64,000 bases of DNA. It comes from an uncultured delta proteobacterium. Its GTDB lineage: Bacteria; Desulfobacterota; Syntrophorhabdia; Syntrophorhabdales; WCHB1-27. Where the stretch lies: contig CAWEPK010000012.1 in the NCBI GenBank assembly GCA_963810935.1, positions 256,001-320,000 on the forward strand, read 5' to 3'. This document shows, piece by piece, positions 1 through 64,000 of the stretch (within the stretch, counting starts at the first letter, position 1; the number at the start of each line of letters is the position of its first letter). The notes beneath the pieces are model-generated. The model was not told the origin of the DNA and did no database searches. It worked only from the letters and a program-made list of their open reading frames with translations. The position numbers were made by a program, and so were the translations under genes.

Positions 1-306
1 AACTTTCTTCACAGGTAAACCAAGACTTTCTCTTCTATTGCGCAGTGTTCGGGCGGGTTCATCAACAGCGCTGGACAAAATAGCACTACCGTGCTCGAAA
101 ACTTCGAGGAGTTTGGGCAGACCAAAGGTCTGTAGTGCTTCCCACGCAGACAATCGATGGCCCTTAGCTTCCGGAGAGTCCTCCGCCAGTTGGACCTGGC
201 TTCGAACAAAAAGTCTGGTAGAAGTTTGCGCCCTTTCTCTGGCAGTTTTACCCGCACTTTCCGGGCCAAACACTAAATCGAGGTCGCGTACGTTTTCTAA
301 AGCCAT
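1..306 (-). CDS. 5' part of a protein entering an XRE-type HTH (possibly HTH-ImmA/IrrE-like); runs off the window
   Basis: Manual translation from ATG 306 gives MALENVRDLDLVFGPES...DEPARTLRNRRESLGLPVKKV, open to the window edge; the start overlaps the stop of the upstream ORF. Not in the ORF track. Confidence 0.55.
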   Translation of the reverse strand, partial: MALENVRDLDLVFGPESAGKTARERAQTSTRLFVRSQVQLAEDSPEAKGHRLSAWEALQTFGLPKLLEVFEHGSAILSSAVDEPARTLRNRRESLGLPVKKV

Positions 307-869
307 GTCAAATTTTCCGTTTGAGATCTATGTGCTCTATTACTTTCTTCATCCCAGCCTAAATTGGCCACCTTATAGCCGGCAGTTTTAAAGGCCTCAG
401 CGACACTTTGCAGCTCTTTTGCGTTTCGTGGCTTATAACGTGAGGAACTGCCGTTGAGCATGATAGTCATTGGATCGCGAAACCATAATTCACCGGCGGT
501 GTGGGCATCGGCACCGCCCGTAAGGTTGGTATGTGCCAGCCTACCCCGTTTTAAGGCTGTTGCCGTTGCATGATGCTCGAGTGCTCCTGGAAGTGTTTCT
601 AAAGCTACCACCCAAAGGTATTTGCAAGCCTCACTTTGAGGCACGTCAGCATCTGAACAGGGGGGCACTCCGAAAATGATCCCGGCTGCTGGGGGATAAA
701 CTAATTCAAAGAGCCCATCTTGTGCGCCAATTTGATCTACCTCATCTTGATATTGCTTCAAAGCTAAATTCGGTGAGCGTGCGGGATAGTTTCTGCGATG
801 GGCTTCACAGTTGTCAGAAACGCGAGTGTTCCCAGTACGGTTCATGACCTTTCCTGCATCCAAGTGCAT
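297..869 (-). CDS. Hypothetical protein with toxin-like motif H-x3-GG-x5-AGE...N-x-SS-R-Y-x-P
   Basis: 190-aa ORF in an AT-richer islet, containing HTNLTGGADAHTAGELWF...NGSSSRYKP; coupled to the downstream HTH gene. Confidence 0.55.
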   Translation of the reverse strand: MHLDAGKVMNRTGNTRVSDNCEAHRRNYPARSPNLALKQYQDEVDQIGAQDGLFELVYPPAAGIIFGVPPCSDADVPQSEACKYLWVVALETLPGALEHHATATALKRGRLAHTNLTGGADAHTAGELWFRDPMTIMLNGSSSRYKPRNAKELQSVAEAFKTAGYKVANLGWDEESNRAHRSQTENLTWL

Positions 870-1298
870 CCAATAGCCTTAGAAGACGGTTTCAGGATCT
901 CTTGTGCTCTCCGTCTTAGAATCTCTATTTTATCACAAACACTCCGAGCAGAGGTAACTTTTTATGAAGGGTCCTGGGGCAAGGTCTTGAATTATCAGGT
1001 TTGTTGCTGTGGGGTTCGCCAAAGCGCCTCATCAAAAGCAATCAGCGGCCCCAATCAGAGCAACGTCGGGAGCCCATAGGACCGTGAACGAATACATAAC
1101 TCCAACCTCTGGAAAGACGAAGGGATAGATTACGTTTTGGGTCCGCGCCCGCCTTCTCCGGCCCCACCACATGAGTCAATTATAACCACTAGTAATGGTG
1201 TATTGCAAGAAAAACAATTGAGCGGCACACTTTCAGGAAGACTATAACTTCGTCACGCTTATTATCCAGTCCAAACGGCGGCCTCCGGCTATTTTGGA

Positions 1299-1453
1299 CG
1301 GGGCGCCCGCCCGACGTGAGGAGGGGAGGGTCGAGCACCGTGATCGAGGAGCCGCCGCCCGGAGCGTACTCTTTGTGTACGTGAGGACGTGCGGCCCGGA
1401 GAGACAGGCCGGGGAGAGGCGCGCGGTCGGACGCCAAAAGAGCCGGAGGCCAC
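1299..1453 (+). repeat. Intergenic repeat family A copy, preceded by a module shared with family B
   Basis: Core GGAGCGTAC-N-GTACGTGAGGACG; 1299-1337 matches the reverse complement of about 14966-15003. Confidence 0.8.
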
Positions 1454-1458
1454 CCCCC

Positions 1459-2914
1459 CTACCGTAACACTACCTGTACCGTCCCTGCATTGCCGCTCTT
1501 CCGGTCCACCGCCAGTAGCGTGACCCGCTGGTGCGGCTTCAGCGGTGCTGTCGAGCTCTACAAACGACTCTATGCCTGTGATGGCCCGGCCGTCTATCTC
1601 AAGGATCAAATCGCCTACCTCGAAGCCGACCGCGCCGAGCGGGCCTTTCGGCTCCACTGACGCCACCGCGACCCCCTGCCTTCTGCCCAGCCCGAGCTGC
1701 TCCGCCTCTTTGGGCGTTACCGCCCTCACCTCTACGCCGAACCGTTCCTTGATGACGCCGACCGTGTACTTTACGGCCTCCTGGAGGCTCGCGATCTTGA
1801 TGACTATGTCGAGCTTCTTGCCCTGGCGCATGACCGTTAGTTTTGCGTCCTGGCCTACGGGCGTCACTCCGGCCATCGCCCGCGCCCCAGCCGCGTCGTT
1901 CACCTCGCTCCCCTCGTATGCGACGATCACGTCGTTTTTCTGGAGGCCCGCGCGCTCCGCAGGCCCACCCTTCGCCACCTCTGCGACCAGCGCGCCCCGC
2001 GTGGCGTTTATGCCCAGCGACCTTGCAATATCCGGCGTCAGGTCGCGCAGGCCCACGCCCATCCAGCCGCGCTCGACCTTACCGTGGGCGATCAGCGTCC
2101 TGACTACGTGGACCGCCATGTTGCTCGGTATCGCGAAGCCTATCCCTTCAGAGCCGCCCGACTGCGACGCAATGGCCGTATTGACGCCGATCACCTCTCC
2201 GTACAGGTTAAGGAGCGGCCCGCCGCTGTTGCCTGGGTTGATCGCAGCATCCGTCTGTAGGAAGTCCTGGTAACCCGTGGGGTCCGTGACCCCGCGCCTG
2301 TGCTTTGCGCTGATGATGCCCTGGGTGACCGTCTGGTCGAGGCCCCTGGGGTGGCCTATCGCGATGACCCACTCGCCGACCTCCATCCTGTCCGAGTCGC
2401 CGAAGGTAATGTACGGCAGGGGCTCCTTCGTCTGGATGCGAACTACGGCAAGGTCCGTCTTGGGGTCGCCGCCCACGAGCTTCGCCGGAAGCTTACGGCC
2501 GTCCGCAAGCAACACCTCTATTTTTGTGGCGCCCCCCGCCACGTGATAATTCGTCAATATGTTGCCTTTCGTATCGATTATCATGCCGCTGCCCAGCCCT
2601 CTCAATACCTGGAACTTCTTGGGCTGTCTGGAATTGCCGAAGAACTGGCGGAAAAAGGGATCGTTCTCGAAGGGGAAGAAAGACGGGACTTCCACCTCTT
2701 TGCGCTCGATCACGTCCAGATGCACTACGGCAGGAATATTCTGCTTTGCGACCTGCACGATGGCGCTGCTAAGGTCGGCGGGCTTCTTCCTGCCCGCCGT
2801 CTCGCCCTGCACGGGAAGGCAAAGGACGAGCAGGGCGCAAGCGGCCGCTGCGGCCGCAATAGCTGCCGCGCAAGCGCCGCTCTTCAGGCTCGGTAAGTAA
2901 CCGGATCGAAACAT
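1459..2914 (-). CDS. degP: Do/DegP/HtrA family serine protease with two PDZ domains (frameshift near 1545)
   Basis: TNYHV, DLAV and QTDAAINPGNSGGPL motifs plus signal peptide; the true C-terminus LKPHQRVTLLAVDRKSGNAGTVQVVLR* lies in another frame, ending at 1459. Confidence 0.9.
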
Positions 2915-2999
2915 ATCTTAGAAGACCTCCTTGATCGTCGCTGTCGATAAATGTCTGTATACGATGCTCGTAAGCGGCCGTTCGCCGCTGCCGCGACCG

Positions 3000-3884
3000 C
3001 TACTGCTTACGGAATTCCAGTGCAGCCGGGTCCCATTCGTATCTGATCATGCCTTTTTCCAGGCGCTCCGCCCCTTTCGTCGCTGTAAAGGGCGCAAGTA
3101 TCCCCACAATGTTGCCCTTCATGTCTTTCTTAAGAATGACAGCCGCGCTGTAGACAGTCTTCTCCCCGCCCGCTCCCCCGGCGTATTCTTCCCGGCTCTT
3201 CAGCACCGTGCCCGCGCGCTTCGCGCCGCCCGCATAGAACGAATAAAAGTTTACCTGCTCCTGCCTGGCCGGGTCCACCTGGCAGCACGGGTTGTCGCCC
3301 GTTTTGAGGAAGGTGAGGCCCACCACCGCGCGCCCGTGGATGCGGGCCGTTTTTTCCCGGCGGATGCGGGTCATGGTAGCGCAGTCGTCGCAATCTTTAT
3401 CGTCGGGCATCATCACGAGGCGCGATGTAGCACGGCCTATGACGAGCGAAGCAAGCCTCTCGTCGCGGAATTTACTCTCGTAACCACGGACAGTGGAGAA
3501 ACACCCGTAGGAGAGAAGCGCCCCGACAGGCGCATCCTCGCCCGCGCTGTCCACGTGGAGCACGCTCACCGACATGGCCGCAGTCCCCGCGGCAGCCTCC
3601 CCCCATCGGCTCACCATCTCCTTGCAGCCATTGCTGTAGACCTCGGGCAGTGCGCCAAGCAATATCCGCCGCACAATCCCCTCGGGAAGCTCGCGGCCCT
3701 CGCCCTTGCCGGTGCGCAGGAAGAATTCCCTCAGAGTATTGTGGTCCTGCCCCTCGATAGCAGTCGTCCCTTCCACCTCCGGCAGGTTCAACCGGCAGAA
3801 TGCGGGCGAAGGTAACCCGACGCAAAGCACCGCCAGCGCCACGACCGCCGGAAAGACATAAACGTTCCATCTCGTCATCGCCAC
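3000..3884 (-). CDS. Exported hypothetical protein, Cys-containing
   Basis: 294-aa ORF with an N-terminal signal peptide. Confidence 0.7.
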   Translation of the reverse strand: MAMTRWNVYVFPAVVALAVLCVGLPSPAFCRLNLPEVEGTTAIEGQDHNTLREFFLRTGKGEGRELPEGIVRRILLGALPEVYSNGCKEMVSRWGEAAAGTAAMSVSVLHVDSAGEDAPVGALLSYGCFSTVRGYESKFRDERLASLVIGRATSRLVMMPDDKDCDDCATMTRIRREKTARIHGRAVVGLTFLKTGDNPCCQVDPARQEQVNFYSFYAGGAKRAGTVLKSREEYAGGAGGEKTVYSAAVILKKDMKGNIVGILAPFTATKGAERLEKGMIRYEWDPAALEFRKQ

Positions 3885-3976
3885 TGATTATGCCATAAAT
3901 TTTTTGCAGGCGGCAAGCCCAATCAACTAAATCCGGGAGTGATGGTTTCGGGAGAGTGAGAAAGAAATGTTTCCGT

Positions 3977-4474
3977 CTATTTATGCCCGCCGGGTATGCC
4001 GACCCTGACGAGCTGTGGTTTCAGGACTCGTATCAATTCCTGCGGGTCGAGGCCGACCAGCAGCCCGCGCCTGCCACCGTTTATGTATAGCTTCGGCAGG
4101 GCCGCTATCGTCTCTTCCATGTAGACGGGCATGGTCTTGCGCGTGCCGAAAGGCGATATGCCGCCCACCATGTAGCCCGTGTTCTTTTGCGCAGTCTCCG
4201 GGCTGCATGTCACGACCCGCTTCACACCGAGAAGACGGGCCAGCTCTTTCGTCGAGACCTCTTCGTCCCCGTGCATCAGCACGACTACCGGCCGCTTCTC
4301 CTCGTCTTCCATGAGCAGTGTCTTTATGACACTGTGCTCGTCCACGTGAAGCTCGCGGGCGCAGACTGCCGTGCCTCCCCTGTCCTCATACTTGTAGGGG
4401 TGCTCGCTGAAGGCAACACCGTTGTCGCGCAACGCGCGGATGGCAGGTGTTGAAGGCAATTTGTCTTTACTCAT
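3977..4474 (-). CDS. ybaK: Cys-tRNA(Pro) deacylase, YbaK/EbsC family
   Basis: TPAIRAL, VIKTL, GYMVGGISPFG and INGGRRG motifs. Confidence 0.92.
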   Translation of the reverse strand: MSKDKLPSTPAIRALRDNGVAFSEHPYKYEDRGGTAVCARELHVDEHSVIKTLLMEDEEKRPVVVLMHGDEEVSTKELARLLGVKRVVTCSPETAQKNTGYMVGGISPFGTRKTMPVYMEETIAALPKLYINGGRRGLLVGLDPQELIRVLKPQLVRVGIPGGHK

Positions 4475-4498
4475 GACCAACCACCGTCGCCTCTCCGA

Positions 4499-5305
4499 TC
4501 ATATTTTTAGGAGTTCTTTGACTTTTTTGACGATCGACCGTTTTACTTCGATCTTAAGGTACAGGTCGCCTCCGCCCTGCCCCATGCCGCGCAGCCTTAC
4601 CGATTGGCCGTCTTTTATGCCCGCCGGTATGGTGATCGCAAGCCGCCTGCCCATTTTGTCGAGGTACTCCACGCGCCCGCCCCGATCGGCCTCCCCCTCG
4701 TCGAGGGTCAGCCTGTCGTGCATGTCGCCCCCCTGCCCTACGCCCATGAGCCTATTCATGGCGTACCTGCCGAGTGCGCCCACCGCCCTGGCCAGTATGC
4801 CCGGCTGCCCAGCGAGCTCTCTCCCTGCCTGGCCGCCACCCTCCACCTCGCGCCTTGCGCCCTTGCCGCCCCATCTCATGCCGGGGCCGAAAATAATCAC
4901 CCTGCCGAACATGCCCGGCCCCCGGAACTCCCTCGTCCTGTAAACGCCGTGCTCGCGGAAGACCTCCTCGAAGCCCCGGACGCCGAAGGTCCGCGCCATC
5001 TCCTCGAAGATCTGGCCGATATCGGAATTTTTGAAGATGTCCTGCTCGGAGTATGTCTGCCTGAAGCGGTCGTGGGCCGAAGGGCCGTACTGCTCGGCCA
5101 GCATGTCGTACCTGGCCCGTTTTTCGGTGTCGGAGAGCACGGCATACGCCTCGTTTATCTCCTTCATCTTCTCGACGGCCGCCGGGTCGCCCTCGTTCCT
5201 GTCCGGATGGTACTGCAAGGCCAGCTTCCGGTAAGCCTCTTTGATCTCCTGAGGGCCCGCGTGCTTCTCGATCTCGAGCACCAGGTAATAATCTTTAGTG
5301 TTCAC
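4499..5305 (-). CDS. DnaJ-class (CbpA-like) co-chaperone
   Basis: J domain with HPD (YHPDRN); C-terminal [17 protein letters not shown]...GDLYL. Confidence 0.88.
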
Positions 5306-5460
5306 GCTTGCCGCTCCATTGCCTTCACCGCCCTTAAAATAAGGTCATAAATCAACGCCATGTCAAACAGTCCGGCCGCCTGGCAGGCCAAACGGTGCAC
5401 TATTGTACCATGCAAACGGGCAGGCTTGACATTTCGATACTACATGTAGTATCATCATCT

Positions 5461-5724
5461 ATGGTCGCCACCCGCAAGAAACTCGCCGCAATGCGCAATA
5501 ACCCGCGAGGCAACTGGAAAATTGAGGACTTACACACGGTGGCCGCGGATTGGGGCATCGAGATAAGGAATGCGGGAGGGAGCCATCATATTTTCTCCCA
5601 CCCCGATATCGATTTTCACCTGACCGTCCCGGCCCGCAGGCCCATTAAATCTGTATATATAAGGAAGTTTATCGATATGATCGATGAGATCAACGATAAA
5701 ACAGCAAAAGGGGTGACTAAATGA
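5461..5724 (+). CDS. hicA: HicA family toxin
   Basis: GGSHHIFSHP and PARRPIKSVYI motifs; ATGA overlap with hicB. Confidence 0.85.
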   Translation: MVATRKKLAAMRNNPRGNWKIEDLHTVAADWGIEIRNAGGSHHIFSHPDIDFHLTVPARRPIKSVYIRKFIDMIDEINDKTAKGVTK

Positions 5725-6155
5725 AGCGTGTAAAGAACATCGAGCGCGTGGAGCCTCCGTATCCGTTCGAGGCGTATGCACACGTTGCTACCCCCCTGGG
5801 TAAGGAGGACGGGGGAGGCTACCTGATTACTTTTCCCGATCTTCCGGGCTGTATGTCCGACGGCGACACGCTGGAGGAAGCCGTGGAGAACGCCCGAGAC
5901 GCCTTCGCCGGTTGGGTCTCGGCGCAAATCGACGTGGGACGAAAAGTACCTCAACCCCAGTGGCAGCCGGAGACCGCTGCCGATGTCTCGGGTAAATTTG
6001 TTCAGCGCGTCCCGAAAACCGTCCACGCAAGACTAGTCCGACGGGCAAAGGCGGAGGGAGTGAGCCTCAACAGCCTGGTGCTGACCTTTATCGCGGAAGG
6101 GTTGGGGAAACGGGAAGAAAAAAACCCGAAGACCGGCCACAGACAGGCCGGCTGA
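5721..6155 (+). CDS. hicB: HicB family antitoxin with C-terminal RHH
   Basis: GGGYLITFPDLPGCMSDGDTLEEA; SGKFVQRVPKTVHARL...EGVSLN. Confidence 0.9.
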   Translation: MKRVKNIERVEPPYPFEAYAHVATPLGKEDGGGYLITFPDLPGCMSDGDTLEEAVENARDAFAGWVSAQIDVGRKVPQPQWQPETAADVSGKFVQRVPKTVHARLVRRAKAEGVSLNSLVLTFIAEGLGKREEKNPKTGHRQAG

Positions 6156-6175
6156 TTACGGCCACTTGCCTTGGC

Positions 6176-6313
6176 GACGAGCCGAGGTTCATGGTGATGG
6201 GCAGGATCGGTGAAAAGCATTGGTCGGCCGTCATCACTTATCGGGCCGGGAGGATCAGAATAATCTCGGTGCGCAGGTCGCGGAAAGAGGAGGTCGATCT
6301 TTATGAAGGCTGA
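6176..6313 (+). pseudogene. brnT: 5'-truncated BrnT family toxin
   Basis: Manual translation DEPRFMVMGRIGEKHWSAVITYRAGRIRIISVRRSRKEEVDLYEG*; N-terminal half absent. Confidence 0.8.
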
Positions 6314-6527
6314 AGAATTCGACAAAAAATTCGATGCGGGGGAAGACGTAACGAAATACCTCGACGCCTCGAAGGCCAGAAGGCCCGGCCAGGAGCAGAA
6401 GAGGGTGAACGTCGATTTCCCCGCGTGGATGGTCCGCCTCCTCGACAAGGAGGCAAGACGCCTCGCCGTGCCCCGGCAGGCCATCATCAAGGTATGGATA
6501 GGCGAGCGCCTGGAAAAAACAGGCTGA
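6303..6527 (+). CDS. BrnA/CopG-like antitoxin
   Basis: MKAEEFDKKFDAGEDV...KRVNVDFPAWM...RQAIIKVWI; overlaps the brnT stop. Confidence 0.85.
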   Translation: MKAEEFDKKFDAGEDVTKYLDASKARRPGQEQKRVNVDFPAWMVRLLDKEARRLAVPRQAIIKVWIGERLEKTG

Positions 6528-6655
6528 TTGCGCGCCTGGCGGCCTTTCCCTCCGGCCGCCCCACCCTCCCTCGCTCGCTTCATCCGGTCTCCCCGCCCGT
6601 CACCCATTTTGCCGTTGACATAGACCGCCCGCGCCGTGTTATCATATGGCATACT

Positions 6656-6800
6656 GGTACTCAGGGCGGGGTGGAAGTCCCCACCGGCGGTATCCCGGTT
6701 TTGAGCCGGGGAGCCCGCGAGCGCCCCTTCTTCCAGGAAGGGGGTCAGCAGACCTGGTGAAAAGCCAGGGCCGACGGTTACAGTCCGGACGGAAGAGCAT
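6656..6800 (+). ncRNA. FMN riboswitch (RFN element)
   Basis: CAGGGCGGGGTGGAAGTCCCCACCGGCGGT...AGCCCGCGAGCG...AGCAGACCTGGTGAAAAGCCAGGGCCGACGGTTACAGTCCGGACGGAAGAG, directly upstream of ribB. Confidence 0.95.
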
Positions 6801-6911
6801 CGGGCGAATATCTGCAACACCCGCAAGCGGGCCTGTCGCCCGCGCGGACCTCGTGCCTTTTCTTCCCATATCCCTCTGAACCGGCAAAATTCAGCGTTGA
6901 GGAGGAACACC

Positions 6912-7559
6912 ATGAGAGAACAGGTCCTCGCCGGTTTCGGCGGCCCGCTCGAACGGGTCGAGAATGCCCTCGCTGCCATAGCCGCAGGCCGTGGCGTCCT
7001 CGTAACCGATGACGAAAAACGGGAGAACGAGGGAGACATCATCTTTGCTGCAGAGAGCATCACCGAAGCGCAGATGGCAATGCTCATCAGAGAGGGCAGC
7101 GGGATCGTCTGCCTCTGCCTCACCCCGGAAAAGGTGCAGGAGCTCGGCCTGCCGATGATGGTAGAGAGGAATTCCAGCCGCTTCGGCACTGCCTTCACGG
7201 TGACCATCGAGGCAGCAGAGGGCGTAACGACGGGTGTCTCCGCCCATGACAGGGTCGCCACAATAAAGGCTGCCGTCGCGGACGGCGCGGTGCCGGAGCA
7301 CCTCCACCGCCCCGGCCATGTCTTCCCACTGAGGGCGCGGGCGGGCGGCGTCCTTGAAAGGCAGGGCCACACGGAGGCAGCCGTCGATCTCGCCCGGCTG
7401 GCCGGGTTAAGGCCCTGCGGCGTGCTCTGCGAGCTTATGAACGCGGACGGCACCATGGCCCATTTGCCTGAGATAACGGCCTTCGCCCGCGCCCACGCGA
7501 TGCCCGTGGTTACTGTCGGTGACCTGGTGAGATACAGAAACAACGGGCAAACGCACTGA
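6912..7559 (+). CDS. ribB: 3,4-dihydroxy-2-butanone-4-phosphate synthase
   Basis: [26 protein letters not shown] and RQGHTEA motifs; GGAGGA RBS. Confidence 0.95.
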
Positions 7560-7609
7560 AAGGCGGGCCAACGGAAAGCGAGATATAGCGGCCCGCGCCT
7601 AACGTCGCC

Positions 7610-9175
7610 CTATCTCCCCCCGTCTACGTACGTGAAGGCGCCTATGTCCCACGCACCCGGCTGCCTTGCCCTCCCCTGCATGTCTGCCGACGATACGCCG
7701 GCGGGCCACTCGCCGGTCAGGTCTTGACCTGTGCCCCTTGCGCCGGAGGTGGGCATCAGGGTGTAGTCGTCTTTGTCCGGGTCCGCGAAGCCCGCGAACC
7801 TCCCGCCGCCGGAGTCGAGGCTGTGGGCATCCTTCCCCCAATATGCCTGCCAGTCGGCAAGGTTGGGCCTGCCGCCGAACGCATATTCCCTGAACCGCTT
7901 CTCGCCGCCCGGCGCGTCGTACCATCTTATGAGCTTCCCTTCATCGCTGCCCGAATCATACAAGTTGTAGTCCGCGTTGTAGCGTATCGTCCCACAGTCG
8001 TGCGCCCATACTGCATGGGCCGTGCTGCCGTAAATAATCGTGTTTTTCACGGTCACTATCGTCGGCCTCGAGAAGGCGAGGGTGTCGAGATAAAGCCCGT
8101 AGACGTTCTTTGCCGAAACACAGTTGTACAGGTAAGCTGTCGGCCCCTTGCAGACGGACCACCCAGACCCGTTTTTGCGGCTCACGCAGTTGAGGTACCA
8201 GACCCTCGACTGGCCGGGCACGTCGTCGAGGGCGCACCTGAAGCCCACCCCGTTGCCGTACGCCTCGCAGTCGAGATAGACGATGCGGTCCGTGACGGTC
8301 GATATGGGCCATCCGGCGCTGGCCGCATCGAAGCCCCTGCCTCCATTGTCACGGGCTGTGCACTTCTCGAATTTTATATTCGTGCTGTTCATGCACCTGA
8401 AGCCCGCGCCTGCCTGCAAGTCTATGGAATCGGGGCCTTTAGCCCCGTAGCCATGCGCGACGCAATCGCGGACAGCGCCGTTGGAGCAGCCGAGCGTCTG
8501 GCCGCCTATGGAAAACCCTGCGCCGAGCGGCACGCCGCCGCCGTCCGCCTCGACGTCCTCCACAAGAAAGCCGTCCTGGTTGCGCAGTACCACGCCGGGG
8601 CCGTCGTTGCCTGTTAAAAGCAGATTGCGGATAACGAGCCCCTGCATCTTCTGCCCTTCCGACAGGCCGATTGCCCGCAATGCAGCGCCGCTGCTGTTCC
8701 GCACTACGATGCCGCCGGGGCCGCCGCCGTCGATCTGCACGTTGTCGATGCCGACGACGGAGAACGCAGCGTCGTGATGGCCGACCGTCCGGCCCGCGCA
8801 GTCTACAACCACCGCGCCCGACCCCCATGACGGGTCGCACTTGATCGTGATGGGCTCGGCCTTCGTGCCGCTCTCGTACCACTGGCCGTCGATGACGACC
8901 TTTGCATAGAGCGTCGAGCCTGCTTTCAGGACGATCGTATCTCCCGCCCTGATCTTCTCCCACCCCGCCCCCGGCGCACCGCCTGACGCAGCCGCGTAAG
9001 AACCCGGTATGTTCTGCCAAGCCGCAGACTGGCTTATGCCCGGGTTAGCGTCGTTCCCCGCCGCAGAATCGACATAGTAGACCGACGCCCCCGCGCACAA
9101 AGGCGCAACCAGGCAGAAGAGCAAGACCAAAAGCAGGACAGCCGCAGGCCGAGTATGTAACATTCCCGACATCAT
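7610..9175 (-). CDS. Secreted right-handed parallel beta-helix (pectin-lyase-like) protein
   Basis: Signal peptide, YYVDSAAGNDANPG, N-x-G-x-G repeats, C-terminal D-x-x-G-x-x-R...DIGAFTY; start uncertain. Confidence 0.75.
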   Translation of the reverse strand: MMSGMLHTRPAAVLLLVLLFCLVAPLCAGASVYYVDSAAGNDANPGISQSAAWQNIPGSYAAASGGAPGAGWEKIRAGDTIVLKAGSTLYAKVVIDGQWYESGTKAEPITIKCDPSWGSGAVVVDCAGRTVGHHDAAFSVVGIDNVQIDGGGPGGIVVRNSSGAALRAIGLSEGQKMQGLVIRNLLLTGNDGPGVVLRNQDGFLVEDVEADGGGVPLGAGFSIGGQTLGCSNGAVRDCVAHGYGAKGPDSIDLQAGAGFRCMNSTNIKFEKCTARDNGGRGFDAASAGWPISTVTDRIVYLDCEAYGNGVGFRCALDDVPGQSRVWYLNCVSRKNGSGWSVCKGPTAYLYNCVSAKNVYGLYLDTLAFSRPTIVTVKNTIIYGSTAHAVWAHDCGTIRYNADYNLYDSGSDEGKLIRWYDAPGGEKRFREYAFGGRPNLADWQAYWGKDAHSLDSGGGRFAGFADPDKDDYTLMPTSGARGTGQDLTGEWPAGVSSADMQGRARQPGAWDIGAFTYVDGGR

Positions 9176-9325
9176 AGCATGTAGTTTTAGTAAATTGGTT
9201 CTAATTCTGTCAAGCGTTTTCAGAGTATTGCACTTCACGTACCCAACATTTTATAGACGAACCCAAGGGAGGGGTGTAGAATGAAATGCACTGTAAATAG
9301 TAACAGTTTAAGGGAGGATATGATT

Positions 9326-11026
9326 ATGACTGAGGATTCTCGATATCTCCTCAAGACCCTTCTTGACCAGACTAGAGTAGCCAATTACCCCTCTCTGGCA
9401 CCAGATAAATATTTTGAGATATTTAGTGCTCATCAAGCCTTAAAGGCTAGGCACTTTAACCCTGACCCAACGGAGATCGAATCAGGAATCGTAGGTGGTG
9501 ATGGTGATGGGGGCGTGGACGGCTTTTATTTGTTTGTTAACAAGAAATTTATTCGTGAGGACACCGATCCAGCTATCTTTAAAGATCAACAGATCAACAT
9601 TGAAGTAGTGATTGTGCAAGGAAAGAATAAGGCATCATTTGAAGAGTCGGTCCCTATGAAATTGAGCGATTTTATAGAGCACTGTCTCCGCCTAAGCGCC
9701 GATATCACATCATCTCAATTGTATAGTGATAGTCTTCTGACTCTTGTTAAGAAATTTCACGCGATTTACAAACCAGCTATATCGTTCCGTCCGGCTCTGA
9801 GTATTAATTTTTTCCACGTGACTTTAGGAGAACAAATTGACGATAAGGTAAAAGCTCGCGCCGAGTTATTGGAACAAAAAACTAAAGAGTCCTTTCCCAC
9901 TTCCGACTGTCACTATAATTTTATCGGCGGGAGAGCTTTGATTGATCTGTACTACCAACAGCCCGAGAGTACGTTATTGCTACCTATCCGGAAGTACTTT
10001 GATTATCAATCTTTCGGTAAAACCGCTTTTGTCTGTGTCGTTTCACTCCCAGATTATTATGACTTCATCAGGGATGGTCTTTCTCTGCGAGAATACATGT
10101 TTGAGGCTAATGTTCGAGACCACGCGCCAGATGCGACAGTAAATAAAGCTATTCATACTACGCTTGCTGTGCCTGACAATGATGACTTCTGGTGGCTAAA
10201 CAACGGCATTACTATTCTTGCATCTGACGTTTCTTATACCGGCAACGCGCTCAGGCTTACCGACCCTCAAATTGTCAACGGATTGCAAACCTCACACGAA
10301 GTATTCAACCATTTTGCGGAAGCAGTTTTGTTTAGGCCCCAGGATAATCGTTCCGTGATGGTGAAAGTAATCAGGAACATTGACGCAGATACATCGGATC
10401 GAATTATAAGAGCGACGAATAGCCAGACAAAAATAGAGTCTATTAATCTTCACGCCTCGGAACAGATTCACAGGGACATTGAAACGGCCCTGAAGAACGT
10501 TGATTTATTCTATGACAGAAGGAAGAATTTCTATCTGAACAAGGGCGCGTCCGCCTCGAAGATCATCACAATCGGATACATGGCCCAAGCTATAACGGCT
10601 ATTGTGTTGCAGCAACCGAACGACGCGAGAGCGCGACCAACGACTGTAGCTGATAAGAACTATAAGAAATTATTCTCGGATATATACCCGATTCAGCTAT
10701 ACCCGAAGTGTGCTCAAATTATGAAGCGGGTTGATTTGTATCTGGATGAAAAAGGCCTTACCCAAGGGACAAAGCTAAATCTCGTATTCTATCTTGGCAT
10801 GTATGCCACTTCTGCCGCATTCAAGATAGTTAAGCCAAATACGGCTAAAATAGCGTCTTGCGACATGTCTTTGTTGGCGGAATCTCTTTTGGATGGGTGT
10901 TATGCTTGGCTTTTGGAGACATTTGCGAAACTTGGCGGTAGTGACACAACCGCGAAAGGTCCGACCTTAGTGGCGGCTTTGAAAGAGCACATTAACGGGG
11001 AATATGGACGCCGCCCTGCTTTTTAA
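9326..11026 (+). CDS. AIPR family protein (abortive-infection/RM-associated)
   Basis: GDGGVDG, FEANVRD, FWWLNNGITI, QIVNGLQTS, ATNSQT and YDRRKN motifs; AT-richer than its flanks. Confidence 0.9.
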   Translation: MTEDSRYLLKTLLDQTRVANYPSLAPDKYFEIFSAHQALKARHFNPDPTEIESGIVGGDGDGGVDGFYLFVNKKFIREDTDPAIFKDQQINIEVVIVQGKNKASFEESVPMKLSDFIEHCLRLSADITSSQLYSDSLLTLVKKFHAIYKPAISFRPALSINFFHVTLGEQIDDKVKARAELLEQKTKESFPTSDCHYNFIGGRALIDLYYQQPESTLLLPIRKYFDYQSFGKTAFVCVVSLPDYYDFIRDGLSLREYMFEANVRDHAPDATVNKAIHTTLAVPDNDDFWWLNNGITILASDVSYTGNALRLTDPQIVNGLQTSHEVFNHFAEAVLFRPQDNRSVMVKVIRNIDADTSDRIIRATNSQTKIESINLHASEQIHRDIETALKNVDLFYDRRKNFYLNKGASASKIITIGYMAQAITAIVLQQPNDARARPTTVADKNYKKLFSDIYPIQLYPKCAQIMKRVDLYLDEKGLTQGTKLNLVFYLGMYATSAAFKIVKPNTAKIASCDMSLLAESLLDGCYAWLLETFAKLGGSDTTAKGPTLVAALKEHINGEYGRRPAF

Positions 11027-11039
11027 GATAACGAATAGG

Positions 11040-11193
11040 TAACAGGGCTGAGATGTGCGCCGTTTCTTCAGAATCTTCCCGCTTGCCTTCTCAACCCTTT
11101 CCCCTGCATCCTCGGCTTGGACAGCTTTTGCAGTCTCTAAAAAGCGACAGACTGCTTCTTGTCGTCTGGCTCGGGGTTCTTTTTCCTTGGCAT
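11040..11193 (-). pseudogene. Small ORF of the type found downstream of IS1595-family transposases (frameshifted)
   Basis: MPRKKNPEPDDKKQSVAF / ETAKAVQAEDAGERVEKASGKILKK; end coordinate approximate. Confidence 0.45.
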
Positions 11194-11213
11194 TTTGTCT
11201 CTCCCTTTTCTCT

Positions 11214-11312
11214 TTAATTGGTCGTTTGATAGGTCAGACGCTTGCCAACGATACCACGCAGGAGCGCGCCTACACGAGCCACATCGGTATATCGTCTGCC
11301 CACTCTCTTGTT
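11214..11312 (-). pseudogene. C-terminal remnant of an IS1595-family transposase
   Basis: NKRVGRRYTDVARVGALLRGIVGKRLTYQTTN*; GIVGKRLTY is the characteristic IS1595 C-terminus. Confidence 0.7.
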
Positions 11313-11361
11313 ACGCAGTGAGATTCTTTAGCTGTGCCCAGACTTGAGCCGAGTAAGCCAT
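11311..11361 (-). pseudogene. N-terminal remnant of a HicA-like toxin
   Basis: MAYSAQVWAQLKNLTA* directly after the hicB-like gene, with a GGAG RBS; truncated at the junction with the transposase remnant. Confidence 0.55.
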
Positions 11362-11368
11362 TCTCCAC

Positions 11369-11665
11369 TCAAATGGCTACGCGGATGTCTTCTGTGTGCC
11401 TTTGCCGGGAGGAACATGCGGTGCATGATGGTTGATAAGCGGGGCCTTCCACGATCCTTAAGGGGATAGCATCACCATGCTTTAAGAGAGATTCAATATA
11501 GAGCTTAATGGCGACTTTTGTATTTTTAAGGGCCTTTTTTTCGGTGCTGCCGTCTATGTGGATACCCTTTAAGGCCGGGCAATAGGCATAAAAGGAATCT
11601 CCATCCTCTTCAATGCATATATCGACGCTAAACGTGATGGAGTTGCCTTTAGTTAAGCCGGTCAC
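11369..11665 (-). CDS. HicB-like antitoxin
   Basis: IEEDGDSFYAYCPALKGIHIDGSTEKKAL...GDAIP; GTG start with AGGAGG RBS. Confidence 0.8.
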   Translation of the reverse strand: MTGLTKGNSITFSVDICIEEDGDSFYAYCPALKGIHIDGSTEKKALKNTKVAIKLYIESLLKHGDAIPLRIVEGPAYQPSCTACSSRQRHTEDIRVAI

Positions 11666-12099
11666 CTGTTTGTCTCCTCCTTCGTGCCTCTTGGGCCTAT
11701 ACGGCGCCTGCATATAGTAACAATAATTGAGAGATTGTCTTCCGACCACCGATCTTCGCCGCAATTGGCCGCACTGAAGGCCAATTGCGGCACGGTAGAT
11801 ACCTCAACTCCAATGAGCGCTTTTTTCCGGCAAAGCCGGGCGGCAGAGGCTTGCTGATGCCGACCACCCCTAACAGCAATTGTCCGTCCAGGCGGACAAT
11901 TGCTGTCGTGAACGGAGGAGCCGCATGGAGGATGCTTCATATGCGGATGCAATGGGAGCCGTGGCGGCCGGAGATCGTACATTCGTACATCGGAGGCCCC
12001 ACGGCGAGCAGGGCGCCGCAGAGGGAGCATCCTTCATGCGGCGAGTCCAGACCTGGCCACCACATCCCGCCTTTGCCATTATCATGACCACCGCGGGTG

Positions 12100-14607
12100 C
12101 TACCGCGCTGCCCTCCCTTTCCTCTCTTCGATCACGCGCCTGATCGTCTCCGCCATCTCGTTCCTGACGATCGGCTTCATTACGAACTCTCTTATCCCCA
12201 CTCCTTCGCCGACTCCGGCGATATTACCTCGCTGAAACCGGTGCACAATATCACCGGTATATCCTTCTTGATCGACATCAGCTTTTTCGCCAGCTCTATC
12301 CCCGTCATGTTCGGCATCGTCTGGTCCGTTATCACCAGGTCGAACCGCGCCGGGTCCCTCTGGAACCGCTTCAACGCCTGCACGCTGTCATGCTCGGCGA
12401 TCACCTCGTACCCCATGCGCTCCAGCATCTCTTTCGCCATCTCCACGAGCGCCTCTTCATCATCGACGAAGAGTATGCAGCGTTTCGCCGACGGCCTTCC
12501 GACGTGCGCCGCTGCCTGCACCGCCTTGCGCGCCGCCTCGTGCCTGACCTTTTTCAAATAGACCGCGAACGTCGAGCCGGCGCCCTGTGCGCTCTCCATT
12601 GTCATCGCGCCGCCGTGCCCCTTTACGATCCCGTAAACCACCGACAGCCCCAGCCCCTTGCCCGGCTCGTTCGTCGTGAAATAGGGCTCGTAGATGCGGT
12701 CCTTTATCGACTCGTCAACGCCGGGCCCCGTGTCGCTGACGGAGAGCCTGACGTACGCGCCCGGCACCATGTCGGGATACGGAGCGTCTTTCTGGTCGGT
12801 AAACGAGAAATCGGAAAGTCGCACGTCGAGGGCCCCTTTCGTCGCCTTCATGGCCTGCCCCGCGTTCATGCAGAGGTTTATGAGCAACTGGTGTATCTGC
12901 ACCGGGTCGGCCAGCACGATGGCCTCGTGCGTATCGATGGACGTTTTGATCTCTATGGTCGAAGGCAGCGACGCGCGCATCAGCTTCACTACCTCGTGCA
13001 CGATGGGCGCCACCTGTACCGCCTTCTTCTCCTGCTCCCCCTGCCGGCTGAAGGCGAGCATCTGCTTGACCAGGTCGCGGCCCCGGTAGCCCGCCTTGCG
13101 CACCTGCGAGAGGTGGCCCTGGGCCCTGGCGTTATCTCCCACGTCGTCCGTCGCAAGCTCGGTGAAGCCGATGACTGCCGCGAGGATGTTGTTGAAGTCG
13201 TGGGCTATGCCGCCCGCGAGGGTGCCTATGGCCTGCATCTTCTGCGCCTGGCGCAGCTCTGCCTCCAGACCGACCTGGCGGGTCATGTCACGCTCGACGG
13301 AGACGTAGTTGGTTACTGCCCCGTCCTTGTCCCTTATGGGTGACATCGTCCGCTCTACCTCGTAGGCGCTGCCGTCCTTCTTGCGGTTGGCGGCGCGCCC
13401 CGTCCAGACACGCCCCTCGCCGAGGGCGGCCCACATCTCCTCCCAGGTATTGTCTTCGCCGCCTTTCAGGACGTCGAACGTCAGCCCCGTGACCTCTTCC
13501 CTGCGGTAGAGGCTCACCTTCTCGGAGGCCGGGTTCATATACTGGATGATGCCCTTTTTATCCATGATAATGACGCAGTCGCCGCCCTGCTCGATGGCTA
13601 AGGCCAGCCGCGCCCGTTCTTCTTCCGCCTTCCTGTGCTCCCTGATCTCCACTTCCAGCCGCTCGTAGGCGCTCCGCAGCTCCGCGGTCCGCTCCTGCAC
13701 GCGCGCCTCAAGCTCTCCGCGCAGCCGCAGAAGCTTCGCCTCCGCCTGCTTTCGCTCCGTGATGTCGCGCCCGTTGACGACTATGCCCGCCATCTTCCGG
13801 TCGTGGAGCAGGTTCCGGCAGATCATCTCGATGGTGCGCCAGCCGCCGTCCTTGCTCTTCAGCTCCGCCTCCATCGACAGCGTGAAGCTCGGTATCCTCC
13901 CCGCCTCTATGATGCGCGCCCGCACTGCCTCCCTGCCAGACGGCTGGACGAACTCGAGGAAGTTTTTGCCGATGAGCGCCTTGGCCCCGTAGCCGAGCAC
14001 GCGCTTGACGGACGGCCCCGCGTAGCCTATCGTGCCGTCTTCCTGGAGCACCATAATGATGTCGAGGGCGTTCTCTATCAGCCGCCTGAAATGCTCCTCG
14101 CGCTCCCGCAGGCCCGCCTGCGCCTCCTCGCGCTCCCGCATCTCGCGAGTGAGCCGCTCGTTGGCTGCGGTAAGGTCCTTCGTCCGCTCCTCAACGCGCC
14201 TTTCCAGACTCTCCGTGGGAGTTCCTGAGCACCTCCTCGGCCCTCTTGCGCACGGTGAAGTCCGTCATGACGAGGCAGACGCCCCCGCGCCCGGCCGCAT
14301 CCGCTTTGCCGCTGGATATGCGCATTGCCGCGTTTCCGTTATCCCGGCAGAGTATCGTGAACTCGCCCCTGCCGCAGTCTGCCCCTTTGCAGAAGGTCGC
14401 TTCGAAGCGCTCCCGCTCGTCCTCCGGGAGGAAATCATAGATGCTTATCCCCATGACGCCCTCCGCGACGCGGCCGACCAGCTCGGCAAACCTTTCGTTC
14501 CCGTAAAGGATCCTCCCGTCGCTCTTCCGGACCACTACCGCCGCTTCCCCCATGCTCTCCACGATAGCGCGATACAACCGGTCGTCCGCCATTTCTTTTT
14601 CAACCAT
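12100..14607 (-). CDS. Hybrid sensor histidine kinase PAS-PAS-PAS-HisKA-HATPase-REC (frameshifts near 14215 and 12195)
   Basis: AGGIAHDFNNIL, NLCMNA, DTGPG, YFTT, GLGL, FVDDE and ITDQTMP motifs; pieces join across frames. Confidence 0.88.
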
Positions 14608-14924
14608 GCTTTGCTTCTCCCTCGTTTTGTATTGACTCATGATGAACTTTCGCCCCTTCGGGGCCGCCCCTTGGTAATCATCAGAATACACCTGTCCTCC
14701 CCGATCAGTGCCGAAAAGAGACAACCCGGGCGAGCAGGGTGAAACGCCTACAGTATTCATCTATCGAACGGCCTGTGTTAGTTGATGATTACTCGACTGT
14801 CACGGCAGCGTCTTTCCGCTGTGTCACACTACTCGAGGCTGCAAAACAACACGGCCCTTATGTATCGTTTTCTCGAAGCCACATTATAATTAATCACCCG
14901 GGGTTTGTAAAGGATAATAAATAG

Positions 14925-15038
14925 TGACAATCATTGGGGCTCAGCGCCCCCTCCAGCGGCATCAGGCGCGACCCTTCCCTCCTTACGTCGGGCGGGTGCC
15001 CCGGCCTCCCCACTCGGCGCTTCGCATACGCTCGCTTT
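14925..15038 (-). repeat. Intergenic repeat family B copy
   Basis: AAGCGAGCGTATGCGAAGCGC...GGAGGGGGCGCTGAGCCCCAATGATTG; similar to 20881-20960. Confidence 0.75.
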
Positions 15039-15062
15039 ATGACCCTGCTGCTTGCAGCAGGG

Positions 15063-16295
15063 TCATAAATGGGGGCCAAGACGGTCCACGCGGGCAAGCT
15101 GCGGGAACAATTTCATCCACGCCAGGGCGGTCACTATGGTGCCTACGCCGCCGATAATCACTGCGGGCACCACCCCGAACCAGGCCGCGGTAACGCCCGA
15201 CTCGAACTCCCCGAGCTGGTTTGACGTCCCGATGAACATCGAGTTTATGGCGCTCACTCTCCCGCGCATGGCGTCCGGCGTCTCCAACTGGACGAGGGAT
15301 TGGCGTATCACCACGCTGATTACGTCCGCCCCGCCGAGCACGACGAGGGCGGCAAGGGAGAGGAAGAACGACCTCGATACGCCGAAAACGACCGTAGCCG
15401 CGCCGAAAACGATCACTGCCGTGAACATTTTGCGGCCCGCAGCGCGGTGCAGCGGATAGCGACCGAGCAGCAGCGACATGAGCAGGGCGCCGCCGGAAGG
15501 CGCGCCGCGAAGGAGCCCCAGCCCCGCCGGACCCACAGCCAGGATATTTTTTGCATAAACAGGCAGCAGGGCCGTTGCCCCGCCGAGGAGCACAGCAAAC
15601 AGGTCGAGGGAGATGGCCCCGAGGATCGCGGGCTTGCTCTTTACGTAGGTGATGCCTGCGAAAATCGAGCGTAGATCGACGGCCTCGACTTTGCGCACCT
15701 TCCGCGTTGCTTCGATAAGGCTGATGAAGACGCACCCGCATACGTAGAGGGCCGTGACCGTTACGTAGGCGTGGAGCGGCCCTGCCGCATAAACGAAGCC
15801 GCCGATGGCGGGGCCGAGTATGTTGGCCGTCTGCGTCGAGGAAGCGGCGCGGGCGACTGCCCGCGGGAAGACTTGCGGCGTCACCAGGTTCGGGAGGAAG
15901 GCGTTCATGGTAGGGTGCTCGAACGCGCGGGCGCCGCCTATGACGAAGGCGACGGCGAGGAGGACGCGGGCGTCGAGCCGGCCGGTAAGGCACCCGGCGG
16001 TAAGCGCGGCGGCCGCAAGGGCCGCAATGAGCTGGCACACCCGGATGACCGAGCGGCGCTCGCAGCGGTCTGCCACGTGGCCGACGACGAGGGTAAGAAG
16101 GAAGGCAGGCGCGAATTGGGCAAGCCCGACGAAGCCGAGGTAAAGGACGCTGCCGGTGAGGGCATACATCTGCCAGCCGACCGCAACGGCGAGCATCTGG
16201 TAGGCCAGTGTGGACGAGACACGGCTGAACCAGAAGCAGACGAAACTTCTGTTCTGTGAGAGTGCGCGCGCGTCGTCAGAGTCGGAAGAAGTCAT
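15063..16295 (-). CDS. MFS transporter (MFS_3/EntS-like)
   Basis: About 12 hydrophobic segments; GHVADRCERR and TPDAMRGRV motifs. Confidence 0.9.
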   Translation of the reverse strand: MTSSDSDDARALSQNRSFVCFWFSRVSSTLAYQMLAVAVGWQMYALTGSVLYLGFVGLAQFAPAFLLTLVVGHVADRCERRSVIRVCQLIAALAAAALTAGCLTGRLDARVLLAVAFVIGGARAFEHPTMNAFLPNLVTPQVFPRAVARAASSTQTANILGPAIGGFVYAAGPLHAYVTVTALYVCGCVFISLIEATRKVRKVEAVDLRSIFAGITYVKSKPAILGAISLDLFAVLLGGATALLPVYAKNILAVGPAGLGLLRGAPSGGALLMSLLLGRYPLHRAAGRKMFTAVIVFGAATVVFGVSRSFFLSLAALVVLGGADVISVVIRQSLVQLETPDAMRGRVSAINSMFIGTSNQLGEFESGVTAAWFGVVPAVIIGGVGTIVTALAWMKLFPQLARVDRLGPHL

Positions 16296-16404
16296 GGCGC
16301 TCCGTGTCTGTGAAGTTTTCGTAGTCTACTACAGTGTGTGGGTGAAGTTAAAGGGTCAGTGGGTAGGCCGGGGAGGATTGGTAGTGGGTCAGTTTGAAAG
16401 AGGA

Positions 16405-16592
16405 ATTATTAGATAAGCAAAGAGGAGTCTTGTAGTTAGTACAAAGCTCCTCTTCTGACTACACATTGATTAACATCCCGGGAGGATTCGTAATTCACAC
16501 GAACCCCCCCGCTTCACCATACGGGATTGCAATCTCCACTATATGGCGGCCTCCGAGGAGGACTTAAGCCCGATGCCGAAGCAGAGCGGGTA
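16405..16592 (-). ncRNA. Putative structured RNA downstream of the pemK-like toxin
   Basis: Closing stem CCCGCU/AGCGGG encloses several hairpins including a cUUCGg loop, then an 11-bp hairpin and a terminator-like hairpin; folded by eye. Confidence 0.5.
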
Positions 16593-16610
16593 CTTAACTA
16601 GAGTACTACG

Positions 16611-17030
16611 TCAAAGGTAACATGTCAAGTGCGAAAGCGCAAGGGTGTTTAACACGCACTTTCTTATGTCCTTTAGTTGTGTTTCGGTAATGATTTTCTC
16701 AACATACTCACGTCTTCCAGCACGATCTTTGCCGATATAGGGCAAAGAAAGCCTACTCAGCGACACGGTAGCCAACATATCCCCCTTTACCCAGTGAAAA
16801 CGAGAATCGAAGGGCGGGGGTAACGGGTCATCAAGAAGTAATTTACAATGATATGGCATAACAGGGACGGGCGTCGTAGTGCTCAACGGTAATACCGTAC
16901 ATAGACCACCTCTCCCTCTGAATCTGGGAGAGATAACAACTGCAGGCCGCTTTTTTACCATTTCTGGCGGAATTCCATCAAAATTACAAATGACAATGGT
17001 TCCTACTTGGGGATGATAAGGAAGAGGCAT
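16611..17030 (-). CDS. PemK/MazF-fold endoribonuclease toxin (YifN-like)
   Basis: PPEMVKKRPAVVISP, TVLPLSTT and WVKGDMLATVSLSRL motifs; GGAGA RBS; TGTTATAAT and a second TATAAT upstream. Confidence 0.85.
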   Translation of the reverse strand: MPLPYHPQVGTIVICNFDGIPPEMVKKRPAVVISPRFRGRGGLCTVLPLSTTTPVPVMPYHCKLLLDDPLPPPFDSRFHWVKGDMLATVSLSRLSLPYIGKDRAGRREYVEKIITETQLKDIRKCVLNTLALSHLTCYL

Positions 17031-17294
17031 CGTATTCTCCAAGGCTTATTATACGGTATGGCCGTTATTATAACAAGGGAATGATATCCTTCATCACTGA
17101 TCGGGCGCGTAGGTTCATGTCGTTCGGTCGCTTCTTCTTTGCCATGCTAAATGTAGCACGAGCGGTTAAACATGGTAAGCATCAGGATAAGAAAAGAAGA
17201 CCAAACTGACCCACTACCGGGGGGACTATGTACCTTGTGTGGGTGCATATAGTATGTTAGACTAACTCACCTACTCGTTTCAGGGGAGATCAAG

Positions 17295-18236
17295 ATGAAA
17301 AACAATTGCTTTAAGATAGGCCTTATACTGGCCGCCTTCGTGGTCTTGTTCGCCTTCGTCCTCCAGATTGACTCTTACGCTCGGATCGGCGGCGGCGGCT
17401 CAATGGGATCGCGCGGCTCGCGCAGCTTCAGCCCTCCGGGCGGGTCTTCGCCTTACAGACCGGTTACGCCGTCGCAGTCCTACGCACCCAGCCCGTATCA
17501 ATCGGGAGGCGGCAGCTTTTTCAGGAGCATGATGGGCGGCATGGCGGGCGGCTTCCTGGGCGGCATGCTCTTTCGCAGCCTCGGCTTCGGGGGCGGATGG
17601 GGCATGGGCGGCGGCGGGGGCGGCATCGGCCTCTTCGAGATTATCCTCGTCGTCGTCATACTTTACGGCCTCTACCGCTTCATGAAGAAGCGGAGGGCGG
17701 CGAGCGAGACGTATTACGAGTCCAACACATATGCGCCACCCGTCTACGAGCAGCAGCCGGCATACGGCGCGCCGGACCAGCAGTCGGACGTGGAGATGGG
17801 GCTTCGCTACATAAGGCAGATGGACGCATACTTCCAGGAAGGCGCCTTCCGCGACATGTGCCTGGATACGTTCTTCAAGATCCAGGGCGCCTGGGGCATG
17901 CGCGATATGGCGCCCGTCAGGGGCCTCCTTACGGATGAGATGTACAGCGCCATAGAGAGCGACGCAGCGAAGCTCCGGGCGGACCACAGGGTCAATAAGC
18001 TCGACAACATCGCCGTGCGGTCCACGGACATCGTCGAGGCGTGGCAGGAATCGGGCAGGGACTATATCACGGTGCGCTTCTACGCCAATCTGGTCGACTA
18101 TACGGTAGACGATAAGACGGGCGACGTAGTGTCGGGCAGCAAGACGGACCCGGTCAAGTTTGAGGAATACTGGACGTACACGCGGCAGGTCGGCAGCAAC
18201 CCGTGGCAGTTGTCGGCCATAACGCAGCCGCAATAA
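17295..18236 (+). CDS. Tim44-like domain membrane protein
   Basis: Gly-rich N-terminus ([12 protein letters not shown]), TM segments, C-terminal FEEYWTYTR...WQLSAITQ. Confidence 0.85.
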
Positions 18237-18243
18237 AGGGTTA

Positions 18244-18817
18244 ATGCAGGCAAGGGCTTCCATTGAGATCGTTGCCGAGGCGTCGGCCGGTGGCGCGCGG
18301 GTGCGCGTCATAAGGGGAGACCTTACGGAAGCTCCCGTAGACGCAATCGTCAACGCGGCCAACTCTCACCTCCAGCACGGTGGCGGCGTAGCAGGCGCCA
18401 TCGTCCGCAAAGGCGGGCAGGTAATCCAGGAAGAGAGCGACCGGATAGGGTTCGTCCCCGCCGGCAAGGCAGCGCTCACCTCCGCAGGCAGGCTGCCCGC
18501 GCGTTTCGTTATCCATACTGTAGGCCCCCGCTGGGGCGAAGGGGACGAAGAGGCCGAAACTGGCCTCGGCGGTCGCGAGCGCCCTTGACCTCGCGGAAGA
18601 AAAGGGGCTCGCCACCGTGGCCATGCCGGCAGTCAGCGGCGGCATCTTCGGCTTCCCTAAAGAGAGCTGCGCGCACATCATCGTGCGCGAGATCGCGGCC
18701 TTCGGGCGCAAGGCAAAAACGGTAAAAACCATCGATATATACCTCATGGACGCAGAAATAATCGAGTTCTTCGCCAAAGAGGTTGAAGGGCTCGGGAAAG
18801 GTATGGAAGGCGTTTAA
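18244..18817 (+). CDS. Macro domain protein, YmdB-like (frameshift near 18560)
   Basis: [32 protein letters not shown]; then [13 protein letters not shown] in the next frame. Confidence 0.88.
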
Positions 18818-20211
18818 TGTGCGGGATATTCGGTATCTTCGGCCATCCGGAAGCATCAAACATGACCTATCTCGGGCTGCACGCCCTGCAGCACAGGGGG
18901 CAGGAGAGCGCGGGCATCGTTAGCACCGACGGCTCTTCGATGTACATGCGCCGGGAGATGGGCCTTGTCTCCGATATATTCAATGAGGAGACCCTCCGTG
19001 AGATCCCCGGGCACGCGGCGATAGGCCACGTGCGCTATTCGACGGCCGGGTCGAGCACGATAAAGAACGCCCAGCCCTTCGCCGTGGAATACTCGAAGGG
19101 GTCGCTGGCCATAGCCCACAACGGCAACCTGACCAACGCAAAGATCATCCGCGACGAGCTTCAGAATTACGGCTCCATCTTCCAGTCCACGATCGACACG
19201 GAAGTCATCGTCCACCTCATCGCCCTCTCCCATGAAAACCTTACGGTAGACAGGCTCATAAGCGGGCTGCGGAGGGTGGAAGGCTCCTATTCTCTTCTCG
19301 TTCTGACGGACAAGGAGATGATCGCGGTGCGCGACCCTCACGGCTTCAGGCCCCTCGTCCTCGGCCGCCTGCGCGATTCCTATGCAGTGTCCAGCGAGAC
19401 GTGCTCTTTCGACCTCATAGAGGCGGAGTACACGCGCGAGATCGAGCCGGGCGAGGTCGTCCGCTTCTCGAAAGACGGCGTCGAATCCTATTTCCCCTTC
19501 AAGAAGGCCGAGCCGCGCCGCTGCATCTTCGAGTACATCTATTTCGCCAGGCCCGACAGCAGCATATTCGGCCGCACCGTCTACAACGTGCGAAAGGCCT
19601 TCGGCAGGGAGCTGGCCCGCGAGAGCGGCGTAGATGCCGACATGGTCATCCCTATACCCGACTCCGGCATAAGCGCGGCGATAGGCTATTCCCAGGAGTC
19701 GGGCATCCCCTTCGAGATGGGCCTGATAAGGAACCACTATGTCGGCAGGACGTTCATCGAGCCGAAAGAATCGATCCGCCATTTCGGCGTAAGGCTGAAG
19801 CTGAACGCGGACCACGACACGGTGAGGGGCAAGAAGATCGTTGTAATCGACGACTCCATCGTAAGGGCCACGACGGGCAGGAAAATCATCACCATGCTGC
19901 GCCAGCAGGGCGCGAAAGAGATACACTTCCGGGTGACGTCCCCCCCTACCCGCTTCCCGTGCTTTTACGGCATCGACACGCCTTCGAGGTCGGAGCTGAT
20001 CGCCTCCTCGCACAGCGTGGATGACATCAATGAATATATGACGTCCGACACGCTCCGGTACCTCTCCATCGACGGGATGAAGAGGGCCATCGGGAACGGG
20101 TCGAACGAGTTCCAGTATTCGTTCTGCGACGCATGCTTTTCCGGTAAATATCCGACACGCTTTCCGTGGGGGATGGAGCTGGAGCAGATGGAGTTGTTCG
20201 TAAAAAGGTAA
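18817..20211 (+). CDS. purF: Amidophosphoribosyltransferase
   Basis: N-terminal MCGIFG, QHRGQE, GHVRYST and VIDDSIVRATT motifs. Confidence 0.97.
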   Translation: MCGIFGIFGHPEASNMTYLGLHALQHRGQESAGIVSTDGSSMYMRREMGLVSDIFNEETLREIPGHAAIGHVRYSTAGSSTIKNAQPFAVEYSKGSLAIAHNGNLTNAKIIRDELQNYGSIFQSTIDTEVIVHLIALSHENLTVDRLISGLRRVEGSYSLLVLTDKEMIAVRDPHGFRPLVLGRLRDSYAVSSETCSFDLIEAEYTREIEPGEVVRFSKDGVESYFPFKKAEPRRCIFEYIYFARPDSSIFGRTVYNVRKAFGRELARESGVDADMVIPIPDSGISAAIGYSQESGIPFEMGLIRNHYVGRTFIEPKESIRHFGVRLKLNADHDTVRGKKIVVIDDSIVRATTGRKIITMLRQQGAKEIHFRVTSPPTRFPCFYGIDTPSRSELIASSHSVDDINEYMTSDTLRYLSIDGMKRAIGNGSNEFQYSFCDACFSGKYPTRFPWGMELEQMELFVKR

Positions 20212-20245
20212 GGGAAACCGACCGGCCGATTATGGAGATGAAACG

Positions 20246-20866
20246 ATGGAAGAGCACAGAAGACTTCTAAGGCTGTTGAAAGACCTATCCTACGAAGAAG
20301 GCGATTTCCTGCTGGCCTCCGGCAAGCGCAGCACGTTCTTCATCGACTGCAAGGAGACGACGCTGAACGCCGAGGGGATGTACCTGGTCGGCCACTGCAT
20401 GTACCAGGAGGTGCTGCGGGTGCCCGGCATAGAGGCGGTCGGGGGCGTGAGCGTCGGCGGCGACCCGCTCGTCTGCTCGACTGTGCTCGCTTCCTATGCG
20501 CTCCGCGATCCCATCCCCGGCTTCTTCATCAGGAAGGAGCTTAAGGGCCACGGCACAAACCGATGGATCGAGGGCGGGAAGAACCTGCACAAAGGGATGA
20601 AAGCGCTGATCCTGGAAGACGTCGTGACAACGGGTGGCTCGTCGTTAAGGGCGATAAACGCGGCCGAGTCGGACGGCCTGGTGGTCAAGGGCGTCATAGC
20701 CCTCCTCGACAGGCTTGAGGGCGGCAGGGAGGCAATAGAGGAAAAGGGCTATCTCTTCAAGGCGATATTTACTCTCAACGATATAGGCACTAGTGATAAC
20801 TTATATTTAGGTTTCAAGGAGCGAGCGAAGCGCGAGAGGAATAAAGCAACTGGCATAACTTATTGA
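20246..20866 (+). CDS. pyrE: Orotate phosphoribosyltransferase
   Basis: FLLASGKRS, RKELKGHG and ILEDVVTTGGS motifs. Confidence 0.93.
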   Translation: MEEHRRLLRLLKDLSYEEGDFLLASGKRSTFFIDCKETTLNAEGMYLVGHCMYQEVLRVPGIEAVGGVSVGGDPLVCSTVLASYALRDPIPGFFIRKELKGHGTNRWIEGGKNLHKGMKALILEDVVTTGGSSLRAINAAESDGLVVKGVIALLDRLEGGREAIEEKGYLFKAIFTLNDIGTSDNLYLGFKERAKRERNKATGITY

Positions 20867-20880
20867 TGATTTAGGTTTCC

Positions 20881-20960
20881 TAAGCGAGCGCATGCGAAGC
20901 GCTTAAGCGGGGAGCCTCCTAGGTTTTACCCGACGGAGGGGGCGCTGAACCCCATTATTT
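20881..20960 (+). repeat. Intergenic repeat family B copy (partial extra copy at about 20796-20833)
   Basis: TAAGCGAGCGCATGCGAAGCGC...GGAGGGGGCGCTGAACCCCATTATTT. Confidence 0.75.
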
Positions 20961-21223
20961 GCGGCGTTCCTTCCCCAGCGTCTTGCCTCTGAACCAGTCG
21001 AGGGACTGCAAAGAAGAAACGACCAGGGCCGTGGAGTAGTGCAGCAGGTGGTCTACATGGAGTTTTACGGTACCCTGGTCCGGCGAGCGCGGGTCGGGAA
21101 CTGCCTTCTTCGGCCACAGCCTGCCTTTCGGGCTCATCGACGAAAGCCATCCTTTCATTTTTAAACCTGCTTGTGGTTGACAGGACGTGCTTACCGGCCG
21201 GCCGCTCTTTCGCGGCGAGACCG

Positions 21224-21496
21224 CTATTGCGCCATAATGAGGTCGATCTCGAACTGCGGGCAGTTTTCGAACCCTACCAGGTTGGCTCTGCCGGTGAGGG
21301 GGCAGCACTTGCCGCAGTGCGCCCATTTTGTGCACGTCACCGGCCCCTGGCATAGCTCAGTGGAGGAGGCGTCGAACCAGCCGCATTCGCCGCACGTCGG
21401 CCCGTCTTTCCGGCACGCGGGCCTGCCCGCGAAGAGGACTTCCAGGTCCTCCAGAGTGTACGGCACGCCGGTTCCGTAATCGAAAACCTCTTCCAT
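21224..21496 (-). CDS. Small Cys-rich hypothetical protein
   Basis: 90 aa with 9 Cys (CGEC, CGKCC); GAGG RBS. Confidence 0.55.
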   Translation of the reverse strand: MEEVFDYGTGVPYTLEDLEVLFAGRPACRKDGPTCGECGWFDASSTELCQGPVTCTKWAHCGKCCPLTGRANLVGFENCPQFEIDLIMAQ

Positions 21497-21787
21497 CAGA
21501 CCGCCTCGCTTGATAGTTTTCGTTCGGTAACGGGGGTCGCCCGGAGGTTCCGCGGCCCACAATCCGTATCCTACAAGAATCATGCCTCTTATCGTCCGTT
21601 TACGAAAATCCCTTAAGGACAGCCGGAAAACAGCCTGTACCGGCCAGCTTTCGGACGGGCAAATCCGTCTTGCACAGTGAGACTATGTCTTGTGCAGCAA
21701 GACAGACTATCTCGTCGCGCAAGACAAAAACACCGCTTGAACAGGATCGAGAGGTCGCGTCGGGGAAGCGATATTAAAGCGGAATGG

Positions 21788-22231
21788 CTAAGGGCAGGGA
21801 CCGACCTTGACGGTCATAGCCGAGCCGCCGGGCACGAGGCCCTTGAGGCGCAGCGGCCTGCCTGCCACGGTCAGCACGTGGTTTGAGTAATCGGCGCTCC
21901 TTATCCTGATCTCGCGGGCCTTGTGGCGCACAGATGCGACGCCCGTCCCGTCCGTTTGCAGGCCGTAATACTCGAAGACGCCGGCAGACGGGCTCTCCAC
22001 CCGGACAGTCGATATCCCCTCCACCGGATCGTACACATAGGTCTCCTCCACCGGCGCCAGGTATATCGAGTTGATGAACTTCAGGCTGAACTCTCTCCCC
22101 GCCTCCAACGGCATAGCAGCCAGCACTTTTTCCGGCTCGCTGCCGGCGACGATGACGCAAAGGCCCGCCGCGCGGGCGGATAGCGGACAAAACATCATGA
22201 GCATAATCAATAACAAAACGCGGACAGGCAT
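21788..22231 (-). CDS. DUF1850-like exported protein
   Basis: Signal peptide; FSLKFINSIYLAPVEETY. Confidence 0.65.
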   Translation of the reverse strand: MPVRVLLLIMLMMFCPLSARAAGLCVIVAGSEPEKVLAAMPLEAGREFSLKFINSIYLAPVEETYVYDPVEGISTVRVESPSAGVFEYYGLQTDGTGVASVRHKAREIRIRSADYSNHVLTVAGRPLRLKGLVPGGSAMTVKVGPCP

Positions 22232-22296
22232 AACGAAAACACTTACTCTTTTTCCGAAGCCTCTGTCAAGCCGGTCGCGAACCCATCGCTATCTCA

Positions 22297-22330
22297 CCCT
22301 CACCCCGCCCTCTCCCCTCAAGGGAGAGGG
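22297..22330 (+). repeat. REP-like palindrome CCCTCACCCCGCCCTCTCCC-N5-GGGAGAGGG
   Basis: Perfect 9-bp stem CCCTCTCCC/GGGAGAGGG with a leading CCCTCACCCC. Confidence 0.6.
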
Positions 22331-22371
22331 AGAGCCGTGCAATCAACGGGTGGTTTAGTCGTGGGGAGGCA

Positions 22372-22518
22372 CGCCGGGGTTCGGGTGGCCTGAGCTATTT
22401 TCGATGGGATTCGCGTTGCTTTTCGAAGGCGCGCGGCGGAGCGTACTACTGTACGTGAGCACGCCGCGCCGAGAAAACGACGCGAAGACCGCGAAAAGAG
22501 CCAGGCCACCCGGACCCC
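22372..22518 (+). repeat. Intergenic repeat family A copy
   Basis: Terminal IR GGGGTTCGGGTGGCCTG / CAGGCCACCCGGACCCC; core GGAGCGTACTACTGTACGTGAGCACG; close to the reverse complement of 53671-53812. Confidence 0.85.
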
Positions 22519-22585
22519 TATACCGGCAGCTCATTATTCGCTATACTATAGCGAATAATGAGCCCAACTTCATACAGCATGCAAG

Positions 22586-23584
22586 ATGGAGCAGCCTGAT
22601 TGTACCCCTGTCTGGCTCATGCGCCAGGCCGGGCGCTACATGGCTGAATACCGCGCCCTGCGTCAAAAGCACTCGTTCATCGAGATGTGCAAGACGCCGG
22701 ATCTCGCTACAGAAGTCACGCTCCAGCCGGTCCTTAGGTTCGACCTCGACGCAGCCATCATTTTTTCGGACATACTCCTGCCCCTGGAAGCCATGGGCGC
22801 GGGCCTCCATTACGACGACGATATCGGCCCCGTCGTCGAAAGGCCTGTCCGCTCGATTGCAGACGTCGAGGCGCTGCGCGTGTTCGACCCTGTGCGCGAC
22901 TTGCCGTATCTTTTCGACGCCATACGCGCGGTCCGCTCGGCCCTGGCAGGCCGCATACCGCTTATCGGCTTCGCCGGAGCGCCTTTCACGCTCGCCGCAT
23001 ATCTTATCGAAGGCGGGGCCTCCAGGCACTACCAGGCGACCAAAGCGTTCATGTACAGGGAGCCTGCCGCCTTCCGCCTCCTCATGGAGAAGCTGACTGA
23101 CGTCTGCGCTTCCGTCCTGAACGCGCAGATCGCATCAGGCGCGCAGGCCGTCCAGGTCTTCGACAGTTGGGTAGGCACGCTTGGCGCGGCAGATTACGCG
23201 GGGCAGGTCATGGACCACTCCGTCCGCCTTTTCGACGCCCTGGACAAATCGGTGCCGAGCATCCATTTCGGCGTCGATACCTTCCACCTTCTGCCCCTCA
23301 TGAAGCGCGCAGGAGGAGACGTGACCGGCGTAGACTGGCGCGTCCCCATCGACATGGCCTGGGACGTGCTGGGGCACGACCGGCCCATCCAGGGCAACCT
23401 CGACCCCGCCGTGCTCCTGGGGCCCGAAGCCTACATCGAAGAGCAGGTGAAAGAGATCGTGAGGCGGGCAGGGACGGCCGGGGGCCACATATTCAACCTC
23501 GGCCACGGCGTCCTGCCGGAGACGCCGGTGGAGGCCGTCGATCTCCTCGTGCACAAGGTGCACCAGTACGGGCGTGCGACATGA
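22586..23584 (+). CDS. hemE: Uroporphyrinogen decarboxylase
   Basis: PVWLMRQAGRY, AAIIFSDIL and HIFNLGHG motifs; true start probably slightly upstream. Confidence 0.95.
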   Translation: MEQPDCTPVWLMRQAGRYMAEYRALRQKHSFIEMCKTPDLATEVTLQPVLRFDLDAAIIFSDILLPLEAMGAGLHYDDDIGPVVERPVRSIADVEALRVFDPVRDLPYLFDAIRAVRSALAGRIPLIGFAGAPFTLAAYLIEGGASRHYQATKAFMYREPAAFRLLMEKLTDVCASVLNAQIASGAQAVQVFDSWVGTLGAADYAGQVMDHSVRLFDALDKSVPSIHFGVDTFHLLPLMKRAGGDVTGVDWRVPIDMAWDVLGHDRPIQGNLDPAVLLGPEAYIEEQVKEIVRRAGTAGGHIFNLGHGVLPETPVEAVDLLVHKVHQYGRAT

Positions 23585-24480
23585 AGACACAGGTATTACT
23601 AGTCAATTTCGGAGCGCCGGGGACCGCCGCCGAGGTGGCGCCTTTTTTAAGGGGGCTTACGGGCCGCGACGCCCCGCCCGAGGCAATCGAAGCCTTGCAG
23701 GAGAGGTACCGGGCCATCGGCGGCTCACCCCTCACCACTATCACGCAGGAGCAGGCCGCGGCCCTCGCTGCGGATACGGGCCTTCCAGTCTCTTGCGCCT
23801 TCAGGTACACCTCGCCTACCCTCGAAGAGGCGATCAACGGCTGCTACATGTCGGGCATGGAGCGCATCGTTTTTTTCGTCATGTCCCCTTTTTACAACTC
23901 CCGGACCGTCGGCGCATACGTGAGGACGGCCGGGACGTATATCCCGCTTTTGCCTTTTAACCCGGACGTCGTCTTCGTCCATAGCTGGTACGCGTCCGAC
24001 GCGTTCAGGCAGGCATGGGCGCAAAGGATCCGCGAGCACGCAGCCGCAGGCCAGGCGGAGGCAGGCAGCGCCTTTTACCTGTTTTCCGCGCACAGCCTGC
24101 CCCTCTCATGCAAAGGCGAGCCTTACTTCGCCCAGGTGGAGGAGACGGCTTCCGACATCGCGTCGCGCCTCGGCCTTCCCGCCTCCCGCTGGGGCCTCGC
24201 GTGGCAGAGCGCGCCCGCGTCGCCCGAAGAGCCGTGGATGGGGCCGTACGTTGAAGAGACGATGGACGGAGCAGCCAAAAATGCGTCGGCCGTGATCGAG
24301 GCGCCGGTGGGCTTCGTCAGCGACCACCTGGAGACGCTCTACGATATCGATATCGTCCACGCGCGCTATGCGGCATCGCTGGGGCTCGCATTTTCGCGCG
24401 TGCCATCCCTTAACACGTACCCGCCTTTCATGGCAGCCTGCAAAGCCGTCCTCCTGGAGCGGCTCGCACAGGGGCAATAA
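23581..24480 (+). CDS. hemH: Ferrochelatase (HemH/CpfC)
   Basis: LLVNFGAP, YRAIGGSPL, FSAHSLP, WQS and GFVSDHLETLYDID motifs; ATGA overlap with hemE. Confidence 0.92.
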   Translation: MKTQVLLVNFGAPGTAAEVAPFLRGLTGRDAPPEAIEALQERYRAIGGSPLTTITQEQAAALAADTGLPVSCAFRYTSPTLEEAINGCYMSGMERIVFFVMSPFYNSRTVGAYVRTAGTYIPLLPFNPDVVFVHSWYASDAFRQAWAQRIREHAAAGQAEAGSAFYLFSAHSLPLSCKGEPYFAQVEETASDIASRLGLPASRWGLAWQSAPASPEEPWMGPYVEETMDGAAKNASAVIEAPVGFVSDHLETLYDIDIVHARYAASLGLAFSRVPSLNTYPPFMAACKAVLLERLAQGQ

Positions 24481-25887
24481 TGCGGGTCGCAATCGTCGGC
24501 AGCGGAGTCTCCGCCCTCGCCTGCGCAGTAGCGCTCAAAGAGAAAGGCATAGAGTTCACCGTCTTTGAGAGCGCGCCCGTCCCCGGCGGCAAGCTCCGCA
24601 CGGAGGAGATAGACGGCTTCACCGTTGAGGCGGGGCCGGACAGCTTCCTCCCCGAAAAATACTGGACGGTCGATCTCATACGGCGCGTGGGCCTCGCGGC
24701 CGATCTTCTCCCTACGAACGACGAGCACAAGGGGACATATATCTATTCCGGCGGACGCCTCCACAGGCTGCCCGACGGCGTGATGCTTATGGTCCCGACG
24801 ATGATCATGCCCCTTGCCCGCTCGCGCCTCATATCCTGGCCGGGGAAGCTGCGCATGGGAATGGAGACCTTCGTCCCCGCCAAAAAAGACGGCTCCGACG
24901 AGAGCCTGGCGAGCTTCGTCACCAGAAGGCTCGGCAGGGAGTGCCTGGAGAAGATCGCGGAACCTCTCGTCGCGGGGATCCATACATCCGACCCTCAGGA
25001 CATGAGCGTGAATGCCGTCTTCCCCAGATTTACGGAGATGGAGCGGACGAAGGGAAGCCTCATCAGGGCGATGGCGGCAGCTTCAAAGAAAAGGCCGGGG
25101 CGGGGCGCGGGCAAGGCAGGCGGCGCAAGCGCTGCCCCCATGACATATTTCATGTCCCTTAAACACGGCATGGGGCAGTTAGGCGAGGCGTGCGTGGCTT
25201 TCGCCGGCAGCGGCGCTTTTCGCACTTCCTGCGAGGTCACCCGCATAACAAAGGCGGCGGCAGGGTTCAATATAGAGGCGGGGTGCGAAAAAGCAGCCTT
25301 CGACGCAGTCGTCATCTCTACCCCGTCTTACGTGACAAGCAGGATCGTAGCGGACATGGCCCCGGACCTGGCCCGCCTGCTCGACGCCATCCAGTGGTCT
25401 TCGACTGCGACCGTTTCGCTCGCCTTTAATGAAAAAGACGCGCCGCGACTGCCGGGCTTCGGCTTCATCGTGCCCAGGACGGAAAAAAGGCGGATCAACG
25501 CTGCGACGTGGAGACTCGGTAAAGTGGCGCTACAGGGCCCCCGCCGGGAGCCTCCTCGTGAGGGCGTTCGTGGGCGGCGCGGGGCGGGCGGACCTCGCTT
25601 CGGCGGGCGACGCAGAGATCGTGCGCATAGTCGCCGAAGAGCTGCGCGAGATCGCCGGTATCGGCGCAAACGCGCTTTTTGCACGCGTTTACCGCTGGCC
25701 CCGGTCGATGCCCCGCTACACGGTCGGCCACCTCGACCGCGTCGATGCCATCGACAGGTGCGCAGCCGCGTTCCCCGGACTGCATCTTATAGGAGCGTCG
25801 CTGCGCGGCATAGGCATAGGGGACTGCGTAAGGAGCGGGTTCAACGCTGCAGAAGGAATAGCCAAAGCTTTTTCTTCCTCTTTATGA
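24480..25887 (+). CDS. hemY: HemY-type proto/coproporphyrinogen oxidase (frameshift near 25515)
   Basis: IVGSGVSAL, EAGPDSF, GFGFIVP, MPRYTVGH and GIGIGDC motifs. Confidence 0.9.
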
Positions 25888-25944
25888 GGGGGTGGCTCCG
25901 CGAGCTTTGCTCGTGGAGGGGGCGACGATAGCCCCGATAATTGC
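25881..25944 (+). repeat. Intergenic repeat family B (short form)
   Basis: 59/64 identical to the reverse complement of 60600-60663. Confidence 0.9.
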
Positions 25945-26077
25945 CAGGTGCGCAGCCGCGTTCCCCGGACTGTATCTCATAGGAGCGTCGCTGCGCGGCA
26001 TAGGCATAGGGGACTGCGTAAGGAGCGGCTTCAACGCGGCAGAAGGAATTACACAGTCTGCGATAGAGGGAATTTGA
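25945..26077 (+). repeat. Duplicated 3' end of hemY
   Basis: 25945-26049 matches 25755-25859 at 101/105 nt. Confidence 0.92.
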
Positions 26078-26148
26078 CCCGGAAGCGCGGTTGGCGTACC
26101 GCGCCTTCGGGTCACTTGAGAATCGCGAATAGCAGGGAAAACAAGACG

Positions 26149-26601
26149 TTAATCCGCGGCGGGGTTGCTGGCGGATTCTTCTTCACTGTCCCCGAAATCA
26201 GCGTTGTTGCTGCCGCCCGACGACCCCATCTGGCTTCCGGTGCCGTACGAGCCTGCGCCCGGGGAACCCATCTGGCTTCCCGTGCTGCCCGGCGTCCCGC
26301 CATAGGTGCCGGGGGATGCGCCGTTCGGTCCCATTTGGCTGCCGCCCGGTCCCATCTGGCTGCCTGTGCCCATTTGGCTACCTGTGCCGCCGTACGCGCC
26401 TGTGCCTCCGGCAACTCCACTGCCTGTGCCTCCGGCAACACCGGGGCCGGTGCCTCCGGCCATGCCTCCGCCCGTGCCTCCTGCTGCTCCACCCATACCT
26501 CCACCTGCGCCACCCGCGCCCTGCGCGGACGCCATGTCAGGCCCTATAAAGGGCAGGCAAATCATGAGCCCTGCGAGTCCGATCAGTAAAACCAACTTCA
26601 T
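26149..26601 (-). CDS. Secreted Gly-rich low-complexity protein with GSQMG repeats
   Basis: Signal peptide, GGAGG RBS, repeated (G/T)GSQMG. Confidence 0.7.
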   Translation of the reverse strand: MKLVLLIGLAGLMICLPFIGPDMASAQGAGGAGGGMGGAAGGTGGGMAGGTGPGVAGGTGSGVAGGTGAYGGTGSQMGTGSQMGPGGSQMGPNGASPGTYGGTPGSTGSQMGSPGAGSYGTGSQMGSSGGSNNADFGDSEEESASNPAAD

Positions 26602-26697
26602 TCCATACCTCCTTCTCTTTCAGGCGTTTTAAATTGCCCGAAGCGTTGCTGCGCCCCGGTGCACGCCCTCTTCCGGATCGTGCCGTCAAAACAGGCG

Positions 26698-27099
26698 CTA
26701 CGGCCTTGGGCCGGCTGCTTCAGGGCTTCCCTGCCCTGCCCCGGCGCCCGGCCCCCCGCCTGTGCCTCCGGGACTGGCTGGAGGCGTCAGGACCGGACCG
26801 GGCGCCGGCGTATACGACTCACCGAAGGGCACCGGGCCCGTCGCCGGATCGACATCGGGGGTCTGGCTGGCAAACGACTCCCCCTCATATCCTCCGGGCG
26901 CGGCGCTCATGGTCCCTTCGGCGCTGCCTCTGGTGCCCACGTCACTCGGGCTGAGACCGGGTGGAATACCCGGCGGCGTCTCCGTTGTGTCACCGAACTC
27001 CTGGCCATAGGCCAAGGCGGCAGGAATCGCCAGAAGGCCCAGCAACGCGACCATGCACCGGAGCACCTGTTTTGCGGCTCCTTTCCGTTTCCGTTCCAT
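26698..27099 (-). CDS. Secreted Pro/Gly-rich low-complexity protein
   Basis: Signal-like segment followed by a P/G/T-rich tail; start uncertain. Confidence 0.5.
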   Translation of the reverse strand: MERKRKGAAKQVLRCMVALLGLLAIPAALAYGQEFGDTTETPPGIPPGLSPSDVGTRGSAEGTMSAAPGGYEGESFASQTPDVDPATGPVPFGESYTPAPGPVLTPPASPGGTGGGPGAGAGQGSPEAAGPRP

Positions 27100-27264
27100 A
27101 GAGTGTGAACATAAACACCATTTCCACCATGTCAACGTCAGCAGAATATCTCTTAAAGCACATGCTTTGGGCCGCGTAAATCCCGGCCCTCGCAAATTGC
27201 TTGCGAAAGGGCATCCCGCCCCTTATGTTTCATTTGCAGCCACTTTTTTTAATGAGAGGAGGAG

Positions 27265-27819
27265 ATGATGAAAATTCTTGGTTTTGCAGGAAGTCTGCGG
27301 GCGGCTTCCTTTAACAGGTCGCTCCTGAAGGCGGCCGTCGAGCTGGCACCTGTCGGCATGGACATAGAGACGTTCGACCTCTCCGGCATACCGCCCTTCA
27401 ATCAGGAACTGGAGGCGCAGCCGCCGGAGGCGGTAAAGAATTTCAAGACAGCCATCAGGGCGGCCGACGCTATCCTTATCGCCACGCCCGAATATAATTA
27501 TTCGATCCCCGGCGTTCTCAAGAACGCCATCGATTCCGCGTCGCGCCCTTACGGCGACAACGCCTTCGACGGAAAGCCGGTCGCCATCATGGGCGCCTCC
27601 ATCGGCGCGTTCGGCTCGGCAAGGGCCAAGTACCAACTGCGGCAGAGCTTCGTCTTCCTCAACATGTACCCGCTTAACCGGCCTGAAGTGATGGTCGCAT
27701 CGGCGCAAGACAAGTTCGATGGGTCGGGCAGGCTGACGGATGAGCCGACGCGGCAGCGCGTTAAAGAGACTGTTAGAGGCCCTGGCCGTGTGGACGAAGA
27801 GAATGTCGCGGTGAAATAG
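27265..27819 (+). CDS. NADPH-dependent FMN reductase (ChrR/SsuE family)
   Basis: GSLRAASFN and TPEYNYSIPGVLKNAID motifs; probable frameshift near the 3' end. Confidence 0.9.
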   Translation: MMKILGFAGSLRAASFNRSLLKAAVELAPVGMDIETFDLSGIPPFNQELEAQPPEAVKNFKTAIRAADAILIATPEYNYSIPGVLKNAIDSASRPYGDNAFDGKPVAIMGASIGAFGSARAKYQLRQSFVFLNMYPLNRPEVMVASAQDKFDGSGRLTDEPTRQRVKETVRGPGRVDEENVAVK

Positions 27820-28001
27820 CGCGGGATTACCGCAAGAAAAAGACCGTTATTTACATAACAAAGCGGGGACTTTTAAGCCTGCTCTACTCCCGTATCTCTT
27901 TTCCGCAACGCCTGCATCTTTCCGCGTTCCCCTCAATCCATCCCTTGCAGTGCGGGCACCGCTTCATGGGGAATTCGCCCGACTCATATTTGGCTCTAAC
28001 T

Positions 28002-28241
28002 TCAATGAGGAAACCCAGCCTTTTTATGCTCATCAAGTGGCAATATAGCGCATCTGCATTCATTGTGGAAAGGAGGGAAATCATCCGTTGTGGCTGTCGC
28101 TATCCTTATTTTCTTGTTAGCCTTGGATTCGCACATAGGGCAGCAATCTGGAGGCGGGCTTATCTCAAAGTATTCAATCCCGCCTTGAGCCCATTCTTTC
28201 AACCGTTTTTTAAAAAATAACTTGCCTGCGTATGCTCCCAT
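28002..28241 (-). CDS. Small protein with a phage Mu gpF-like Cys/His motif
   Basis: CCPMC...PPFHNECRC in an AT-rich islet. Confidence 0.5.
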   Translation of the reverse strand: MGAYAGKLFFKKRLKEWAQGGIEYFEISPPPDCCPMCESKANKKIRIATATTDDFPPFHNECRCAILPLDEHKKAGFPH

Positions 28242-28249
28242 GCAGGTTT

Positions 28250-28582
28250 TTATTCCTTCTGACTTTTTGGAGGCTTACCAGGTTTAAATTTTTCAGCGCG
28301 CTCCCGTATCTCGCTGAAAAACTTCGCAAGGTTTATCCGTTTATTTTCCTGATTCTGCTCAACAAGAAATGTGATCCTGTCATTGAGCGCCGTGTTTGCC
28401 GCTTGAAGTTTACCAACTTTTCTTGCACACCTCCGATTTTCCGTCTCCAGCGCGGCAACATAATGCTGAATCTCAGCGTCACACAGCTTGAGTTTTGCTC
28501 TCAAAGACGCCATGGGGTCAGTATCTTCAATAGCTTGAGGTACTCTTTTAGGAACTTGTTTCTTGCTTTTAGGGCTGTGCAT
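28250..28582 (-). CDS. Hypothetical coiled-coil protein
   Basis: 110-aa ORF with a heptad-like middle. Confidence 0.5.
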   Translation of the reverse strand: MHSPKSKKQVPKRVPQAIEDTDPMASLRAKLKLCDAEIQHYVAALETENRRCARKVGKLQAANTALNDRITFLVEQNQENKRINLAKFFSEIRERAEKFKPGKPPKSQKE

Positions 28583-28650
28583 TAATGTTCACCGTCAGCC
28601 TTTGCCGGTCTGTCACGTTCTTACCCATCTTTAAAACGAGTGCCCCATGT

Positions 28651-28923
28651 CTAAGAACCCCCACTGCCCTTTGTTCCTTCGTGCCATTCTGTATCTTGAG
28701 TCAAAATTGTATAAGTATAGGACAAATTATCAATGGTGTATAGAACATCATAGAGAGCCGTCAATCCCTCATTTAGCGGAATCAGCAGTGTGTTTTCTCC
28801 GAGGATTTGAACAGTTGGGGTACGGCTTGCTAGGGCCTCCAATCGCGAGGCACATCCAGTGTATGTGTTTGTATCGGCTTTTTTCACGACCAGCAGAATC
28901 GAGTAGGTCTTTGGGTTAGTCAT
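28651..28923 (-). CDS. Hypothetical protein
   Basis: 90-aa ORF with AAGGGG RBS, first of a co-oriented cluster. Confidence 0.5.
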   Translation of the reverse strand: MTNPKTYSILLVVKKADTNTYTGCASRLEALASRTPTVQILGENTLLIPLNEGLTALYDVLYTIDNLSYTYTILTQDTEWHEGTKGSGGS

Positions 28924-29108
28924 GATAAGTCCCCTTTTTTCGATGATTTAGTCATCCACGAATTTCGATTCTTTCACAGAGGCGACGGGAATGTCAAAGG
29001 AAATTATGACTCTTAGAAAGGCCCGGCTTGATATATATTAGAGGCTACGTATATTTTTGATATTGTTTCATAAAAAATAATAAACGAGATGCGCGGACTT
29101 AGGCCTCT

Positions 29109-30485
29109 TTATACCGCCTCGGCGGTCGCCCGGTCGAGGATGTTCCATATCCTCTCCAGCCAGTCGAGGTGCTCCGGCTTCATCAGTACGGACCGCAGGC
29201 ACGTGACGGTCTCTCTGTCCCGCTCGATCCCCGCCCGCGCTACATCGAAGAAACCGACAGGCAGCTCGGCAAGCGCCAGGTGAAGGTTGTGCGCCGCGGC
29301 CTTCTCGAAGATCGCCCGCGCAGTCTCCGACGACGCGCTCACGGAAGATGCCCTTGCCATCCAGACGACGATATCGATCTCGGGCGCAAAGGCCGTCAGG
29401 AACCTTTTGTCGCTGCGAAGCCTTTTGTACAGGGCCAGCGCCGCCTTCCTTGATTTTTCGAGACCCTTCGCGAACGAACCGCCTTTTTTAAGCGGGAGGA
29501 GCTGCTGCGTTGCCCATAGGGCGCAGGCGGCAGCGCCGGGGCGCGAGCACTCAAGGCTGATCTCGCCTAAGTGAAGCTCTTTGGAGCTGAAATATGTGTA
29601 GGGAGAGTCGTGCTTGTAGAGGCTGCCGACGGACCGGTCGCGGAAAAGCACGCAGCCGCACCCATAAGGCTGAAGGCCGTGCTTGTGGGGGTCGATGACG
29701 ATGGAATCGGCCTCGCCAAGCCTGTCGAAGCTGCGGCGGGCGGTAGGGTTAAGGTTGCCCGCAAGGCGGAAGTAGCCGCCGTAGGCTGCGTCCACGTGAA
29801 GGCGGAAGCCGTACCGGGCGCGCAGGTCGAGTATCTCGGGCAGCGGGTCGACGGCGCCCGTTGCCGTTGTGCCGGCCGTTGCGACGACCGTCCCTATCCC
29901 GCCATTTGCCAGGCGCCGTTCGAGGGCTTTCATGTCCATCCTGCCGCGCCTGTCCGCGCCGACCGGCTCGAAGGGCAGCTTCAGCACTCCGCTGATGCGC
30001 TGGTGCGTATAATGGGCCTGCTGCGATGCCACGATGGTCTCGCCGGGGCGCAACTGCCCCGCGACCCAGAGGGCCTCCAGGTTGGCCATGGTCCCGCCGC
30101 TGGACAGGTGGCCGAGGTGCGCCTTCCAGCCGACCATGCGGGCAAGCGCGGCTACGGCTTCTTTTTCCATCGCGGAGCTTGCCCGTCCGCCGTCGAGGGC
30201 GTGGTTGTTCGGGTTGATCCACATGGCGAGGGCGTAGGCAGCGCGCGCAACGGGATGGGGGGCTTTTAACATCTGGCCCGCGTACAGGGGATGAAAGTAA
30301 GGGTAGTTGTCGCGCATCCGCCCGGCGACCTTGAGGAGCACGTCCTCGACGGCACCCGCGCCGGGTTCCGGGAAATCGAGCGGCGGCAGGTCCGCAAACC
30401 CTGCCTCAAGCGCCTCAAGCGCTTTCGCAAGGCTCGCAAGGGTGCGCTTCTCGAAAAGGGACGGGCGTTGCCGTTTCTCACGCAT
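29109..30485 (-). CDS. Group II PLP-dependent amino acid decarboxylase
   Basis: GGTMANLEAL, GTTATGAVD, HVDAAYGG and DPHKHG motifs. Confidence 0.9.
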   Translation of the reverse strand: MREKRQRPSLFEKRTLASLAKALEALEAGFADLPPLDFPEPGAGAVEDVLLKVAGRMRDNYPYFHPLYAGQMLKAPHPVARAAYALAMWINPNNHALDGGRASSAMEKEAVAALARMVGWKAHLGHLSSGGTMANLEALWVAGQLRPGETIVASQQAHYTHQRISGVLKLPFEPVGADRRGRMDMKALERRLANGGIGTVVATAGTTATGAVDPLPEILDLRARYGFRLHVDAAYGGYFRLAGNLNPTARRSFDRLGEADSIVIDPHKHGLQPYGCGCVLFRDRSVGSLYKHDSPYTYFSSKELHLGEISLECSRPGAAACALWATQQLLPLKKGGSFAKGLEKSRKAALALYKRLRSDKRFLTAFAPEIDIVVWMARASSVSASSETARAIFEKAAAHNLHLALAELPVGFFDVARAGIERDRETVTCLRSVLMKPEHLDWLERIWNILDRATAEAV

Positions 30486-30624
30486 AATAGTTTATATCGT
30501 GATCCGGTGTGATTCGCAAGTAGGGGACGTCGGCGGCCGGGGGCGATTCTTCGCTTGGAATCGCGTTTCATTCGTGCAATAGTATAAATATCGACACAAT
30601 TGCGTACTCAACCGGGACAGCGCA

Positions 30625-31833
30625 ATGAATATGGATGACAAAGAAAAAAAGAGCCGCAACCGTGGCGCCGGGCCGAAGCTCCGGCCGGAAGAGATAGAAG
30701 GGAGCGCATCGGGCCACGACATAGGGGCGGCCCTTTTCGGAAACGAGGAGCTTTACCGCGCCGTTGTGGAGAGCGTAGCGGACGGCATCGCTATCACGGT
30801 GCAGGCGGGAAGGGTCTTTGTCAATAAGGCCTTCCTCGCGATCCACGGCCTGCGCGACGCATCGGACGTGGTGGGCCACCCCATGGACCAGTTCGTCATC
30901 CCGGAAGACCGGGAGGTCATGAGGCAGCGCACGCTCGCGAGGATGCGCGGCGAGTCGCATAAAAGCATCGTCGAGTACAGGGTAGCAAGGCCCGACGGAG
31001 AGATCAGGACCATTCAGGCGTCCGTAGCCAACACGACTTACAACGGCGAGCCCGCCGTGCTCGCGGTCCTGCGCGACATCACGGCGGTGAAAGAGGCGGA
31101 AATGGAGATCGTGCGCCTCAACCGGGAGCTGGAGCAAAGGCTGCTCGACCTCAAGAACGCCAATGACACGCTCGAGACGTTCAACGCCACCGTCTCCCAC
31201 GACCTCCGCACACCCCTCATGGCCATAAGCGGCTTTTCCGAGCTGGTCGCAAAGAAATACGGCGCGGGGCTCGACGAGAAGTTCACCGAGCAGATGGGCA
31301 TGATACGCACGGGCGCCGCCAAGATGGAGCAGCTTATCGAGGACCTGCTGGCCTATTCGAGGCTCGGGAAACGGGCGCTGCAGCGTTTGCCGATACGGAT
31401 GGACGCGCTCGTTAACTCCGTCGTCTCCGAGCTGAGGACTATCTATCCCGGCGGAGAAGTGCGCATCTCCCCCGTCGCCCCCTGCACCGGCGACGAAGTC
31501 ATGATACGCCAGGTATTCACGAACCTACTTGCGAACGCCTTCAAGTTCACCAGCCACCGGGACAACAGGATAATAGAGATAGGCTGCAAGGAGGAGGCGA
31601 ACGAGAACGTCTACTTCGTCAAAGACAACGGCGCAGGCTTCGACATGCGCCACAAAGACCGCTTGTTCCAGGCGTTCCAGAGGCTGCACGCCCAGGAAGA
31701 GTTCAAAGGCACCGGCATGGGCCTGACCATAGTAAAAAGGATAGTCGGCCTACACGGCGGCCGCGTATGGGCCGAAGGCGAGCCCGACAAAGGCGCGACG
31801 TTCTACGTGGCATTGCCGAAACAGGCAGGGTAG
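30625..31833 (+). CDS. PAS sensor histidine kinase
   Basis: VSHDLRTPL, NLLANAFKF, DNGAGF and GTGMGL motifs. Confidence 0.92.
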   Translation: MNMDDKEKKSRNRGAGPKLRPEEIEGSASGHDIGAALFGNEELYRAVVESVADGIAITVQAGRVFVNKAFLAIHGLRDASDVVGHPMDQFVIPEDREVMRQRTLARMRGESHKSIVEYRVARPDGEIRTIQASVANTTYNGEPAVLAVLRDITAVKEAEMEIVRLNRELEQRLLDLKNANDTLETFNATVSHDLRTPLMAISGFSELVAKKYGAGLDEKFTEQMGMIRTGAAKMEQLIEDLLAYSRLGKRALQRLPIRMDALVNSVVSELRTIYPGGEVRISPVAPCTGDEVMIRQVFTNLLANAFKFTSHRDNRIIEIGCKEEANENVYFVKDNGAGFDMRHKDRLFQAFQRLHAQEEFKGTGMGLTIVKRIVGLHGGRVWAEGEPDKGATFYVALPKQAG

Positions 31834-32099
31834 GATAAAGAACGGCTGATCGGGAAGGAAAGAATAAGGTAAGGTATTCTTCCTGAAAGAAAGTGGTTTA
31901 ATGTTTTTCTTGCGGTACAACATTACTCGTGGATATAATTAACCTATGCGGTGGGAGCGGAGAATGCGAGCACATACCGAACAATAGGTTGTCCCCTTTT
32001 TCTTTCGGGGGGACCAGTTATTTACTTCATTGATTACTCGTGCCCGATTCGAGGAGCAAGACTGACGCGACCGCTGACACTTGCAACGAAGGGGACCGT

Positions 32100-33080
32100 A
32101 TGCAGCAATTTGGAGTTCTGAAGAAGGTCAATATAAGGGATATTTGGAAAAATGAGGCAACAGAATTCACAGTTTGGCTGTGCGACAATTTGCAGGCCCT
32201 AGGCACCAGCTTGGAGATGGAATTGGAGTTGGAAAAGAGAGAAGCAGACGTGGGGGATTTTTCCCTTAGAATACTCGCTCGGGACATCAGTCGTAACCGT
32301 CTTGTCGTCATTGAGAATCAATTTGGGAGAACTGACCACAGACATTTGGGACAACTTCTGACGTATGCGGCCGGGTTCGACTCCTCTGCCTTATTTGGAT
32401 CGCGGAGGGATTCAGGGAGGAGCACCGGCAGACTTTAGATTGGTTGAATCAAAACACGACCGAAAGTATCGACTTTTACGGAGTCGTAATAGAGGCTGCT
32501 GCAAATCGACGATTCGAGACCTGTTCCCAACTTCAAATTGGTGGCGTTTCCCAATCAGTGGCGTAAATCCATTGCGCCCACAGCGCAACCGACAAAACGA
32601 GGAGAGGCTTATCGCTCTTATTTTCAGAACTTAATCGATGCCTTAAGGGCAAAACGATTCACTTCCGCTCAAAAAGGACAACCCCAGAGCTGGTATTCGT
32701 TCTCTTCGGGCATGCCGGGAATTGTATACGGTAACAGCTTTGCCCAAGGTGGACGCGTTCGGGCAGAGATTTATATAGACAGAGGGGACACTGAGCTAAA
32801 TAAACGCTTATTCGACAAACTCTTTGAGGATAGACATAATCTGGAAAAGGAGTTTGGAGAACCCCTTGAATGGGAGAGGCTTGACGGCAAACGGGCTTCC
32901 AGAATCGTGATCTACAGGCCAGGGAGCATCGAGGATGGCCCAAGGTCACTGGAAGAGATACGCGACTGGTCTATAGAAAAGTTGTTCAAATTAAGAAAAG
33001 TGTTCGCAAAGAAAGTTGAAGCGCTATTGGCCCAGGTGGGAGGCAATGACGGCGGCATAGGGGCGAACTCCGAGCAGTAA
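32100..33080 (+). CDS. DUF4268-domain protein with N-terminal PD-(D/E)xK (NucS-like) nuclease; two frameshifts
   Basis: [37 protein letters not shown] and [14 protein letters not shown] motifs. Confidence 0.8.
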
Positions 33081-33371
33081 GCTTGATGGTAAGAAAGCAT
33101 AGAGGGCTCTGGGCCTAAGGAAAGCCCGTTGGACTAAACGCCCAACGATTTGAATGACCCAGATGTTGCCCGTCTCACGTTCCTTTCCTGCATTAAGTGA
33201 TTCAGACCTTTCTGGGACCGTAGCGGCTTTCGGCTGGCAATGTTAACCCCACCTCCCGCACAATGGATAACAAGCCTATCAGTTGAACGTGGTACCCTGC
33301 TGCCTCTTTTGTCAGGAGCTAACCCCACCCGTCACAAGTCACGTCAGAACGTTACGGCCCCGAGGCCCTTC

Positions 33372-35550
33372 TTAATCCTCGCTGACATCGGACTTGCTCA
33401 ACGCCTCACTGGCTTTTTTCTTTTCTTCCACATAATCTAGCTTGATTATGATCGGTCGCTCGCTCTTGATAGCCTTGCCGTAAGCGATAGCTTCGAGAAA
33501 GCGGAGGTTAGGGATGCTTTGCACGTGCCCCGAACTGTACACGTTGCCTAGGTAATTAGGCTCGTCTTGTCGAACAACGAGAAGGTTATGCACGTATTGC
33601 ATTGCGATAGAATCGACTTACTGACAAGAGCGGTACGCTGCGAGACAATTAGAAGGCCAACACCATACTTTCGGCCTTGAAGGGCAATTTGTGATATTCG
33701 ACCTACTATCCATTGCGTGTCGTTGTCAAAACCCGCCCCCATAGTCTCAGGAATTATGGTGTGTGCTTCTTCGAGGACGATTAACACTCTTCGTGCACGC
33801 CTGTTGTTGCGTGCCCACTCCATGATGCTTGAAAGGTATAGTTCGGTCGCCCTCAGGGTTGCCTTTGTGTTTGTGATCTCCGGTAACTCGAAAATTCCCA
33901 AAGATGGCCCAGACTGCAGACAAAAAAACGTTGACCTTTTCTCTGATAGGTTTCCTGATGCTGTCAACAAAAACCTTAAGGTTCTTCTTCTCCTCGGGCG
34001 CTCCGTACGGCGTTGTGTCGACGGCAAAGAGCTTCCGATCGTAGTTCTTCGGCCTGTTTCTGGTCCAATCCTAAAAGCTGGGGGTTGGCGTCTGATAGCC
34101 TTGCCTTGTACTCGCCGGTGAAATCAACACAAAAGACCTTAGTCCCAAGCGATAAACCCTTACGGATTATATCAAACGCAAGCTCCGTCTTCCCGGTGCC
34201 GGTCACGCCTAATATCGCCGTGTGGTATTCCAGCAGGTCGAAGAAGTTAGCCCTGACGGCAATCTCAGAGCTTGGGACTTTGCCTATCACAAACTCATCT
34301 TCCCTTGTGGCTGTATATTTGTATTCGACTGGCGTTGTGGGGACAAAGACGGGGCAGTTCATCGCGGGCAACCAGCCGTATTTCGCGAAGCCCTTTTCAG
34401 CGTGGAGGCACCCTAGCTGAGCGGCCGTAACGATATGCTTCCCCCTCGGGTTTCTGCCGAAGCTCTCTTCCGCTGTTCTTGCGTCCAGTATTTGGTAGAA
34501 CACCGTTTGATCGCCCTGCCGACAAAATGATAGCATGCCTTCTTCTATCTTCATGTCCGAGGAAACCTCGAACTTGATAGCCGAGATATTGGAGTCTTCG
34601 ACGACAAAACCAAGGAGATGTGCCCCGCTGTCGAGCCCGCTCAACTCCTTCAAAATGCCCGTACAGTCCGTGCAGTTTTCCCCTAGATATACCGTTCCAG
34701 GCGTTAGACCGTCTACGGGCGTATTCGCTTCCTTACGGCATAAGGCAGTACCCACAGGTTGGTCTTCCTCAAGATGGCTGAACAGACAGAGAGCCTCAAC
34801 CTGTCTGCCGTCAGGCAGACACACTAAAGACACCGTGTTTGGTTGCCAGTTCTCGGGCGACGTCAACGCCACTCGAATGATATTCGGGTTATCCACGCGT
34901 GTGATAGTCCCGAGCACCGCATGAAGGTTCACAGTACGGGAGGTAAGCCTTAGCTCTCGAACTATGCGGAAGACAAGCTCCACAGGCCTCACCGCCACCA
35001 TCAAAACCCACGCGAAAAGGAGCCACAACTGTTGCATAGGGGCGTGCTGATAATATCCGAGGATGCTTACTAAAGCAGGGGGCGTAAAGACTATCTCTCC
35101 CTTTCCGAGCGTGTCGCTGATCCTGTAGCCTAGGACTGCTGTTTGCTTCTTGATGGGGTGCTGACTGGGGTCTAGATCAACAAGGCCCATTGCTGTGATA
35201 GCGCAGATCGAAGTGACTATGTCTATCCCGATAATAATCCAGCGAAAGATGTTTAGCGGCTCCTGGAGCAGCGCGACACCTGCCAAATCCAAGGTGCTGA
35301 AAAGAAGAGCCGAAGTGACCGCATTCACTAAGGCGTTACGAGGCGGGCGAAACCAAGGGGCAGTTAACTGAGTCAGAAAGAAGAATCCAATGCCACTGAG
35401 GAACCATAGCCGTTTGCCGGAGGTCGAAGGAAACCATTCACCCGTAACGCATATGCTCAACAGAACAAGAATGCCCGCGTACAGGAAGAGGGCAGATAGA
35501 CGTTCCTTTTGTGTCGGATATGCCGTGCCCTTGTAATCGTCATCCGGCAT
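33372..35550 (-). CDS. HerA/DUF87-family ATPase with N-terminal multi-pass membrane domain; two frameshifts
   Basis: HTAILGVTGTGKT (Walker A), LIVLEEAH (Walker B), GRKYGVGLLIVSQR; about 6 N-terminal hydrophobic segments. Confidence 0.8.
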
Positions 35551-35850
35551 AGTGATCGCTCACGCAAAGACTGGCGGCTGGAAGTGCAAAAGTAACATCC
35601 GCAGCTCGGTGTCCGAGCAGCCAAAGACTCTATACCGTTATACAACTTTAAGTTCTCATGGTCAAGAACGAATACAATCGTTGAAGGATGGTTTGGCGGG
35701 ATTACATTGCTCATGGTAATGAGCGGTTCAAAGGCATTAGACTCGGCGCCGGATTTGCAGACATTGTCATTACCCTATCCGCCTTGCTCATCCGATGTCC
35801 TCATATCAATAATTTTGCAACCCTGTACAGACTATGTAGCTGCCTTTTTC

Positions 35851-35914
35851 GCGGCCGGAGGGATTTTTGGATTTCCCCGGGACGGGGGAAAGGCGCGAAA
35901 ATAGCCCGGCCGCA
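35851..35914 (+). repeat. Family A repeat, internally deleted (ends only)
   Basis: 3' 30 nt identical to 36805-36834; central GTAC core absent. Confidence 0.8.
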
Positions 35915-35996
35915 TCGCTTCCGCTGATATTGACTTATCACCGAAGATACCTACCTTAGCCCCAGAAGCTTACGGCAAAAGCAAAGGAGGGCAATA

Positions 35997-36696
35997 ATGA
36001 AAATTCTAATGGTTCTGACGTCACATGATCGATTGGGCAACACCGGCCGCAAGACCGGCTTTTGGCTGGAGGAATTCGCGGCGCCCTACTATGTATTCCG
36101 TGATGCCGGTGTGGACATCACACTGGCCTCGCCTAAAGGGTGGGCAGCCGCCGATCGATCCGAAGAGCGACTTGCCCGAGGAGCAGACTCCTGCGATGAC
36201 ACGGTTCAAGCAGGACGCGGAAGCGCAAAAGGCCCTGTCCCGGACACTCAAGCTGTCCCATATGAAGTCGGAGGATTTTGACACCATATTCTACGTGGGC
36301 GGCCACGGTCCGATGTGGGACCTCGTAGACAACCCCGACTCCATCGCCTTGATCGAGTCTTTCTACAACTCAGGGAAGCCCGTCGCCGCGGTCTGCCATT
36401 CACCGGCCGTGTTCCATCGGGTGATGTACAAGGGCGCTCCGCTCATAAAGGGCAAGCGGGTAACCGGCTTCACCAACGGAGAAGAAGAGGCGGTCCACCT
36501 CACCAATGTCGTGCCCTTCCTTGTCGAGGACGAGCTGAAGAAGGTCGGCGGCCTCTATGAGAAGGCGGCCGATTGGGAGAGCTTTGCAATCGTGGACGGC
36601 CGCATCGTCACGGGGCAGAACCCTGCCTCGTCCACGGCCGCAGCTAAGGCCCTCATGAGTGTAGTCGCCGAGAAGAAGAAGGAGAAGGCTGCTTAG
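35997..36696 (+). CDS. DJ-1/PfpI (type 1 glutamine amidotransferase-like) protein; frameshift near 36137
   Basis: TGFWLEEFAAPYY, GGHGPMWDL, AVCH and TGQNPASS motifs. Confidence 0.9.
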
Positions 36697-36707
36697 TTAT
36701 AACAGTT

Positions 36708-36834
36708 CCGGCCGGAGAGATTTTCGACGAATTTCCCCGTGATCGAGAGGCCGCCGCCCGGAGCGTACATTTGAGTACGTGAGGACGCGCGGACCCGAGA
36801 GACAGGGGAAAGGCGCGAAAATAGCCCGGCCGCA
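36708..36834 (+). repeat. Intergenic repeat family A copy
   Basis: CGGCCGG...GGAGCGTACATTTGAGTACGTGAGGACG...CCCGGCCG. Confidence 0.85.
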
Positions 36835-36925
36835 GGTTGACAATTCCGATGCCCGGCCCCATATAATTCTCTAGGGGCCGGGCGCGTCTATTTCTGTCCG
36901 TCTATTCAAACAGGGGTCGAATTAA

Positions 36926-38261
36926 ATGAGGCAAATCACGGTGGGCATGGAGCTGCGGTCGTATCTCGCCTTCCTTCCCGGTACGCGCTTCCTCTTCGGG
37001 AAGTTTGCGAGGAGCGTCCTCACCCTCGTAACAGGCACCACGGTCTCCCAGGTCCTGCCGGTGCTTATCGCCCCCTTCCTCACGCGGATGTACGCGCCGG
37101 ACGCTTTCGGCATATTCTCGGTCTACGCGGCCTGGTGCCTGATTATCGGCGCAGGCGCGACCGGGCGCTACGAGTCTGGCGATCATGCTCCCCGAAGAAG
37201 ACGAGGAGGCGATCAATCTTGCCTTCCTTTCGGCCCTCATCGCCTTGATCGTAAGCGCCGCGTGTCTGGCCTGCATCCTCCTGTCGGGGCCGGTGCTGCA
37301 TAAGTTCTTCGGCATGGGGCATATTCCCGTGTGGCTCTACCTCGTACCGATGACTGCGGCCATCGCGTCTTTGCGGACCGCTGCGACGTACTGGCTCAAC
37401 CGGCGGCGCGAATTCCGCGTGATAGCGGCCAACCGCGTCGGCCAGTCCGGGACAAGCGCTTGCGGGCAGCTCGGCTTTGCCTTCCTCCCTTGGGGCGGCG
37501 GCGGGTTGATCGCGGGCAACATCCTCGGCAACGCTGCCTCCACCTTTTCGCTGTGCCGGCGCATCTGGAAGGAAGAGAAAGGAAAGAAGTACTCGGTCTG
37601 CCGGGCAAGCCTCCTGAAAGCGGCGGGCCGGTACAGGAAGTTCCCGCAGTTCTCGGTGGCCGGCGGACTGCTCAACACGATCTCTTTGCAGATGCCCGCA
37701 ATCCTGCTGGCCTGGCTCTACAGCCCTGTCGTCCTGGGGTATTACGCCATTGTCGACAGGATCCTCTGCCTGCCGACCACTCTCATCTCCACCGCGATAG
37801 CGGACGTCTTCAGGCAACGGGCCAGCGACGAATACCGGCGCAACAACGGCTGCCGCGGGCTGCTCTTACGCTCTACCCTTTCACTCCTTTTGTTCGGCCT
37901 GCCGCCCTTCTGCCTTGTCGCCGCTTTCGGCCCGTCAGCGTTTGCCTTCGTCTTCGGCGAAACCTGGCGCGACGCCGGCGTTTATGCGCGCCTCCTGGCC
38001 GTCATGTTCCTCTTCCGCTTTGCCTTCGCGCCGATGTCGGGGACGGTGATCCAGATAACAGAGCGCCTCGAGATAGATACCATCTGGCAATCGGTGCTGC
38101 TCGTCCTTTCATTCCTGTCGATCTTCGTGGGCTACTATTATTTCCACAGCGTCTACGCAAGCCTTACCCTGTATGCGGCCGTCTATGCGGTCATGTACAT
38201 CGCGGGTTTCGTGCCTGCGCTGGTCCTCTCCGGCCGCCCGGCCGGCCGCCAGAACGGTTGA
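36926..38261 (+). CDS. Wzx-like oligosaccharide flippase (frameshift near 37176)
   Basis: GTTVSQVLPVLIAPFLTRMYAPDAFG, YRKFP; many TM segments. Confidence 0.82.
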
Positions 38262-38395
38262 CAATTATGCCTGCCATACCTACCTTTTGCCTTAGGGCGT
38301 TAACCGTGGGTCGGGGCATGGGTACATACTGCACAAGCTCAAAAGCTCTCTTTCCCTTCTATTGAAAGGGTATCCCTGCCTCTTTCCTATGCGAG

Positions 38396-39121
38396 ATGAA
38401 AAGGCAGATATGGTCGGACGTCGAGAGCTACGCACTGCGCAGGGACTTGAGCGTGCCTCATCCCGCGCCTCCCGCGTCGATACCGATCGCAGTCAGGCCC
38501 TTTGCGGCGGACGATGCGAAATACTTTGCAGGGCCTACGGGGTTCCTGCGCAGGCTGACGATAACGCGGACGGACCGGGCGTCGCGGAGCACGTTCATTG
38601 AAGCGGGCATCCCTTCGGCTTACGTGGCGGTGACGGAAGACGGGACGCCCTGTTTCATACAGTGGCTTATCGCGCCGTCGGCAGGCGTTAAGGCGGAGAC
38701 ATATAGGAACGAGTATCCTCCCCCTCTATCGGACGACGAGGCCATAATGGAGAACGCCTTCGTCCCGAAGGGCCACCGGGGCAAGAAAATCATGGCGTGC
38801 GCCATGGCGCAGGTGGCAGAAAAAGGGAGGGAGACGGGCTGCCGATGGGCCACCACCAACGTCGAGGCGTGGAACATAGCCTCCCTTCGCGGGTGCCTGG
38901 CTGCCGGCTTCCATCCTTACGCCTTCAGGAGAATCACGTGGCGGGCATTCAGGCGTGAATACAGTTTTGCCTGGCTGAAGGAATGGCAGTGCAGGAAACT
39001 GGAATCCTTATGGCGGCGGGGACTCCTGTCGGAAAAGGGACCGAACGTAGGTAAAAACACCGCATGGCGGGCGGGAGCCGAAAGCGGGGTGCGCGAGTCT
39101 GCCGCCGGGGGCGGGAGATGA
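38396..39121 (+). CDS. GNAT-family acetyltransferase-like protein
   Basis: FVPKGHRGKKI and NIASLRGCLAAGF motifs. Confidence 0.7.
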   Translation: MKRQIWSDVESYALRRDLSVPHPAPPASIPIAVRPFAADDAKYFAGPTGFLRRLTITRTDRASRSTFIEAGIPSAYVAVTEDGTPCFIQWLIAPSAGVKAETYRNEYPPPLSDDEAIMENAFVPKGHRGKKIMACAMAQVAEKGRETGCRWATTNVEAWNIASLRGCLAAGFHPYAFRRITWRAFRREYSFAWLKEWQCRKLESLWRRGLLSEKGPNVGKNTAWRAGAESGVRESAAGGGR

Positions 39122-39750
39122 GGGCGGAACATCTCCTTCAGCGGCTCGTGGGAAAACTGACCGGCCCGGGGTTCGAGGACGGGGCAAAGAGGAAACGGCT
39201 CGCATCTTCCTATGCCAAAGGCAAAATTCTCGACATCGGGATGTCCGAGAACCCCAATGAATACCTGACCGGGGCGCAGGTGACGGGCCTCGACGTGACG
39301 CGCCCTGCCGCGATGCCCGCGAATTACTCAAGGTTCGTCCAGGGGGATTGCACGCAACTTAGCGCAACCCTCGGCGGCGAGACGTTCGATACGATAATCG
39401 CCCTTGAAGTGATCGAGCACCTGCCCGACTGGGTGGAGTTCTTCAGGCAGGCCCACCGGTCCCTCCGCAGCGACGGCAGGCTGATCGTCTCCACCCCCTG
39501 CCCGGTGCTTTGGCGGACGGTCCTCGGGAACGCCCTATTCCCGAAAGGCGTATCGATGGAAGGCGGCGGCACCGGCGGAAAGATCGCATGCAAGCCGTAT
39601 TACGGCCACGTCGTATTGCACCAGCCCCGTATCCTCAACGCCGTAGCCGCAGAGCTTGGCTTCAGGCTCCTCGAAATACGCAACTCCTCCCGATCCTCTT
39701 CCCTTCCGTTCTTTCAAAAAAATATGCTGTACGTGTACGCGCGAAATTAA
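39118..39750 (+). CDS. Class I SAM-dependent methyltransferase
   Basis: ILDIG, FDTIIALEVIEHL and GRLIVSTP motifs. Confidence 0.85.
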   Translation: MRAEHLLQRLVGKLTGPGFEDGAKRKRLASSYAKGKILDIGMSENPNEYLTGAQVTGLDVTRPAAMPANYSRFVQGDCTQLSATLGGETFDTIIALEVIEHLPDWVEFFRQAHRSLRSDGRLIVSTPCPVLWRTVLGNALFPKGVSMEGGGTGGKIACKPYYGHVVLHQPRILNAVAAELGFRLLEIRNSSRSSSLPFFQKNMLYVYARN

Positions 39751-39839
39751 AGCCGTTAGGCGCGGTCCCTCTTTCCCCCTTGGTTTTACGGCCGATTTCT
39801 GCTAACTTACAGTGGTCAAGATTTATTCAAGGAGGCGCC

Positions 39840-41006
39840 ATGAGCGGCTACCATAAGAGGGACCTCGATAACTTTCCCATGCACTCCATAAAGAGGGTTG
39901 ACCGCCCCACGACCGGCATCATCGATAACGCGGTAAAGAGGGTCGATGAGCGGGACAGCGGCTTCAACAAAGCCGCCCTCGGCGTCTACGGCCCCGTACT
40001 TGCGAGGGAAAGGAACCGCTTCGTGATGAAGCATCCCCTTTCCGGCGCGCTGGGGAACATGCAGGTGTTCCTGCGCAAAATCGTCGACGGAGTGGCGGCC
40101 GCCCAGCAGGCGCCCTTGCCCGAGGACCCGGAAGTCATCGCAAAGCATATCAAGGAGACGGCCTATTTTCTGAGGGCCGACGCAGTCGGCATTTGCAAGC
40201 TGCCGCCTTATGCAGTTTACTCGAAAAGCTTCCCGCACGGCGAGCCCGTCGAATTAACGCACAAGTACGCCATAGCGATACTGATCGACCAGGACTGGCG
40301 GACCTCAATGGCGACGAACGGCCACAACTGGATCAGCAACTCCATGAGTTTCATGGCCTATTCGGCCTCCGGGTTCATCGCCTGCATCCTTGCCGATTAT
40401 ATCCGCAGGCTCGGATACCCGGCCAGGGCGCACCACGCCCGCAACTACCAGGTGGTCGTCCCGCCTATCCTGCTCTGGGCTGGGCTCGGCGAGATGAGCC
40501 GCATCGGGGACTGCGTGCTCCATCCATTCATGGGGCCGAGGTTCAAAGCGGCAGTCGTTACTACGGACCTGCCGATGGCGGTGGACAAGCCCATCGAGTT
40601 CGGCGTCCAGGACTTTTGCTCGAAGTGCAAGAAATGCGCGCGGGCATGCCCTTCGGGCGCGTTGAGCGACGGCGGCAAGGAGATGTACAACGGCTACGAG
40701 CGCTGGCCGAGCGACATACGCAAATGCACCACGATGCGGGTAGGCAACCAGCGCGGCTCCGGCTGCGGCACCTGCATCAAGGCCTGCCCCTGGAACAAGC
40801 CTTACACACCCCTCCACAGGGCGGTAGGCTGGGCGGTGAGACATTCCGATATCGCGAGGAGCATGGCCATCCTCGGCGACGGCCTGATGGGCTACGGCAA
40901 GCCCCACCCGGACGAGCAATGGTGGCTCGACCTCGAAGAGGTGGACGGCGTAGTGCAGTCGCCCCGTAAGCACAAGGGGAAGCACCTCTGGTCCGCCGAC
41001 GACTAG
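39840..41006 (+). CDS. Reductive dehalogenase-family cobalamin/2x[4Fe-4S] protein, no TAT signal
   Basis: GYPARAH, AGLGEMSRIG, GPRFK, CSKCKKCARACP and CGTCIKACPWN motifs; AAGGAGG RBS. Confidence 0.85.
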   Translation: MSGYHKRDLDNFPMHSIKRVDRPTTGIIDNAVKRVDERDSGFNKAALGVYGPVLARERNRFVMKHPLSGALGNMQVFLRKIVDGVAAAQQAPLPEDPEVIAKHIKETAYFLRADAVGICKLPPYAVYSKSFPHGEPVELTHKYAIAILIDQDWRTSMATNGHNWISNSMSFMAYSASGFIACILADYIRRLGYPARAHHARNYQVVVPPILLWAGLGEMSRIGDCVLHPFMGPRFKAAVVTTDLPMAVDKPIEFGVQDFCSKCKKCARACPSGALSDGGKEMYNGYERWPSDIRKCTTMRVGNQRGSGCGTCIKACPWNKPYTPLHRAVGWAVRHSDIARSMAILGDGLMGYGKPHPDEQWWLDLEEVDGVVQSPRKHKGKHLWSADD

Positions 41007-41111
41007 TGCGGGCAACTGCAAGCGTCGCCTTGAAAGCTAAATAGCGAAATGGTAGATTATGCCTATGCACCTGCAAGGAAATAGGCGGGTCAGGCCGGAC
41101 CGGAGGTTGCC

Positions 41112-41756
41112 ATGAATGATCTCGGCAAGCTGGTCGGGGCGCTTCTCGACGGCGATACGGCCGTTTCCCTGGCCGAAGCAGGAGCCCTCAGGCGCGCAGG
41201 CGTGAGCGTCGAGCGCATCGTGACCGAAGGCGTCGAGTCCGCAATGCAATCCCTGGACGGCAAGTGCACCCTTGAACAGTTCAACCTCCTTGAGATCATG
41301 CTCGTCGGACGGGCGGTAACGGGGGTGATGAAATCCCTCTTTCCCGAGGGCATTCCGTCGACCGGCGCAGGCACCGTTGTCATCGCCGCCCTCGAAGGAG
41401 ACATCCACGACCTGGGCAAGAACATCCTGAAGATGGTCCTCACCGGCAACGGATATCGTGTCGCCGACTGCGGCAAAGACTGTCCCCTCGAAAGACTCCT
41501 CGACGCCGCCGAAAAAGAGATGCCCCTCGCCGTGGGGGTGAGCGGCCTTATCACGCCCGTCGTCCCTCTCGTCCGCCGCCTGCGTCCCCTCCTGAAGGAG
41601 CGCGGACTCGGACACATCAAGGTGATGGCCGGAGGGGCCGCCCTCAAGCAGTCCTCGGCGGAAGGATTGAATGTTGACTACGTCGCGGAATCCGCCTTCG
41701 ATGGGGCCCGATACATCGCGGGTATTGCGGGGAGGCCCGGCAATGAACAGCCTTGA
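41112..41756 (+). CDS. Corrinoid (B12-binding) methyl-carrier protein
   Basis: DIHDLGKN (DxHxxG), SGL and AGGA motifs. Confidence 0.92.
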   Translation: MNDLGKLVGALLDGDTAVSLAEAGALRRAGVSVERIVTEGVESAMQSLDGKCTLEQFNLLEIMLVGRAVTGVMKSLFPEGIPSTGAGTVVIAALEGDIHDLGKNILKMVLTGNGYRVADCGKDCPLERLLDAAEKEMPLAVGVSGLITPVVPLVRRLRPLLKERGLGHIKVMAGGAALKQSSAEGLNVDYVAESAFDGARYIAGIAGRPGNEQP

Positions 41757-42756
41757 GCGCGTTCGCGCGTGCGTCGGCTTCGGGGAGACCGACCGCGTCC
41801 CGGTTATCCCCCAGGTTTTCGGACACGCCGCGATGATGCAGGGCGTCCCCCTGGACGCGTACGTTCAGGACGGCGACCTTATCGCCAGGTGCCAGGCCTA
41901 CGCGCTGGATAGATACCGCTATGACGCGGTTTTCACGGTGATGGACGTGAGCGTCGAGGCGGAAGCCATGGGCGCGTCCCTCAGGTACTTCACCAATGCA
42001 TATCCCGTGATCGAGACCCGGCCGCTCGCCGCAGCGGACGACTGGAGCACGTTCCCCATGCCCGATCCCGGCCGGGCCGGCCGGATGCCGGAGATGCTCA
42101 AGGCCTTGAAAATCCTGCGGCACGACCTCGGCGATAGGTTTCCGGTCGTCGGCTGCGTGATGGGACCACTGACGCTCGCGGCCCAGCTCCTCGGCGCGGA
42201 GGAAGTCCTCTACCTGGCCATCGACGAGCCCGAACGGTTCGCCGGCCTGCTCGATTTTTCTGCGGAAGTGGCGCTCAGGTTCGGCGTCGCGCAAATAGAG
42301 GCAGGCGCCCATATCCCGCTCGTCTTCGATCCCTTTGCGTCCCCCGCCGTCATTCCGGCACAGCTCTTCCGCGAGTTCGAGCTTCCACACCTTAAAAGGG
42401 TTTTTGAAGGTTTCGCGCGGCATGGCGCCCTCGCGAGCTGGCTCCATATAGCTGGACCCGCGCAGCCTATACTTCACCTCTACCCCTCCGCCGGCGTCGA
42501 TATCGCCAATTTCGACTATTGCGTTTCTCCCGCCGAGGCCCGGTACCGGCTTCCCGCCTCCTGTCTCGACGGGAACGTAAGACCTATGTCTTTCATCGAT
42601 GGAAGTCCCGAGGATATCCGCGCGGAGGCGTCATCGCTCCTCGGGTCGTTCCGGGACCGGCGCGGGTTCATTCTTTCGTCCGGATGCGAGATCCCGCCGG
42701 AGTCGAAGCCTGAAAACGTCGCAGCCCTCGTTGAAGCGGCCAAAAGCAAGAGTTAG
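41743..42756 (+). CDS. MtaA/CmuA (URO-D superfamily) methyltransferase-like protein
   Basis: DRVPV, VEAEAMG, GPLT, LHIAG, DGN and FILSSGCEIP motifs. Confidence 0.88.
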   Translation: MNSLERVRACVGFGETDRVPVIPQVFGHAAMMQGVPLDAYVQDGDLIARCQAYALDRYRYDAVFTVMDVSVEAEAMGASLRYFTNAYPVIETRPLAAADDWSTFPMPDPGRAGRMPEMLKALKILRHDLGDRFPVVGCVMGPLTLAAQLLGAEEVLYLAIDEPERFAGLLDFSAEVALRFGVAQIEAGAHIPLVFDPFASPAVIPAQLFREFELPHLKRVFEGFARHGALASWLHIAGPAQPILHLYPSAGVDIANFDYCVSPAEARYRLPASCLDGNVRPMSFIDGSPEDIRAEASSLLGSFRDRRGFILSSGCEIPPESKPENVAALVEAAKSKS

Positions 42757-42762
42757 CGCCGG

Positions 42763-44424
42763 ATGCCTTTCCTTTTCATCTCATCCGCAGAAGAAAGGAA
42801 AACCGTCGAGTTTACGGCAGGCCCCTCGCTCCGCGACCTGCTCGACTTGACGGACCTCCGGGTCCGCTCCGGCTGCCGTGGATCGGGCGCCTGCGGCCTT
42901 TGCCGCGTCCGTGTCGAGGAAGGGGAAATCGATGGCCCCACACAAAACGAGACTTTCCTCCTTTCGCAAGAAGACCTCCGCCGCGGAATCCGCCTCGCCT
43001 GTCAGGTCACGCCTAAACAGGACCTTAGCCTGACCATTGTCAACCCCGCGCCAAAATCGAGCTGGAGGAGCCTCAGGCCCGAGGAAGTTCCGGCCGGCCC
43101 CGGCTCTTTTCCGGCGCCTATCAGGAAAATCAAGGATGACAAACGCTACGGGGTCGCCGTGGACCTCGGGACCACCCACGTAAGCCTCTCCCTTTGGGAC
43201 ATGGCCGGGAATCGCCGGTTATCGGGGCGATTCGGCCGGAACCTGCAGGCAGGCTGCGGGTCCGACGTCATGACGAGGCTCGTATATGCCGACGCGTCCG
43301 CGGAGAACGCGGAAACGGCCGGGCGGGCGGCAAGGGATTCCATCAGCGACGGATTGCGCGACATCTGCTCCAGAGAGGGGTACGACCCGAAAAAGATCGG
43401 GCGGATAACGGTAGTAGCCAACACGGCCATGCTTTGCCTTCTCGCGCGACGCAACTTCGAGCTGCTCCTCCAGCCGGAATACTGGGCAAGGGAAATCGAC
43501 TGCGCACCCGCCTTCGTAAACGGCTGGTTCGAGGGCGCCGGCCTCGACGAAGGCGTTCCCATCGAGATTGTGCAGCCTCTCGCGGGCTTCGTCGGCTCGG
43601 ACCTCCTCGCGGGGGTCATAGCCACACGCATAACTGAAGGCGATAGTCCGGCCCTGCTCGTTGACTTCGGGACCAACTCCGAGATCGCCTTATGGGACGG
43701 GCGGCTGCTATGGGTAACCTCGGCAGCCGGGGGACCGGCCTTCGAAGGCAGCGGCATAAGCTGCGGTATGCCGGCAGGCGACGGGGCCGTTTACCGGATC
43801 GACGGACCGGACGGAGGACCGGGGCCTGTCGCCCGGGTAATCGGAAACGGCAGGGCCGAAGGTCTCTGCGGCTCGGGCATGGTTGACCTGGTGGCCTATA
43901 TGGTAAGGACGGGAAGGCTCGACAGGATCGGGAACTTCGGCGCCGGGTTCGATCACGGCCTCCCGGAAGAGATCCGCCGCATCATGCCGCAGAAGAAGGA
44001 CATCGATACGTTTCAGCGGGCGAAGGCAGCCATCGGCGCCGGCATAGAGCTCCTGTCGGCTCGCGCCGGGGCGCCGGCGGAGGACATCCGGCGGGTATCG
44101 ATCTGCGGCGTCTTCGGGCAGTATTTGAATGTGATCGACGCGATAGCCATCGGCCTGCTGCCTCCCGTGCCGCCCGAGCGCGTAGAGCTATGCGGCAACG
44201 CGGCGCTCGCCGGGTGCGAGAGCCTTCTTTTGTCGCACGAGAGAAGGAAATATTTGAACTTTCTGAGAAAGAAATGTAAGCTTGTCAATCTCTCACAAGC
44301 GCCCGAGTTCGAAGATCTGTTCCTCAGGAATCTCTATCTCCAACCCGGATATCGAGCGAAGCGGGCTGAGCGGAAGACGGAGGCGGGCTTACCGATGGAA
44401 GTAAGCGCCAAGCCGGATATTTGA
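42763..44424 (+). CDS. ASKHA-type reductive activator of corrinoid enzymes (RACE/RACo, DUF4445) with N-terminal [2Fe-2S]
   Basis: CRGSGACGLC...LACQ, VDLGTT, DFGTNSE, GPAFEG and GLCGSG motifs. Confidence 0.9.
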   Translation: MPFLFISSAEERKTVEFTAGPSLRDLLDLTDLRVRSGCRGSGACGLCRVRVEEGEIDGPTQNETFLLSQEDLRRGIRLACQVTPKQDLSLTIVNPAPKSSWRSLRPEEVPAGPGSFPAPIRKIKDDKRYGVAVDLGTTHVSLSLWDMAGNRRLSGRFGRNLQAGCGSDVMTRLVYADASAENAETAGRAARDSISDGLRDICSREGYDPKKIGRITVVANTAMLCLLARRNFELLLQPEYWAREIDCAPAFVNGWFEGAGLDEGVPIEIVQPLAGFVGSDLLAGVIATRITEGDSPALLVDFGTNSEIALWDGRLLWVTSAAGGPAFEGSGISCGMPAGDGAVYRIDGPDGGPGPVARVIGNGRAEGLCGSGMVDLVAYMVRTGRLDRIGNFGAGFDHGLPEEIRRIMPQKKDIDTFQRAKAAIGAGIELLSARAGAPAEDIRRVSICGVFGQYLNVIDAIAIGLLPPVPPERVELCGNAALAGCESLLLSHERRKYLNFLRKKCKLVNLSQAPEFEDLFLRNLYLQPGYRAKRAERKTEAGLPMEVSAKPDI

Positions 44425-44434
44425 GGGCCGGCTC

Positions 44435-47400
44435 ATGAAGGAAATGAATCCCCAGCGTCATACCGAGGCTTTCATAAAGGCGGCGCAATACATAGCGCGC
44501 CTCACCGCCCGGCAGGACCTTCTCGAAGAGCTGTCAAACATCATCGTCAAATATTTCGGAGCGGACTGGGTTGCCTTCGCCGGAGATAACGCGGGCGGAG
44601 AGATCGACCTTCGTCGATGCACGGTGGCTGACGAGAGCTTCCGCAGGGCGCTCCTCGAAAAAACAACGGAAACTATTCGGGACGTTTTCGATACGGGTTT
44701 CCTTGCTTCCATGGAGATCGAGCATCCCCCGGCTCGCAACGTTACCTTCCTGCCGCTCGGGGAAGGAAAGGAGAACCGGGTTGCAGCGATCATCGGCCAT
44801 TCGGAGCCTCCTTCCCAGGAGCTGCTCAACCTCTACCTGGCCCTTTCGGGACTCGCGGGCTCAACCATGGGCAGGATCGCGACCGAGAGGGAGCTGAGGC
44901 TGCACCAGGAACATCTCGAAGAGCTCGTGAGAGAAAGAACGGCCGCGCTGCAAACATCGAAGGACGTCATACAAGAGCAGCGTGAATGGCTGAGGGTTAC
45001 GCTGGCGAGCATCGGCGACGCGGTCATGGCCACGGACAAGAGCGGACGGGTTACCTTCCTGAACGCGGTCGCCGAAGGCCTGACCGGCTGGACCCTTGGT
45101 GGCGCAGCCGGGAGACCGGTCACCGAGGTGTTCCACATCATCAACGAGCAGAGCCGCAAGACGGTAGAAGACCCCGTCGGCAGGGTGCTACGTGAGGGGA
45201 TCATAGTTGGCCTGGCCAACCATACCGTGCTCGTAAGGAAAGATGGGACGGAGGTCGCCATCGACGACAGCGGCGCCCCCATAAAGGACGGGGACGGCAA
45301 CATCATGGGCGCAGTCCTCGTCTTCCGCGACATCACCGGGCGCAAAATGGATGAGGCGATGCTGCGCGAAAGCAAGACCCGTCTCGACCTTGCCCTCCGG
45401 TCCGCCGACATGGGCGCCTGGCACTGGGACATTCCGGCGGACAAGCGGTACTTCGACGACCAGGTCTGCCGCCTTTTGGGCATAGACCCGCAAACGTTCA
45501 CCGGAAACGCAGCGGAGTTCTTCGACGTGGTGCATCCCGACGACCGAGAGAACCTCCACGCGGCGCTTGCCCGGACCGTCTCGGAAAACGCCCCTTACGA
45601 GCCTGAATACCGCGCGGTCCTGCAGGACGGGACCGTCCATTACATTGCCGCGAGGGGAAGGCTTGTCCGTGACGGCGCAGGCAGACCTGCGCGGCTCAAC
45701 GGCATCATCTGGGACATCACGGAACGCAAGCACCGCGAGGCGCGCATCACAAGGCTCACGCACCTCTACGCCACGCTCAGCCGGGTGAATGAAGCCCTCG
45801 TGCGCATCCGCGACGGGGGCGCGCTGTACGAAGAGGTCTGCCGCATCATCGCGAAAGAAGGGGCATTCCCTCTCGTGTGGATCGGCGAGGTGAAAGACCG
45901 GCAGGTGGTGCCGGCTGCATACTGCGGGCCCGCCGCCGACTACCTCAGGGATATAAGAATAGAGGTGGACGGCGTGTTGGGTGACGGCCCCAGCGGGACC
46001 TGCATCCGCGAGGACCGACCCGTCGTCAACGACGACTTCGATATCAACCCTACCACCCTGCCGTGGCGCAAAGCAGCCCTAAGCCACGGCTTCAGGGCCA
46101 GCGCGTGTTTCCCCCTGCACCGTCAGGGCAAGGCCATAGGCGCCCTTACGATCTACGGCAGCCAGCCCCACGACTTCGACGCGGAGCAGGTGGAGCTGCT
46201 TCAGGCCCTCGCCGCCGATATCTCCTACGCCCTCGACACGCTGGAGCATGAAAAGGTGCGGAGCCGAGCCGAAACCGACCTCCAGAAGAGCCTCAAGCGG
46301 TTCGAACTCCTCGCCTACACTGCGAGCGAGCTGCTCCGTGCCCCGGACCCGCAGAAACTGGTCGACTCCCTGTGCCGGCAAGTGATGGACCAACTCGGCT
46401 GCCAGGCCTTCTTCAATTTCCTTGCGGTCGAAGAGATGGGAAGGCTCATGCTCAACGCCTATGCGGGTATCCCCGAAGAGGAGGCCCGGAAGATCGAATG
46501 GCTCGACTACGGGGTAGCCGTTTGCGGCTGTGCCGCCAGGGACGCCTGCCGGATAGTGGCCGAGCACATCCCTACTACGCCCGATCAGCGCACGGAGCTG
46601 GTAAAATCTTACGGCATCAAGGCGTACGCGTGCCATCCGCTCCTCGGGCCCGAAGGGTCGGTCATCGGCACTCTCTCCTTCGGCACCCGCGACAGGGAAA
46701 CCTTCAGCGACGAGGACCTCTCCCTGATGAAGGCAGTGGCCGACCAGGTGGCCGTGGCCATTATCCGCATGAGGGACGAGGACGCCGTGAAGCAGGTCCG
46801 CGACGGGCTTGAAGAGCGTGTGAAGGAAAGGACGGCGGAGCTTCAGGAGGCGTACGACAAGCTCATGCGCGAGTCCGAGGAACGGGAGAAGGTCGAGAGG
46901 CCAGCTCCGCCAGGCGCAGAAGCTGGAGGCCCTCGGGACGCTATCCGGCGGCATCGCCCACGACTTCAACAACATGCTCGCCTCCATCATCGGCTTTACC
47001 GAGATGATCAAGGACCATACCCCTGATGGGAGCCGGGAGCATCGGCATGCACTGAGGGTTCTGGAAGCAGGCATCAGGGGGCGCGACCTCGTCAGGCAGA
47101 TGCTGATGTTCTCGCGGCAGACCGAGCAGGAAAAGAAACCGCTTCGCCTGTCGAGTATCGTCAAGGAGAGCGCCAAGCTCCTCCGGGCATCGATACCGTC
47201 CACAGTCAGCATCAGGGTCGTCATAAAAAGCGAGTCGGGCGTCATCCTCGGCGATCCTACCCAGGTCTCGCAGGTCCTCATGAACCTTGCCACGAACGCG
47301 GCCTACGCGATGCGGGACAAGGGAGGCACCCTCGACATAGAGCTTTCCGATTTCAGCGTCTCGCCCACCAACGGGGACCCGCACGGCATAGAGCCGGGGC

Positions 47401-48068
47401 TATACATGCGGCTGACGGTCCGCGACACGGGCGCCGGCATACCCGCGGAGATCGCGGACAGGATATTTGACCCATTCTTCACGACAAAGAAAATCGGCGA
47501 GGGGACCGGCCTCGGCCTCTCGGTAGTGCTGGGCATCGTCAAGCAGGTCAGCGGGTATGTCACGGTGGACTCCGCACCGGGCGAAGGCTCGACCTTCAGC
47601 GTCTATTTTCCGAAGATCGTTGAAGAGCCGGTTGTGCAAGGGGCGGCCGGGGACGAGACTGCGCCCGCCGGCAAAGAGAGCATCCTCTTCGTGGACGATG
47701 AAGAGGCGCTCGTGGAGATGGGCGAGGAGCTTCTCGCGGAGCTTGGATACGAGGTCACTTCCCGCGCGGGGAGCAGGGAGGCCCTGGCCCTTTTCAGGCT
47801 CGACCCCTCCCGCTTCGACCTCGTGATAACCGACCAGACCATGCCAGATATGACCGGGGTCCAGCTCGCATCGGAGCTTCTCTCCATCCGGCCCGATATA
47901 CCCGTCATCCTTTGCACCGGCTTCAGCCACACGGCCAGCGAGGAGTCGGTGAGGGCGGCAGGCATAAAAGGGTTCGTCATGAAGCCCCTGACAAAACGGG
48001 AGCTTGCAAAGACGCTCAGAAAGGTCCTCGACGCGCGAGACGCAGACGAGCCCCCCGGCCGGCGATGA
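44435..48068 (+). CDS. Hybrid sensor kinase GAF-like/PAS/PAS/GAF/GAF/HisKA/HATPase/REC (frameshift near 46900)
   Basis: TLASIGDAV, GAWHWD, GGIAHDFNN, FFTTK-GEGTGLGL, FVDDE and TDQTMP motifs. Confidence 0.9.
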
Positions 48069-48134
48069 TTGTCGTCTTGACAAAATGTTTCCCTCCTGCG
48101 AAGCTATAAAAGTTCTGGGGGGAAACACCTGCCC

Positions 48135-48926
48135 GTGAAACCGACAAGCACCGAAATCAGGAAAGGCTTCTACAACAGGTCGCTGGAAAGGGCGCTCCAG
48201 ATACTCGATGTATTCAGTCTGGAGCGTCAGGCGCTCAGCAAAAGCGAGCTTTCCAAGCTGCTCGGCCTTTCAAGGGCCACTATCCTCAGGCTCTGCTCTA
48301 CCCTGGCCCAGTATGGCTATCTCAGGCAAGACCAGGAGACCAAGAAATATTCCCTCGGCATGCGGCTGTTCGAGCAGGGGAGCGTCGTTTTCAATTCCCT
48401 TTCGGTCCGGAAAGCCTCGGCCATGCCCCTCACCCGGCTCCAGCAGCGGATAGGCAAAACTATCTTTCTGTGCATCCTCGACAATGACGAGCTGCTTTAC
48501 ATCGACAAGAGGGATGACGGCAACAGCATCATTACGTTCACCTCCAAGATAGGCACCCGCCGGCCCCCTTACTGGGGGATGTGCGGCCCCATGCTCATGT
48601 CCCACCTCCCCGACGATGAGACAGAAAGGCTGCTGGCCAAACACCCGTTAAAGGCGCTGACAAGGCGATCGGTCACCGACAGGAAAGAATTCAAAGCCTG
48701 GCTGTGCAGGGTAAAGGACCAGGGATACGCAATCGACCCGGAGGCGACCCTCGAAGGGATCACGGGGGTAGCCGCCCCTGTCAGGGATTTTTCGGGAAAG
48801 GTCATAGCCTCCGTAGGAGCGGCGATCTTCTCCTCGTCCCTGACCGACGACATCCTGCCGACAATAATAAGCGCGGTTTCGGATACGGCCCTGACGGTCT
48901 CGATCAACCTGGGGTATAAACCGTGA
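48135..48926 (+). CDS. IclR family transcriptional regulator
   Basis: SLERALQIL, YSLG, GYAID and VAAPVRD motifs. Confidence 0.92.
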   Translation: MKPTSTEIRKGFYNRSLERALQILDVFSLERQALSKSELSKLLGLSRATILRLCSTLAQYGYLRQDQETKKYSLGMRLFEQGSVVFNSLSVRKASAMPLTRLQQRIGKTIFLCILDNDELLYIDKRDDGNSIITFTSKIGTRRPPYWGMCGPMLMSHLPDDETERLLAKHPLKALTRRSVTDRKEFKAWLCRVKDQGYAIDPEATLEGITGVAAPVRDFSGKVIASVGAAIFSSSLTDDILPTIISAVSDTALTVSINLGYKP

Positions 48927-49000
48927 GTTGCGCGCTTACGGCGTCGCGTCGCGCTCCAGCCCTTTTCAGAACAGCCGGACGCGCCGGCCGCTGTTTTTTC

Positions 49001-49065
49001 TTGACAAAGAACGAGGTTCCCACGTATTGTTTACTAAATGCACAGGGTATGTTCACTAGATGAAC
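49001..49065 (+). promoter_or_regulatory. Sigma70-type promoter with paired putative IclR operators
   Basis: TTGACA (49001) N18 TATTGT; palindrome GTTCA-CTAGA-TGAAC (49051-49065) and degenerate copy GTTTACTAAATGCAC (49029-49043). Confidence 0.6.
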
Positions 49066-49126
49066 ACTTGAACAAAGCGTAAAGCTCTAGCCGCACCGGG
49101 AACTAAACCTAGATAAGGAGAGGCAT

Positions 49127-50459
49127 ATGGCTATCGATCCAAGTATCTATTGGAACCCCATTACCGAGACGCTGCCCAGGGAGAAGCTGCAGGAGCTTCA
49201 AGTCAGGAAGTTCAGGCGCATCTTCACGTGGGCGTATGAGAAATCGCCCTTTTACGGCAAGCTTTACAGGGACGCAGGCATAGAGCCCGGCGACATCAAG
49301 ACGCTTGCCGATATAAGGAAGGTGCCCAAGATAGATAAGGGTATGCTCCGGGACGTGCAGACCAGACCGCCCTTCCCTTACGGAGACATGCTCGCGGTGC
49401 CCCTGAAAGACGTAACCTGTTTCCGCCAGACGAGCGGCACTACCGGCACCCCCGTCTATCAGGCGGACACGTGGCAGGATTGGGAATGGTGGGCCGAGTC
49501 ATGGGCCTATATCCTTTATGCCCAGGGTTACAGGGACACGGACCGCATGTTCATCCCCTTCGGCTACAACATCTTCGTCGCCTTCTGGGCGTGCCATTAC
49601 GCAGCGGAAAAGCTGGGCTGCGAAGTCGTCCCCGGCGGCGTCCTCGACACAGAGGCGAGGGTCATGAAGATGAAGGAGCTTAAATGCACCGCCTTCGGCG
49701 CCACCCCTACCTACGTGCTCGGCCTTGCCGATACGGCGAAGAAGATAGGGATAGACCCGAGGAGCATAGGCATCAAGCGCATCACCTGCGCAGGCGAGCC
49801 CGGCGCGGCCATTCCGACGACCAAGCAGCGCATCGAGGACGCATGGGGCGCGAAGGTCTACGACCACATAGGCGCGACCGAGATAGGCGCCTGGAGCTAC
49901 ATGTGTACCCACCAGTCCAGGGGCCTGCACGTGAACGAGGCGTTCTTCCTGGTCGAGATCGAGGACGTGGAGACCGGCGAGATCATAGAAGAGCCGGGCA
50001 AGAACGGCAAGATGATCATCACCGCCTTCGACAGGATGGCAAAGCCGTGCATCCGCTTCGACTCGAAAGACGTCATCCGCTGGGCCGACTACTCGTGCGA
50101 CTGCGGCAGGACGTTCCGCATCATCGACGGCGGCGTGGTAGGCAGGGCGGACGACATAACGAAGGTAAAGGGCGTGCTCCTGGCCCCCACCGCGATAGAA
50201 GAGGTCGTGCGCAGCTTCACCGAGTCTGTCGGATGAGTACGAAGTGGTCGTTTCCAAGAAGGGCGATATCGACGACATCTCCCTGAAGGTAGAGATCAAG
50301 CCGGGCCTTGAGGGAGATAAGGAATCGATCCTCGCCAGGCTCAAGGACGAGCTGCGCGTAAAGACGAACCTCGGGTATAAGATCGAGGTCCATCCCCACG
50401 GCAGCCTTCCCAGGTATGAGGTGAAGGCGAAGAGATTCAAGGACCTGAGAAAACACTAG
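49127..50459 (+). CDS. Phenylacetate-CoA ligase (PaaK) family protein; frameshift near 50225
   Basis: TSGTTGTP, AGEPG, GATE, GRADD and KAKRFKDLR motifs. Confidence 0.88.
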
Positions 50460-50471
50460 GAGGGGCAAGCC

Positions 50472-50651
50472 GTGATAGACAAAAAGAAACTGGAAGAAAT
50501 GGATGCGCGTATAAAACTGATCAGAAAGACCGCCGAGGAGTTGACGGCCACGTGCGAGGGGATCGAGGCGGTTAAGAAGAACGTAGTCCGCCTCCTTGCC
50601 AGCACCCGGATGCTCGAGCTCAATATAAGCGATGTGAAGGACCTGCTTTAG
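50472..50651 (+). CDS. Small hypothetical protein (59 aa)
   Basis: GGAGGGG RBS; MIDKKKLEEMDARIKLIRK...LELNISDVKDLL; below the ORF-track cutoff. Confidence 0.65.
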   Translation: MIDKKKLEEMDARIKLIRKTAEELTATCEGIEAVKKNVVRLLASTRMLELNISDVKDLL

Positions 50652-50759
50652 AGCGAGCCGGCCGTTAACTGTGAGTCGTTGCCTCGTCCCTGCACCAGGC
50701 AAGGCGTTCAAAGTCAAAGCATCCCGGGGGGGACGCAGCACTTTAACAGGGGGGATTCA

Positions 50760-51245
50760 ATGGAAAACGCTCTCGACCTTTTCCTGAGGGTTTGCAAGGC
50801 GGTGCTTAACGTCGTTGCCAGCGCCGCCCTTACCTTCATGATGTTTCTTACCGTCGCCGACATTGTCTGCCGTGCCCTCGGCCACCCGCTCGTCGGCACC
50901 TACGAAGTAGTCAGCCTTGCACTCGCCCTCGTCATAGGGTTCGGCATCCCCAGGGTCTCTTTGGATAAGAGCCACGTCTACATGGAGATAGTCCTGGAGA
51001 AGGTCGGCATGAAGGCCAAGGCCGTCCTAAACACGTTCACGAGATTGATCTGCCTCTGCCTTTTCATCCTTATCTCCTACAACCTGTTCAGCATAGGCGC
51101 AGAGTTCCATACGTCAGGCGAGGTCTCTCCTACGATCAGGCTCCCCTTCTACCCGATAGCCTACGCGGTGGGGGTCTGCTGCTTCATAGAATGTGTGGTC
51201 TTCATCTCGCAGCTCGTGAAGATCTGGAGGGGCCATTATGAATGA
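50760..51245 (+). CDS. TRAP transporter small permease DctQ
   Basis: 4 TM segments, HVYMEI; adjacent to dctM. Confidence 0.88.
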   Translation: MENALDLFLRVCKAVLNVVASAALTFMMFLTVADIVCRALGHPLVGTYEVVSLALALVIGFGIPRVSLDKSHVYMEIVLEKVGMKAKAVLNTFTRLICLCLFILISYNLFSIGAEFHTSGEVSPTIRLPFYPIAYAVGVCCFIECVVFISQLVKIWRGHYE

Positions 51246-52542
51246 GATAACTATAGGCATCGTCGCGCTCGTCATCCTTCTGGCCCTTTTCTCTACGGGC
51301 ATAGAGCTGGGGTTCGCCATGGCCGCGGTCGGCTTCTGCGGCTTCGCTTACTTCAACGGCTTATCAGCCGCAATGAACTTACTTGGAAGGGACGTCTACG
51401 ACGTCATCACGAACTACGGCTACACGGTCTTCCCCCTGTTCATCCTCATGGGCCAGATAGGCTTCAACGCCGGCATTGCGGTCAGACTCTATTCGGCCGC
51501 CAATAAGTTCGTTGGCCACATCCCGGGCGGCCTCGCCATGGCGACCGTCATAGGCGCCACGGGGTTCAAGGCGATCTGCGGCTCGTCGGCCGCGACCTCG
51601 GCCACCTTCGCTGCCGTCGCAGTCCCCGAGATGGACCGCTTCGGCTACGACAGGAGGCTCTCGACCGGCATCGTCGCAACGGTCGGAAGCTTGGGCTGCA
51701 TAATCCCTCCCTCCGTCGTCCTCATCATATTCGGCATATTGACCGAGCAGTCGATAGGCCAGCTCTTTCTGGCAGGCATGATCCCGGGCTTCCTGATCGC
51801 CTTCCTCTTCCTTTTCATCATCTACGGGTGGGCCAAGATATACCCGAAGGCCGCACCATTGTCCGCGAGGTCAAGCTGGGCAGATAGGGCAAGGAGCCTG
51901 CCGGAGGTCGTCTGGATCGTCCTCGTCTTCTTCCTCGTCGTGGGCGGCATGATGGCCGGCTACTTCACGCCTACGGAAGCGGGCGCGGTAGGCACCTTCG
52001 CCATCTTCATCCTATCGATAGTCACCCGTAACATGAACTTCAAGAAGTACGTCCTCTCGCTTGCCGAGGCCACCCGCACGGCAGGCATGATCCTGATGCT
52101 GATCGCAGGCTCGACCATACTCGGCCACTTCATCGCAGTGACCAACATACCCCAGGCCGTGGCCGACTGGATAGTCTCCCTGCCCCTGAACCGGTACGTA
52201 ATCATGATACTCATCTGCTTTGTCTACGAGCTGGGGGGCTCCTTTATCGACGATCTGGCCTTTATGATCCTTGCGACCCCTATCTTCTATCCGGCCGTCT
52301 TAAAGCTCGGCTTCAGCCCGTTATGGTTCGGCATAGTGATCGGCGTAGTCGTCATGATCGGGGTTGTCATCCCGCCTGTCGCAGTCTGCGTCTTCGTCGT
52401 AAAGAACATCACGAAGGAGCCGATGGGCCGCATATACAGAGGCGTGGCCCCGTTCCTGCTCTCTTTAGTCTTTGTCTGGGGCCTTATGTTCGTCTTTCCC
52501 CAGCTTGCCCTCTGGCTGCCCTCGGTCTTCTATGGCAAGTAA
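51238..52542 (+). CDS. TRAP transporter large permease DctM
   Basis: PLFILMG, GSSAAT, IIPPS and TPTEAG motifs. Confidence 0.92.
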   Translation: MNEITIGIVALVILLALFSTGIELGFAMAAVGFCGFAYFNGLSAAMNLLGRDVYDVITNYGYTVFPLFILMGQIGFNAGIAVRLYSAANKFVGHIPGGLAMATVIGATGFKAICGSSAATSATFAAVAVPEMDRFGYDRRLSTGIVATVGSLGCIIPPSVVLIIFGILTEQSIGQLFLAGMIPGFLIAFLFLFIIYGWAKIYPKAAPLSARSSWADRARSLPEVVWIVLVFFLVVGGMMAGYFTPTEAGAVGTFAIFILSIVTRNMNFKKYVLSLAEATRTAGMILMLIAGSTILGHFIAVTNIPQAVADWIVSLPLNRYVIMILICFVYELGGSFIDDLAFMILATPIFYPAVLKLGFSPLWFGIVIGVVVMIGVVIPPVAVCVFVVKNITKEPMGRIYRGVAPFLLSLVFVWGLMFVFPQLALWLPSVFYGK

Positions 52543-52595
52543 GAGGGGTAAATGGGGTATAAAGATACGCAAAAACCTTCAAAGGGGGTAACAAG

Positions 52596-53660
52596 ATGCT
52601 AAGAAAACTGACGGTCTTCCTATGTGTCCTCGCGCTTTGTCTCTCGTTCTCTTCGATTGCCGGCGCGGATGTGATCAAGCTGAAGCTGGCCAATTACTTC
52701 CCGCCCGTCCACATGAACTCGGTCATGCTCGGCAAGTGGGCCGACGGGCTTAACAAGAAGCTCGCAGGCAAGGTGGAGATCACCCAGTATACGGGCGGCA
52801 CGCTTCTTACCGCCCCCAAGATCGCCCCGGGCGTGCTGACGGGCATTGCCGACATCGGCTTCTCCCACTGCTCGTACACCCGCGGCCGCTTCCCCGTAAT
52901 GGAGATCATGGAGCTGCCTATAGGCTTCCCGAGCCCCTGGATCGCGGGCCACGTCTCCAACGACTTCTATGACAAGTTCAAGCCGAAGGAATGGGACGCC
53001 TTCCATCCCATCATGTTCTCGACGAGCCCCGTCAACGTCCTCCAGTCGCTCTCAAAGCCCGTAAAGACCTTGGAAGACATAAAGGGCATGAAGCTACGGG
53101 GCCCCGGCAGGATAGGCGACATAGCCCGCGCCCTGGGCGCAGTCCCGATGCCTATCGAGATCGTCGATACCTATGAGGCCCTGCGCCGCGGCGTAGTGGA
53201 GGGCAACTTCGGTCCGTTAGAGCAGCTCAAAGGGTTCAAGATCGGCGAGGTAGAGAAGTACGTCACCGCCTCCTGGAAGATAGGCAGCGTCTTCTCCTTC
53301 TACGTAATCATGAACAAGAACAAGTGGAACAGCCTGCCCGCAGACGTCCAGAAGATCATAACCGACTACTCCAAGGGCGAGTTCTTAGACCAGTGGCTTG
53401 TCGAGTGGAACCGCATTGACATCGAGGGCGGCGACTGGTTCAAAAAGCAGGGCGGCCAGATAATCAACATCTCCGACGCCGAGAGCGCCAGGTGGGTAAA
53501 AGCAGCACAGCCCGTCATCGCAGACTTCAAAAAAGACATGATCGCCAAGGGCTACAAGGCCGCCGAGGTCGATGCCTGGATAGCCTTCATCAAAGAGCGC
53601 ATCGAATACTGGAAGGCCCAGGAAAAGGCAAAGAAGATACCTACGGCGTATCAGTACTAG
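52596..53660 (+). CDS. TRAP substrate-binding protein DctP
   Basis: Signal peptide; DIKGMKLR, YEALRRGVVEG and WNSLPAD motifs. Confidence 0.92.
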   Translation: MLRKLTVFLCVLALCLSFSSIAGADVIKLKLANYFPPVHMNSVMLGKWADGLNKKLAGKVEITQYTGGTLLTAPKIAPGVLTGIADIGFSHCSYTRGRFPVMEIMELPIGFPSPWIAGHVSNDFYDKFKPKEWDAFHPIMFSTSPVNVLQSLSKPVKTLEDIKGMKLRGPGRIGDIARALGAVPMPIEIVDTYEALRRGVVEGNFGPLEQLKGFKIGEVEKYVTASWKIGSVFSFYVIMNKNKWNSLPADVQKIITDYSKGEFLDQWLVEWNRIDIEGGDWFKKQGGQIINISDAESARWVKAAQPVIADFKKDMIAKGYKAAEVDAWIAFIKERIEYWKAQEKAKKIPTAYQY

Positions 53661-53670
53661 CATGGTTTAG

Positions 53671-53812
53671 GGGCCGGAGTCGGTCGGGATCTTTCCGCGG
53701 CCTTCACGTCGTTTTCTCGGCGAGCGTCCTCACGTACAGTAGTACGCTGCGGTGCGCGCCTTCGAAAAGCAACGTGAATTCCATCGGAAATCTCTCCGAC
53801 CTACCCCGGCCC
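53671..53812 (-). repeat. Intergenic repeat family A copy
   Basis: Reverse complement contains GCAGCGTACTACTGTACGTGAGGACG and resembles 22372-22518. Confidence 0.85.
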
Positions 53813-53828
53813 GTGTCCATTATTTAAG

Positions 53829-53852
53829 GATGGGCGGCGTTAGGCCGCCCAT
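53829..53852 (+). terminator. Hairpin after the dctP operon
   Basis: ATGGGCGGC-GTTAG-GCCGCCCAT. Confidence 0.45.
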
Positions 53853-53941
53853 ACACACTTGCCCGCATCAAGGCCCCAAACGAAGTTGTTGCGACTCGCT
53901 GTAATCTGATATAATTTAAGCATTCAGGAGGTAGAGCAGAT

Positions 53942-54133
53942 ATGGAGGGTATACGCTACGTCACCGACGAAAATGGAGAAAAAGTAGCGGTCCAGATCAG
54001 CCTTAAAAAATTCGGTCAGGTCTGGGAAGATTTCTACGATAGCCTCCTTGCCGCAAGAAGGTCAAAGGAACCGCGGGAATCGTTAGAATCAGTCAGGAGC
54101 CGCCTTAAAAAGCACGGCAAGCTGAATGGCTGA
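53942..54133 (+). CDS. Putative antitoxin
   Basis: 63 aa, YVTDENGEKVAV; overlaps the relE start. Confidence 0.75.
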   Translation: MEGIRYVTDENGEKVAVQISLKKFGQVWEDFYDSLLAARRSKEPRESLESVRSRLKKHGKLNG

Positions 54134-54383
54134 TTATGCCGTCACCTTCGCCCGCAGCGCTCGCAAAGAGCTTGAATCGCTTGAGGGAGAGCTGGTCGAG
54201 CGAGTCTTCCGACGCATTGAAAGTTTAGGCAGGGAACCAAGGCCATCCGGCTGTAAGAAGCTCGTGGGAAACAAGTCGCTGTGGAGGATAAGAATCGGTA
54301 ACTACCGCATAGTTTACGCAATCTACGACAAGCGGCAAACCGTAGACATCGTGGCAATCAGGCATAGGAAGGACGTATATTGA
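54126..54383 (+). CDS. RelE/ParE family toxin
   Basis: ARKELESL, PRPSGCKKL, WRIRIGNYRIVY and HRKDVY motifs. Confidence 0.9.
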   Translation: MADYAVTFARSARKELESLEGELVERVFRRIESLGREPRPSGCKKLVGNKSLWRIRIGNYRIVYAIYDKRQTVDIVAIRHRKDVY

Positions 54384-54516
54384 GCGAATGGACCCCCTTT
54401 GGGCGCGATTCTTCTTGCAGTCAACGGATACGCACAGCAATGATTGACAGATACAGCAACACCTAAGAAAAGTAGCCTGTCCCCTTTTTCATTCCCTTTT
54501 CATTCCGGCAGGGTTC

Positions 54517-55158
54517 TTAGAAAACTTTTCTAAGGTCTTCGGTCGGTCTAATGTCGGTAATTTGAGTCAGATGGTTCTTGTTGAGATTGTCATTGAATGC
54601 AGCATAGTACTTGATACTGTCGGAGTCTTGCTTCAGTAACGATGCCATGCCTTCGTCTATTGAGACTTGATATGTGAGTTCGTGCCTCTGTCTGTCACCT
54701 CCTGCGAGAAATATAGTGCCTCCTAAATCCTCTGGTTCTAAGGAAAACGCCTGAAGAGGGGAAAGTGGACCCATAACATGGGGATATTCCTTTATCTTCG
54801 GTGGCGTAATGACCTTTTGGCCATTTGCAAATAGCAGCACGAGGGATGGCTTGTCGATGCTTCCATTACCCGCGCCTTTGTTTGTCAAATGAACTATGAC
54901 TTTGAACGTGTGCGGGTATTTAGTGGCATTGTCATCTTTAAGGCCCCTTTTAAAGCGGTCTTCCAAGAATGGAGTCCCGACAATAATCTTTGCCACTTCA
55001 ATTTTAGACATCGTTTGCTGAGACATTAGCTTGGCCATTCGATATGTGAAAAAGGCATAGATGGCAGTGATAACTGCCAAGAGTAGATTTGCATATTCGT
55101 TCAGCAGATCGGCAACCTGTTTTAGCATTTCAATCAATGCTATTTTAAAGACAATCAA
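54517..55158 (-). CDS. Hypothetical protein with N-terminal TM helix
   Basis: AT-rich ORF; LLLAVITAIYAFFTY; start uncertain. Confidence 0.65.
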   Translation of the reverse strand: MIVFKIALIEMLKQVADLLNEYANLLLAVITAIYAFFTYRMAKLMSQQTMSKIEVAKIIVGTPFLEDRFKRGLKDDNATKYPHTFKVIVHLTNKGAGNGSIDKPSLVLLFANGQKVITPPKIKEYPHVMGPLSPLQAFSLEPEDLGGTIFLAGGDRQRHELTYQVSIDEGMASLLKQDSDSIKYYAAFNDNLNKNHLTQITDIRPTEDLRKVF

Positions 55159-55424
55159 AGTGTTTGGGAAGAACTTTTTTTTGCAGTGTTCAGTCCTTCC
55201 GCTGGCTTATAGCCGGTAGGCCCCTGGTCGGAGACCTCTGAAAGAGAGGGACGTGATCGCCCACCATGTCTTTTCTCCCCCGGAGGGGTTTGAGGAGACT
55301 ACGGAGACGTTCTTAATTTCTTTCACTTGCTCAGCCACAGAAGATGCCCCTATCAAGTTATAGTGATAATGCTGGAAGGCAAAAGCTCAATTGATGCAAG
55401 CATTTGTAGGTGTGGTCCCTGAAT

Positions 55425-55555
55425 CGGCCGGAGGGATTTTGGATGATAGACGCCGTGACCGAGGAGCCGCCGCGCGGAGCGTACTTCCTTTGTACGTGAG
55501 CACGTGCGGCTTTGAGGGACAGGCGTATAGCGCCAAAAGACCCCGGCCCGGCCAC
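55425..55555 (+). repeat. Intergenic repeat family A copy
   Basis: CGGCCGGAGGGATTTT...GGAGCGTACTTCCTTTGTACGTGAGCACG...CCCGGCC. Confidence 0.85.
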
Positions 55556-55567
55556 ATATAATATATA

Positions 55568-55602
55568 AGTGTTACCGGGCGCCGTGCGCGCCCGGTAACA
55601 CT
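55568..55602 (-). terminator. Hairpin downstream of the larA-like gene
   Basis: GTGTTACCGGGCGC...GCGCCCGGTAACAC, a 14-bp perfect stem. Confidence 0.6.
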
Positions 55603-55607
55603 CTAAC

Positions 55608-56891
55608 TTATAATATCCTGGGAATTACATTGCCGCCTGATGGGAATATCGCCACATCCGCCTTCGGCATCTTTGCCGCCAGTTTGTCCACCGTCTTTTG
55701 CAGGTTGTTCGAGTATTCCATCCCCATCATCGCCACCTGCTCGGCCGTCAGGCCTTCCGTGACGTGGACGATGCGGCACTTCTCGACGAAGTCCTTGAAG
55801 TGCACGATCTGCATGATGTAGGAGATGCCGAACGGCTTCAGGCTGTCGGCTATGTGCCCGTCCACGAAATCGCGGTGCACCTCGGTGGCGCTCCGGTTGG
55901 CCCCCATCTCCTTAATCAGCGGCAGTATGGGGCCCGCCTCTTTCTGCGCCGCCACCCAGACGACGGTGCCGCCCGACCGCGTAGCTCCGCAGCCCATGTG
56001 CAGCGCCTTCGTGGCCTGCACCCCTATCTCCAGGGGCGCGGCCGAGGTGATCGTGATGTCCGCCTGGTGCGGGAGGTTCATCACGTACAGGGACTCTGCA
56101 AAGCTCGCGCCCGCACGCTGCTCGGCCTCGGGGTTGCCCGCAAAGGCTTTGAGCACCTGCTTCTTCTCGTTCATCACGAAATCGAGCTTGAAAGCCAGCC
56201 TCGACAAGCGCCCTGCGTCCACTATCTCTTCCCAGAACGGGTTGCCGTCGAGCAGGTTGACCTTGCTGTTCCTGTTGCGCATCAGAGCGAAATGGTGCTC
56301 CGCAACCGACCGGTACGAGGCGACGCCCGGCATGATGATTTTATAGCCGCCGCCGTAGCCGGCGGTCGGATGCGGCATGCACTCGCCGACAGCAACGACG
56401 ATGTCGGCCAGCGCCACCTGCCGGTTCAGCTCTACAAGCATGCCCCTGTGGGTCCTGCCTATGGTTATGTTTTCAGGCGACTTCGCGTCATGGCAGAGGA
56501 GCCTGCCCGCAAGGCGGCGCGCGGCCTCCGGCCCTACCTTCCCGGCCAACTGCTCAGCGGAGAGCACGGGGTGCGTGCCGGTCGCGCATACAGCCGTGAT
56601 CCGCCCGTCGGGCACGCCCGCTTTGTTAATCCGGTCCAGCATCTGCGGTATCGCGAGATTTGCCGGGGTCGGTCTCTGGAGGTCGTCGAAGAGCAGCACC
56701 ACGTCCATGCCGGGCTTAACGAGCTCTTCGAGCTTAGGTGAGCCGATGGGGTTGTCCAGCGCCCGCGCCACTTCCGCGGCAGGGTCGGCCGCCACAGGCG
56801 GCGGCGCCTTGTCGGCCTCGCTTATGACGTTCCAGCCGGACGGTATCGTAAAGTCCAGCCGCCTGCCCGAGTAATTTATATAGCATTCCAC
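55608..56891 (-). CDS. LarA (nickel-pincer lactate racemase) superfamily protein
   Basis: ALDNPIG, DDLQRPT, ATGTH and HPTAGYGGGYKIIMPG motifs. Confidence 0.88.
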   Translation of the reverse strand: MECYINYSGRRLDFTIPSGWNVISEADKAPPPVAADPAAEVARALDNPIGSPKLEELVKPGMDVVLLFDDLQRPTPANLAIPQMLDRINKAGVPDGRITAVCATGTHPVLSAEQLAGKVGPEAARRLAGRLLCHDAKSPENITIGRTHRGMLVELNRQVALADIVVAVGECMPHPTAGYGGGYKIIMPGVASYRSVAEHHFALMRNRNSKVNLLDGNPFWEEIVDAGRLSRLAFKLDFVMNEKKQVLKAFAGNPEAEQRAGASFAESLYVMNLPHQADITITSAAPLEIGVQATKALHMGCGATRSGGTVVWVAAQKEAGPILPLIKEMGANRSATEVHRDFVDGHIADSLKPFGISYIMQIVHFKDFVEKCRIVHVTEGLTAEQVAMMGMEYSNNLQKTVDKLAAKMPKADVAIFPSGGNVIPRIL

Positions 56892-56935
56892 CTGAGCGCC
56901 CCCTTATATTTTCTTACACCGAAGCTGTCGGCCGT

Positions 56936-57943
56936 TTATTTCGACTTCGACAGCAGCTTCTTCAGCTCGGCGCCGTTCTTCGGGTTCTTACTGATGATGT
57001 CCTTCCAGCCCTCATCGTAGGCGATTTTCAGGAACTTGTCCCTCTCCGCGGGCGGCAGGGTGATCGTCTCTATCCCTTCTTTCGTCAACAGCGAGTGTTC
57101 CGTCCTGGCCAACGCCTTGTAATACGCGACTACCTCTTTCTCGGCTTCCGCGGTCGCTTCCGTCAGGACATCCTGGAGGTTCTTCGGCAGCTTTTCGAAT
57201 GTCTTGAGGTTCATCACGAGGGGATTCGGACCCGTATAGAACGTGGGCTCCACCATGTACTTCGTCTGCTTCTGCCATCCCCAATCGCGGATGCCGACCT
57301 CGGGCCAGCAATAACCGTCCACTACGTTCCTCTCCAGGGCGATATAGACGTCTGTCGGCGGTATCACCACCGGGTTCCCGCCGAGGCCCTTAATGGCCTG
57401 AAGGTACATGGGCGATACCCGGATGTTGAGCCCCTTCAGGTCCGCCGTCTTTATGGGCTTCTTGAGGAAAAGTTGGAACGGTATCTGTATGCCGAGCCGC
57501 CCTAAATAATAGAGCCCCTGTTTCTTGTGCAGCTCGTTCATGTACGCCCAGGCGCCGTTCGCCCGCTCTTCCGAAGGCGTGTAGTCGGACAGCTTGAGGG
57601 CGTCCACTTCGGGGATGATCGATACGTAGTAGGCGTTCGTTGTGAAGACGAGGTCTACCATGCCCCTCTGCGCGGCCTGCACCTGGTCGGGCGTTTTTAC
57701 CGCCTCCGGCCCGCCGACGAACCGTATCTTGAGCTGGCCGGGCGCCTTTTTCGCTACGACCTTGTCAACCGTATCCGTAAAAATCGTAAACGCCTTGAAC
57801 TCGGTAGCCGTCTTCGGCCACGCGGTCACGGCCTTCAGGACGGTTTCGGCCCGCGCCGGTCCGGCGCCCGTTGTGAGGATGAAGCACGCAAACGCCAGAG
57901 CGATGCCCGCAAGAACCATCTTTCTCATCATCGTTACCTCCAC
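56936..57943 (-). CDS. TRAP substrate-binding protein DctP
   Basis: Signal peptide; DLKGLNIR and YIALERNVVDG motifs. Confidence 0.9.
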   Translation of the reverse strand: MEVTMMRKMVLAGIALAFACFILTTGAGPARAETVLKAVTAWPKTATEFKAFTIFTDTVDKVVAKKAPGQLKIRFVGGPEAVKTPDQVQAAQRGMVDLVFTTNAYYVSIIPEVDALKLSDYTPSEERANGAWAYMNELHKKQGLYYLGRLGIQIPFQLFLKKPIKTADLKGLNIRVSPMYLQAIKGLGGNPVVIPPTDVYIALERNVVDGYCWPEVGIRDWGWQKQTKYMVEPTFYTGPNPLVMNLKTFEKLPKNLQDVLTEATAEAEKEVVAYYKALARTEHSLLTKEGIETITLPPAERDKFLKIAYDEGWKDIISKNPKNGAELKKLLSKSK

Positions 57944-57985
57944 TCTTTTTTTAATCCCTTCATATCGTCCTTAGTAAATCTCCCG

Positions 57986-59308
57986 CTACCTCATCATGCC
58001 CATCAGACTCGGCACGATAGTAGACATCGCCGGAATGCCCAGCACGAGGGCGATGCACACCAGGTCCACCACGGCGAAAGGCAAGGCCGCTTTCCAGATG
58101 TCCGCCATCGTTACCTCAGGCGGCGCTACGCCCTTCATCACGAAGAGGGTAACCCCGAAAGGAGGACAGATCAAGCCCGTCTCCAGAGTGCAGAGCATGA
58201 CTACGCCAAACCAGAGCGGGTCGAATTTGAAGGCATTGATCACCGGCATGAATATGGGTATCGTTATCATCATGATGGCGACCGTCTCCATGAAACAGTC
58301 GAGCAAAAGAATGACGAGGACCATAGCTACCACTATCAGCATCGGCGCTACGTTCAGGTTGATGATGAAATTGGTCAGCCCCGCGGCAGCCCCGGTGAAG
58401 GCGAGTATCTCGCCGTAGGTGCTCGCGGCTATGATGATCATCATTATCATGCCGGTGACCTTCAACGTGGAGACCACCGATTTTCTGAAGGCCTCCCAGG
58501 TAAGCCGCCTGTAGATGATTGCAAGAATGAACGAGCCGAGCGTGCCCGCCGCAGCCGATTCGGTAGGCGTCGCGACGCCCAGGAATATAAGTCCGATGAC
58601 CATGAAGATGATGAAGCCCAGCGGCAGCAGGTAGATCACCGTCACCCTGAGTTTTTCCTTCAAGGGGATGTGGGGCACGTCGTATTCCGGCGCTTCTTCC
58701 GGCTTGAAGTGGACCCGCACCACAACATAGATGAAGTAGAGGGCCGAGAGGACGAGGCCCGGAAGGATGCCCGCTATCAGGAGCTGGCCCACGTCGATGT
58801 TGGCGATGCTCGCGAGAACGACGGTCAGCGCGTTCGGCGGGATCAGCGCATCGACTGTGCCTACGCCCATCAGCGGCCCCAGGCTCATGCTCTTGCTATA
58901 TCCTTTCTTGAGCATGTCCGGGAGGAGAATGGTGCCCAGGAGAGCGCACGTGGCTATCGTGGAGCCGCTGAGGGCTCCGATAATCACTCCCATGATGATG
59001 GCGAGGATGGAAAGCCTCCCTCTGATCTTGCCGAGCCATTTATCGAGCACGTTGACTGCGTCGAGGCCCAGGCCCGAATGGAAGATAATCTCGCCCATGA
59101 AGATGAAGAAAGGCACGGGGAGCAGGGTAAAGGTGCTCGCTGAACTGAACGCCCCCGTCACGACCCCGACGATGCCCGGTATCCCTCCGAGGAAGAACCA
59201 GGCCGCGATCATGTTGACGACGAGGAGAGAAAAGGCGATGGGCAGGCCCGTGAGCAATACGAAGACCATGCCGCCGAAGAGTACGAGAATGATCGTATAC
59301 CATTCCAT
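57986..59308 (-). CDS. TRAP transporter large permease DctM
   Basis: PFFIFMG, LIPP, TPTES and PPFG motifs. Confidence 0.92.
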   Translation of the reverse strand: MEWYTIILVLFGGMVFVLLTGLPIAFSLLVVNMIAAWFFLGGIPGIVGVVTGAFSSASTFTLLPVPFFIFMGEIIFHSGLGLDAVNVLDKWLGKIRGRLSILAIIMGVIIGALSGSTIATCALLGTILLPDMLKKGYSKSMSLGPLMGVGTVDALIPPNALTVVLASIANIDVGQLLIAGILPGLVLSALYFIYVVVRVHFKPEEAPEYDVPHIPLKEKLRVTVIYLLPLGFIIFMVIGLIFLGVATPTESAAAGTLGSFILAIIYRRLTWEAFRKSVVSTLKVTGMIMMIIIAASTYGEILAFTGAAAGLTNFIINLNVAPMLIVVAMVLVILLLDCFMETVAIMMITIPIFMPVINAFKFDPLWFGVVMLCTLETGLICPPFGVTLFVMKGVAPPEVTMADIWKAALPFAVVDLVCIALVLGIPAMSTIVPSLMGMMR

Positions 59309-59311
59309 GAC

Positions 59312-59806
59312 TTACCTCGCCGCCCTTAGTTCCGCGAACCTGTTGCACGCCATCCTGAAGAACTGGACGGTAAGCAAGAAGCTGCCCAGCGGTATGATGA
59401 AGAAGATAAGCGCCTTCGGAACAGTGACGGCCCTGACGTCAGTCACGTGATGCTGGATGCATTCGATCGTGTAGAGGGTCCCGAACCAGGTCATTACCGC
59501 GGACGTGAGCCCGCCGACGGTGAACGTGATGGAGTCGAGGGCTTCTTTCTTCTTATCGCTCAAGCGCGAATATATGATGTCGTTGCTTATATGGCCGCCT
59601 TCCCTCAGCAGCCAGGCAGTTACGAGAAAGACTATCCATAACAGGCCGTACTCCGTCGTCTGCATGATCCATATGGTCGTTTGTGTGAAAAGAAAGCGCA
59701 TGAAGATGCTATAGCAAACGGCGGCTACTATCAACACGAGCACTACGCCGGCAACGGCCATCAGCGCGTCCAGAAGCCGATCGAAAACTCTCCAGATGGG
59801 ATTCAT
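59312..59806 (-). CDS. TRAP transporter small permease DctQ
   Basis: 4 TM segments; LREGGHI. Confidence 0.88.
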   Translation of the reverse strand: MNPIWRVFDRLLDALMAVAGVVLVLIVAAVCYSIFMRFLFTQTTIWIMQTTEYGLLWIVFLVTAWLLREGGHISNDIIYSRLSDKKKEALDSITFTVGGLTSAVMTWFGTLYTIECIQHHVTDVRAVTVPKALIFFIIPLGSFLLTVQFFRMACNRFAELRAAR

Positions 59807-59915
59807 GACGATGATGCCTCCTTTACTATTCCGGGTGGATTGACGCCGCAGGGGAGGACGGCGCGTGAATGCAACCGACGCCGACATTCCATCTTATAAA
59901 GATAGACCCGGCAAG

Positions 59916-60599
59916 TCAACGCTTCTTTTCCTTCCGCTTCTGCTCGATATCACGGTACGCGTCTTCCTTGAACTGGGCGAGGTGGACCACCACGGCCGCC
60001 CTTATCTCTTCTTCCGCTCCTGCCTCGATGGCCGCGAGTATCCGCCGGTGGCCGTTCAGGGCGCGCTCGGCGCTGCCCGGCCCGTATAACCCTTGCAGCC
60101 TGTACCGCAAGGCGTGCCTTGCAAGCGTTTGTGCAAGCTCCAGAAGGCGCCTGCCGCCGGAGAGGCGTGCTATCGTCTCGTGGAACTGGGCGTCGAGGTC
60201 AACCAGTGCCCCGAGGTCGCCTGCAGAAAGCCGCTCCTGCGCAAGGTCGATATTGGCGTTCAACTCCGCAACGAGGGTCGCTTTCTCCTTTTCAATGGCC
60301 CACTGGATGGCCAGCACCTCGATCAGGCAGCGTATCTCGTATATCTCGGCCGCCTCCTCGCCGCTCACGGTCCTTACCTTATAGCCGACCCGTGGTATGG
60401 ACTCGATGAGGCCTTCCATCTCCAGGTTGTGCAGGGCCTCCCGCACGGGTGTCCGCGACGTGCCGATATCGTGGGCGATGCGCGTCTCGATAAGCCGCTC
60501 GTTCGGGCTGATCTGCCCGTTGAGTATCTGCTCCCGCAGGTGATGGTGCACCTTCCTGCGGATGGTCGGAGTCGCCTCTATGACCAGCTTGCTTTTCAA
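59916..60599 (-). CDS. GntR family regulator (FCD)
   Basis: SRTPVREAL and DAQFH motifs; TTG start. Confidence 0.9.
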   Translation of the reverse strand: MKSKLVIEATPTIRRKVHHHLREQILNGQISPNERLIETRIAHDIGTSRTPVREALHNLEMEGLIESIPRVGYKVRTVSGEEAAEIYEIRCLIEVLAIQWAIEKEKATLVAELNANIDLAQERLSAGDLGALVDLDAQFHETIARLSGGRRLLELAQTLARHALRYRLQGLYGPGSAERALNGHRRILAAIEAGAEEEIRAAVVVHLAQFKEDAYRDIEQKRKEKKR

Positions 60600-60663
60600 G
60601 CAATTACCGGGGCTATCGTCGCCCCCTCCGCGAGCGAAGCTCGCAGAGCCTCCCCCTCATAAA
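60600..60663 (-). repeat. Intergenic repeat family B (short form)
   Basis: 59/64 identical to 25881-25944. Confidence 0.9.
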
Positions 60664-60696
60664 AAGGAAGAAACATTTTGGGCTCGGGGTTTACGT

Positions 60697-61596
60697 TCAT
60701 GCCTTGCAGCCCTTGACCAGGCCCTTCAACAACGCCCATTCTTCATCCACTTCCTTTTGCAGACGGGTGACGTCGGCGGGAGTGAAGTGGCGGAAGCGGC
60801 CCTGGATGCGGGTGTATTCTTCGACCGGGAGCCCCTTCGGCTCGTGCGTGATCCTGTACTCGCTTCCGTCGATCACTTCGTAAAGCGGGAAGATGCGCGT
60901 CTCTACCGCAAGCTGGGCGGCACGCGCGGACATGTGCTCGGGCATGCGCCAGCCTGTAGAGCAGGGGGTGAGCACGTGGAGGAACTTCATGCCCTTCGTC
61001 GCCTTCGCTTTCCTCACCTTCTCTATCAGGTCCTCAGGGTGGCCTATGGAGGCGGTAGCCGCGTACGGCATCCTGTGGGCCGCGATGATCTGCATGAACT
61101 TCTTCTTCCTGCCGCGCCTGCCTCCGGGGGTGGTCATAGTCCAGGTGTTCTGCGGCGTTGAGGAGCTCGACTGGATGCCCGTATTCATATACGCCTCGTT
61201 GTCGAGGCAGACGTAAATAAAATTATCGTTGCGGTCCGCCGCGCCGGAGAGCGATTGCAGGCCGATGTCGAACGTGCCGCCGTCGCCCGCGAAAGTGACC
61301 GTGGTAACATCCTCGCGCCCCTGGAGGTGCAGGGCGGCCGAGATGCCTGATGCCGTAGGCGCTGCGATCTCGAAGGCAGAGTGGAAGCAGGGCACCGCGA
61401 ACGTGCTGTTCGGGTAGGTGGCGCTTATGACGCCCACGCACGAAGGCAGGATCACCATGACCGTTTCCTTGCCAAGCACCTTCAGGACAAGGCGCAGCGT
61501 AGTCGCCTCTCCGCAGCCCGGGCAGGCCATGTGGCCGCACCGCATGTACTCCTGTTCTTCGCTTCGATCCATCTCAGCCACAGCTTCCACAAACAT
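60697..61596 (-). CDS. 2-oxoacid:ferredoxin oxidoreductase beta subunit (TPP-binding)
   Basis: ACPGCG, GDGGTFDIG and DNEAYMNTG motifs. Confidence 0.92.
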   Translation of the reverse strand: MFVEAVAEMDRSEEQEYMRCGHMACPGCGEATTLRLVLKVLGKETVMVILPSCVGVISATYPNSTFAVPCFHSAFEIAAPTASGISAALHLQGREDVTTVTFAGDGGTFDIGLQSLSGAADRNDNFIYVCLDNEAYMNTGIQSSSSTPQNTWTMTTPGGRRGRKKKFMQIIAAHRMPYAATASIGHPEDLIEKVRKAKATKGMKFLHVLTPCSTGWRMPEHMSARAAQLAVETRIFPLYEVIDGSEYRITHEPKGLPVEEYTRIQGRFRHFTPADVTRLQKEVDEEWALLKGLVKGCKA

Positions 61597-61606
61597 GCTT
61601 ACCCCC

Positions 61607-62755
61607 TTACTTCCTCACAAACGTCGGTCTATCCAGGCGCGATTTGCCGCTCAGGGCGTCCAACGCCATCTGCTCGATCATGTCGGGCGAGACGTCTGCG
61701 CCGCAGATGCCCGCGATGTAGCCCGTGACGACGGGCGGCCGGTCCATACCGTAGAGCGCGCTCTTTAGCTCCTGGCACCAGATGCCGCCGTTGCCCAGCG
61801 AGATATTCCTGTCGATCACGGCCACTTTCGGCACGTTCGCGAGTGCTTCCCTGACCTCTTCGCGCGGGAACGGCCGCAGGGCCTTCAGCTTCAGCAAGCC
61901 GGCGGCTACGCCGTTGGCGCGCATTGCGGCCACGGCCACCCGCGCAGTACTGGTCATGGCGCCGCTGGTGGCGATGACGATCTCGGCGCCGTGCGTATCG
62001 ACCGCCTCGATCGGGCCGTATCCCCTGCCTATGATCTTCTCGTAATCCTCGTTCGCCTCCCGGATGATCGGCCGCGTTGCGTCCATGTCCTCGAAGCTCC
62101 GCTGCCGGTAGCCCATGTACTGCTCCGGGCTGACCACGTTCGATATATACGCCGGCGCATCCGTATCGAAGCGCGTCGGCACGCGGAAAGGCGGCAGGTA
62201 AGCGTCGATTGCCTCCTGGTCGGGTATCTCGACAGGCTCGATGAAGTGCGACGTGAAGAATCCGTCGATGGCGACGAGCACCGGCAGGAGCGCGTTCTCC
62301 GCGATCCTGTAAGCCTGTATCACCGTGTCGAAGGCCTCCTGGGCGTCCTCGCAGTAGAACTGGAGCCAGCCCGTGTCGCGCTGGGAGAGGCTGTCCGATT
62401 GGTCGCTCCCGAAGGCCCAGGGCACAGCCAGCACGCGGTTGACGTTGCACATCACGATGGGCACCCTGTTGCCGGATGCGAAGTGGAGCATCTCGTGCAT
62501 CAGGGCAAGGCCCTGCGACGCAGTGGCGGTGAACGTCCGTACGCCCGTCAGGGAGGCGCTGATGCAGGCGGCCATGGCGGAGTGCTCCGACTCGGTACGC
62601 ATCATCACGCCGGCCAGCTTGCCTTCGTTCTCCATATCGGAGAGCTTCTCGTATATGGGCGTCTGCGGAGTTATGGGGTAGGCGGCAACGAACTGCACCT
62701 TCGCCAACCGCACCGCCTCGGCAACCGCGTAGTTACCTGATATAAGCTGTCTCAT
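61607..62755 (-). CDS. 2-oxoacid:ferredoxin oxidoreductase alpha subunit
   Basis: AYPITPQT, ESEHSA and TATASQGL motifs. Confidence 0.92.
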   Translation of the reverse strand: MRQLISGNYAVAEAVRLAKVQFVAAYPITPQTPIYEKLSDMENEGKLAGVMMRTESEHSAMAACISASLTGVRTFTATASQGLALMHEMLHFASGNRVPIVMCNVNRVLAVPWAFGSDQSDSLSQRDTGWLQFYCEDAQEAFDTVIQAYRIAENALLPVLVAIDGFFTSHFIEPVEIPDQEAIDAYLPPFRVPTRFDTDAPAYISNVVSPEQYMGYRQRSFEDMDATRPIIREANEDYEKIIGRGYGPIEAVDTHGAEIVIATSGAMTSTARVAVAAMRANGVAAGLLKLKALRPFPREEVREALANVPKVAVIDRNISLGNGGIWCQELKSALYGMDRPPVVTGYIAGICGADVSPDMIEQMALDALSGKSRLDRPTFVRK

Positions 62756-64000
62756 CGGCCACCTTCCATGCCAATAACGTGTCTAGGGCAGGCGGAGGCG
62801 CACACCCCGCAGCCCTTGCAGTAGTCGCCCCTGACGTCGTACCCGCCCTCCCTGGCTTTGAGAATAGAGACGTCCGGGCAGAGCAGGAAGCAGAGGTCGC
62901 ACGCGGTGCAGGTGCCGCATTTGAAGCAGCGCGAGATTTCCGCCTCGGCCTTTTTGCGGGTCAGCCCGCCCGCGACCTCGGCAAAGGCGTCATCGCCCCG
63001 CGCCCCGTTCGTCATCTTCGGGTTGTCGTTCCGTTTCGCAAAGGGCACGCAGATCGTGTTGAGCTTGTCGTATGTGACGACGTCGGTAAGGTCCACCTTC
63101 GGCCTGTCGGGATATACCAGCGGCTCGAAGGCGAACGCCGGACCTGTGCCTATGCGCAGGGCTTCGTACTCGCGGGCCGCGTCTTTGCCCTCTATATAAC
63201 AATAGATAGCGAGCGCCCCCAGTTTCCCGGAGGCGATGGCGTCCGCTACGAAGGCGCGTGTGCCTGCCGCGTCGCCGCCGGCGAAGACACCCGGAGCGCC
63301 GGTCGCGCCCATTGCGTCTATCCCTATCATACCTCTCGCGCTTGCCGCTACGCCCGACCCGGTGATGAAATCGAGCTCGGGCGCCTGGCCGACCGCCGCA
63401 ATGACGGTATCGACGGGCACCATGAATTCGGAACCGGGGATGGGGACGGGTGTTGCCCTGCCGCCGGCATCCGGCGCACCGAGGGCCATGCGGACGCACT
63501 CAATGGCCTTCACGCGGCCGCCTTCCGCGACTATGCGCTTCGGGGCCGCAAGCAATTCTATCTTTATTCCGTCGCCCTCCATTCCTTCCACATCTTCGGC
63601 AAGGGCGGGCATCTCCGCCTTCGAGCGGCGGTAAAGAACGGTCACATCTTGCGCTCCCAGGCGCTTCGCGGTCCGGCTGCAATCGACAGCCGTATTGCCT
63701 CCGCCTATGACCGCAACGCGCTTGCCGAGGCCGGGCACTTGTTTCATAGCGGCTGCGCGCAGGAAGGCGATCCCCTCCATCACGCCTTTCGCGGCTTCAT
63801 TTTCCACGCCGAGGCCTGCCCCCTTGTGGCTGCCCACGGCCAGGAAGACGGCGTCGTAATCGCGCTTCACGGCGGAGAACGCAAGCAGGGGGCCTTTTCC
63901 TTCCGCCGCAACGTGCGCGTCCGTCTCGATGCTGACCCCGAGCCGCACCAGGCGGCCGATCTCTCTGCGCAGTACCGCCTTGGGAAGCCTGTATTCGGGT
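62752..64000 (-). CDS. GltD-like FAD/NAD(P) oxidoreductase fused to a C-terminal 2x[4Fe-4S] (delta-like) domain; 5' part outside the window
   Basis: VIGGGNTAVD, YRRS, VFAGGD, CFKCGTCTACDLCFLLCP and CKGCGVCASACP motifs. Confidence 0.88.
   Translation of the reverse strand, partial: PEYRLPKAVLRREIGRLVRLGVSIETDAHVAAEGKGPLLAFSAVKRDYDAVFLAVGSHKGAGLGVENEAAKGVMEGIAFLRAAAMKQVPGLGKRVAVIGGGNTAVDCSRTAKRLGAQDVTVLYRRSKAEMPALAEDVEGMEGDGIKIELLAAPKRIVAEGGRVKAIECVRMALGAPDAGGRATPVPIPGSEFMVPVDTVIAAVGQAPELDFITGSGVAASARGMIGIDAMGATGAPGVFAGGDAAGTRAFVADAIASGKLGALAIYCYIEGKDAAREYEALRIGTGPAFAFEPLVYPDRPKVDLTDVVTYDKLNTICVPFAKRNDNPKMTNGARGDDAFAEVAGGLTRKKAEAEISRCFKCGTCTACDLCFLLCPDVSILKAREGGYDVRGDYCKGCGVCASACPRHVIGMEGGR

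Follow-up and report, generated by a model that had tools for sequence, protein, structure and literature searches.

An 839-bp unit in the genome of an uncultured delta proteobacterium combines a gene of the PemK/MazF toxin family with a gene for a structured RNA downstream of it, and the same arrangement recurs in bacteria of several phyla. As judged from the alignments, the structured non-coding stretch is a real, conserved and covarying RNA gene. Our proposal, to which we give slightly less than an even chance, is that the YifN-type MazF toxins form a new and widespread class of protein-RNA toxin-antitoxin (TA) systems, in which a single-copy three-hairpin sRNA is encoded downstream of the toxin and has its own promoter in the end of the toxin gene. 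The pair of about 650 bp would here be the sole cargo of an IS1 derivative and would addict the host to it.

The features discussed below lie in the window, i.e. the whole stretch of 64,000 nucleotides that was analysed:

15063-16295, minus strand: MFS gene flanking the unit
16371-16379, no strand: left flank GGGAGGATT, with a possible degenerate duplicate, GGGGGGACT, at 17219-17227
16380-16396, no strand: left terminal inverted repeat GGTAGTGGGTCAGTTTG, pairing at 17 of 17 bases with the reverse complement at 17202-17218
16410-16454, minus strand: predicted terminator common to the sRNA and toxin transcripts (inverted repeat I2, fold)
16477-16510, minus strand: extra GC-rich hairpin between RNA core and terminator (fold), specific to the window copy
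16512-16594, minus strand: RNA core of about 83 nt with three hairpins (covariance model R1, 92.6 bits, E 2e-24)
16600-16628, minus strand: putative sigma-70-type sRNA promoter (conservation across 61 homologous loci)
16611-17030, minus strand: intact gene for a presumed endoribonuclease toxin, a 139-aa protein of the YifN/PemK family with a MazF fold (Pfam PF02452, homologues, model)
17037-17076, minus strand: toxin expression signals, namely RBS GGAG (17040-17037), promoter-like TTGTTA-17 nt-TATAAT (17076-17048) and a second TATAAT (17072-17067)
17068-17145, minus strand: 25-codon stub, the probable remnant 5' end of a basic ORF of 77-88 aa that lies beside the inverted repeat in full-length relatives
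17202-17218, no strand: right terminal inverted repeat CAAACTGACCCACTACC, the exact reverse complement of the left end
17295-18236, plus strand: Tim44-like gene flanking the unit

The toxin gene and the unit that carries it

The 139-aa protein matches Pfam PF02452 (PemK_toxin) with 43.9 bits (cut-off 23.1; E 3.1e-11), and no other Pfam family was found for it at E <= 1. The motifs RPAVVIS and PLSTT are both in place, which confirms the intact PemK/MazF ORF described in the sequence-only reading. With the MazF equivalog of NCBIfam the protein scores only 18.9 of 120 bits, so the two, this protein and the MazF of E. coli, are not orthologues. ATG at 17030 and not TTG at 17042 was taken as the start codon because the homologues begin at the same MPL..HP. 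There are 189 homologues, the best with 69% identity, and relatives are named 'YifN (PemK superfamily)' in their source records. Upstream of the gene the TATAAT boxes and the RBS noticed earlier were found again: GGAG lies 6 nt ahead of the ATG, and the promoter-like sequence ending in the first TATAAT has 10 of 12 consensus matches and was called by the promoter scan.

R28 and S50 of the toxin are invariant among 26 family members. In the family profile residues 3-54 align to E. coli MazF such that the Arg of RPAVV falls on R29 and the Ser of PLSTT on T52, and R28 and S50 were likewise aligned with R29 and T52 of 3nfc/5ck9. In E. coli MazF these two are the catalytic residues. Since the catalytic-type Arg and Ser/Thr are kept, the protein is presumably a sequence-specific endoribonuclease toxin; its toxicity we infer from the sequence. 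The AlphaFold model of the toxin has a pLDDT of 91.5 and a pTM of 0.85. Its top Foldseek matches in the PDB were all MazF (probability 1.00, target TM-score 0.65-0.84) and no ToxN structure was among the matches listed. Going by the model, the fold is closest to solved MazF structures.

The unit spans positions 16380-17218 and is low in GC (0.43-0.49 vs 0.61-0.73 in the flanking genes). It is single-copy in its own genome. The perfect 17-bp inverted repeats from which its boundaries had been drawn pair over their full length. The target duplication proposed along with them stands less firmly. At 9 bp the flanks are identical at 7/9 positions, as had been counted, with a chance of 0.002 for random 9-mers of this window; read at 8 bp, the length duplicated by relatives, they are identical at 4/8. 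Perfect 8-bp duplications border the two related elements with clean ends, L015 (GAATATTC) and L023 (TGTTCCGG). Hence the target duplication of the unit is weak evidence, weaker than had been claimed. No empty site was seen in four metagenome DNA runs from one study; contigs from these runs spanned the left junction without a difference, none spanned the right junction, and no joint was found.

The ends of the unit recur in other elements. An element of 3.2 kb in the same genome (L015, G000:C12:420148-423339) has ends matching those of the unit at 15/17 positions and encodes a 278-aa transposase. This protein matches Pfam DDE_Tnp_IS1 (PF03400) with 28.1 bits (cut-off 24.1) and NCBIfam IS1 (NF033558) at E 6e-18 with 65.5 bits, which is below the 100-bit cut-off and indicates a distant IS1 subgroup. 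Similarity between the unit and the 3.2-kb element is confined to the ends; their interiors differ, and the larger element has neither the toxin gene nor the RNA. L023 has at its right end a 17-mer identical to that of the unit and carries, from end to end, an 88-aa ORF, a 334-aa ORF, a transposase, the toxin and the RNA. The 17-mer is also matched at 15/17 positions in L062 and L094. Such ends adjoin the toxin-RNA module in L062, L094 and L096 as well, and a transposase lies immediately upstream of the module in L034 and L096. With the L015 transposase as the query, tblastn found copies in L023, L034, L062 and L096 only. Transposase-bearing IS copies with the same or a similar repeat exist (identical in L023, 15/17 in the own-genome element), and several of them have the same toxin gene beside one end.

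The ORF list of the unit contains no transposase gene, meaning that the unit is non-autonomous. Because the same or nearly the same ends bound transposase-bearing IS1-family elements in its own genome and in other phyla, the unit can be regarded as a transposase-less IS1-family derivative, in agreement with the earlier reading. These sequences are best explained if the unit derives by deletion from an IS1-family IS, is non-autonomous and has kept both ends and one two-gene cargo. IS1 ends begin with GGT, and IS1 duplications are of 8-9 bp. The unit resembles the family in that its ends start with GGTA, its clean relatives make 8-bp duplications and its full-length relatives encode a single-ORF DDE transposase matching IS1 models; it differs from these relatives in that its own target duplication is degenerate at best. 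From a bare MITE it is set apart by its functional-looking cargo.

Elsewhere in the window, two toxin genes, brnT and the second hicA, had been described as decayed. A partial HicA match at 5554-5670 (21 bits, below the cut-off) and a BrnT match at 6176-6292 that covers profile positions 39-77 only fit this description.

The downstream RNA and its linkage to the toxin gene

The RNA core is composed of a bulged hairpin P1, a UUAAG junction, a hairpin P2 and an 8-bp stem P3, which carries a GGA-GAUUGCAA-UCC hairpin; no pseudoknot was predicted. The structured region pointed out earlier folds on the minus strand (16400-16594) with z = -3.9, and its core covaries across homologous loci. In the seed alignment A2 (49 sequences) compensatory changes were found in 16/24 base pairs, with 96.9% of the cells paired, whereas slid registers of A2 gave a pairing of 32-42%. 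Among 500 shuffles of A2, none attained the observed value on any of five measures. When 81 rows were aligned to model R1, the number of pairs with compensatory changes was 21/24. Alignment downstream of the homologues thus reveals a conserved structure. Invariant unpaired bases are found in the P1 bulge (CUC and U), the junction (AA) and the P3 loop (GA...CAA). The conserved bases of the RNA sit in loops and bulges, with a sequence shared across phyla, whereas the toxin leaders are not conserved.

The extra GC-rich hairpin of the window copy is missing in most relatives, in which the terminator follows directly after P3. Three loci from alphaproteobacteria have, as an extension of the core, a tRNA-like acceptor/T-arm piece that ends in CCA. 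This hints that the RNA may mimic a natural tRNA-like or tmRNA-like target of the toxin. The RNA had been described as lying 3' of the toxin and as non-repetitive, and both hold: it starts about 17 nt past the stop codon, Tandem Repeats Finder returned 0 rows over it at a minimum score of 30, and no direct-repeat family covers it.

The RNA is probably transcribed separately from a conserved promoter of its own. In the window the -35 box TTGACA (16628-16623), which lies in the last codons of the toxin, is followed after a 17-nt spacer by the -10 box TACTCT (16605-16600), and the predicted sRNA start is G16593. In 61 homologous loci TTGACA is found at -35..-30 and TAnAnT at -12..-7, at a fixed distance from the RNA start, and the promoter is kept even where the toxin stop codon sits further upstream. 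The -10 box of the window has only 3/6 consensus matches, and the promoter scan made no call here. There is no terminator between the toxin stop codon and the RNA; the sole predicted terminator is 3' of the RNA and consists of a hairpin (16420-16454) followed by UUUGCUUAUCU (minus strand). A simple terminator scan made no call at 16410-16454. Homologous loci have a GC hairpin and UUUUGCUUUU at the equivalent place.

Relatives of the toxin occur in at least 589 species genomes; the analysis covered the best 80 of these loci, which number at least 589. For 79 of the 80, which stem from bacteria of several phyla, the sequence downstream is available, and in every one of them the RNA core is found 3' of the toxin gene; according to nhmmer it lies 3-62 nt past the stop codon in 76 of the 79. 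Model R1 finds the RNA in 80/81 sources, the lone miss being L036, which ends 2 nt past the toxin gene. Both plasmid copies examined have the RNA (88 and 62 bits). In each of six whole genomes, that of the window and five others, exactly one strong match to the RNA accompanies a single toxin gene, at a distance of about 17 nt in the window's genome and of 20 nt in the other five. When 150 other genomes were searched for the RNA first, one new match appeared, again with a toxin gene directly upstream. A 25.9-bit match in the phylum sample (one of 150 other genomes) lies inside a large ORF and was rejected as a chance match. At one locus there is a second RNA copy without a toxin gene. Some homologues adjoin S24/LexA-type repressors in prophage-like elements, and the module passes from phylum to phylum on IS elements, plasmids and prophage-like elements. 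Among the cultured carriers are Nitrosomonas oligotropha Nm45, Caulobacter strains and Acidithiobacillus concretivorus. In 75/80 related loci the DNA examined contains neither an IS end nor an IS1 transposase.

In distant relatives the RNA is reduced or barely detectable; R1 gives 3.8 bits with E. coli yifN and 9 bits with the Vibrio elements. E. coli K-12 yifN (b3777), which gave the family its name, nevertheless has the same layout: TTGACA-17 nt-GATAAT overlaps the gene end downstream, and a short RNA with a CUAAGU junction and a hairpin is followed by a terminator. It differs in being an annotated pseudogene and in that its RNA has no P3. By sequence, the E. coli yifN RNA is a reduced or decayed version.

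No protein partner emerged. Apart from the toxin, no ORF of more than 48 aa lies wholly within the unit, and neither in the window nor in the 80 related loci was a MazE/PemI-type gene found upstream or downstream of the toxin. Clustering of ORFs of at least 35 aa within 700 bp of the toxin in the 80 loci yielded no conserved partner; apart from chance ORFs that overlie the RNA and the transposases of 4 loci, only small unrelated groups resulted. This is in line with the earlier statement that an antitoxin ORF of the MazE/PemI type is missing. The 25-codon stub, the other candidate that had been named, is present but can be aligned to the N-terminal end of a longer ORF that is associated with the IS. 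Its position and direction match those of the basic ORF in L015, L023 and L062. Their alignment (A4) reads M-x-K-K-..-K-R-P-x-D-x-N...A; the identity is 25-36% over 25 aa, a short match that is no more than suggestive. In the other loci the stub was not found. Most likely, to go by this comparison, it is the truncated 5' end of the small basic ORF of full elements and not an antitoxin candidate.

Possible roles of the RNA

We put at even chances that a toxin of the MazF-proper type is neutralised here by an sRNA that is encoded downstream of it in single copy and transcribed on its own. This RNA would then be the antitoxin and would bind the toxin directly, in the manner of type III systems. 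Its invariant unpaired bases (CUC/U, AA and GA...CAA) might fill or block the RNA-binding groove of the MazF dimer. With no terminator between the genes, each toxin mRNA bears one RNA copy in its 3' part, and the internal promoter would supply additional copies, so that the RNA stays in excess. Upon loss of the locus or a stop of transcription (element loss, phage shut-off), the RNA would decay and the free toxin would arrest growth. As cargo of an IS, plasmid or prophage, the pair could thus be an addiction or abortive-infection module. Binding of the RNA to the protein, neutralisation and instability of the RNA are the steps that we infer.

Strict linkage would be equally expected if the RNA were a substrate or cofactor in a non-toxic function. 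The two could form a dedicated pair with a role other than TA, in which the MazF-fold protein processes, stabilises or uses the sRNA, e.g. as a ribonucleoprotein sensing or targeting phage or host RNA, or in the maturation of a regulatory sRNA; the RNA would in that case be a substrate or cofactor instead of an inhibitor. We consider this improbable rather than far-fetched. The one-to-one linkage and the invariant unpaired bases suit any specific RNA-protein pair, the CCA-ending tRNA-like extension in the three alphaproteobacterial loci suggests a life beyond simple inhibition, and the RNA copy without a toxin gene points in the same direction. So do the homologues by S24/LexA-type repressors in prophage-like elements, a common site of defence genes. 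Yet the residues aligned to the catalytic ones of MazF are conserved and the family has no other domain. Moreover, a minimal mobile element carries the module and nothing else, and the module is also found on plasmids, an ecology typical of addiction modules. Lower again in our estimate, and rather unlikely, is control of the amount of toxin without binding of the protein, either by the RNA as a 3'-UTR stability or processing element or by a trans-acting sRNA on the toxin start, similar to type I. Toxin transcripts must indeed read through the RNA, which is about 17 nt away with no terminator between. The predicted duplexes of each RNA with its own toxin start were also slightly more stable than those with 6 random non-cognate RNAs (-26.0 vs -24.7 kcal/mol, n = 69, Wilcoxon p = 0.017), although this gap of 1.3 kcal/mol is small and confounded by the common GC of cognate pairs, and duplexfold ignores the RNA's own folding. 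Conserved bases in loops and bulges that are the same across phyla, unlike the toxin leaders, which are not conserved, speak against a role of this kind, and a separate consensus promoter would be superfluous for a mere 3'-UTR element.

That a protein restrains the toxin and the RNA is unrelated to neutralisation appears very unlikely. The protein could be a MazE-type antitoxin from other PemK/MazF loci, and two further PF02452 genes of the canonical PemK/MazF kind are in fact present in the genome (G000:C12:428713 and C8:316744); or it could be the 25-aa stub, whose ORF lies just upstream of the toxin in the same direction. However, the stub is missing from other loci and is explained by the longer IS-associated ORF, none of the ORFs upstream is conserved across the 80 loci, and a module that crosses phyla in IS elements, plasmids and prophage-like elements cannot rely on a resident MazE. 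Least of all do we expect the RNA to belong to the IS, as a regulator or guide of IS1-family transposition that is beside the toxin incidentally. The module abuts an IS end in the window, L023, L062, L094 and L096, and in L034 an IS1-family transposase lies directly upstream. The distribution comes close to refuting such an origin: the RNA tracks the toxin gene and not the transposase, 75/80 related loci are without IS end or IS1 transposase in the examined DNA, and the 3.2-kb IS relative of the same genome lacks the toxin and the RNA alike.

Comparison with known systems

MazF ranks among the toxin families that have been studied best, and to our knowledge its characterised members are all paired with protein antitoxins. 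With type II MazEF, PemIK and Kis-Kid the system shares the toxin family and fold, including the conserved Arg of RPAVV and Ser/Thr of P-x-S/T-T; in contrast to them it has no MazE/PemI-type gene, in the window as in the 80 related loci. The protein exceeds E. coli MazF by about 30 residues, and its family is separately recognisable. The only accepted RNA antitoxins acting on a toxin protein that we are aware of are the type III repeat arrays.

In type III systems, as portrayed in PMC5086642, a ToxN-type toxin is combined with an RNA antitoxin made of tandem short repeats, which is located upstream of the toxin and cut by it. According to the same paper one promoter drives both genes with a terminator between them, and the systems occur on mobile elements and are tied to plasmid stability and phage defence. 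The likeness to ToxIN, CptIN and TenpIN lies in an endoribonuclease with a Kid/MazF-like core fold, in the lack of a protein antitoxin and in a neighbouring non-coding RNA, which is here only proposed to be a direct inhibitor. The differences are that the RNA of the window is single-copy, repeat-free and downstream, with its own promoter and three hairpins, and that the toxin belongs to PF02452 with a fold nearest to MazF proper and not to the ToxN, CptN or TenpN family.

Rfam 15 gave 0 matches at E <= 10 on window positions 16200-17400 and no family at threshold on 23 related loci, where only a sub-threshold match to BjrC68 touched the RNA. BjrC68 (RF02353) is a Bradyrhizobiaceae sRNA of unknown function; the available parts of PMC4842269 and PMC5471319 give none. 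It matches P3 and the terminator in L026 and L054 with 22-23 bits, below its gathering score of 39 bits. Comparable sub-threshold matches are found throughout five genomes and in 9/14 control genomes, meaning that a generic hairpin plus terminator is recognised, which is not demonstrated homology. Sub-threshold matches to tmRNA and YrlA in L090 and L092 belong to the tRNA-like extension and not to the core, and ARAGORN calls no gene there. Full-text searches of the literature, without the supplements of motif catalogues, brought up no account of an RNA tied to YifN/PemK genes, and neither did look-ups of terms in PMC5737381, PMC3879964 and bioRxiv 10.64898/2026.10.21.760802.

A large MazF subfamily that is annotated as "type II" toxin, yet has no neighbouring antitoxin gene, is tied here to a conserved, covarying sRNA, which would become a new Rfam family. 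If the RNA is indeed the antitoxin, this would account for the annotation puzzle of seemingly solitary toxins and would represent a new architecture for RNA-based toxin control. Small as the system is, it provides a compact protein-RNA recognition pair. That a minimal IS carries this pair and nothing else also bears on the persistence of insertion sequences and their non-autonomous derivatives.

The toxin and the RNA behind it

The 839-bp unit (window 16380-17218) carries a toxin gene followed on the same strand by what we read as an RNA gene.

Features of the unit and its flanks (window coordinates)
15063-16295, minus: MFS transporter gene, flank of the unit
16420-16454, minus: terminator-like hairpin
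16477-16510, minus: extra hairpin ahead of the terminator-like hairpin
16512-16594, minus: RNA core
16605-16600, minus: -10 box of the RNA, TACTCT, only 3/6
16628-16623, minus: -35 box of the RNA, perfect
3' of the toxin ORF, minus: about 215 nt without notable ORF
16611-17030, minus: toxin ORF, 139 aa
6 nt ahead of the toxin ATG, minus: GGAG
17076-17048, minus: promoter-like site TTGTTA-17 nt-TATAAT, 10/12 matches (promoter scan)
17068-17145, minus: 25-codon stub (ORF scan)
17295-18236, plus: Tim44-like gene, flank of the unit

The toxin belongs to the PemK/MazF superfamily, with a match to Pfam PemK_toxin (E 3e-11), and has 189 homologues of about 140 aa (top identity 69%), named in several sources "YifN (PemK superfamily)" or "type II ... 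PemK/MazF family toxin". Across 26 family members 25 columns are invariant, including R28 and S50; when residues 3-54 are aligned through the family profile with E. coli MazF, these fall on R29 and T52, the catalytic residues of MazF. The top PDB matches to the AlphaFold model (pLDDT 91.5) were MazF of M. tuberculosis, S. aureus, E. coli and B. subtilis (probability 1.00, target TM-score up to 0.84), and no ToxN-type structure was among the matches listed.

At least 589 relatives of the toxin are encoded among at least 599 pattern matches in a one-genome-per-species collection. The sequence-only reading had found no MazE/PemI-like antitoxin ORF in the unit. Clustering of all ORFs of at least 35 aa within 700 bp of the toxin gene in the best 80 of these 589 or more loci likewise gave no conserved protein partner and no conserved upstream ORF. 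The recurrent groups consisted of ORFs over one downstream stretch (13, 11 and 7 loci) and of IS1 transposase (4 loci). The downstream "ORFs" vary in frame and strand between loci and were rejected as genes; they are chance readings of conserved nucleotide sequence, which the window has too.

This conserved stretch was detected by nhmmer in 76 of 79 downstream segments, beginning 3-62 nt past the stop codon. A covariance model of its core, R1 (83 positions, 24 pairs; seed of 49 non-alphaproteobacterial copies), finds the RNA in 80 of 81 sources and scores 92.6 bits in the window. The sole miss (L036) is a sequence which ends 2 nt beyond the toxin match; thus the RNA is present in the window and in 79/79 loci with downstream sequence, including one (L052) where a contig end cuts it. 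One locus, L065, has a second copy (896-984, 57.5 bits) 330 nt after the first. This copy is an orphan, lying behind a small ORF that is presumably DUF2283-like, without a preceding PemK gene.

The RNA forms three successive hairpins: P1, with CCCG...CGGG around a CUC/U bulge and a 3-bp tip; then, after a junction ending in AA, P2 (5-6 bp); and P3, an 8-bp stem bearing GGA-GAUUGCAA-UCC. The window strand alone gives the same three hairpins and two more (z = -3.9), which bears out the earlier description of this DNA as structured, and in the homologues the structure is conserved and covaries. In the MAFFT/RNAalifold seed, compensatory changes occur in 16 of the 24 pairs, one P3 pair being A-U in 24 copies and G-C in 23. 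Pairing holds in 96.9% of cells and falls to 32-42% when the partner is slid by 1-3 columns; none of 500 column shuffles attained any of five measures. In the 81-row alignment, whose rows were fitted to R1 and are hence biased toward the model, 21/24 pairs show compensatory changes. Several unpaired bases are invariant or nearly so: in the bulge both Cs (99% each) and the U (100%), in the junction an A (100%), and in the loop CAA (99-100%).

When 61 loci were aligned on the first base of the RNA, a -35 box TTGACA at -35..-30 (T 78, T 78, G 66, A 65, C 61%), a 17-nt spacer and a -10 box TAnAnT at -12..-7 (T 63, A 75, A 55, T 81%) became apparent, with G in 90% at the expected transcription start. 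In most loci the -35 box lies within the final codons of the toxin, which is probably the reason for the conserved "LT" near its C-terminus. The boxes are kept in six loci (L045, L051, L053, L055, L086, L097) though the stop codon is 20-45 nt further upstream, and therefore are no by-product of coding. After P3, a GC hairpin and then UUUUGCUUUU follow in nearly all loci. A simple scan of the window called neither the promoter nor the terminator of the RNA, so both are assigned there from the family. Judged by these signals, the RNA is a gene of its own with a separate, predicted promoter. As the gap of about 17 nt between stop codon and RNA is terminator-free, toxin transcripts must contain the RNA too.

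In three alphaproteobacterial loci (L090 3444-3640, L092 3444-3650, L093 3440-3640) the RNA core is followed not by a plain terminator but by a T-arm, a 3' acceptor strand and CCA, then a few bases, a 5' acceptor strand, a D-arm-like piece and a terminator. This extension resembles a circular permutation of a tRNA-like or tmRNA-like unit; the score with Rfam tmRNA_permuted was 29-35 bits, under its 47-bit threshold, and ARAGORN made no call on it.

Origin of the mobile unit

The unit differs from its flanking genes in GC content (0.43-0.49 vs 0.61-0.73) and occurs once in its own genome, of which the window covers contig C12, 256001-320000. Its 17-bp terminal inverted repeats are indeed perfect (GGTAGTGGGTCAGTTTG and the exact reverse complement, 17/17 bases), and the proposal of a transposase-less IS holds: the same or nearly the same ends bound elements encoding an IS1-family transposase, in the same genome and in L023 and L062. 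The proposed target duplication fared less well. The 9-bp flanks do agree at 7/9, but at 8 bp, the length duplicated by relatives, only 4/8 bases match, whereas both relatives with clean ends have perfect 8-bp duplications; the duplication carries little weight.

The relative in the same genome is an intact-looking 3.2-kb IS1-family element (contig C12, 420148-423339; L015 2149-5340) with ends GGTAGTGTCTCAGTTTG (15/17 match to those of the unit) and a perfect 8-bp duplication GAATATTC; only the ends are common to it and the unit. It encodes an end-adjoining 88-aa basic ORF, a 201-aa ORF of no known family, an HTH + M78-peptidase (ImmA/IrrE-like) protein matching the 'spr1629 family repressor/antitoxin' model below its cut-off, and a 278-aa transposase. 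The best NCBIfam model for the latter is IS1 (E 6e-18; 65.5 bits, under its 100-bit cut-off), and it passes Pfam DDE_Tnp_IS1 (28.1 bits vs cut-off 24.1).

L023, from a deltaproteobacterial MAG, has a right end identical to the 17-mer of the window, a left end matching at 16/17 and a perfect 8-bp duplication. The parts of L023 run end, 88-aa ORF, 334-aa ORF, IS1-family transposase, toxin, RNA, end; those of L062 (Nitrosomonas oligotropha) run end, toxin, RNA, transposase, 347-aa ORF, 77-aa ORF, end. Such an IS end also lies 146-171 nt beyond the toxin stop codon in L094 and L096, and a transposase gene immediately upstream in L034 and L096. The stub shares location and orientation with the 77-88-aa end-proximal ORFs and aligns to their N-termini (M-x-K-K..K-R-P-x-D-x-N...A, 25-36% identity over 25 residues), a short similarity that is only suggestive of relationship. 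Most simply, the unit would have arisen from an L023-type element by an internal deletion that took out everything from about codon 22 of the small ORF up to and including the transposase. We have little doubt that the unit is a non-autonomous IS1-family derivative.

A solo end AGTAGTGGGTCAGTTTGAAA on another contig of this genome (C13, 5858-5877; L016), beside fragments judged by eye to resemble an IS110-family transposase, probably represents a disrupted copy from this IS group. In the window (17155-17170) and L016 (5885-5900) the motif TTAACCGCTC is found 30-40 nt inward of the IS ends; in L023 (2060-2075) it is just upstream of the transposase gene. It may be a binding site for the transposase or a regulator.

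Partial matches in the window fit the earlier remark that two other toxin genes there have decayed: HicA at 5554-5670 (21 bits, positions 12-52 of a 58-position profile) and BrnT at 6176-6292, where the match is confined to the C-terminal half of the profile (positions 39-77).

Linkage and distribution

A single strong RNA match and a single toxin gene occur in the genome of the window; in each of five other whole genomes there is likewise just one RNA and one toxin gene, separated by 20 nt. R1 did not find the RNA in 150 other sampled genomes of the same phylum, where a lone 25.9-bit hit was discarded because it lies inside a large ORF; this absence fits a recent import. Another class, sampled with 150 genomes, gave one new hit (33.9 bits), with a 41%-identical toxin gene directly upstream and TTGAAA and TATAAT boxes before the RNA.

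Toxin matches were found on three plasmids; in the two fetched (Polaromonas, Aquitalea) the RNA follows the toxin gene (88 and 62 bits). Eleven Vibrio records filed as phages (13-15 kb) have a 37-40% identical homologue at the record end, after an S24/LexA-like repressor, where R1 scores only 9 bits. In these records, L123 (PQ189291.1) and 10 similar ones from Vibrio cyclitrophicus filed under Vinavirales, the YifN/PemK homologue is the last gene, with an excisionase and a gene for P2-type replication nearby, a position typical for prophage-borne defence genes. In L018, L032, L042 and L060 the toxin-RNA module lies 150-400 nt from opposite-strand tRNA genes (Phe, Thr/Lys, Pro, Leu); tRNA genes are common island insertion sites.

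Behind the yifN pseudogene of E. coli K-12, in the ppiC-yifN spacer (L121, NC_000913.3, 2900-3030, minus), there are TTGACA-17 nt-GATAAT, a short RNA and a terminator. The RNA, with its CUAAGU junction and single hairpin, lacks P3 and scores 3.8 bits with R1; the arrangement resembles a reduced remnant of the RNA gene that accompanies the toxin.

Possible roles of the RNA

The RNA is very probably real and functionally coupled to the protein. The most economical interpretation is that the two form a toxin-antitoxin pair, where the RNA would inhibit the protein directly, as ToxI inhibits ToxN, because the protein has a MazF fold with catalytic-type residues and no protein antitoxin, because the RNA is structured, obligately adjacent and separately promoted, with invariant single-stranded bases, and because only toxin and RNA survive in the minimal mobile unit and the pair is also found on plasmids and prophage-like elements. 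We put its chances at about even. The layout would assure an excess of RNA, each toxin mRNA carrying one copy and the internal promoter supplying further transcripts; an antitoxin role is plausible.

A partnership of RNA and protein without inhibition is rather unlikely. That the RNA controls synthesis of the toxin and not its activity is more doubtful still, as cognate RNA-leader duplexes were only 1.3 kcal/mol better than non-cognate ones, a difference confounded by GC content. We consider it very improbable that a protein antitoxin in trans or the stub peptide restrains the toxin, and slightly less likely still that the RNA serves the IS: 75 loci without IS signs still have the RNA after the toxin, and the IS relative in the window's own genome lacks it.

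In principle the pair would work like type III systems. According to the review PMC5086642, these have repeats, an RNA upstream of the toxin, a single promoter with an internal terminator, and ToxN/CptN/TenpN toxins; by that account our pair departs from the class in every structural respect: repeats, position, promoter/terminator and toxin family. The downstream DNA is non-repetitive, as first described, the unit having no tandem repeats. The pair is also outside type II, since the defining protein antitoxin is absent. Rfam 15, scanned with the unit and its surroundings and with 23 related loci, has no family for the RNA; a weak similarity to BjrC68 was dismissed as generic hairpin plus terminator. 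The literature searched contained no description of an RNA tied to YifN/PemK genes; motif catalogues may list it unnamed. The RNA probably represents a new family, and together with its toxin it seems to add another form to the RNA-controlled toxin systems.

Follow-up and report, generated by a model that had tools for sequence, protein, structure and literature searches.

Catabolic methyltransferase systems need an MT1, a corrinoid protein, an MT2 and an activator. Activators of the RACE/RACo type reduce Co(II) and are not known to remove a methyl group. The known forms of B12-based regulation are riboswitches and light-driven loss of the adenosyl group. CarH is an example of the latter (PMC11796333), and the regulation of these methyl pathways has been called ‘largely unexplored’ (PMC13222342). 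MtaABC/MtaA–RamA, the acetogen O-demethylases and Cdm share with the cassette described here a D-x-H-x-x-G corrinoid protein, an MtaA-like barrel and a RACo-type activator; the cassette differs in having a single transferase-fold protein, no acceptor transferase, an H-x-A motif, a cap cysteine and a hard link to signalling. The mec cassette for dichloromethane (MecA PocR kinase, MecB, MecC/E/I, MecF, MecG/H) also clusters a kinase with a corrinoid protein, MtaA/CmuA-family proteins and an activator (10.1101/2021.08.30.458270; PMC9768040), but it encodes an MT2 of its own (MecF) as well as several transferases and is regulated by its PocR sensor; the present cassette has a single barrel, its head is a GAF domain and its outputs are interchangeable. 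In Ca. Dichloromethanomonas the cassette lies apart from the other UroD-family genes of that genome. The Methanosarcina kinases MsmS, RdmS and MA4377, encoded beside mts genes, are likewise sensor kinases linked to corrinoid methyltransferases (10.1101/2021.03.04.434021); they regulate the expression of catabolic enzymes and the corrinoid proteins are their target, whereas in our proposal the corrinoid protein is the input. CarH, CtMerR and the photocobilins (PDB entries 8J2W and 8J2Y) are similar in using a cap and a Rossmann B12 domain as a signalling switch. In the cassette, however, the B12 domain stands as a protein of its own beside a barrel and an activator and is not fused to the output, and light sensing is not indicated. 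No description of the cassette was found in the literature searched, which took in few subscription papers, and the accessible text of PMC11096178 does not mention it.

The four-gene unit and its proteins

The window is a stretch of 64,000 nucleotides from an uncultured delta proteobacterium. The co-oriented four-gene unit that the first-pass annotation described in it is real, and the spacing given (a 14-nt overlap followed by gaps of 6 and 10 nt) is exact. The arrangement at 41112..48068 far exceeds the computed chance odds, and all of its parts are predicted from sequence to be cytoplasmic. A promoter and terminator scan was at chance level (two promoter-like sites versus 1.7 expected).

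Table 1. Features of the unit and its surroundings, with positions in the window.
Feature	Position	Strand	Remarks
NpRdhA-like reductive dehalogenase, neighbour outside the unit	39840..41006	+	388 aa
Segment swapped in the same-genus genome G407	41007..44998	+	SBP_bac_3 head instead; delimits the input module
Corrinoid protein	41112..41756	+	214 aa, PF02310; four-helix cap and Rossmann domain
UroD/MtaA-fold TIM barrel (MtaA-like protein)	41743..42756	+	337 aa, PF01208
RACE/RACo-type reductive activator	42763..44424	+	553 aa; Fer2, Raco_middle and RACo_C_ter
Soluble hybrid histidine kinase	44435..48068	+	Intact length ~1210 aa
N-terminal GAF-fold head of the kinase, aa 1–160	44435..44914	+	Domain travelling with the three genes
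Single extra base splitting the kinase frame	46898..46901	+	Not in short-read contigs

The corrinoid protein has the D-x-H-x-x-G motif of the four-component methyltransferase systems, on which its assignment as a probable corrinoid carrier is made; the histidine, H99, is present in 71 of 71 sequences. The cap carries an invariant motif, C52-T-x3-F-N-L-L-E-I-M, with Cys52 conserved in the same 71 sequences and in all 37 of the reverse set (see below), and C120 and C124 are near-invariant. In the alignment, cap residues 52 and 53 correspond to W131 and H132 of CarH, so that Cys52 occupies the position of a residue lining the upper-ligand pocket in CarH; its counterpart is Phe or Tyr in 7XCN, 8SSD, 1Y80, CmuA and six paralogues from the host genome. 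The key adenosylcobalamin-binding residues of CarH are W131, E141 and H142 (PMC11796333). They are replaced here by C52, I62 and M63, and on these motif differences an adenosylcobalamin photoreceptor was rejected.

The solved structure nearest to the barrel is that of MtaA (PDB entry 4AY7; Z = 43.0, r.m.s.d. of 1.7 over 326 aligned residues). The zinc motif is altered: H235-I-A replaces the H-x-C of MtaA (LHIAG versus LHICG), with D258 and C315 kept. HxA is found in 118 of 120 protein matches and in 48 of 49 reverse loci, and HxC in none. A different metal site made from H235, D258 and C315 is conceivable, and the barrel may thus be an active enzyme. The barrel scores 155.6 bits against the MtaA/CmuA-family model TIGR01463, below the curated threshold of 235.4, and its sequence match to the CdmB barrel is weak (E = 4.9e-10). 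In a quick tree that did not include CdmB, it falls into a clade of its own (100% SH-aLRT), apart from CmuA and from the other UroD-family proteins of Ca. Dichloromethanomonas. A true HemE was rejected: the TIGR01464 score is 97.9 bits against a cut-off of 302.95, and the barrel reads IPQVFGH where the two HemE copies of the genome read WLMRQAGR.

The activator looks intact. The cysteines of its 2Fe-2S domain (C38, C44, C47 and C80) are conserved, as are the Fer2 and ASKHA ATPase motifs across 55 activator sequences; from these motifs, it is probably the reductive activator that the four-component systems use. At other loci the gene is missing (from two forward and 12 reverse loci, out of 73 each) or is reduced to the 2Fe-2S domain (five of 73 in each direction). 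In all, seven of the 73 forward loci and 17 of the 73 reverse ones lack a full activator, so that the cobalt may be reset from elsewhere or may need no reset there.

The first-pass annotation had read the fourth gene as a GAF/PAS hybrid kinase of roughly 1200 residues; the identity and size stand, and the single open frame does not. In the window the kinase reads as 863 aa plus 364 aa, split by one surplus base just 5′ of the H-box. This base is missing in the contigs of three of four short-read runs (X1, X2 and X4; X3 has no coverage there), all from one study and possibly from the same site as the source DNA, and the frame is intact in the nearest homologue (P0121). The frameshift is therefore likely to be an assembly error, and a genuine pseudogene is unlikely given the short-read contigs. 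The domain order is GAF head, PAS, PAS, GAF, GAF, HisKA, HATPase and receiver. The H, N, G1, F and G2 boxes and the receiver Asp and Lys are all found, in frame after the break, so that the motifs are those of a hybrid histidine kinase; no transmembrane segment is predicted.

The first 160 residues of the kinase, which had been called an atypical GAF-like domain, have no Pfam match and are indeed predicted to take a GAF fold (model pLDDT of 89.6). The top matches of this model in a structure search are mostly GAF domains; it superposes on those of PtsP (3TRC) and a kinase (3CIT) with Z = 15.2 and an r.m.s.d. of 3.0 over 140 residues, at a sequence identity of 11–15%. GAF_3 is matched weakly by 19 of 65 members of the head family. 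The family is discrete (374 clusters at 50% identity, 336 at E ≤ 1e-10), has no Pfam model of its own and occurs almost exclusively behind the kit, as we call the three upstream genes. A PocR domain was not detected in the kinase, its head being the GAF domain.

Linkage of the kit to signalling outputs

A survey of gene neighbourhoods ties the three genes to signalling proteins with this common head, in keeping with the sensory role first suggested, and the outcome that the first-pass annotation had named as refuting this role, triads with no tie to signalling, was not obtained. Of the 80 loci of the forward search, 73 have a GAF head no more than 2.3 kb downstream of the barrel gene; among the 75 evaluable loci this leaves two exceptions, a broken locus (L024) and a barrel alone (L044). 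The reverse search started from 18 of the 65 GAF heads, and its loci form 66 clusters at 90%; 73 of these 80 loci have a kit gene directly upstream of the head (73 of 74 evaluable, with the head alone in L086), and all 34 loci with at least 3.4 kb of upstream sequence have both the corrinoid and the barrel genes there. The four parts have correlated pairwise distances (r = 0.71–0.84 over 32 loci), as the parts of any co-inherited operon would. Prediction of a complex of the corrinoid protein, the barrel and the GAF head scored 0.00 against a mark of 0.32; the controls did not fold, and the score speaks in neither direction on contact.

The outputs behind the head vary. Among 150 family representatives, HATPase is found in 100, GGDEF in nine and PP2C in five; 30 of the 36 leftover representatives gave four HD-type, two HisKA, one HATPase and one winged-helix domain. 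The kinases are of three types (HisKA, HisKA_2 and HisKA_3), and HD-GYP and DNA-binding outputs are also present. Two cultured carriers, Acetobacterium tundrae DSM 9173 (L029) and Ca. Thiodictyon syntrophicum Cad16T (L193), both have a diguanylate cyclase output. Fusions join the parts directly: RACE–GAF–kinase in P0126 and P0128, Fer2–GAF–kinase in five of 73 forward loci and barrel–RACE in L208. A second cassette type, built on DUF1638–GAF heads, follows the same logic.

In the same-genus genome G407, the place of the three genes and the GAF head, and no more than these, is taken by a periplasmic solute-binding (SBP_bac_3) head; the orthologous kinase is retained and the flanks are 92–93% identical. 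With this swap the enzymes are lost along with the head while the kinase stays, which marks the limits of an input module. Very probably, to judge from the comparative sequence evidence, the three genes and the GAF head form an exchangeable sensor input. The two-way linkage, the interchangeable outputs, the fusions, the G407 swap, the altered zinc motif and the cap cysteine together suggest that the B12-protein kit does not feed a pathway and is likely to be a chemical sensor based on B12.

It is improbable that the unit is an ordinary methyltransferase cluster for catabolism or detoxification with an adjacent regulator, its GAF head responding directly to the substrate or product and its MT2 being encoded elsewhere. 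This explanation has a precedent in mec, which unites the same kinds of protein (10.1101/2021.08.30.458270), and the intact-looking activator is consistent with it. The first-pass annotation had argued against catabolism from the lack of an MT1 or a methyl-THF methyltransferase nearby. The observation holds; the argument is weak, because UroD-fold proteins act as MT1 themselves (CdmB, MecE and CmuA; PMC13222342, PMC9768040), and the missing piece is the methyl-acceptor step, not MT1. The unit has one transferase-fold gene, and across 80 loci neither a second transferase family nor a methyl-acceptor transferase or MT2 recurs nearby. A genome-wide search of the host genome (93% complete) found no MttB. 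It found several pterin-binding MeTr-like genes, some beside other corrinoid/UroD clusters, which could act in trans and which favour the catabolic explanation; in four of five tested genomes the sole pterin-binding proteins resemble folate synthase and long MetH-type frames. Against catabolism stand also the often non-transcriptional outputs (GGDEF, HD-GYP, PP2C), the activator–kinase fusions and the G407 swap, as well as the carriers, which include two methanogens in which the cassette holds the sole URO-D match and a purple sulfur bacterium.

Many unrelated anaerobes carry the cassette. Its spread takes in at least ten bacterial phyla as well as methanogenic archaea, two architectures exist (RACE-linked and DUF1638-fused) and the distribution is patchy: six of 21 genomes of the host family and none of three of the genus carry it. 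Such patchiness is unlike that of a housekeeping monitor and counts against a kit that reports cobamide supply or low-potential electron and ATP status, with corrinoid loading or 2Fe-2S electron flow setting the output. No complete cassette lacks the barrel, and the barrel is also the most conserved of the parts (mean distance of 0.53 versus 1.15 for the head), which suggests a specific ligand. Reporting of internal status would fit the Fer2–GAF–kinase fusions without the ATPase, the cytoplasmic location of all parts and the lack of a recurring substrate-specific neighbour, and we consider it slightly less probable again than catabolism.

No metabolic gene recurs in more than four of the 80 forward loci. 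A reductive dehalogenase 105 nt upstream of the unit (197.8 bits with TIGR02486, whose cut-off is 160.35) was missed by the first-pass annotation; as a member of the unit it was rejected, being adjacent in none of 160 other loci. The gene is present in 17 of 21 family genomes irrespective of the cassette, and G407 keeps it despite having no kit. NosZ was rejected as a regulated target for this clade: it was found in two of 50 cassette genomes, on contigs other than that of the cassette, and not in the host genome (the control genomes gave no match, and the two matches serve as a positive control). No regulated target recurs in these 50 genomes, the dehalogenase type being found in three.

Candidate signals

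The first-pass annotation had proposed a non-catabolic system sensing a methyl donor, the cobalt redox state or halomethanes. The linkage and the swap bear out the sensor; they do not decide among the three signals. Our preferred reading, at a probability of roughly 0.5, is that the kinase would read the state of the cobalt, with oxidation of Co(I), reset by the activator, as the signal. Oxidation is ranked first because the only reset enzyme of the operon is of a type that reduces Co(II) and is not known to demethylate. By analogy with known families, the activator would spend ATP to keep the corrinoid at Co(I), and the barrel would act as a gate over the upper corrin face, as proposed for CdmB. 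An oxidant or electrophile passing this gate would convert Co(I) to Co(II); the cap, whose Cys52 would lie in the upper-ligand pocket, would then shift its position or partner, and the GAF head would bind one of the states, directly or via the barrel or activator, and so switch the output. The loci without a full activator, the few loci in which barrel and head are not paired, the metal site that the barrel may have, the MeTr-like genes of the host genome and the lack of a recurring regulated target weigh against this reading.

The main rival keeps the same module and makes alkylation the signal: the barrel would serve as an MT1 and transfer onto Co(I) a methyl or alkyl group taken from a donor such as a halomethane or methyl sulfide, and the GAF head would read methyl-Co(III) or a methylated Cys52. 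We think this possible, if on the unlikely side. MtaA as the nearest structure to the barrel speaks for it, as do the UroD-fold halomethane MT1s, among which CdmB has no need of zinc (PMC13222342), and the invariance of Cys52 at the pocket position. So too do the contexts: Ca. Dichloromethanomonas (L046) carries the cassette, here it lies beside a dehalogenase and in Azoarcus the second cassette type adjoins C1-metabolism genes. However, a demethylating partner does not recur at the loci, which leaves the reset unexplained, the dehalogenase link is local and, in the quick tree, the barrel clade groups neither with the other UroD-family proteins of the L046 genome nor with CmuA.

We rate as slightly better than an even bet a new class of sensor, with the spread given above, in which a methyl-transfer kit serves as the receptor. 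ATP-primed cob(I)amide would be the probe, a barrel without the zinc motif would select the molecule and the cap cysteine, as a cobalt ligand or methyl acceptor, would lock the switched state for a GAF head that can be plugged into any output. Caution is needed in annotating such metagenome clusters as methylotrophy or dehalogenation genes. If the proposal is true, feeding cobalt redox or alkylation chemistry into kinases, diguanylate cyclases and phosphatases would amount to a new principle of sensing, and it could explain how anaerobes detect methyl donors or the attackers of B12 enzymes, such as oxidants, nitrous oxide and halocarbons.

Linkage of the corrinoid genes to a kinase head

The corrinoid protein, UroD/MtaA-fold barrel and RACE/RACo-type activator (the kit) are linked to the N-terminal GAF-fold domain of the hybrid histidine kinase (the head) in both directions of search. 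The forward search, in GTDB genomes, was built on 36 aligned barrel homologues out of the 120 listed; among the best 80 of 168 relatives, a homologue of the first 160 kinase residues follows the barrel within 2.3 kb in 73, or in 73 of the 75 evaluable loci once five contigs that end too early are left out. The misses are a locus with a broken activator and no head (L024) and a barrel alone (L044). The activator is full in 66 of these 73 loci, reduced to its 2Fe–2S domain and fused to the head in five, and lacking in two. Searching metagenomes with 18 heads alone, a kit gene lies directly upstream of the head in 73 of the best 80 of 98 relatives (activator 56, barrel 12, 2Fe–2S domain only 5); in six others the upstream DNA is too short, and one (L086) is a head alone. 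Corrinoid and barrel genes are present in all 34 reverse loci with at least 3.4 kb upstream, and the 80 reverse heads form 66 clusters at 90%. The cassette (kit plus head) is real and conserved, and the neighbourhoods bear out the suggestion that homologous triads are tied to kinases or diguanylate cyclases sharing this head.

Bacterial hosts in the forward set include Desulfobacterota, Nitrospirota, Chloroflexota, Acidobacteriota, Bacillota, Planctomycetota, Pseudomonadota, Actinomycetota, Fibrobacterota and others; the archaeal hosts, Methanocellaceae and Methanoregulaceae, fall in different bacterial subclades of a quick barrel tree. The heads make up a discrete family, with 374 clusters at 50% identity, of which 336 remain at E ≤ 1e-10. 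The head is rare and patchy: it is found in two of 401 genomes of a phylum sample and occurs once in this genome. Of 21 genomes of the family, six have the barrel clade; this tally counts three same-genus genomes without it.

Outputs and replacement of the probable input

Among 150 head-family representatives the outputs are HATPase (100), GGDEF (9) and PP2C (5). Scanning 30 of the remaining 36 gave HD-type domains (4), HATPase (1), HisKA (2) and a winged helix (1); the rest, with PAS/GAF only or no match, are in many cases probably fragments. Among the 33 proteins scanned, out of 75, kinases of the HisKA, HisKA_2 and HisKA_3 types are all represented, and in two proteins (P0126 and P0128) a full activator is fused to head and kinase. 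The Tll0287-like domain before the head in L208 indicates that a further input can be paired with this head. Signalling domains aside, no neighbour family is shared by more than four of the 80 forward loci (best 80 of 168).

In a same-genus genome (G407) whose flanks are 92–93% identical to the window, a solute-binding (SBP_bac_3) head followed by a hydrophobic stretch, joined to the same kinase, takes the place of the DNA between 41006 (the dehalogenase stop codon) and ∼44998 (the coil that precedes the first PAS domain). As this head replaces three genes and the GAF head, kit and head occupy a sensor-domain slot; the swap is one event, which may have run in either direction. Kit and head behave as an exchangeable input. 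The candidate cobalamin-based sensory system of the first-pass annotation is upheld to this extent: with linkage in both directions, the swap and the varied outputs, the cassette is very likely a sensory input module.

The upstream reductive dehalogenase was considered as a cassette part and rejected: it is adjacent in none of 160 other loci (80 forward and 80 reverse, the best-ranked relatives) and is kept in G407, which has no kit. Three of 50 cassette genomes have the gene. Within the family, 17 of 21 genomes carry close relatives, often as two or three copies, and this family-wide dehalogenase may merit study.

The locus, its genome and a second architecture

The first annotation of the four genes, their 14-nt overlap and the 6- and 10-nt gaps holds. 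The kinase of roughly 1200 aa is split in the window by one extra base at ∼46898–46901; as short-read contigs from three runs, all of one study, lack this base (a fourth run has no coverage there), the kinase is probably intact, at ∼1210 aa. All catalytic motifs are present and there is no membrane segment. The assembly contains indel errors: single-base length differences from the short-read contigs lie at 36135, 36771, 37175, 38321, 38386, 41059–41064, 46898–46901 and 50225, several accounting for split genes (glutamine amidotransferase-like, polysaccharide flippase, phenylacetate-CoA ligase-like), and the extra bases at 36135, 37175 and 50225 are absent from the same three runs. The window is C12:256001–320000 of the genome (G000), which is 4.06 Mb and 93.5% complete, and Syntrophorhabdales is the named source of the closest barrel and kinase relatives. 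Four further corrinoid clusters look like conventional demethylase systems, two of them with pterin-binding MT2-like genes and transporters. Near-duplicate HemE and MeTr-like genes may reflect the 7% contamination figure.

A second type of cassette combines a corrinoid protein with a CarH-like GxxW cap, a different barrel (H-x-A-S, NHGEIP) and DUF1638–GAF fused to a kinase or GGDEF domain. Carriers are Azoarcus KH32C, where it adjoins fhc and quinoprotein genes, and three cassette-bearing genomes. It occurs in 14 of 301 Pseudomonadota genomes sampled, with a DUF1638 gene next in 12 of 13 further loci. The DUF1638-linked GAF is only weakly like the window's head (hhalign probability 33%). According to 10.1101/192971, RamA-like activators have DUF1638 as a partner.

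Features of the window, genome and related loci
Feature	Location	Observation
Dehalogenase	window 39840-41006	NpRdhA-like (E 5.9e-120), single-domain, no membrane segment
Dehalogenase, further occurrence	G000:C10:115651-116340	
Lower-GC island (0.49-0.52)	window 32040-35550	split gene; 524-aa membrane protein joined to start of a putative, presumably HerA-like, ATPase
Possible aromatic-acid uptake locus	window 48135-53660	after kinase, syntenic in G407; IclR regulator, phenylacetate-CoA ligase-like gene, TRAP transporter (labels partly assumed)
Corrinoid/UroD cluster, ordinary caps	G000:C8:16766-19513	two barrels, both retaining H-x-C
Corrinoid/UroD cluster, ordinary caps	G000:C9:112495-114518	
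Corrinoid/UroD cluster, ordinary caps	G000:C12:237942-248306	
Corrinoid/UroD cluster, ordinary caps	G000:C17:71250-85143	
HemE, two copies	G000:C12:278568; C14:3425	nearly identical
MeTr-like genes, three	G000 C2, C5, C18	near-identical
Orphan barrel of kit's clade	L044:10001-11008	Armatimonadota; partners may lie elsewhere
Orphan GAF head	L086:744-1220	low-GC metagenome contig; partners may lie elsewhere
Fused barrel and activator	L208:23-4488	one protein, 885 aa; next protein Tll0287-like domain, GAF head, GGDEF
Second-type cassette	L204:6372-9839	
Second-type cassette	L205:5121-8814	
Second-type cassette	L206:3662-7313	
Second-type cassette	L207:1834-5491	

Protein signatures and the cobalt state

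The barrel most resembles MtaA (Z 43.0, r.m.s.d. 1.7, 326 aligned), scores below the MtaA/CmuA family cut-off, forms its own clade in a quick tree (60 rows, 19 of forward loci) and has LHIAG where MtaA has LHICG. HxA is found in 118 of the 120 protein matches listed and in 48 of the 49 reverse loci, both sets chosen without regard to the motif, and in 71 of 72 of the forward set, which was partly chosen by it. H235, D258 and C315 are retained and may bind a metal. The corrinoid protein retains D-x-H-x-x-G and has Cys52 in an invariant cap motif (71/71, and 37/37 reverse), at a position that is Phe or Tyr in ordinary corrinoid proteins and W131 in CarH; CarH E141 and H142 are absent. Iron–sulfur and ATPase motifs of the activator are conserved (55 sequences), and the head is a predicted GAF fold in which no Cys or His is invariant (H122 occurs in 55 of 65). 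In its component parts the cassette is like a corrinoid methyl-transfer set; membership tests place it outside MtaA, HemE, mec and CarH.

Activators are not known to bind forms other than Co(II), and cob(I)alamin is oxidised by N2O. The GAF head would read the cobalt state by protein contact. We rank oxidation to Co(II) first as the state read, with a probability of about one half, because the operon encodes a reset for Co(II) but not for methyl-Co(III) and the part fused to the kinase is the activator or its 2Fe–2S domain. Activators spend ATP reducing Co(II) to Co(I) (PMC3727330; 10.1101/192971), and a UroD-fold barrel can gate access to Co(I) without zinc (PMC13222342). The activator is missing in 14 of 146 forward and reverse loci, which counts against oxidation; alkylation as the state read, for which the operon holds no such reset, comes second and is tentative. 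No recurring target gene was found, which also counts against an oxidation sensor; NosZ, sought as a possible target for this clade, is in two of 50 cassette genomes and was not found in this one. The MeTr-like genes of this genome, which could act in trans, likewise count against it, although four of five other carriers tested have no such genes (incomplete genomes, judged by frame length). A regulator beside a catabolic cluster is ranked third and is improbable. A readout of cobamide or electron status is slightly less probable still, in fourth place. No description of the cassette was found in the literature covered, largely papers outside subscription and including 10.1101/2021.08.30.458270, PMC9768040, PMC11796333, 10.1101/2021.03.04.434021 and PMC11096178. 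If the sensor reading is true, the cassette is a new category.
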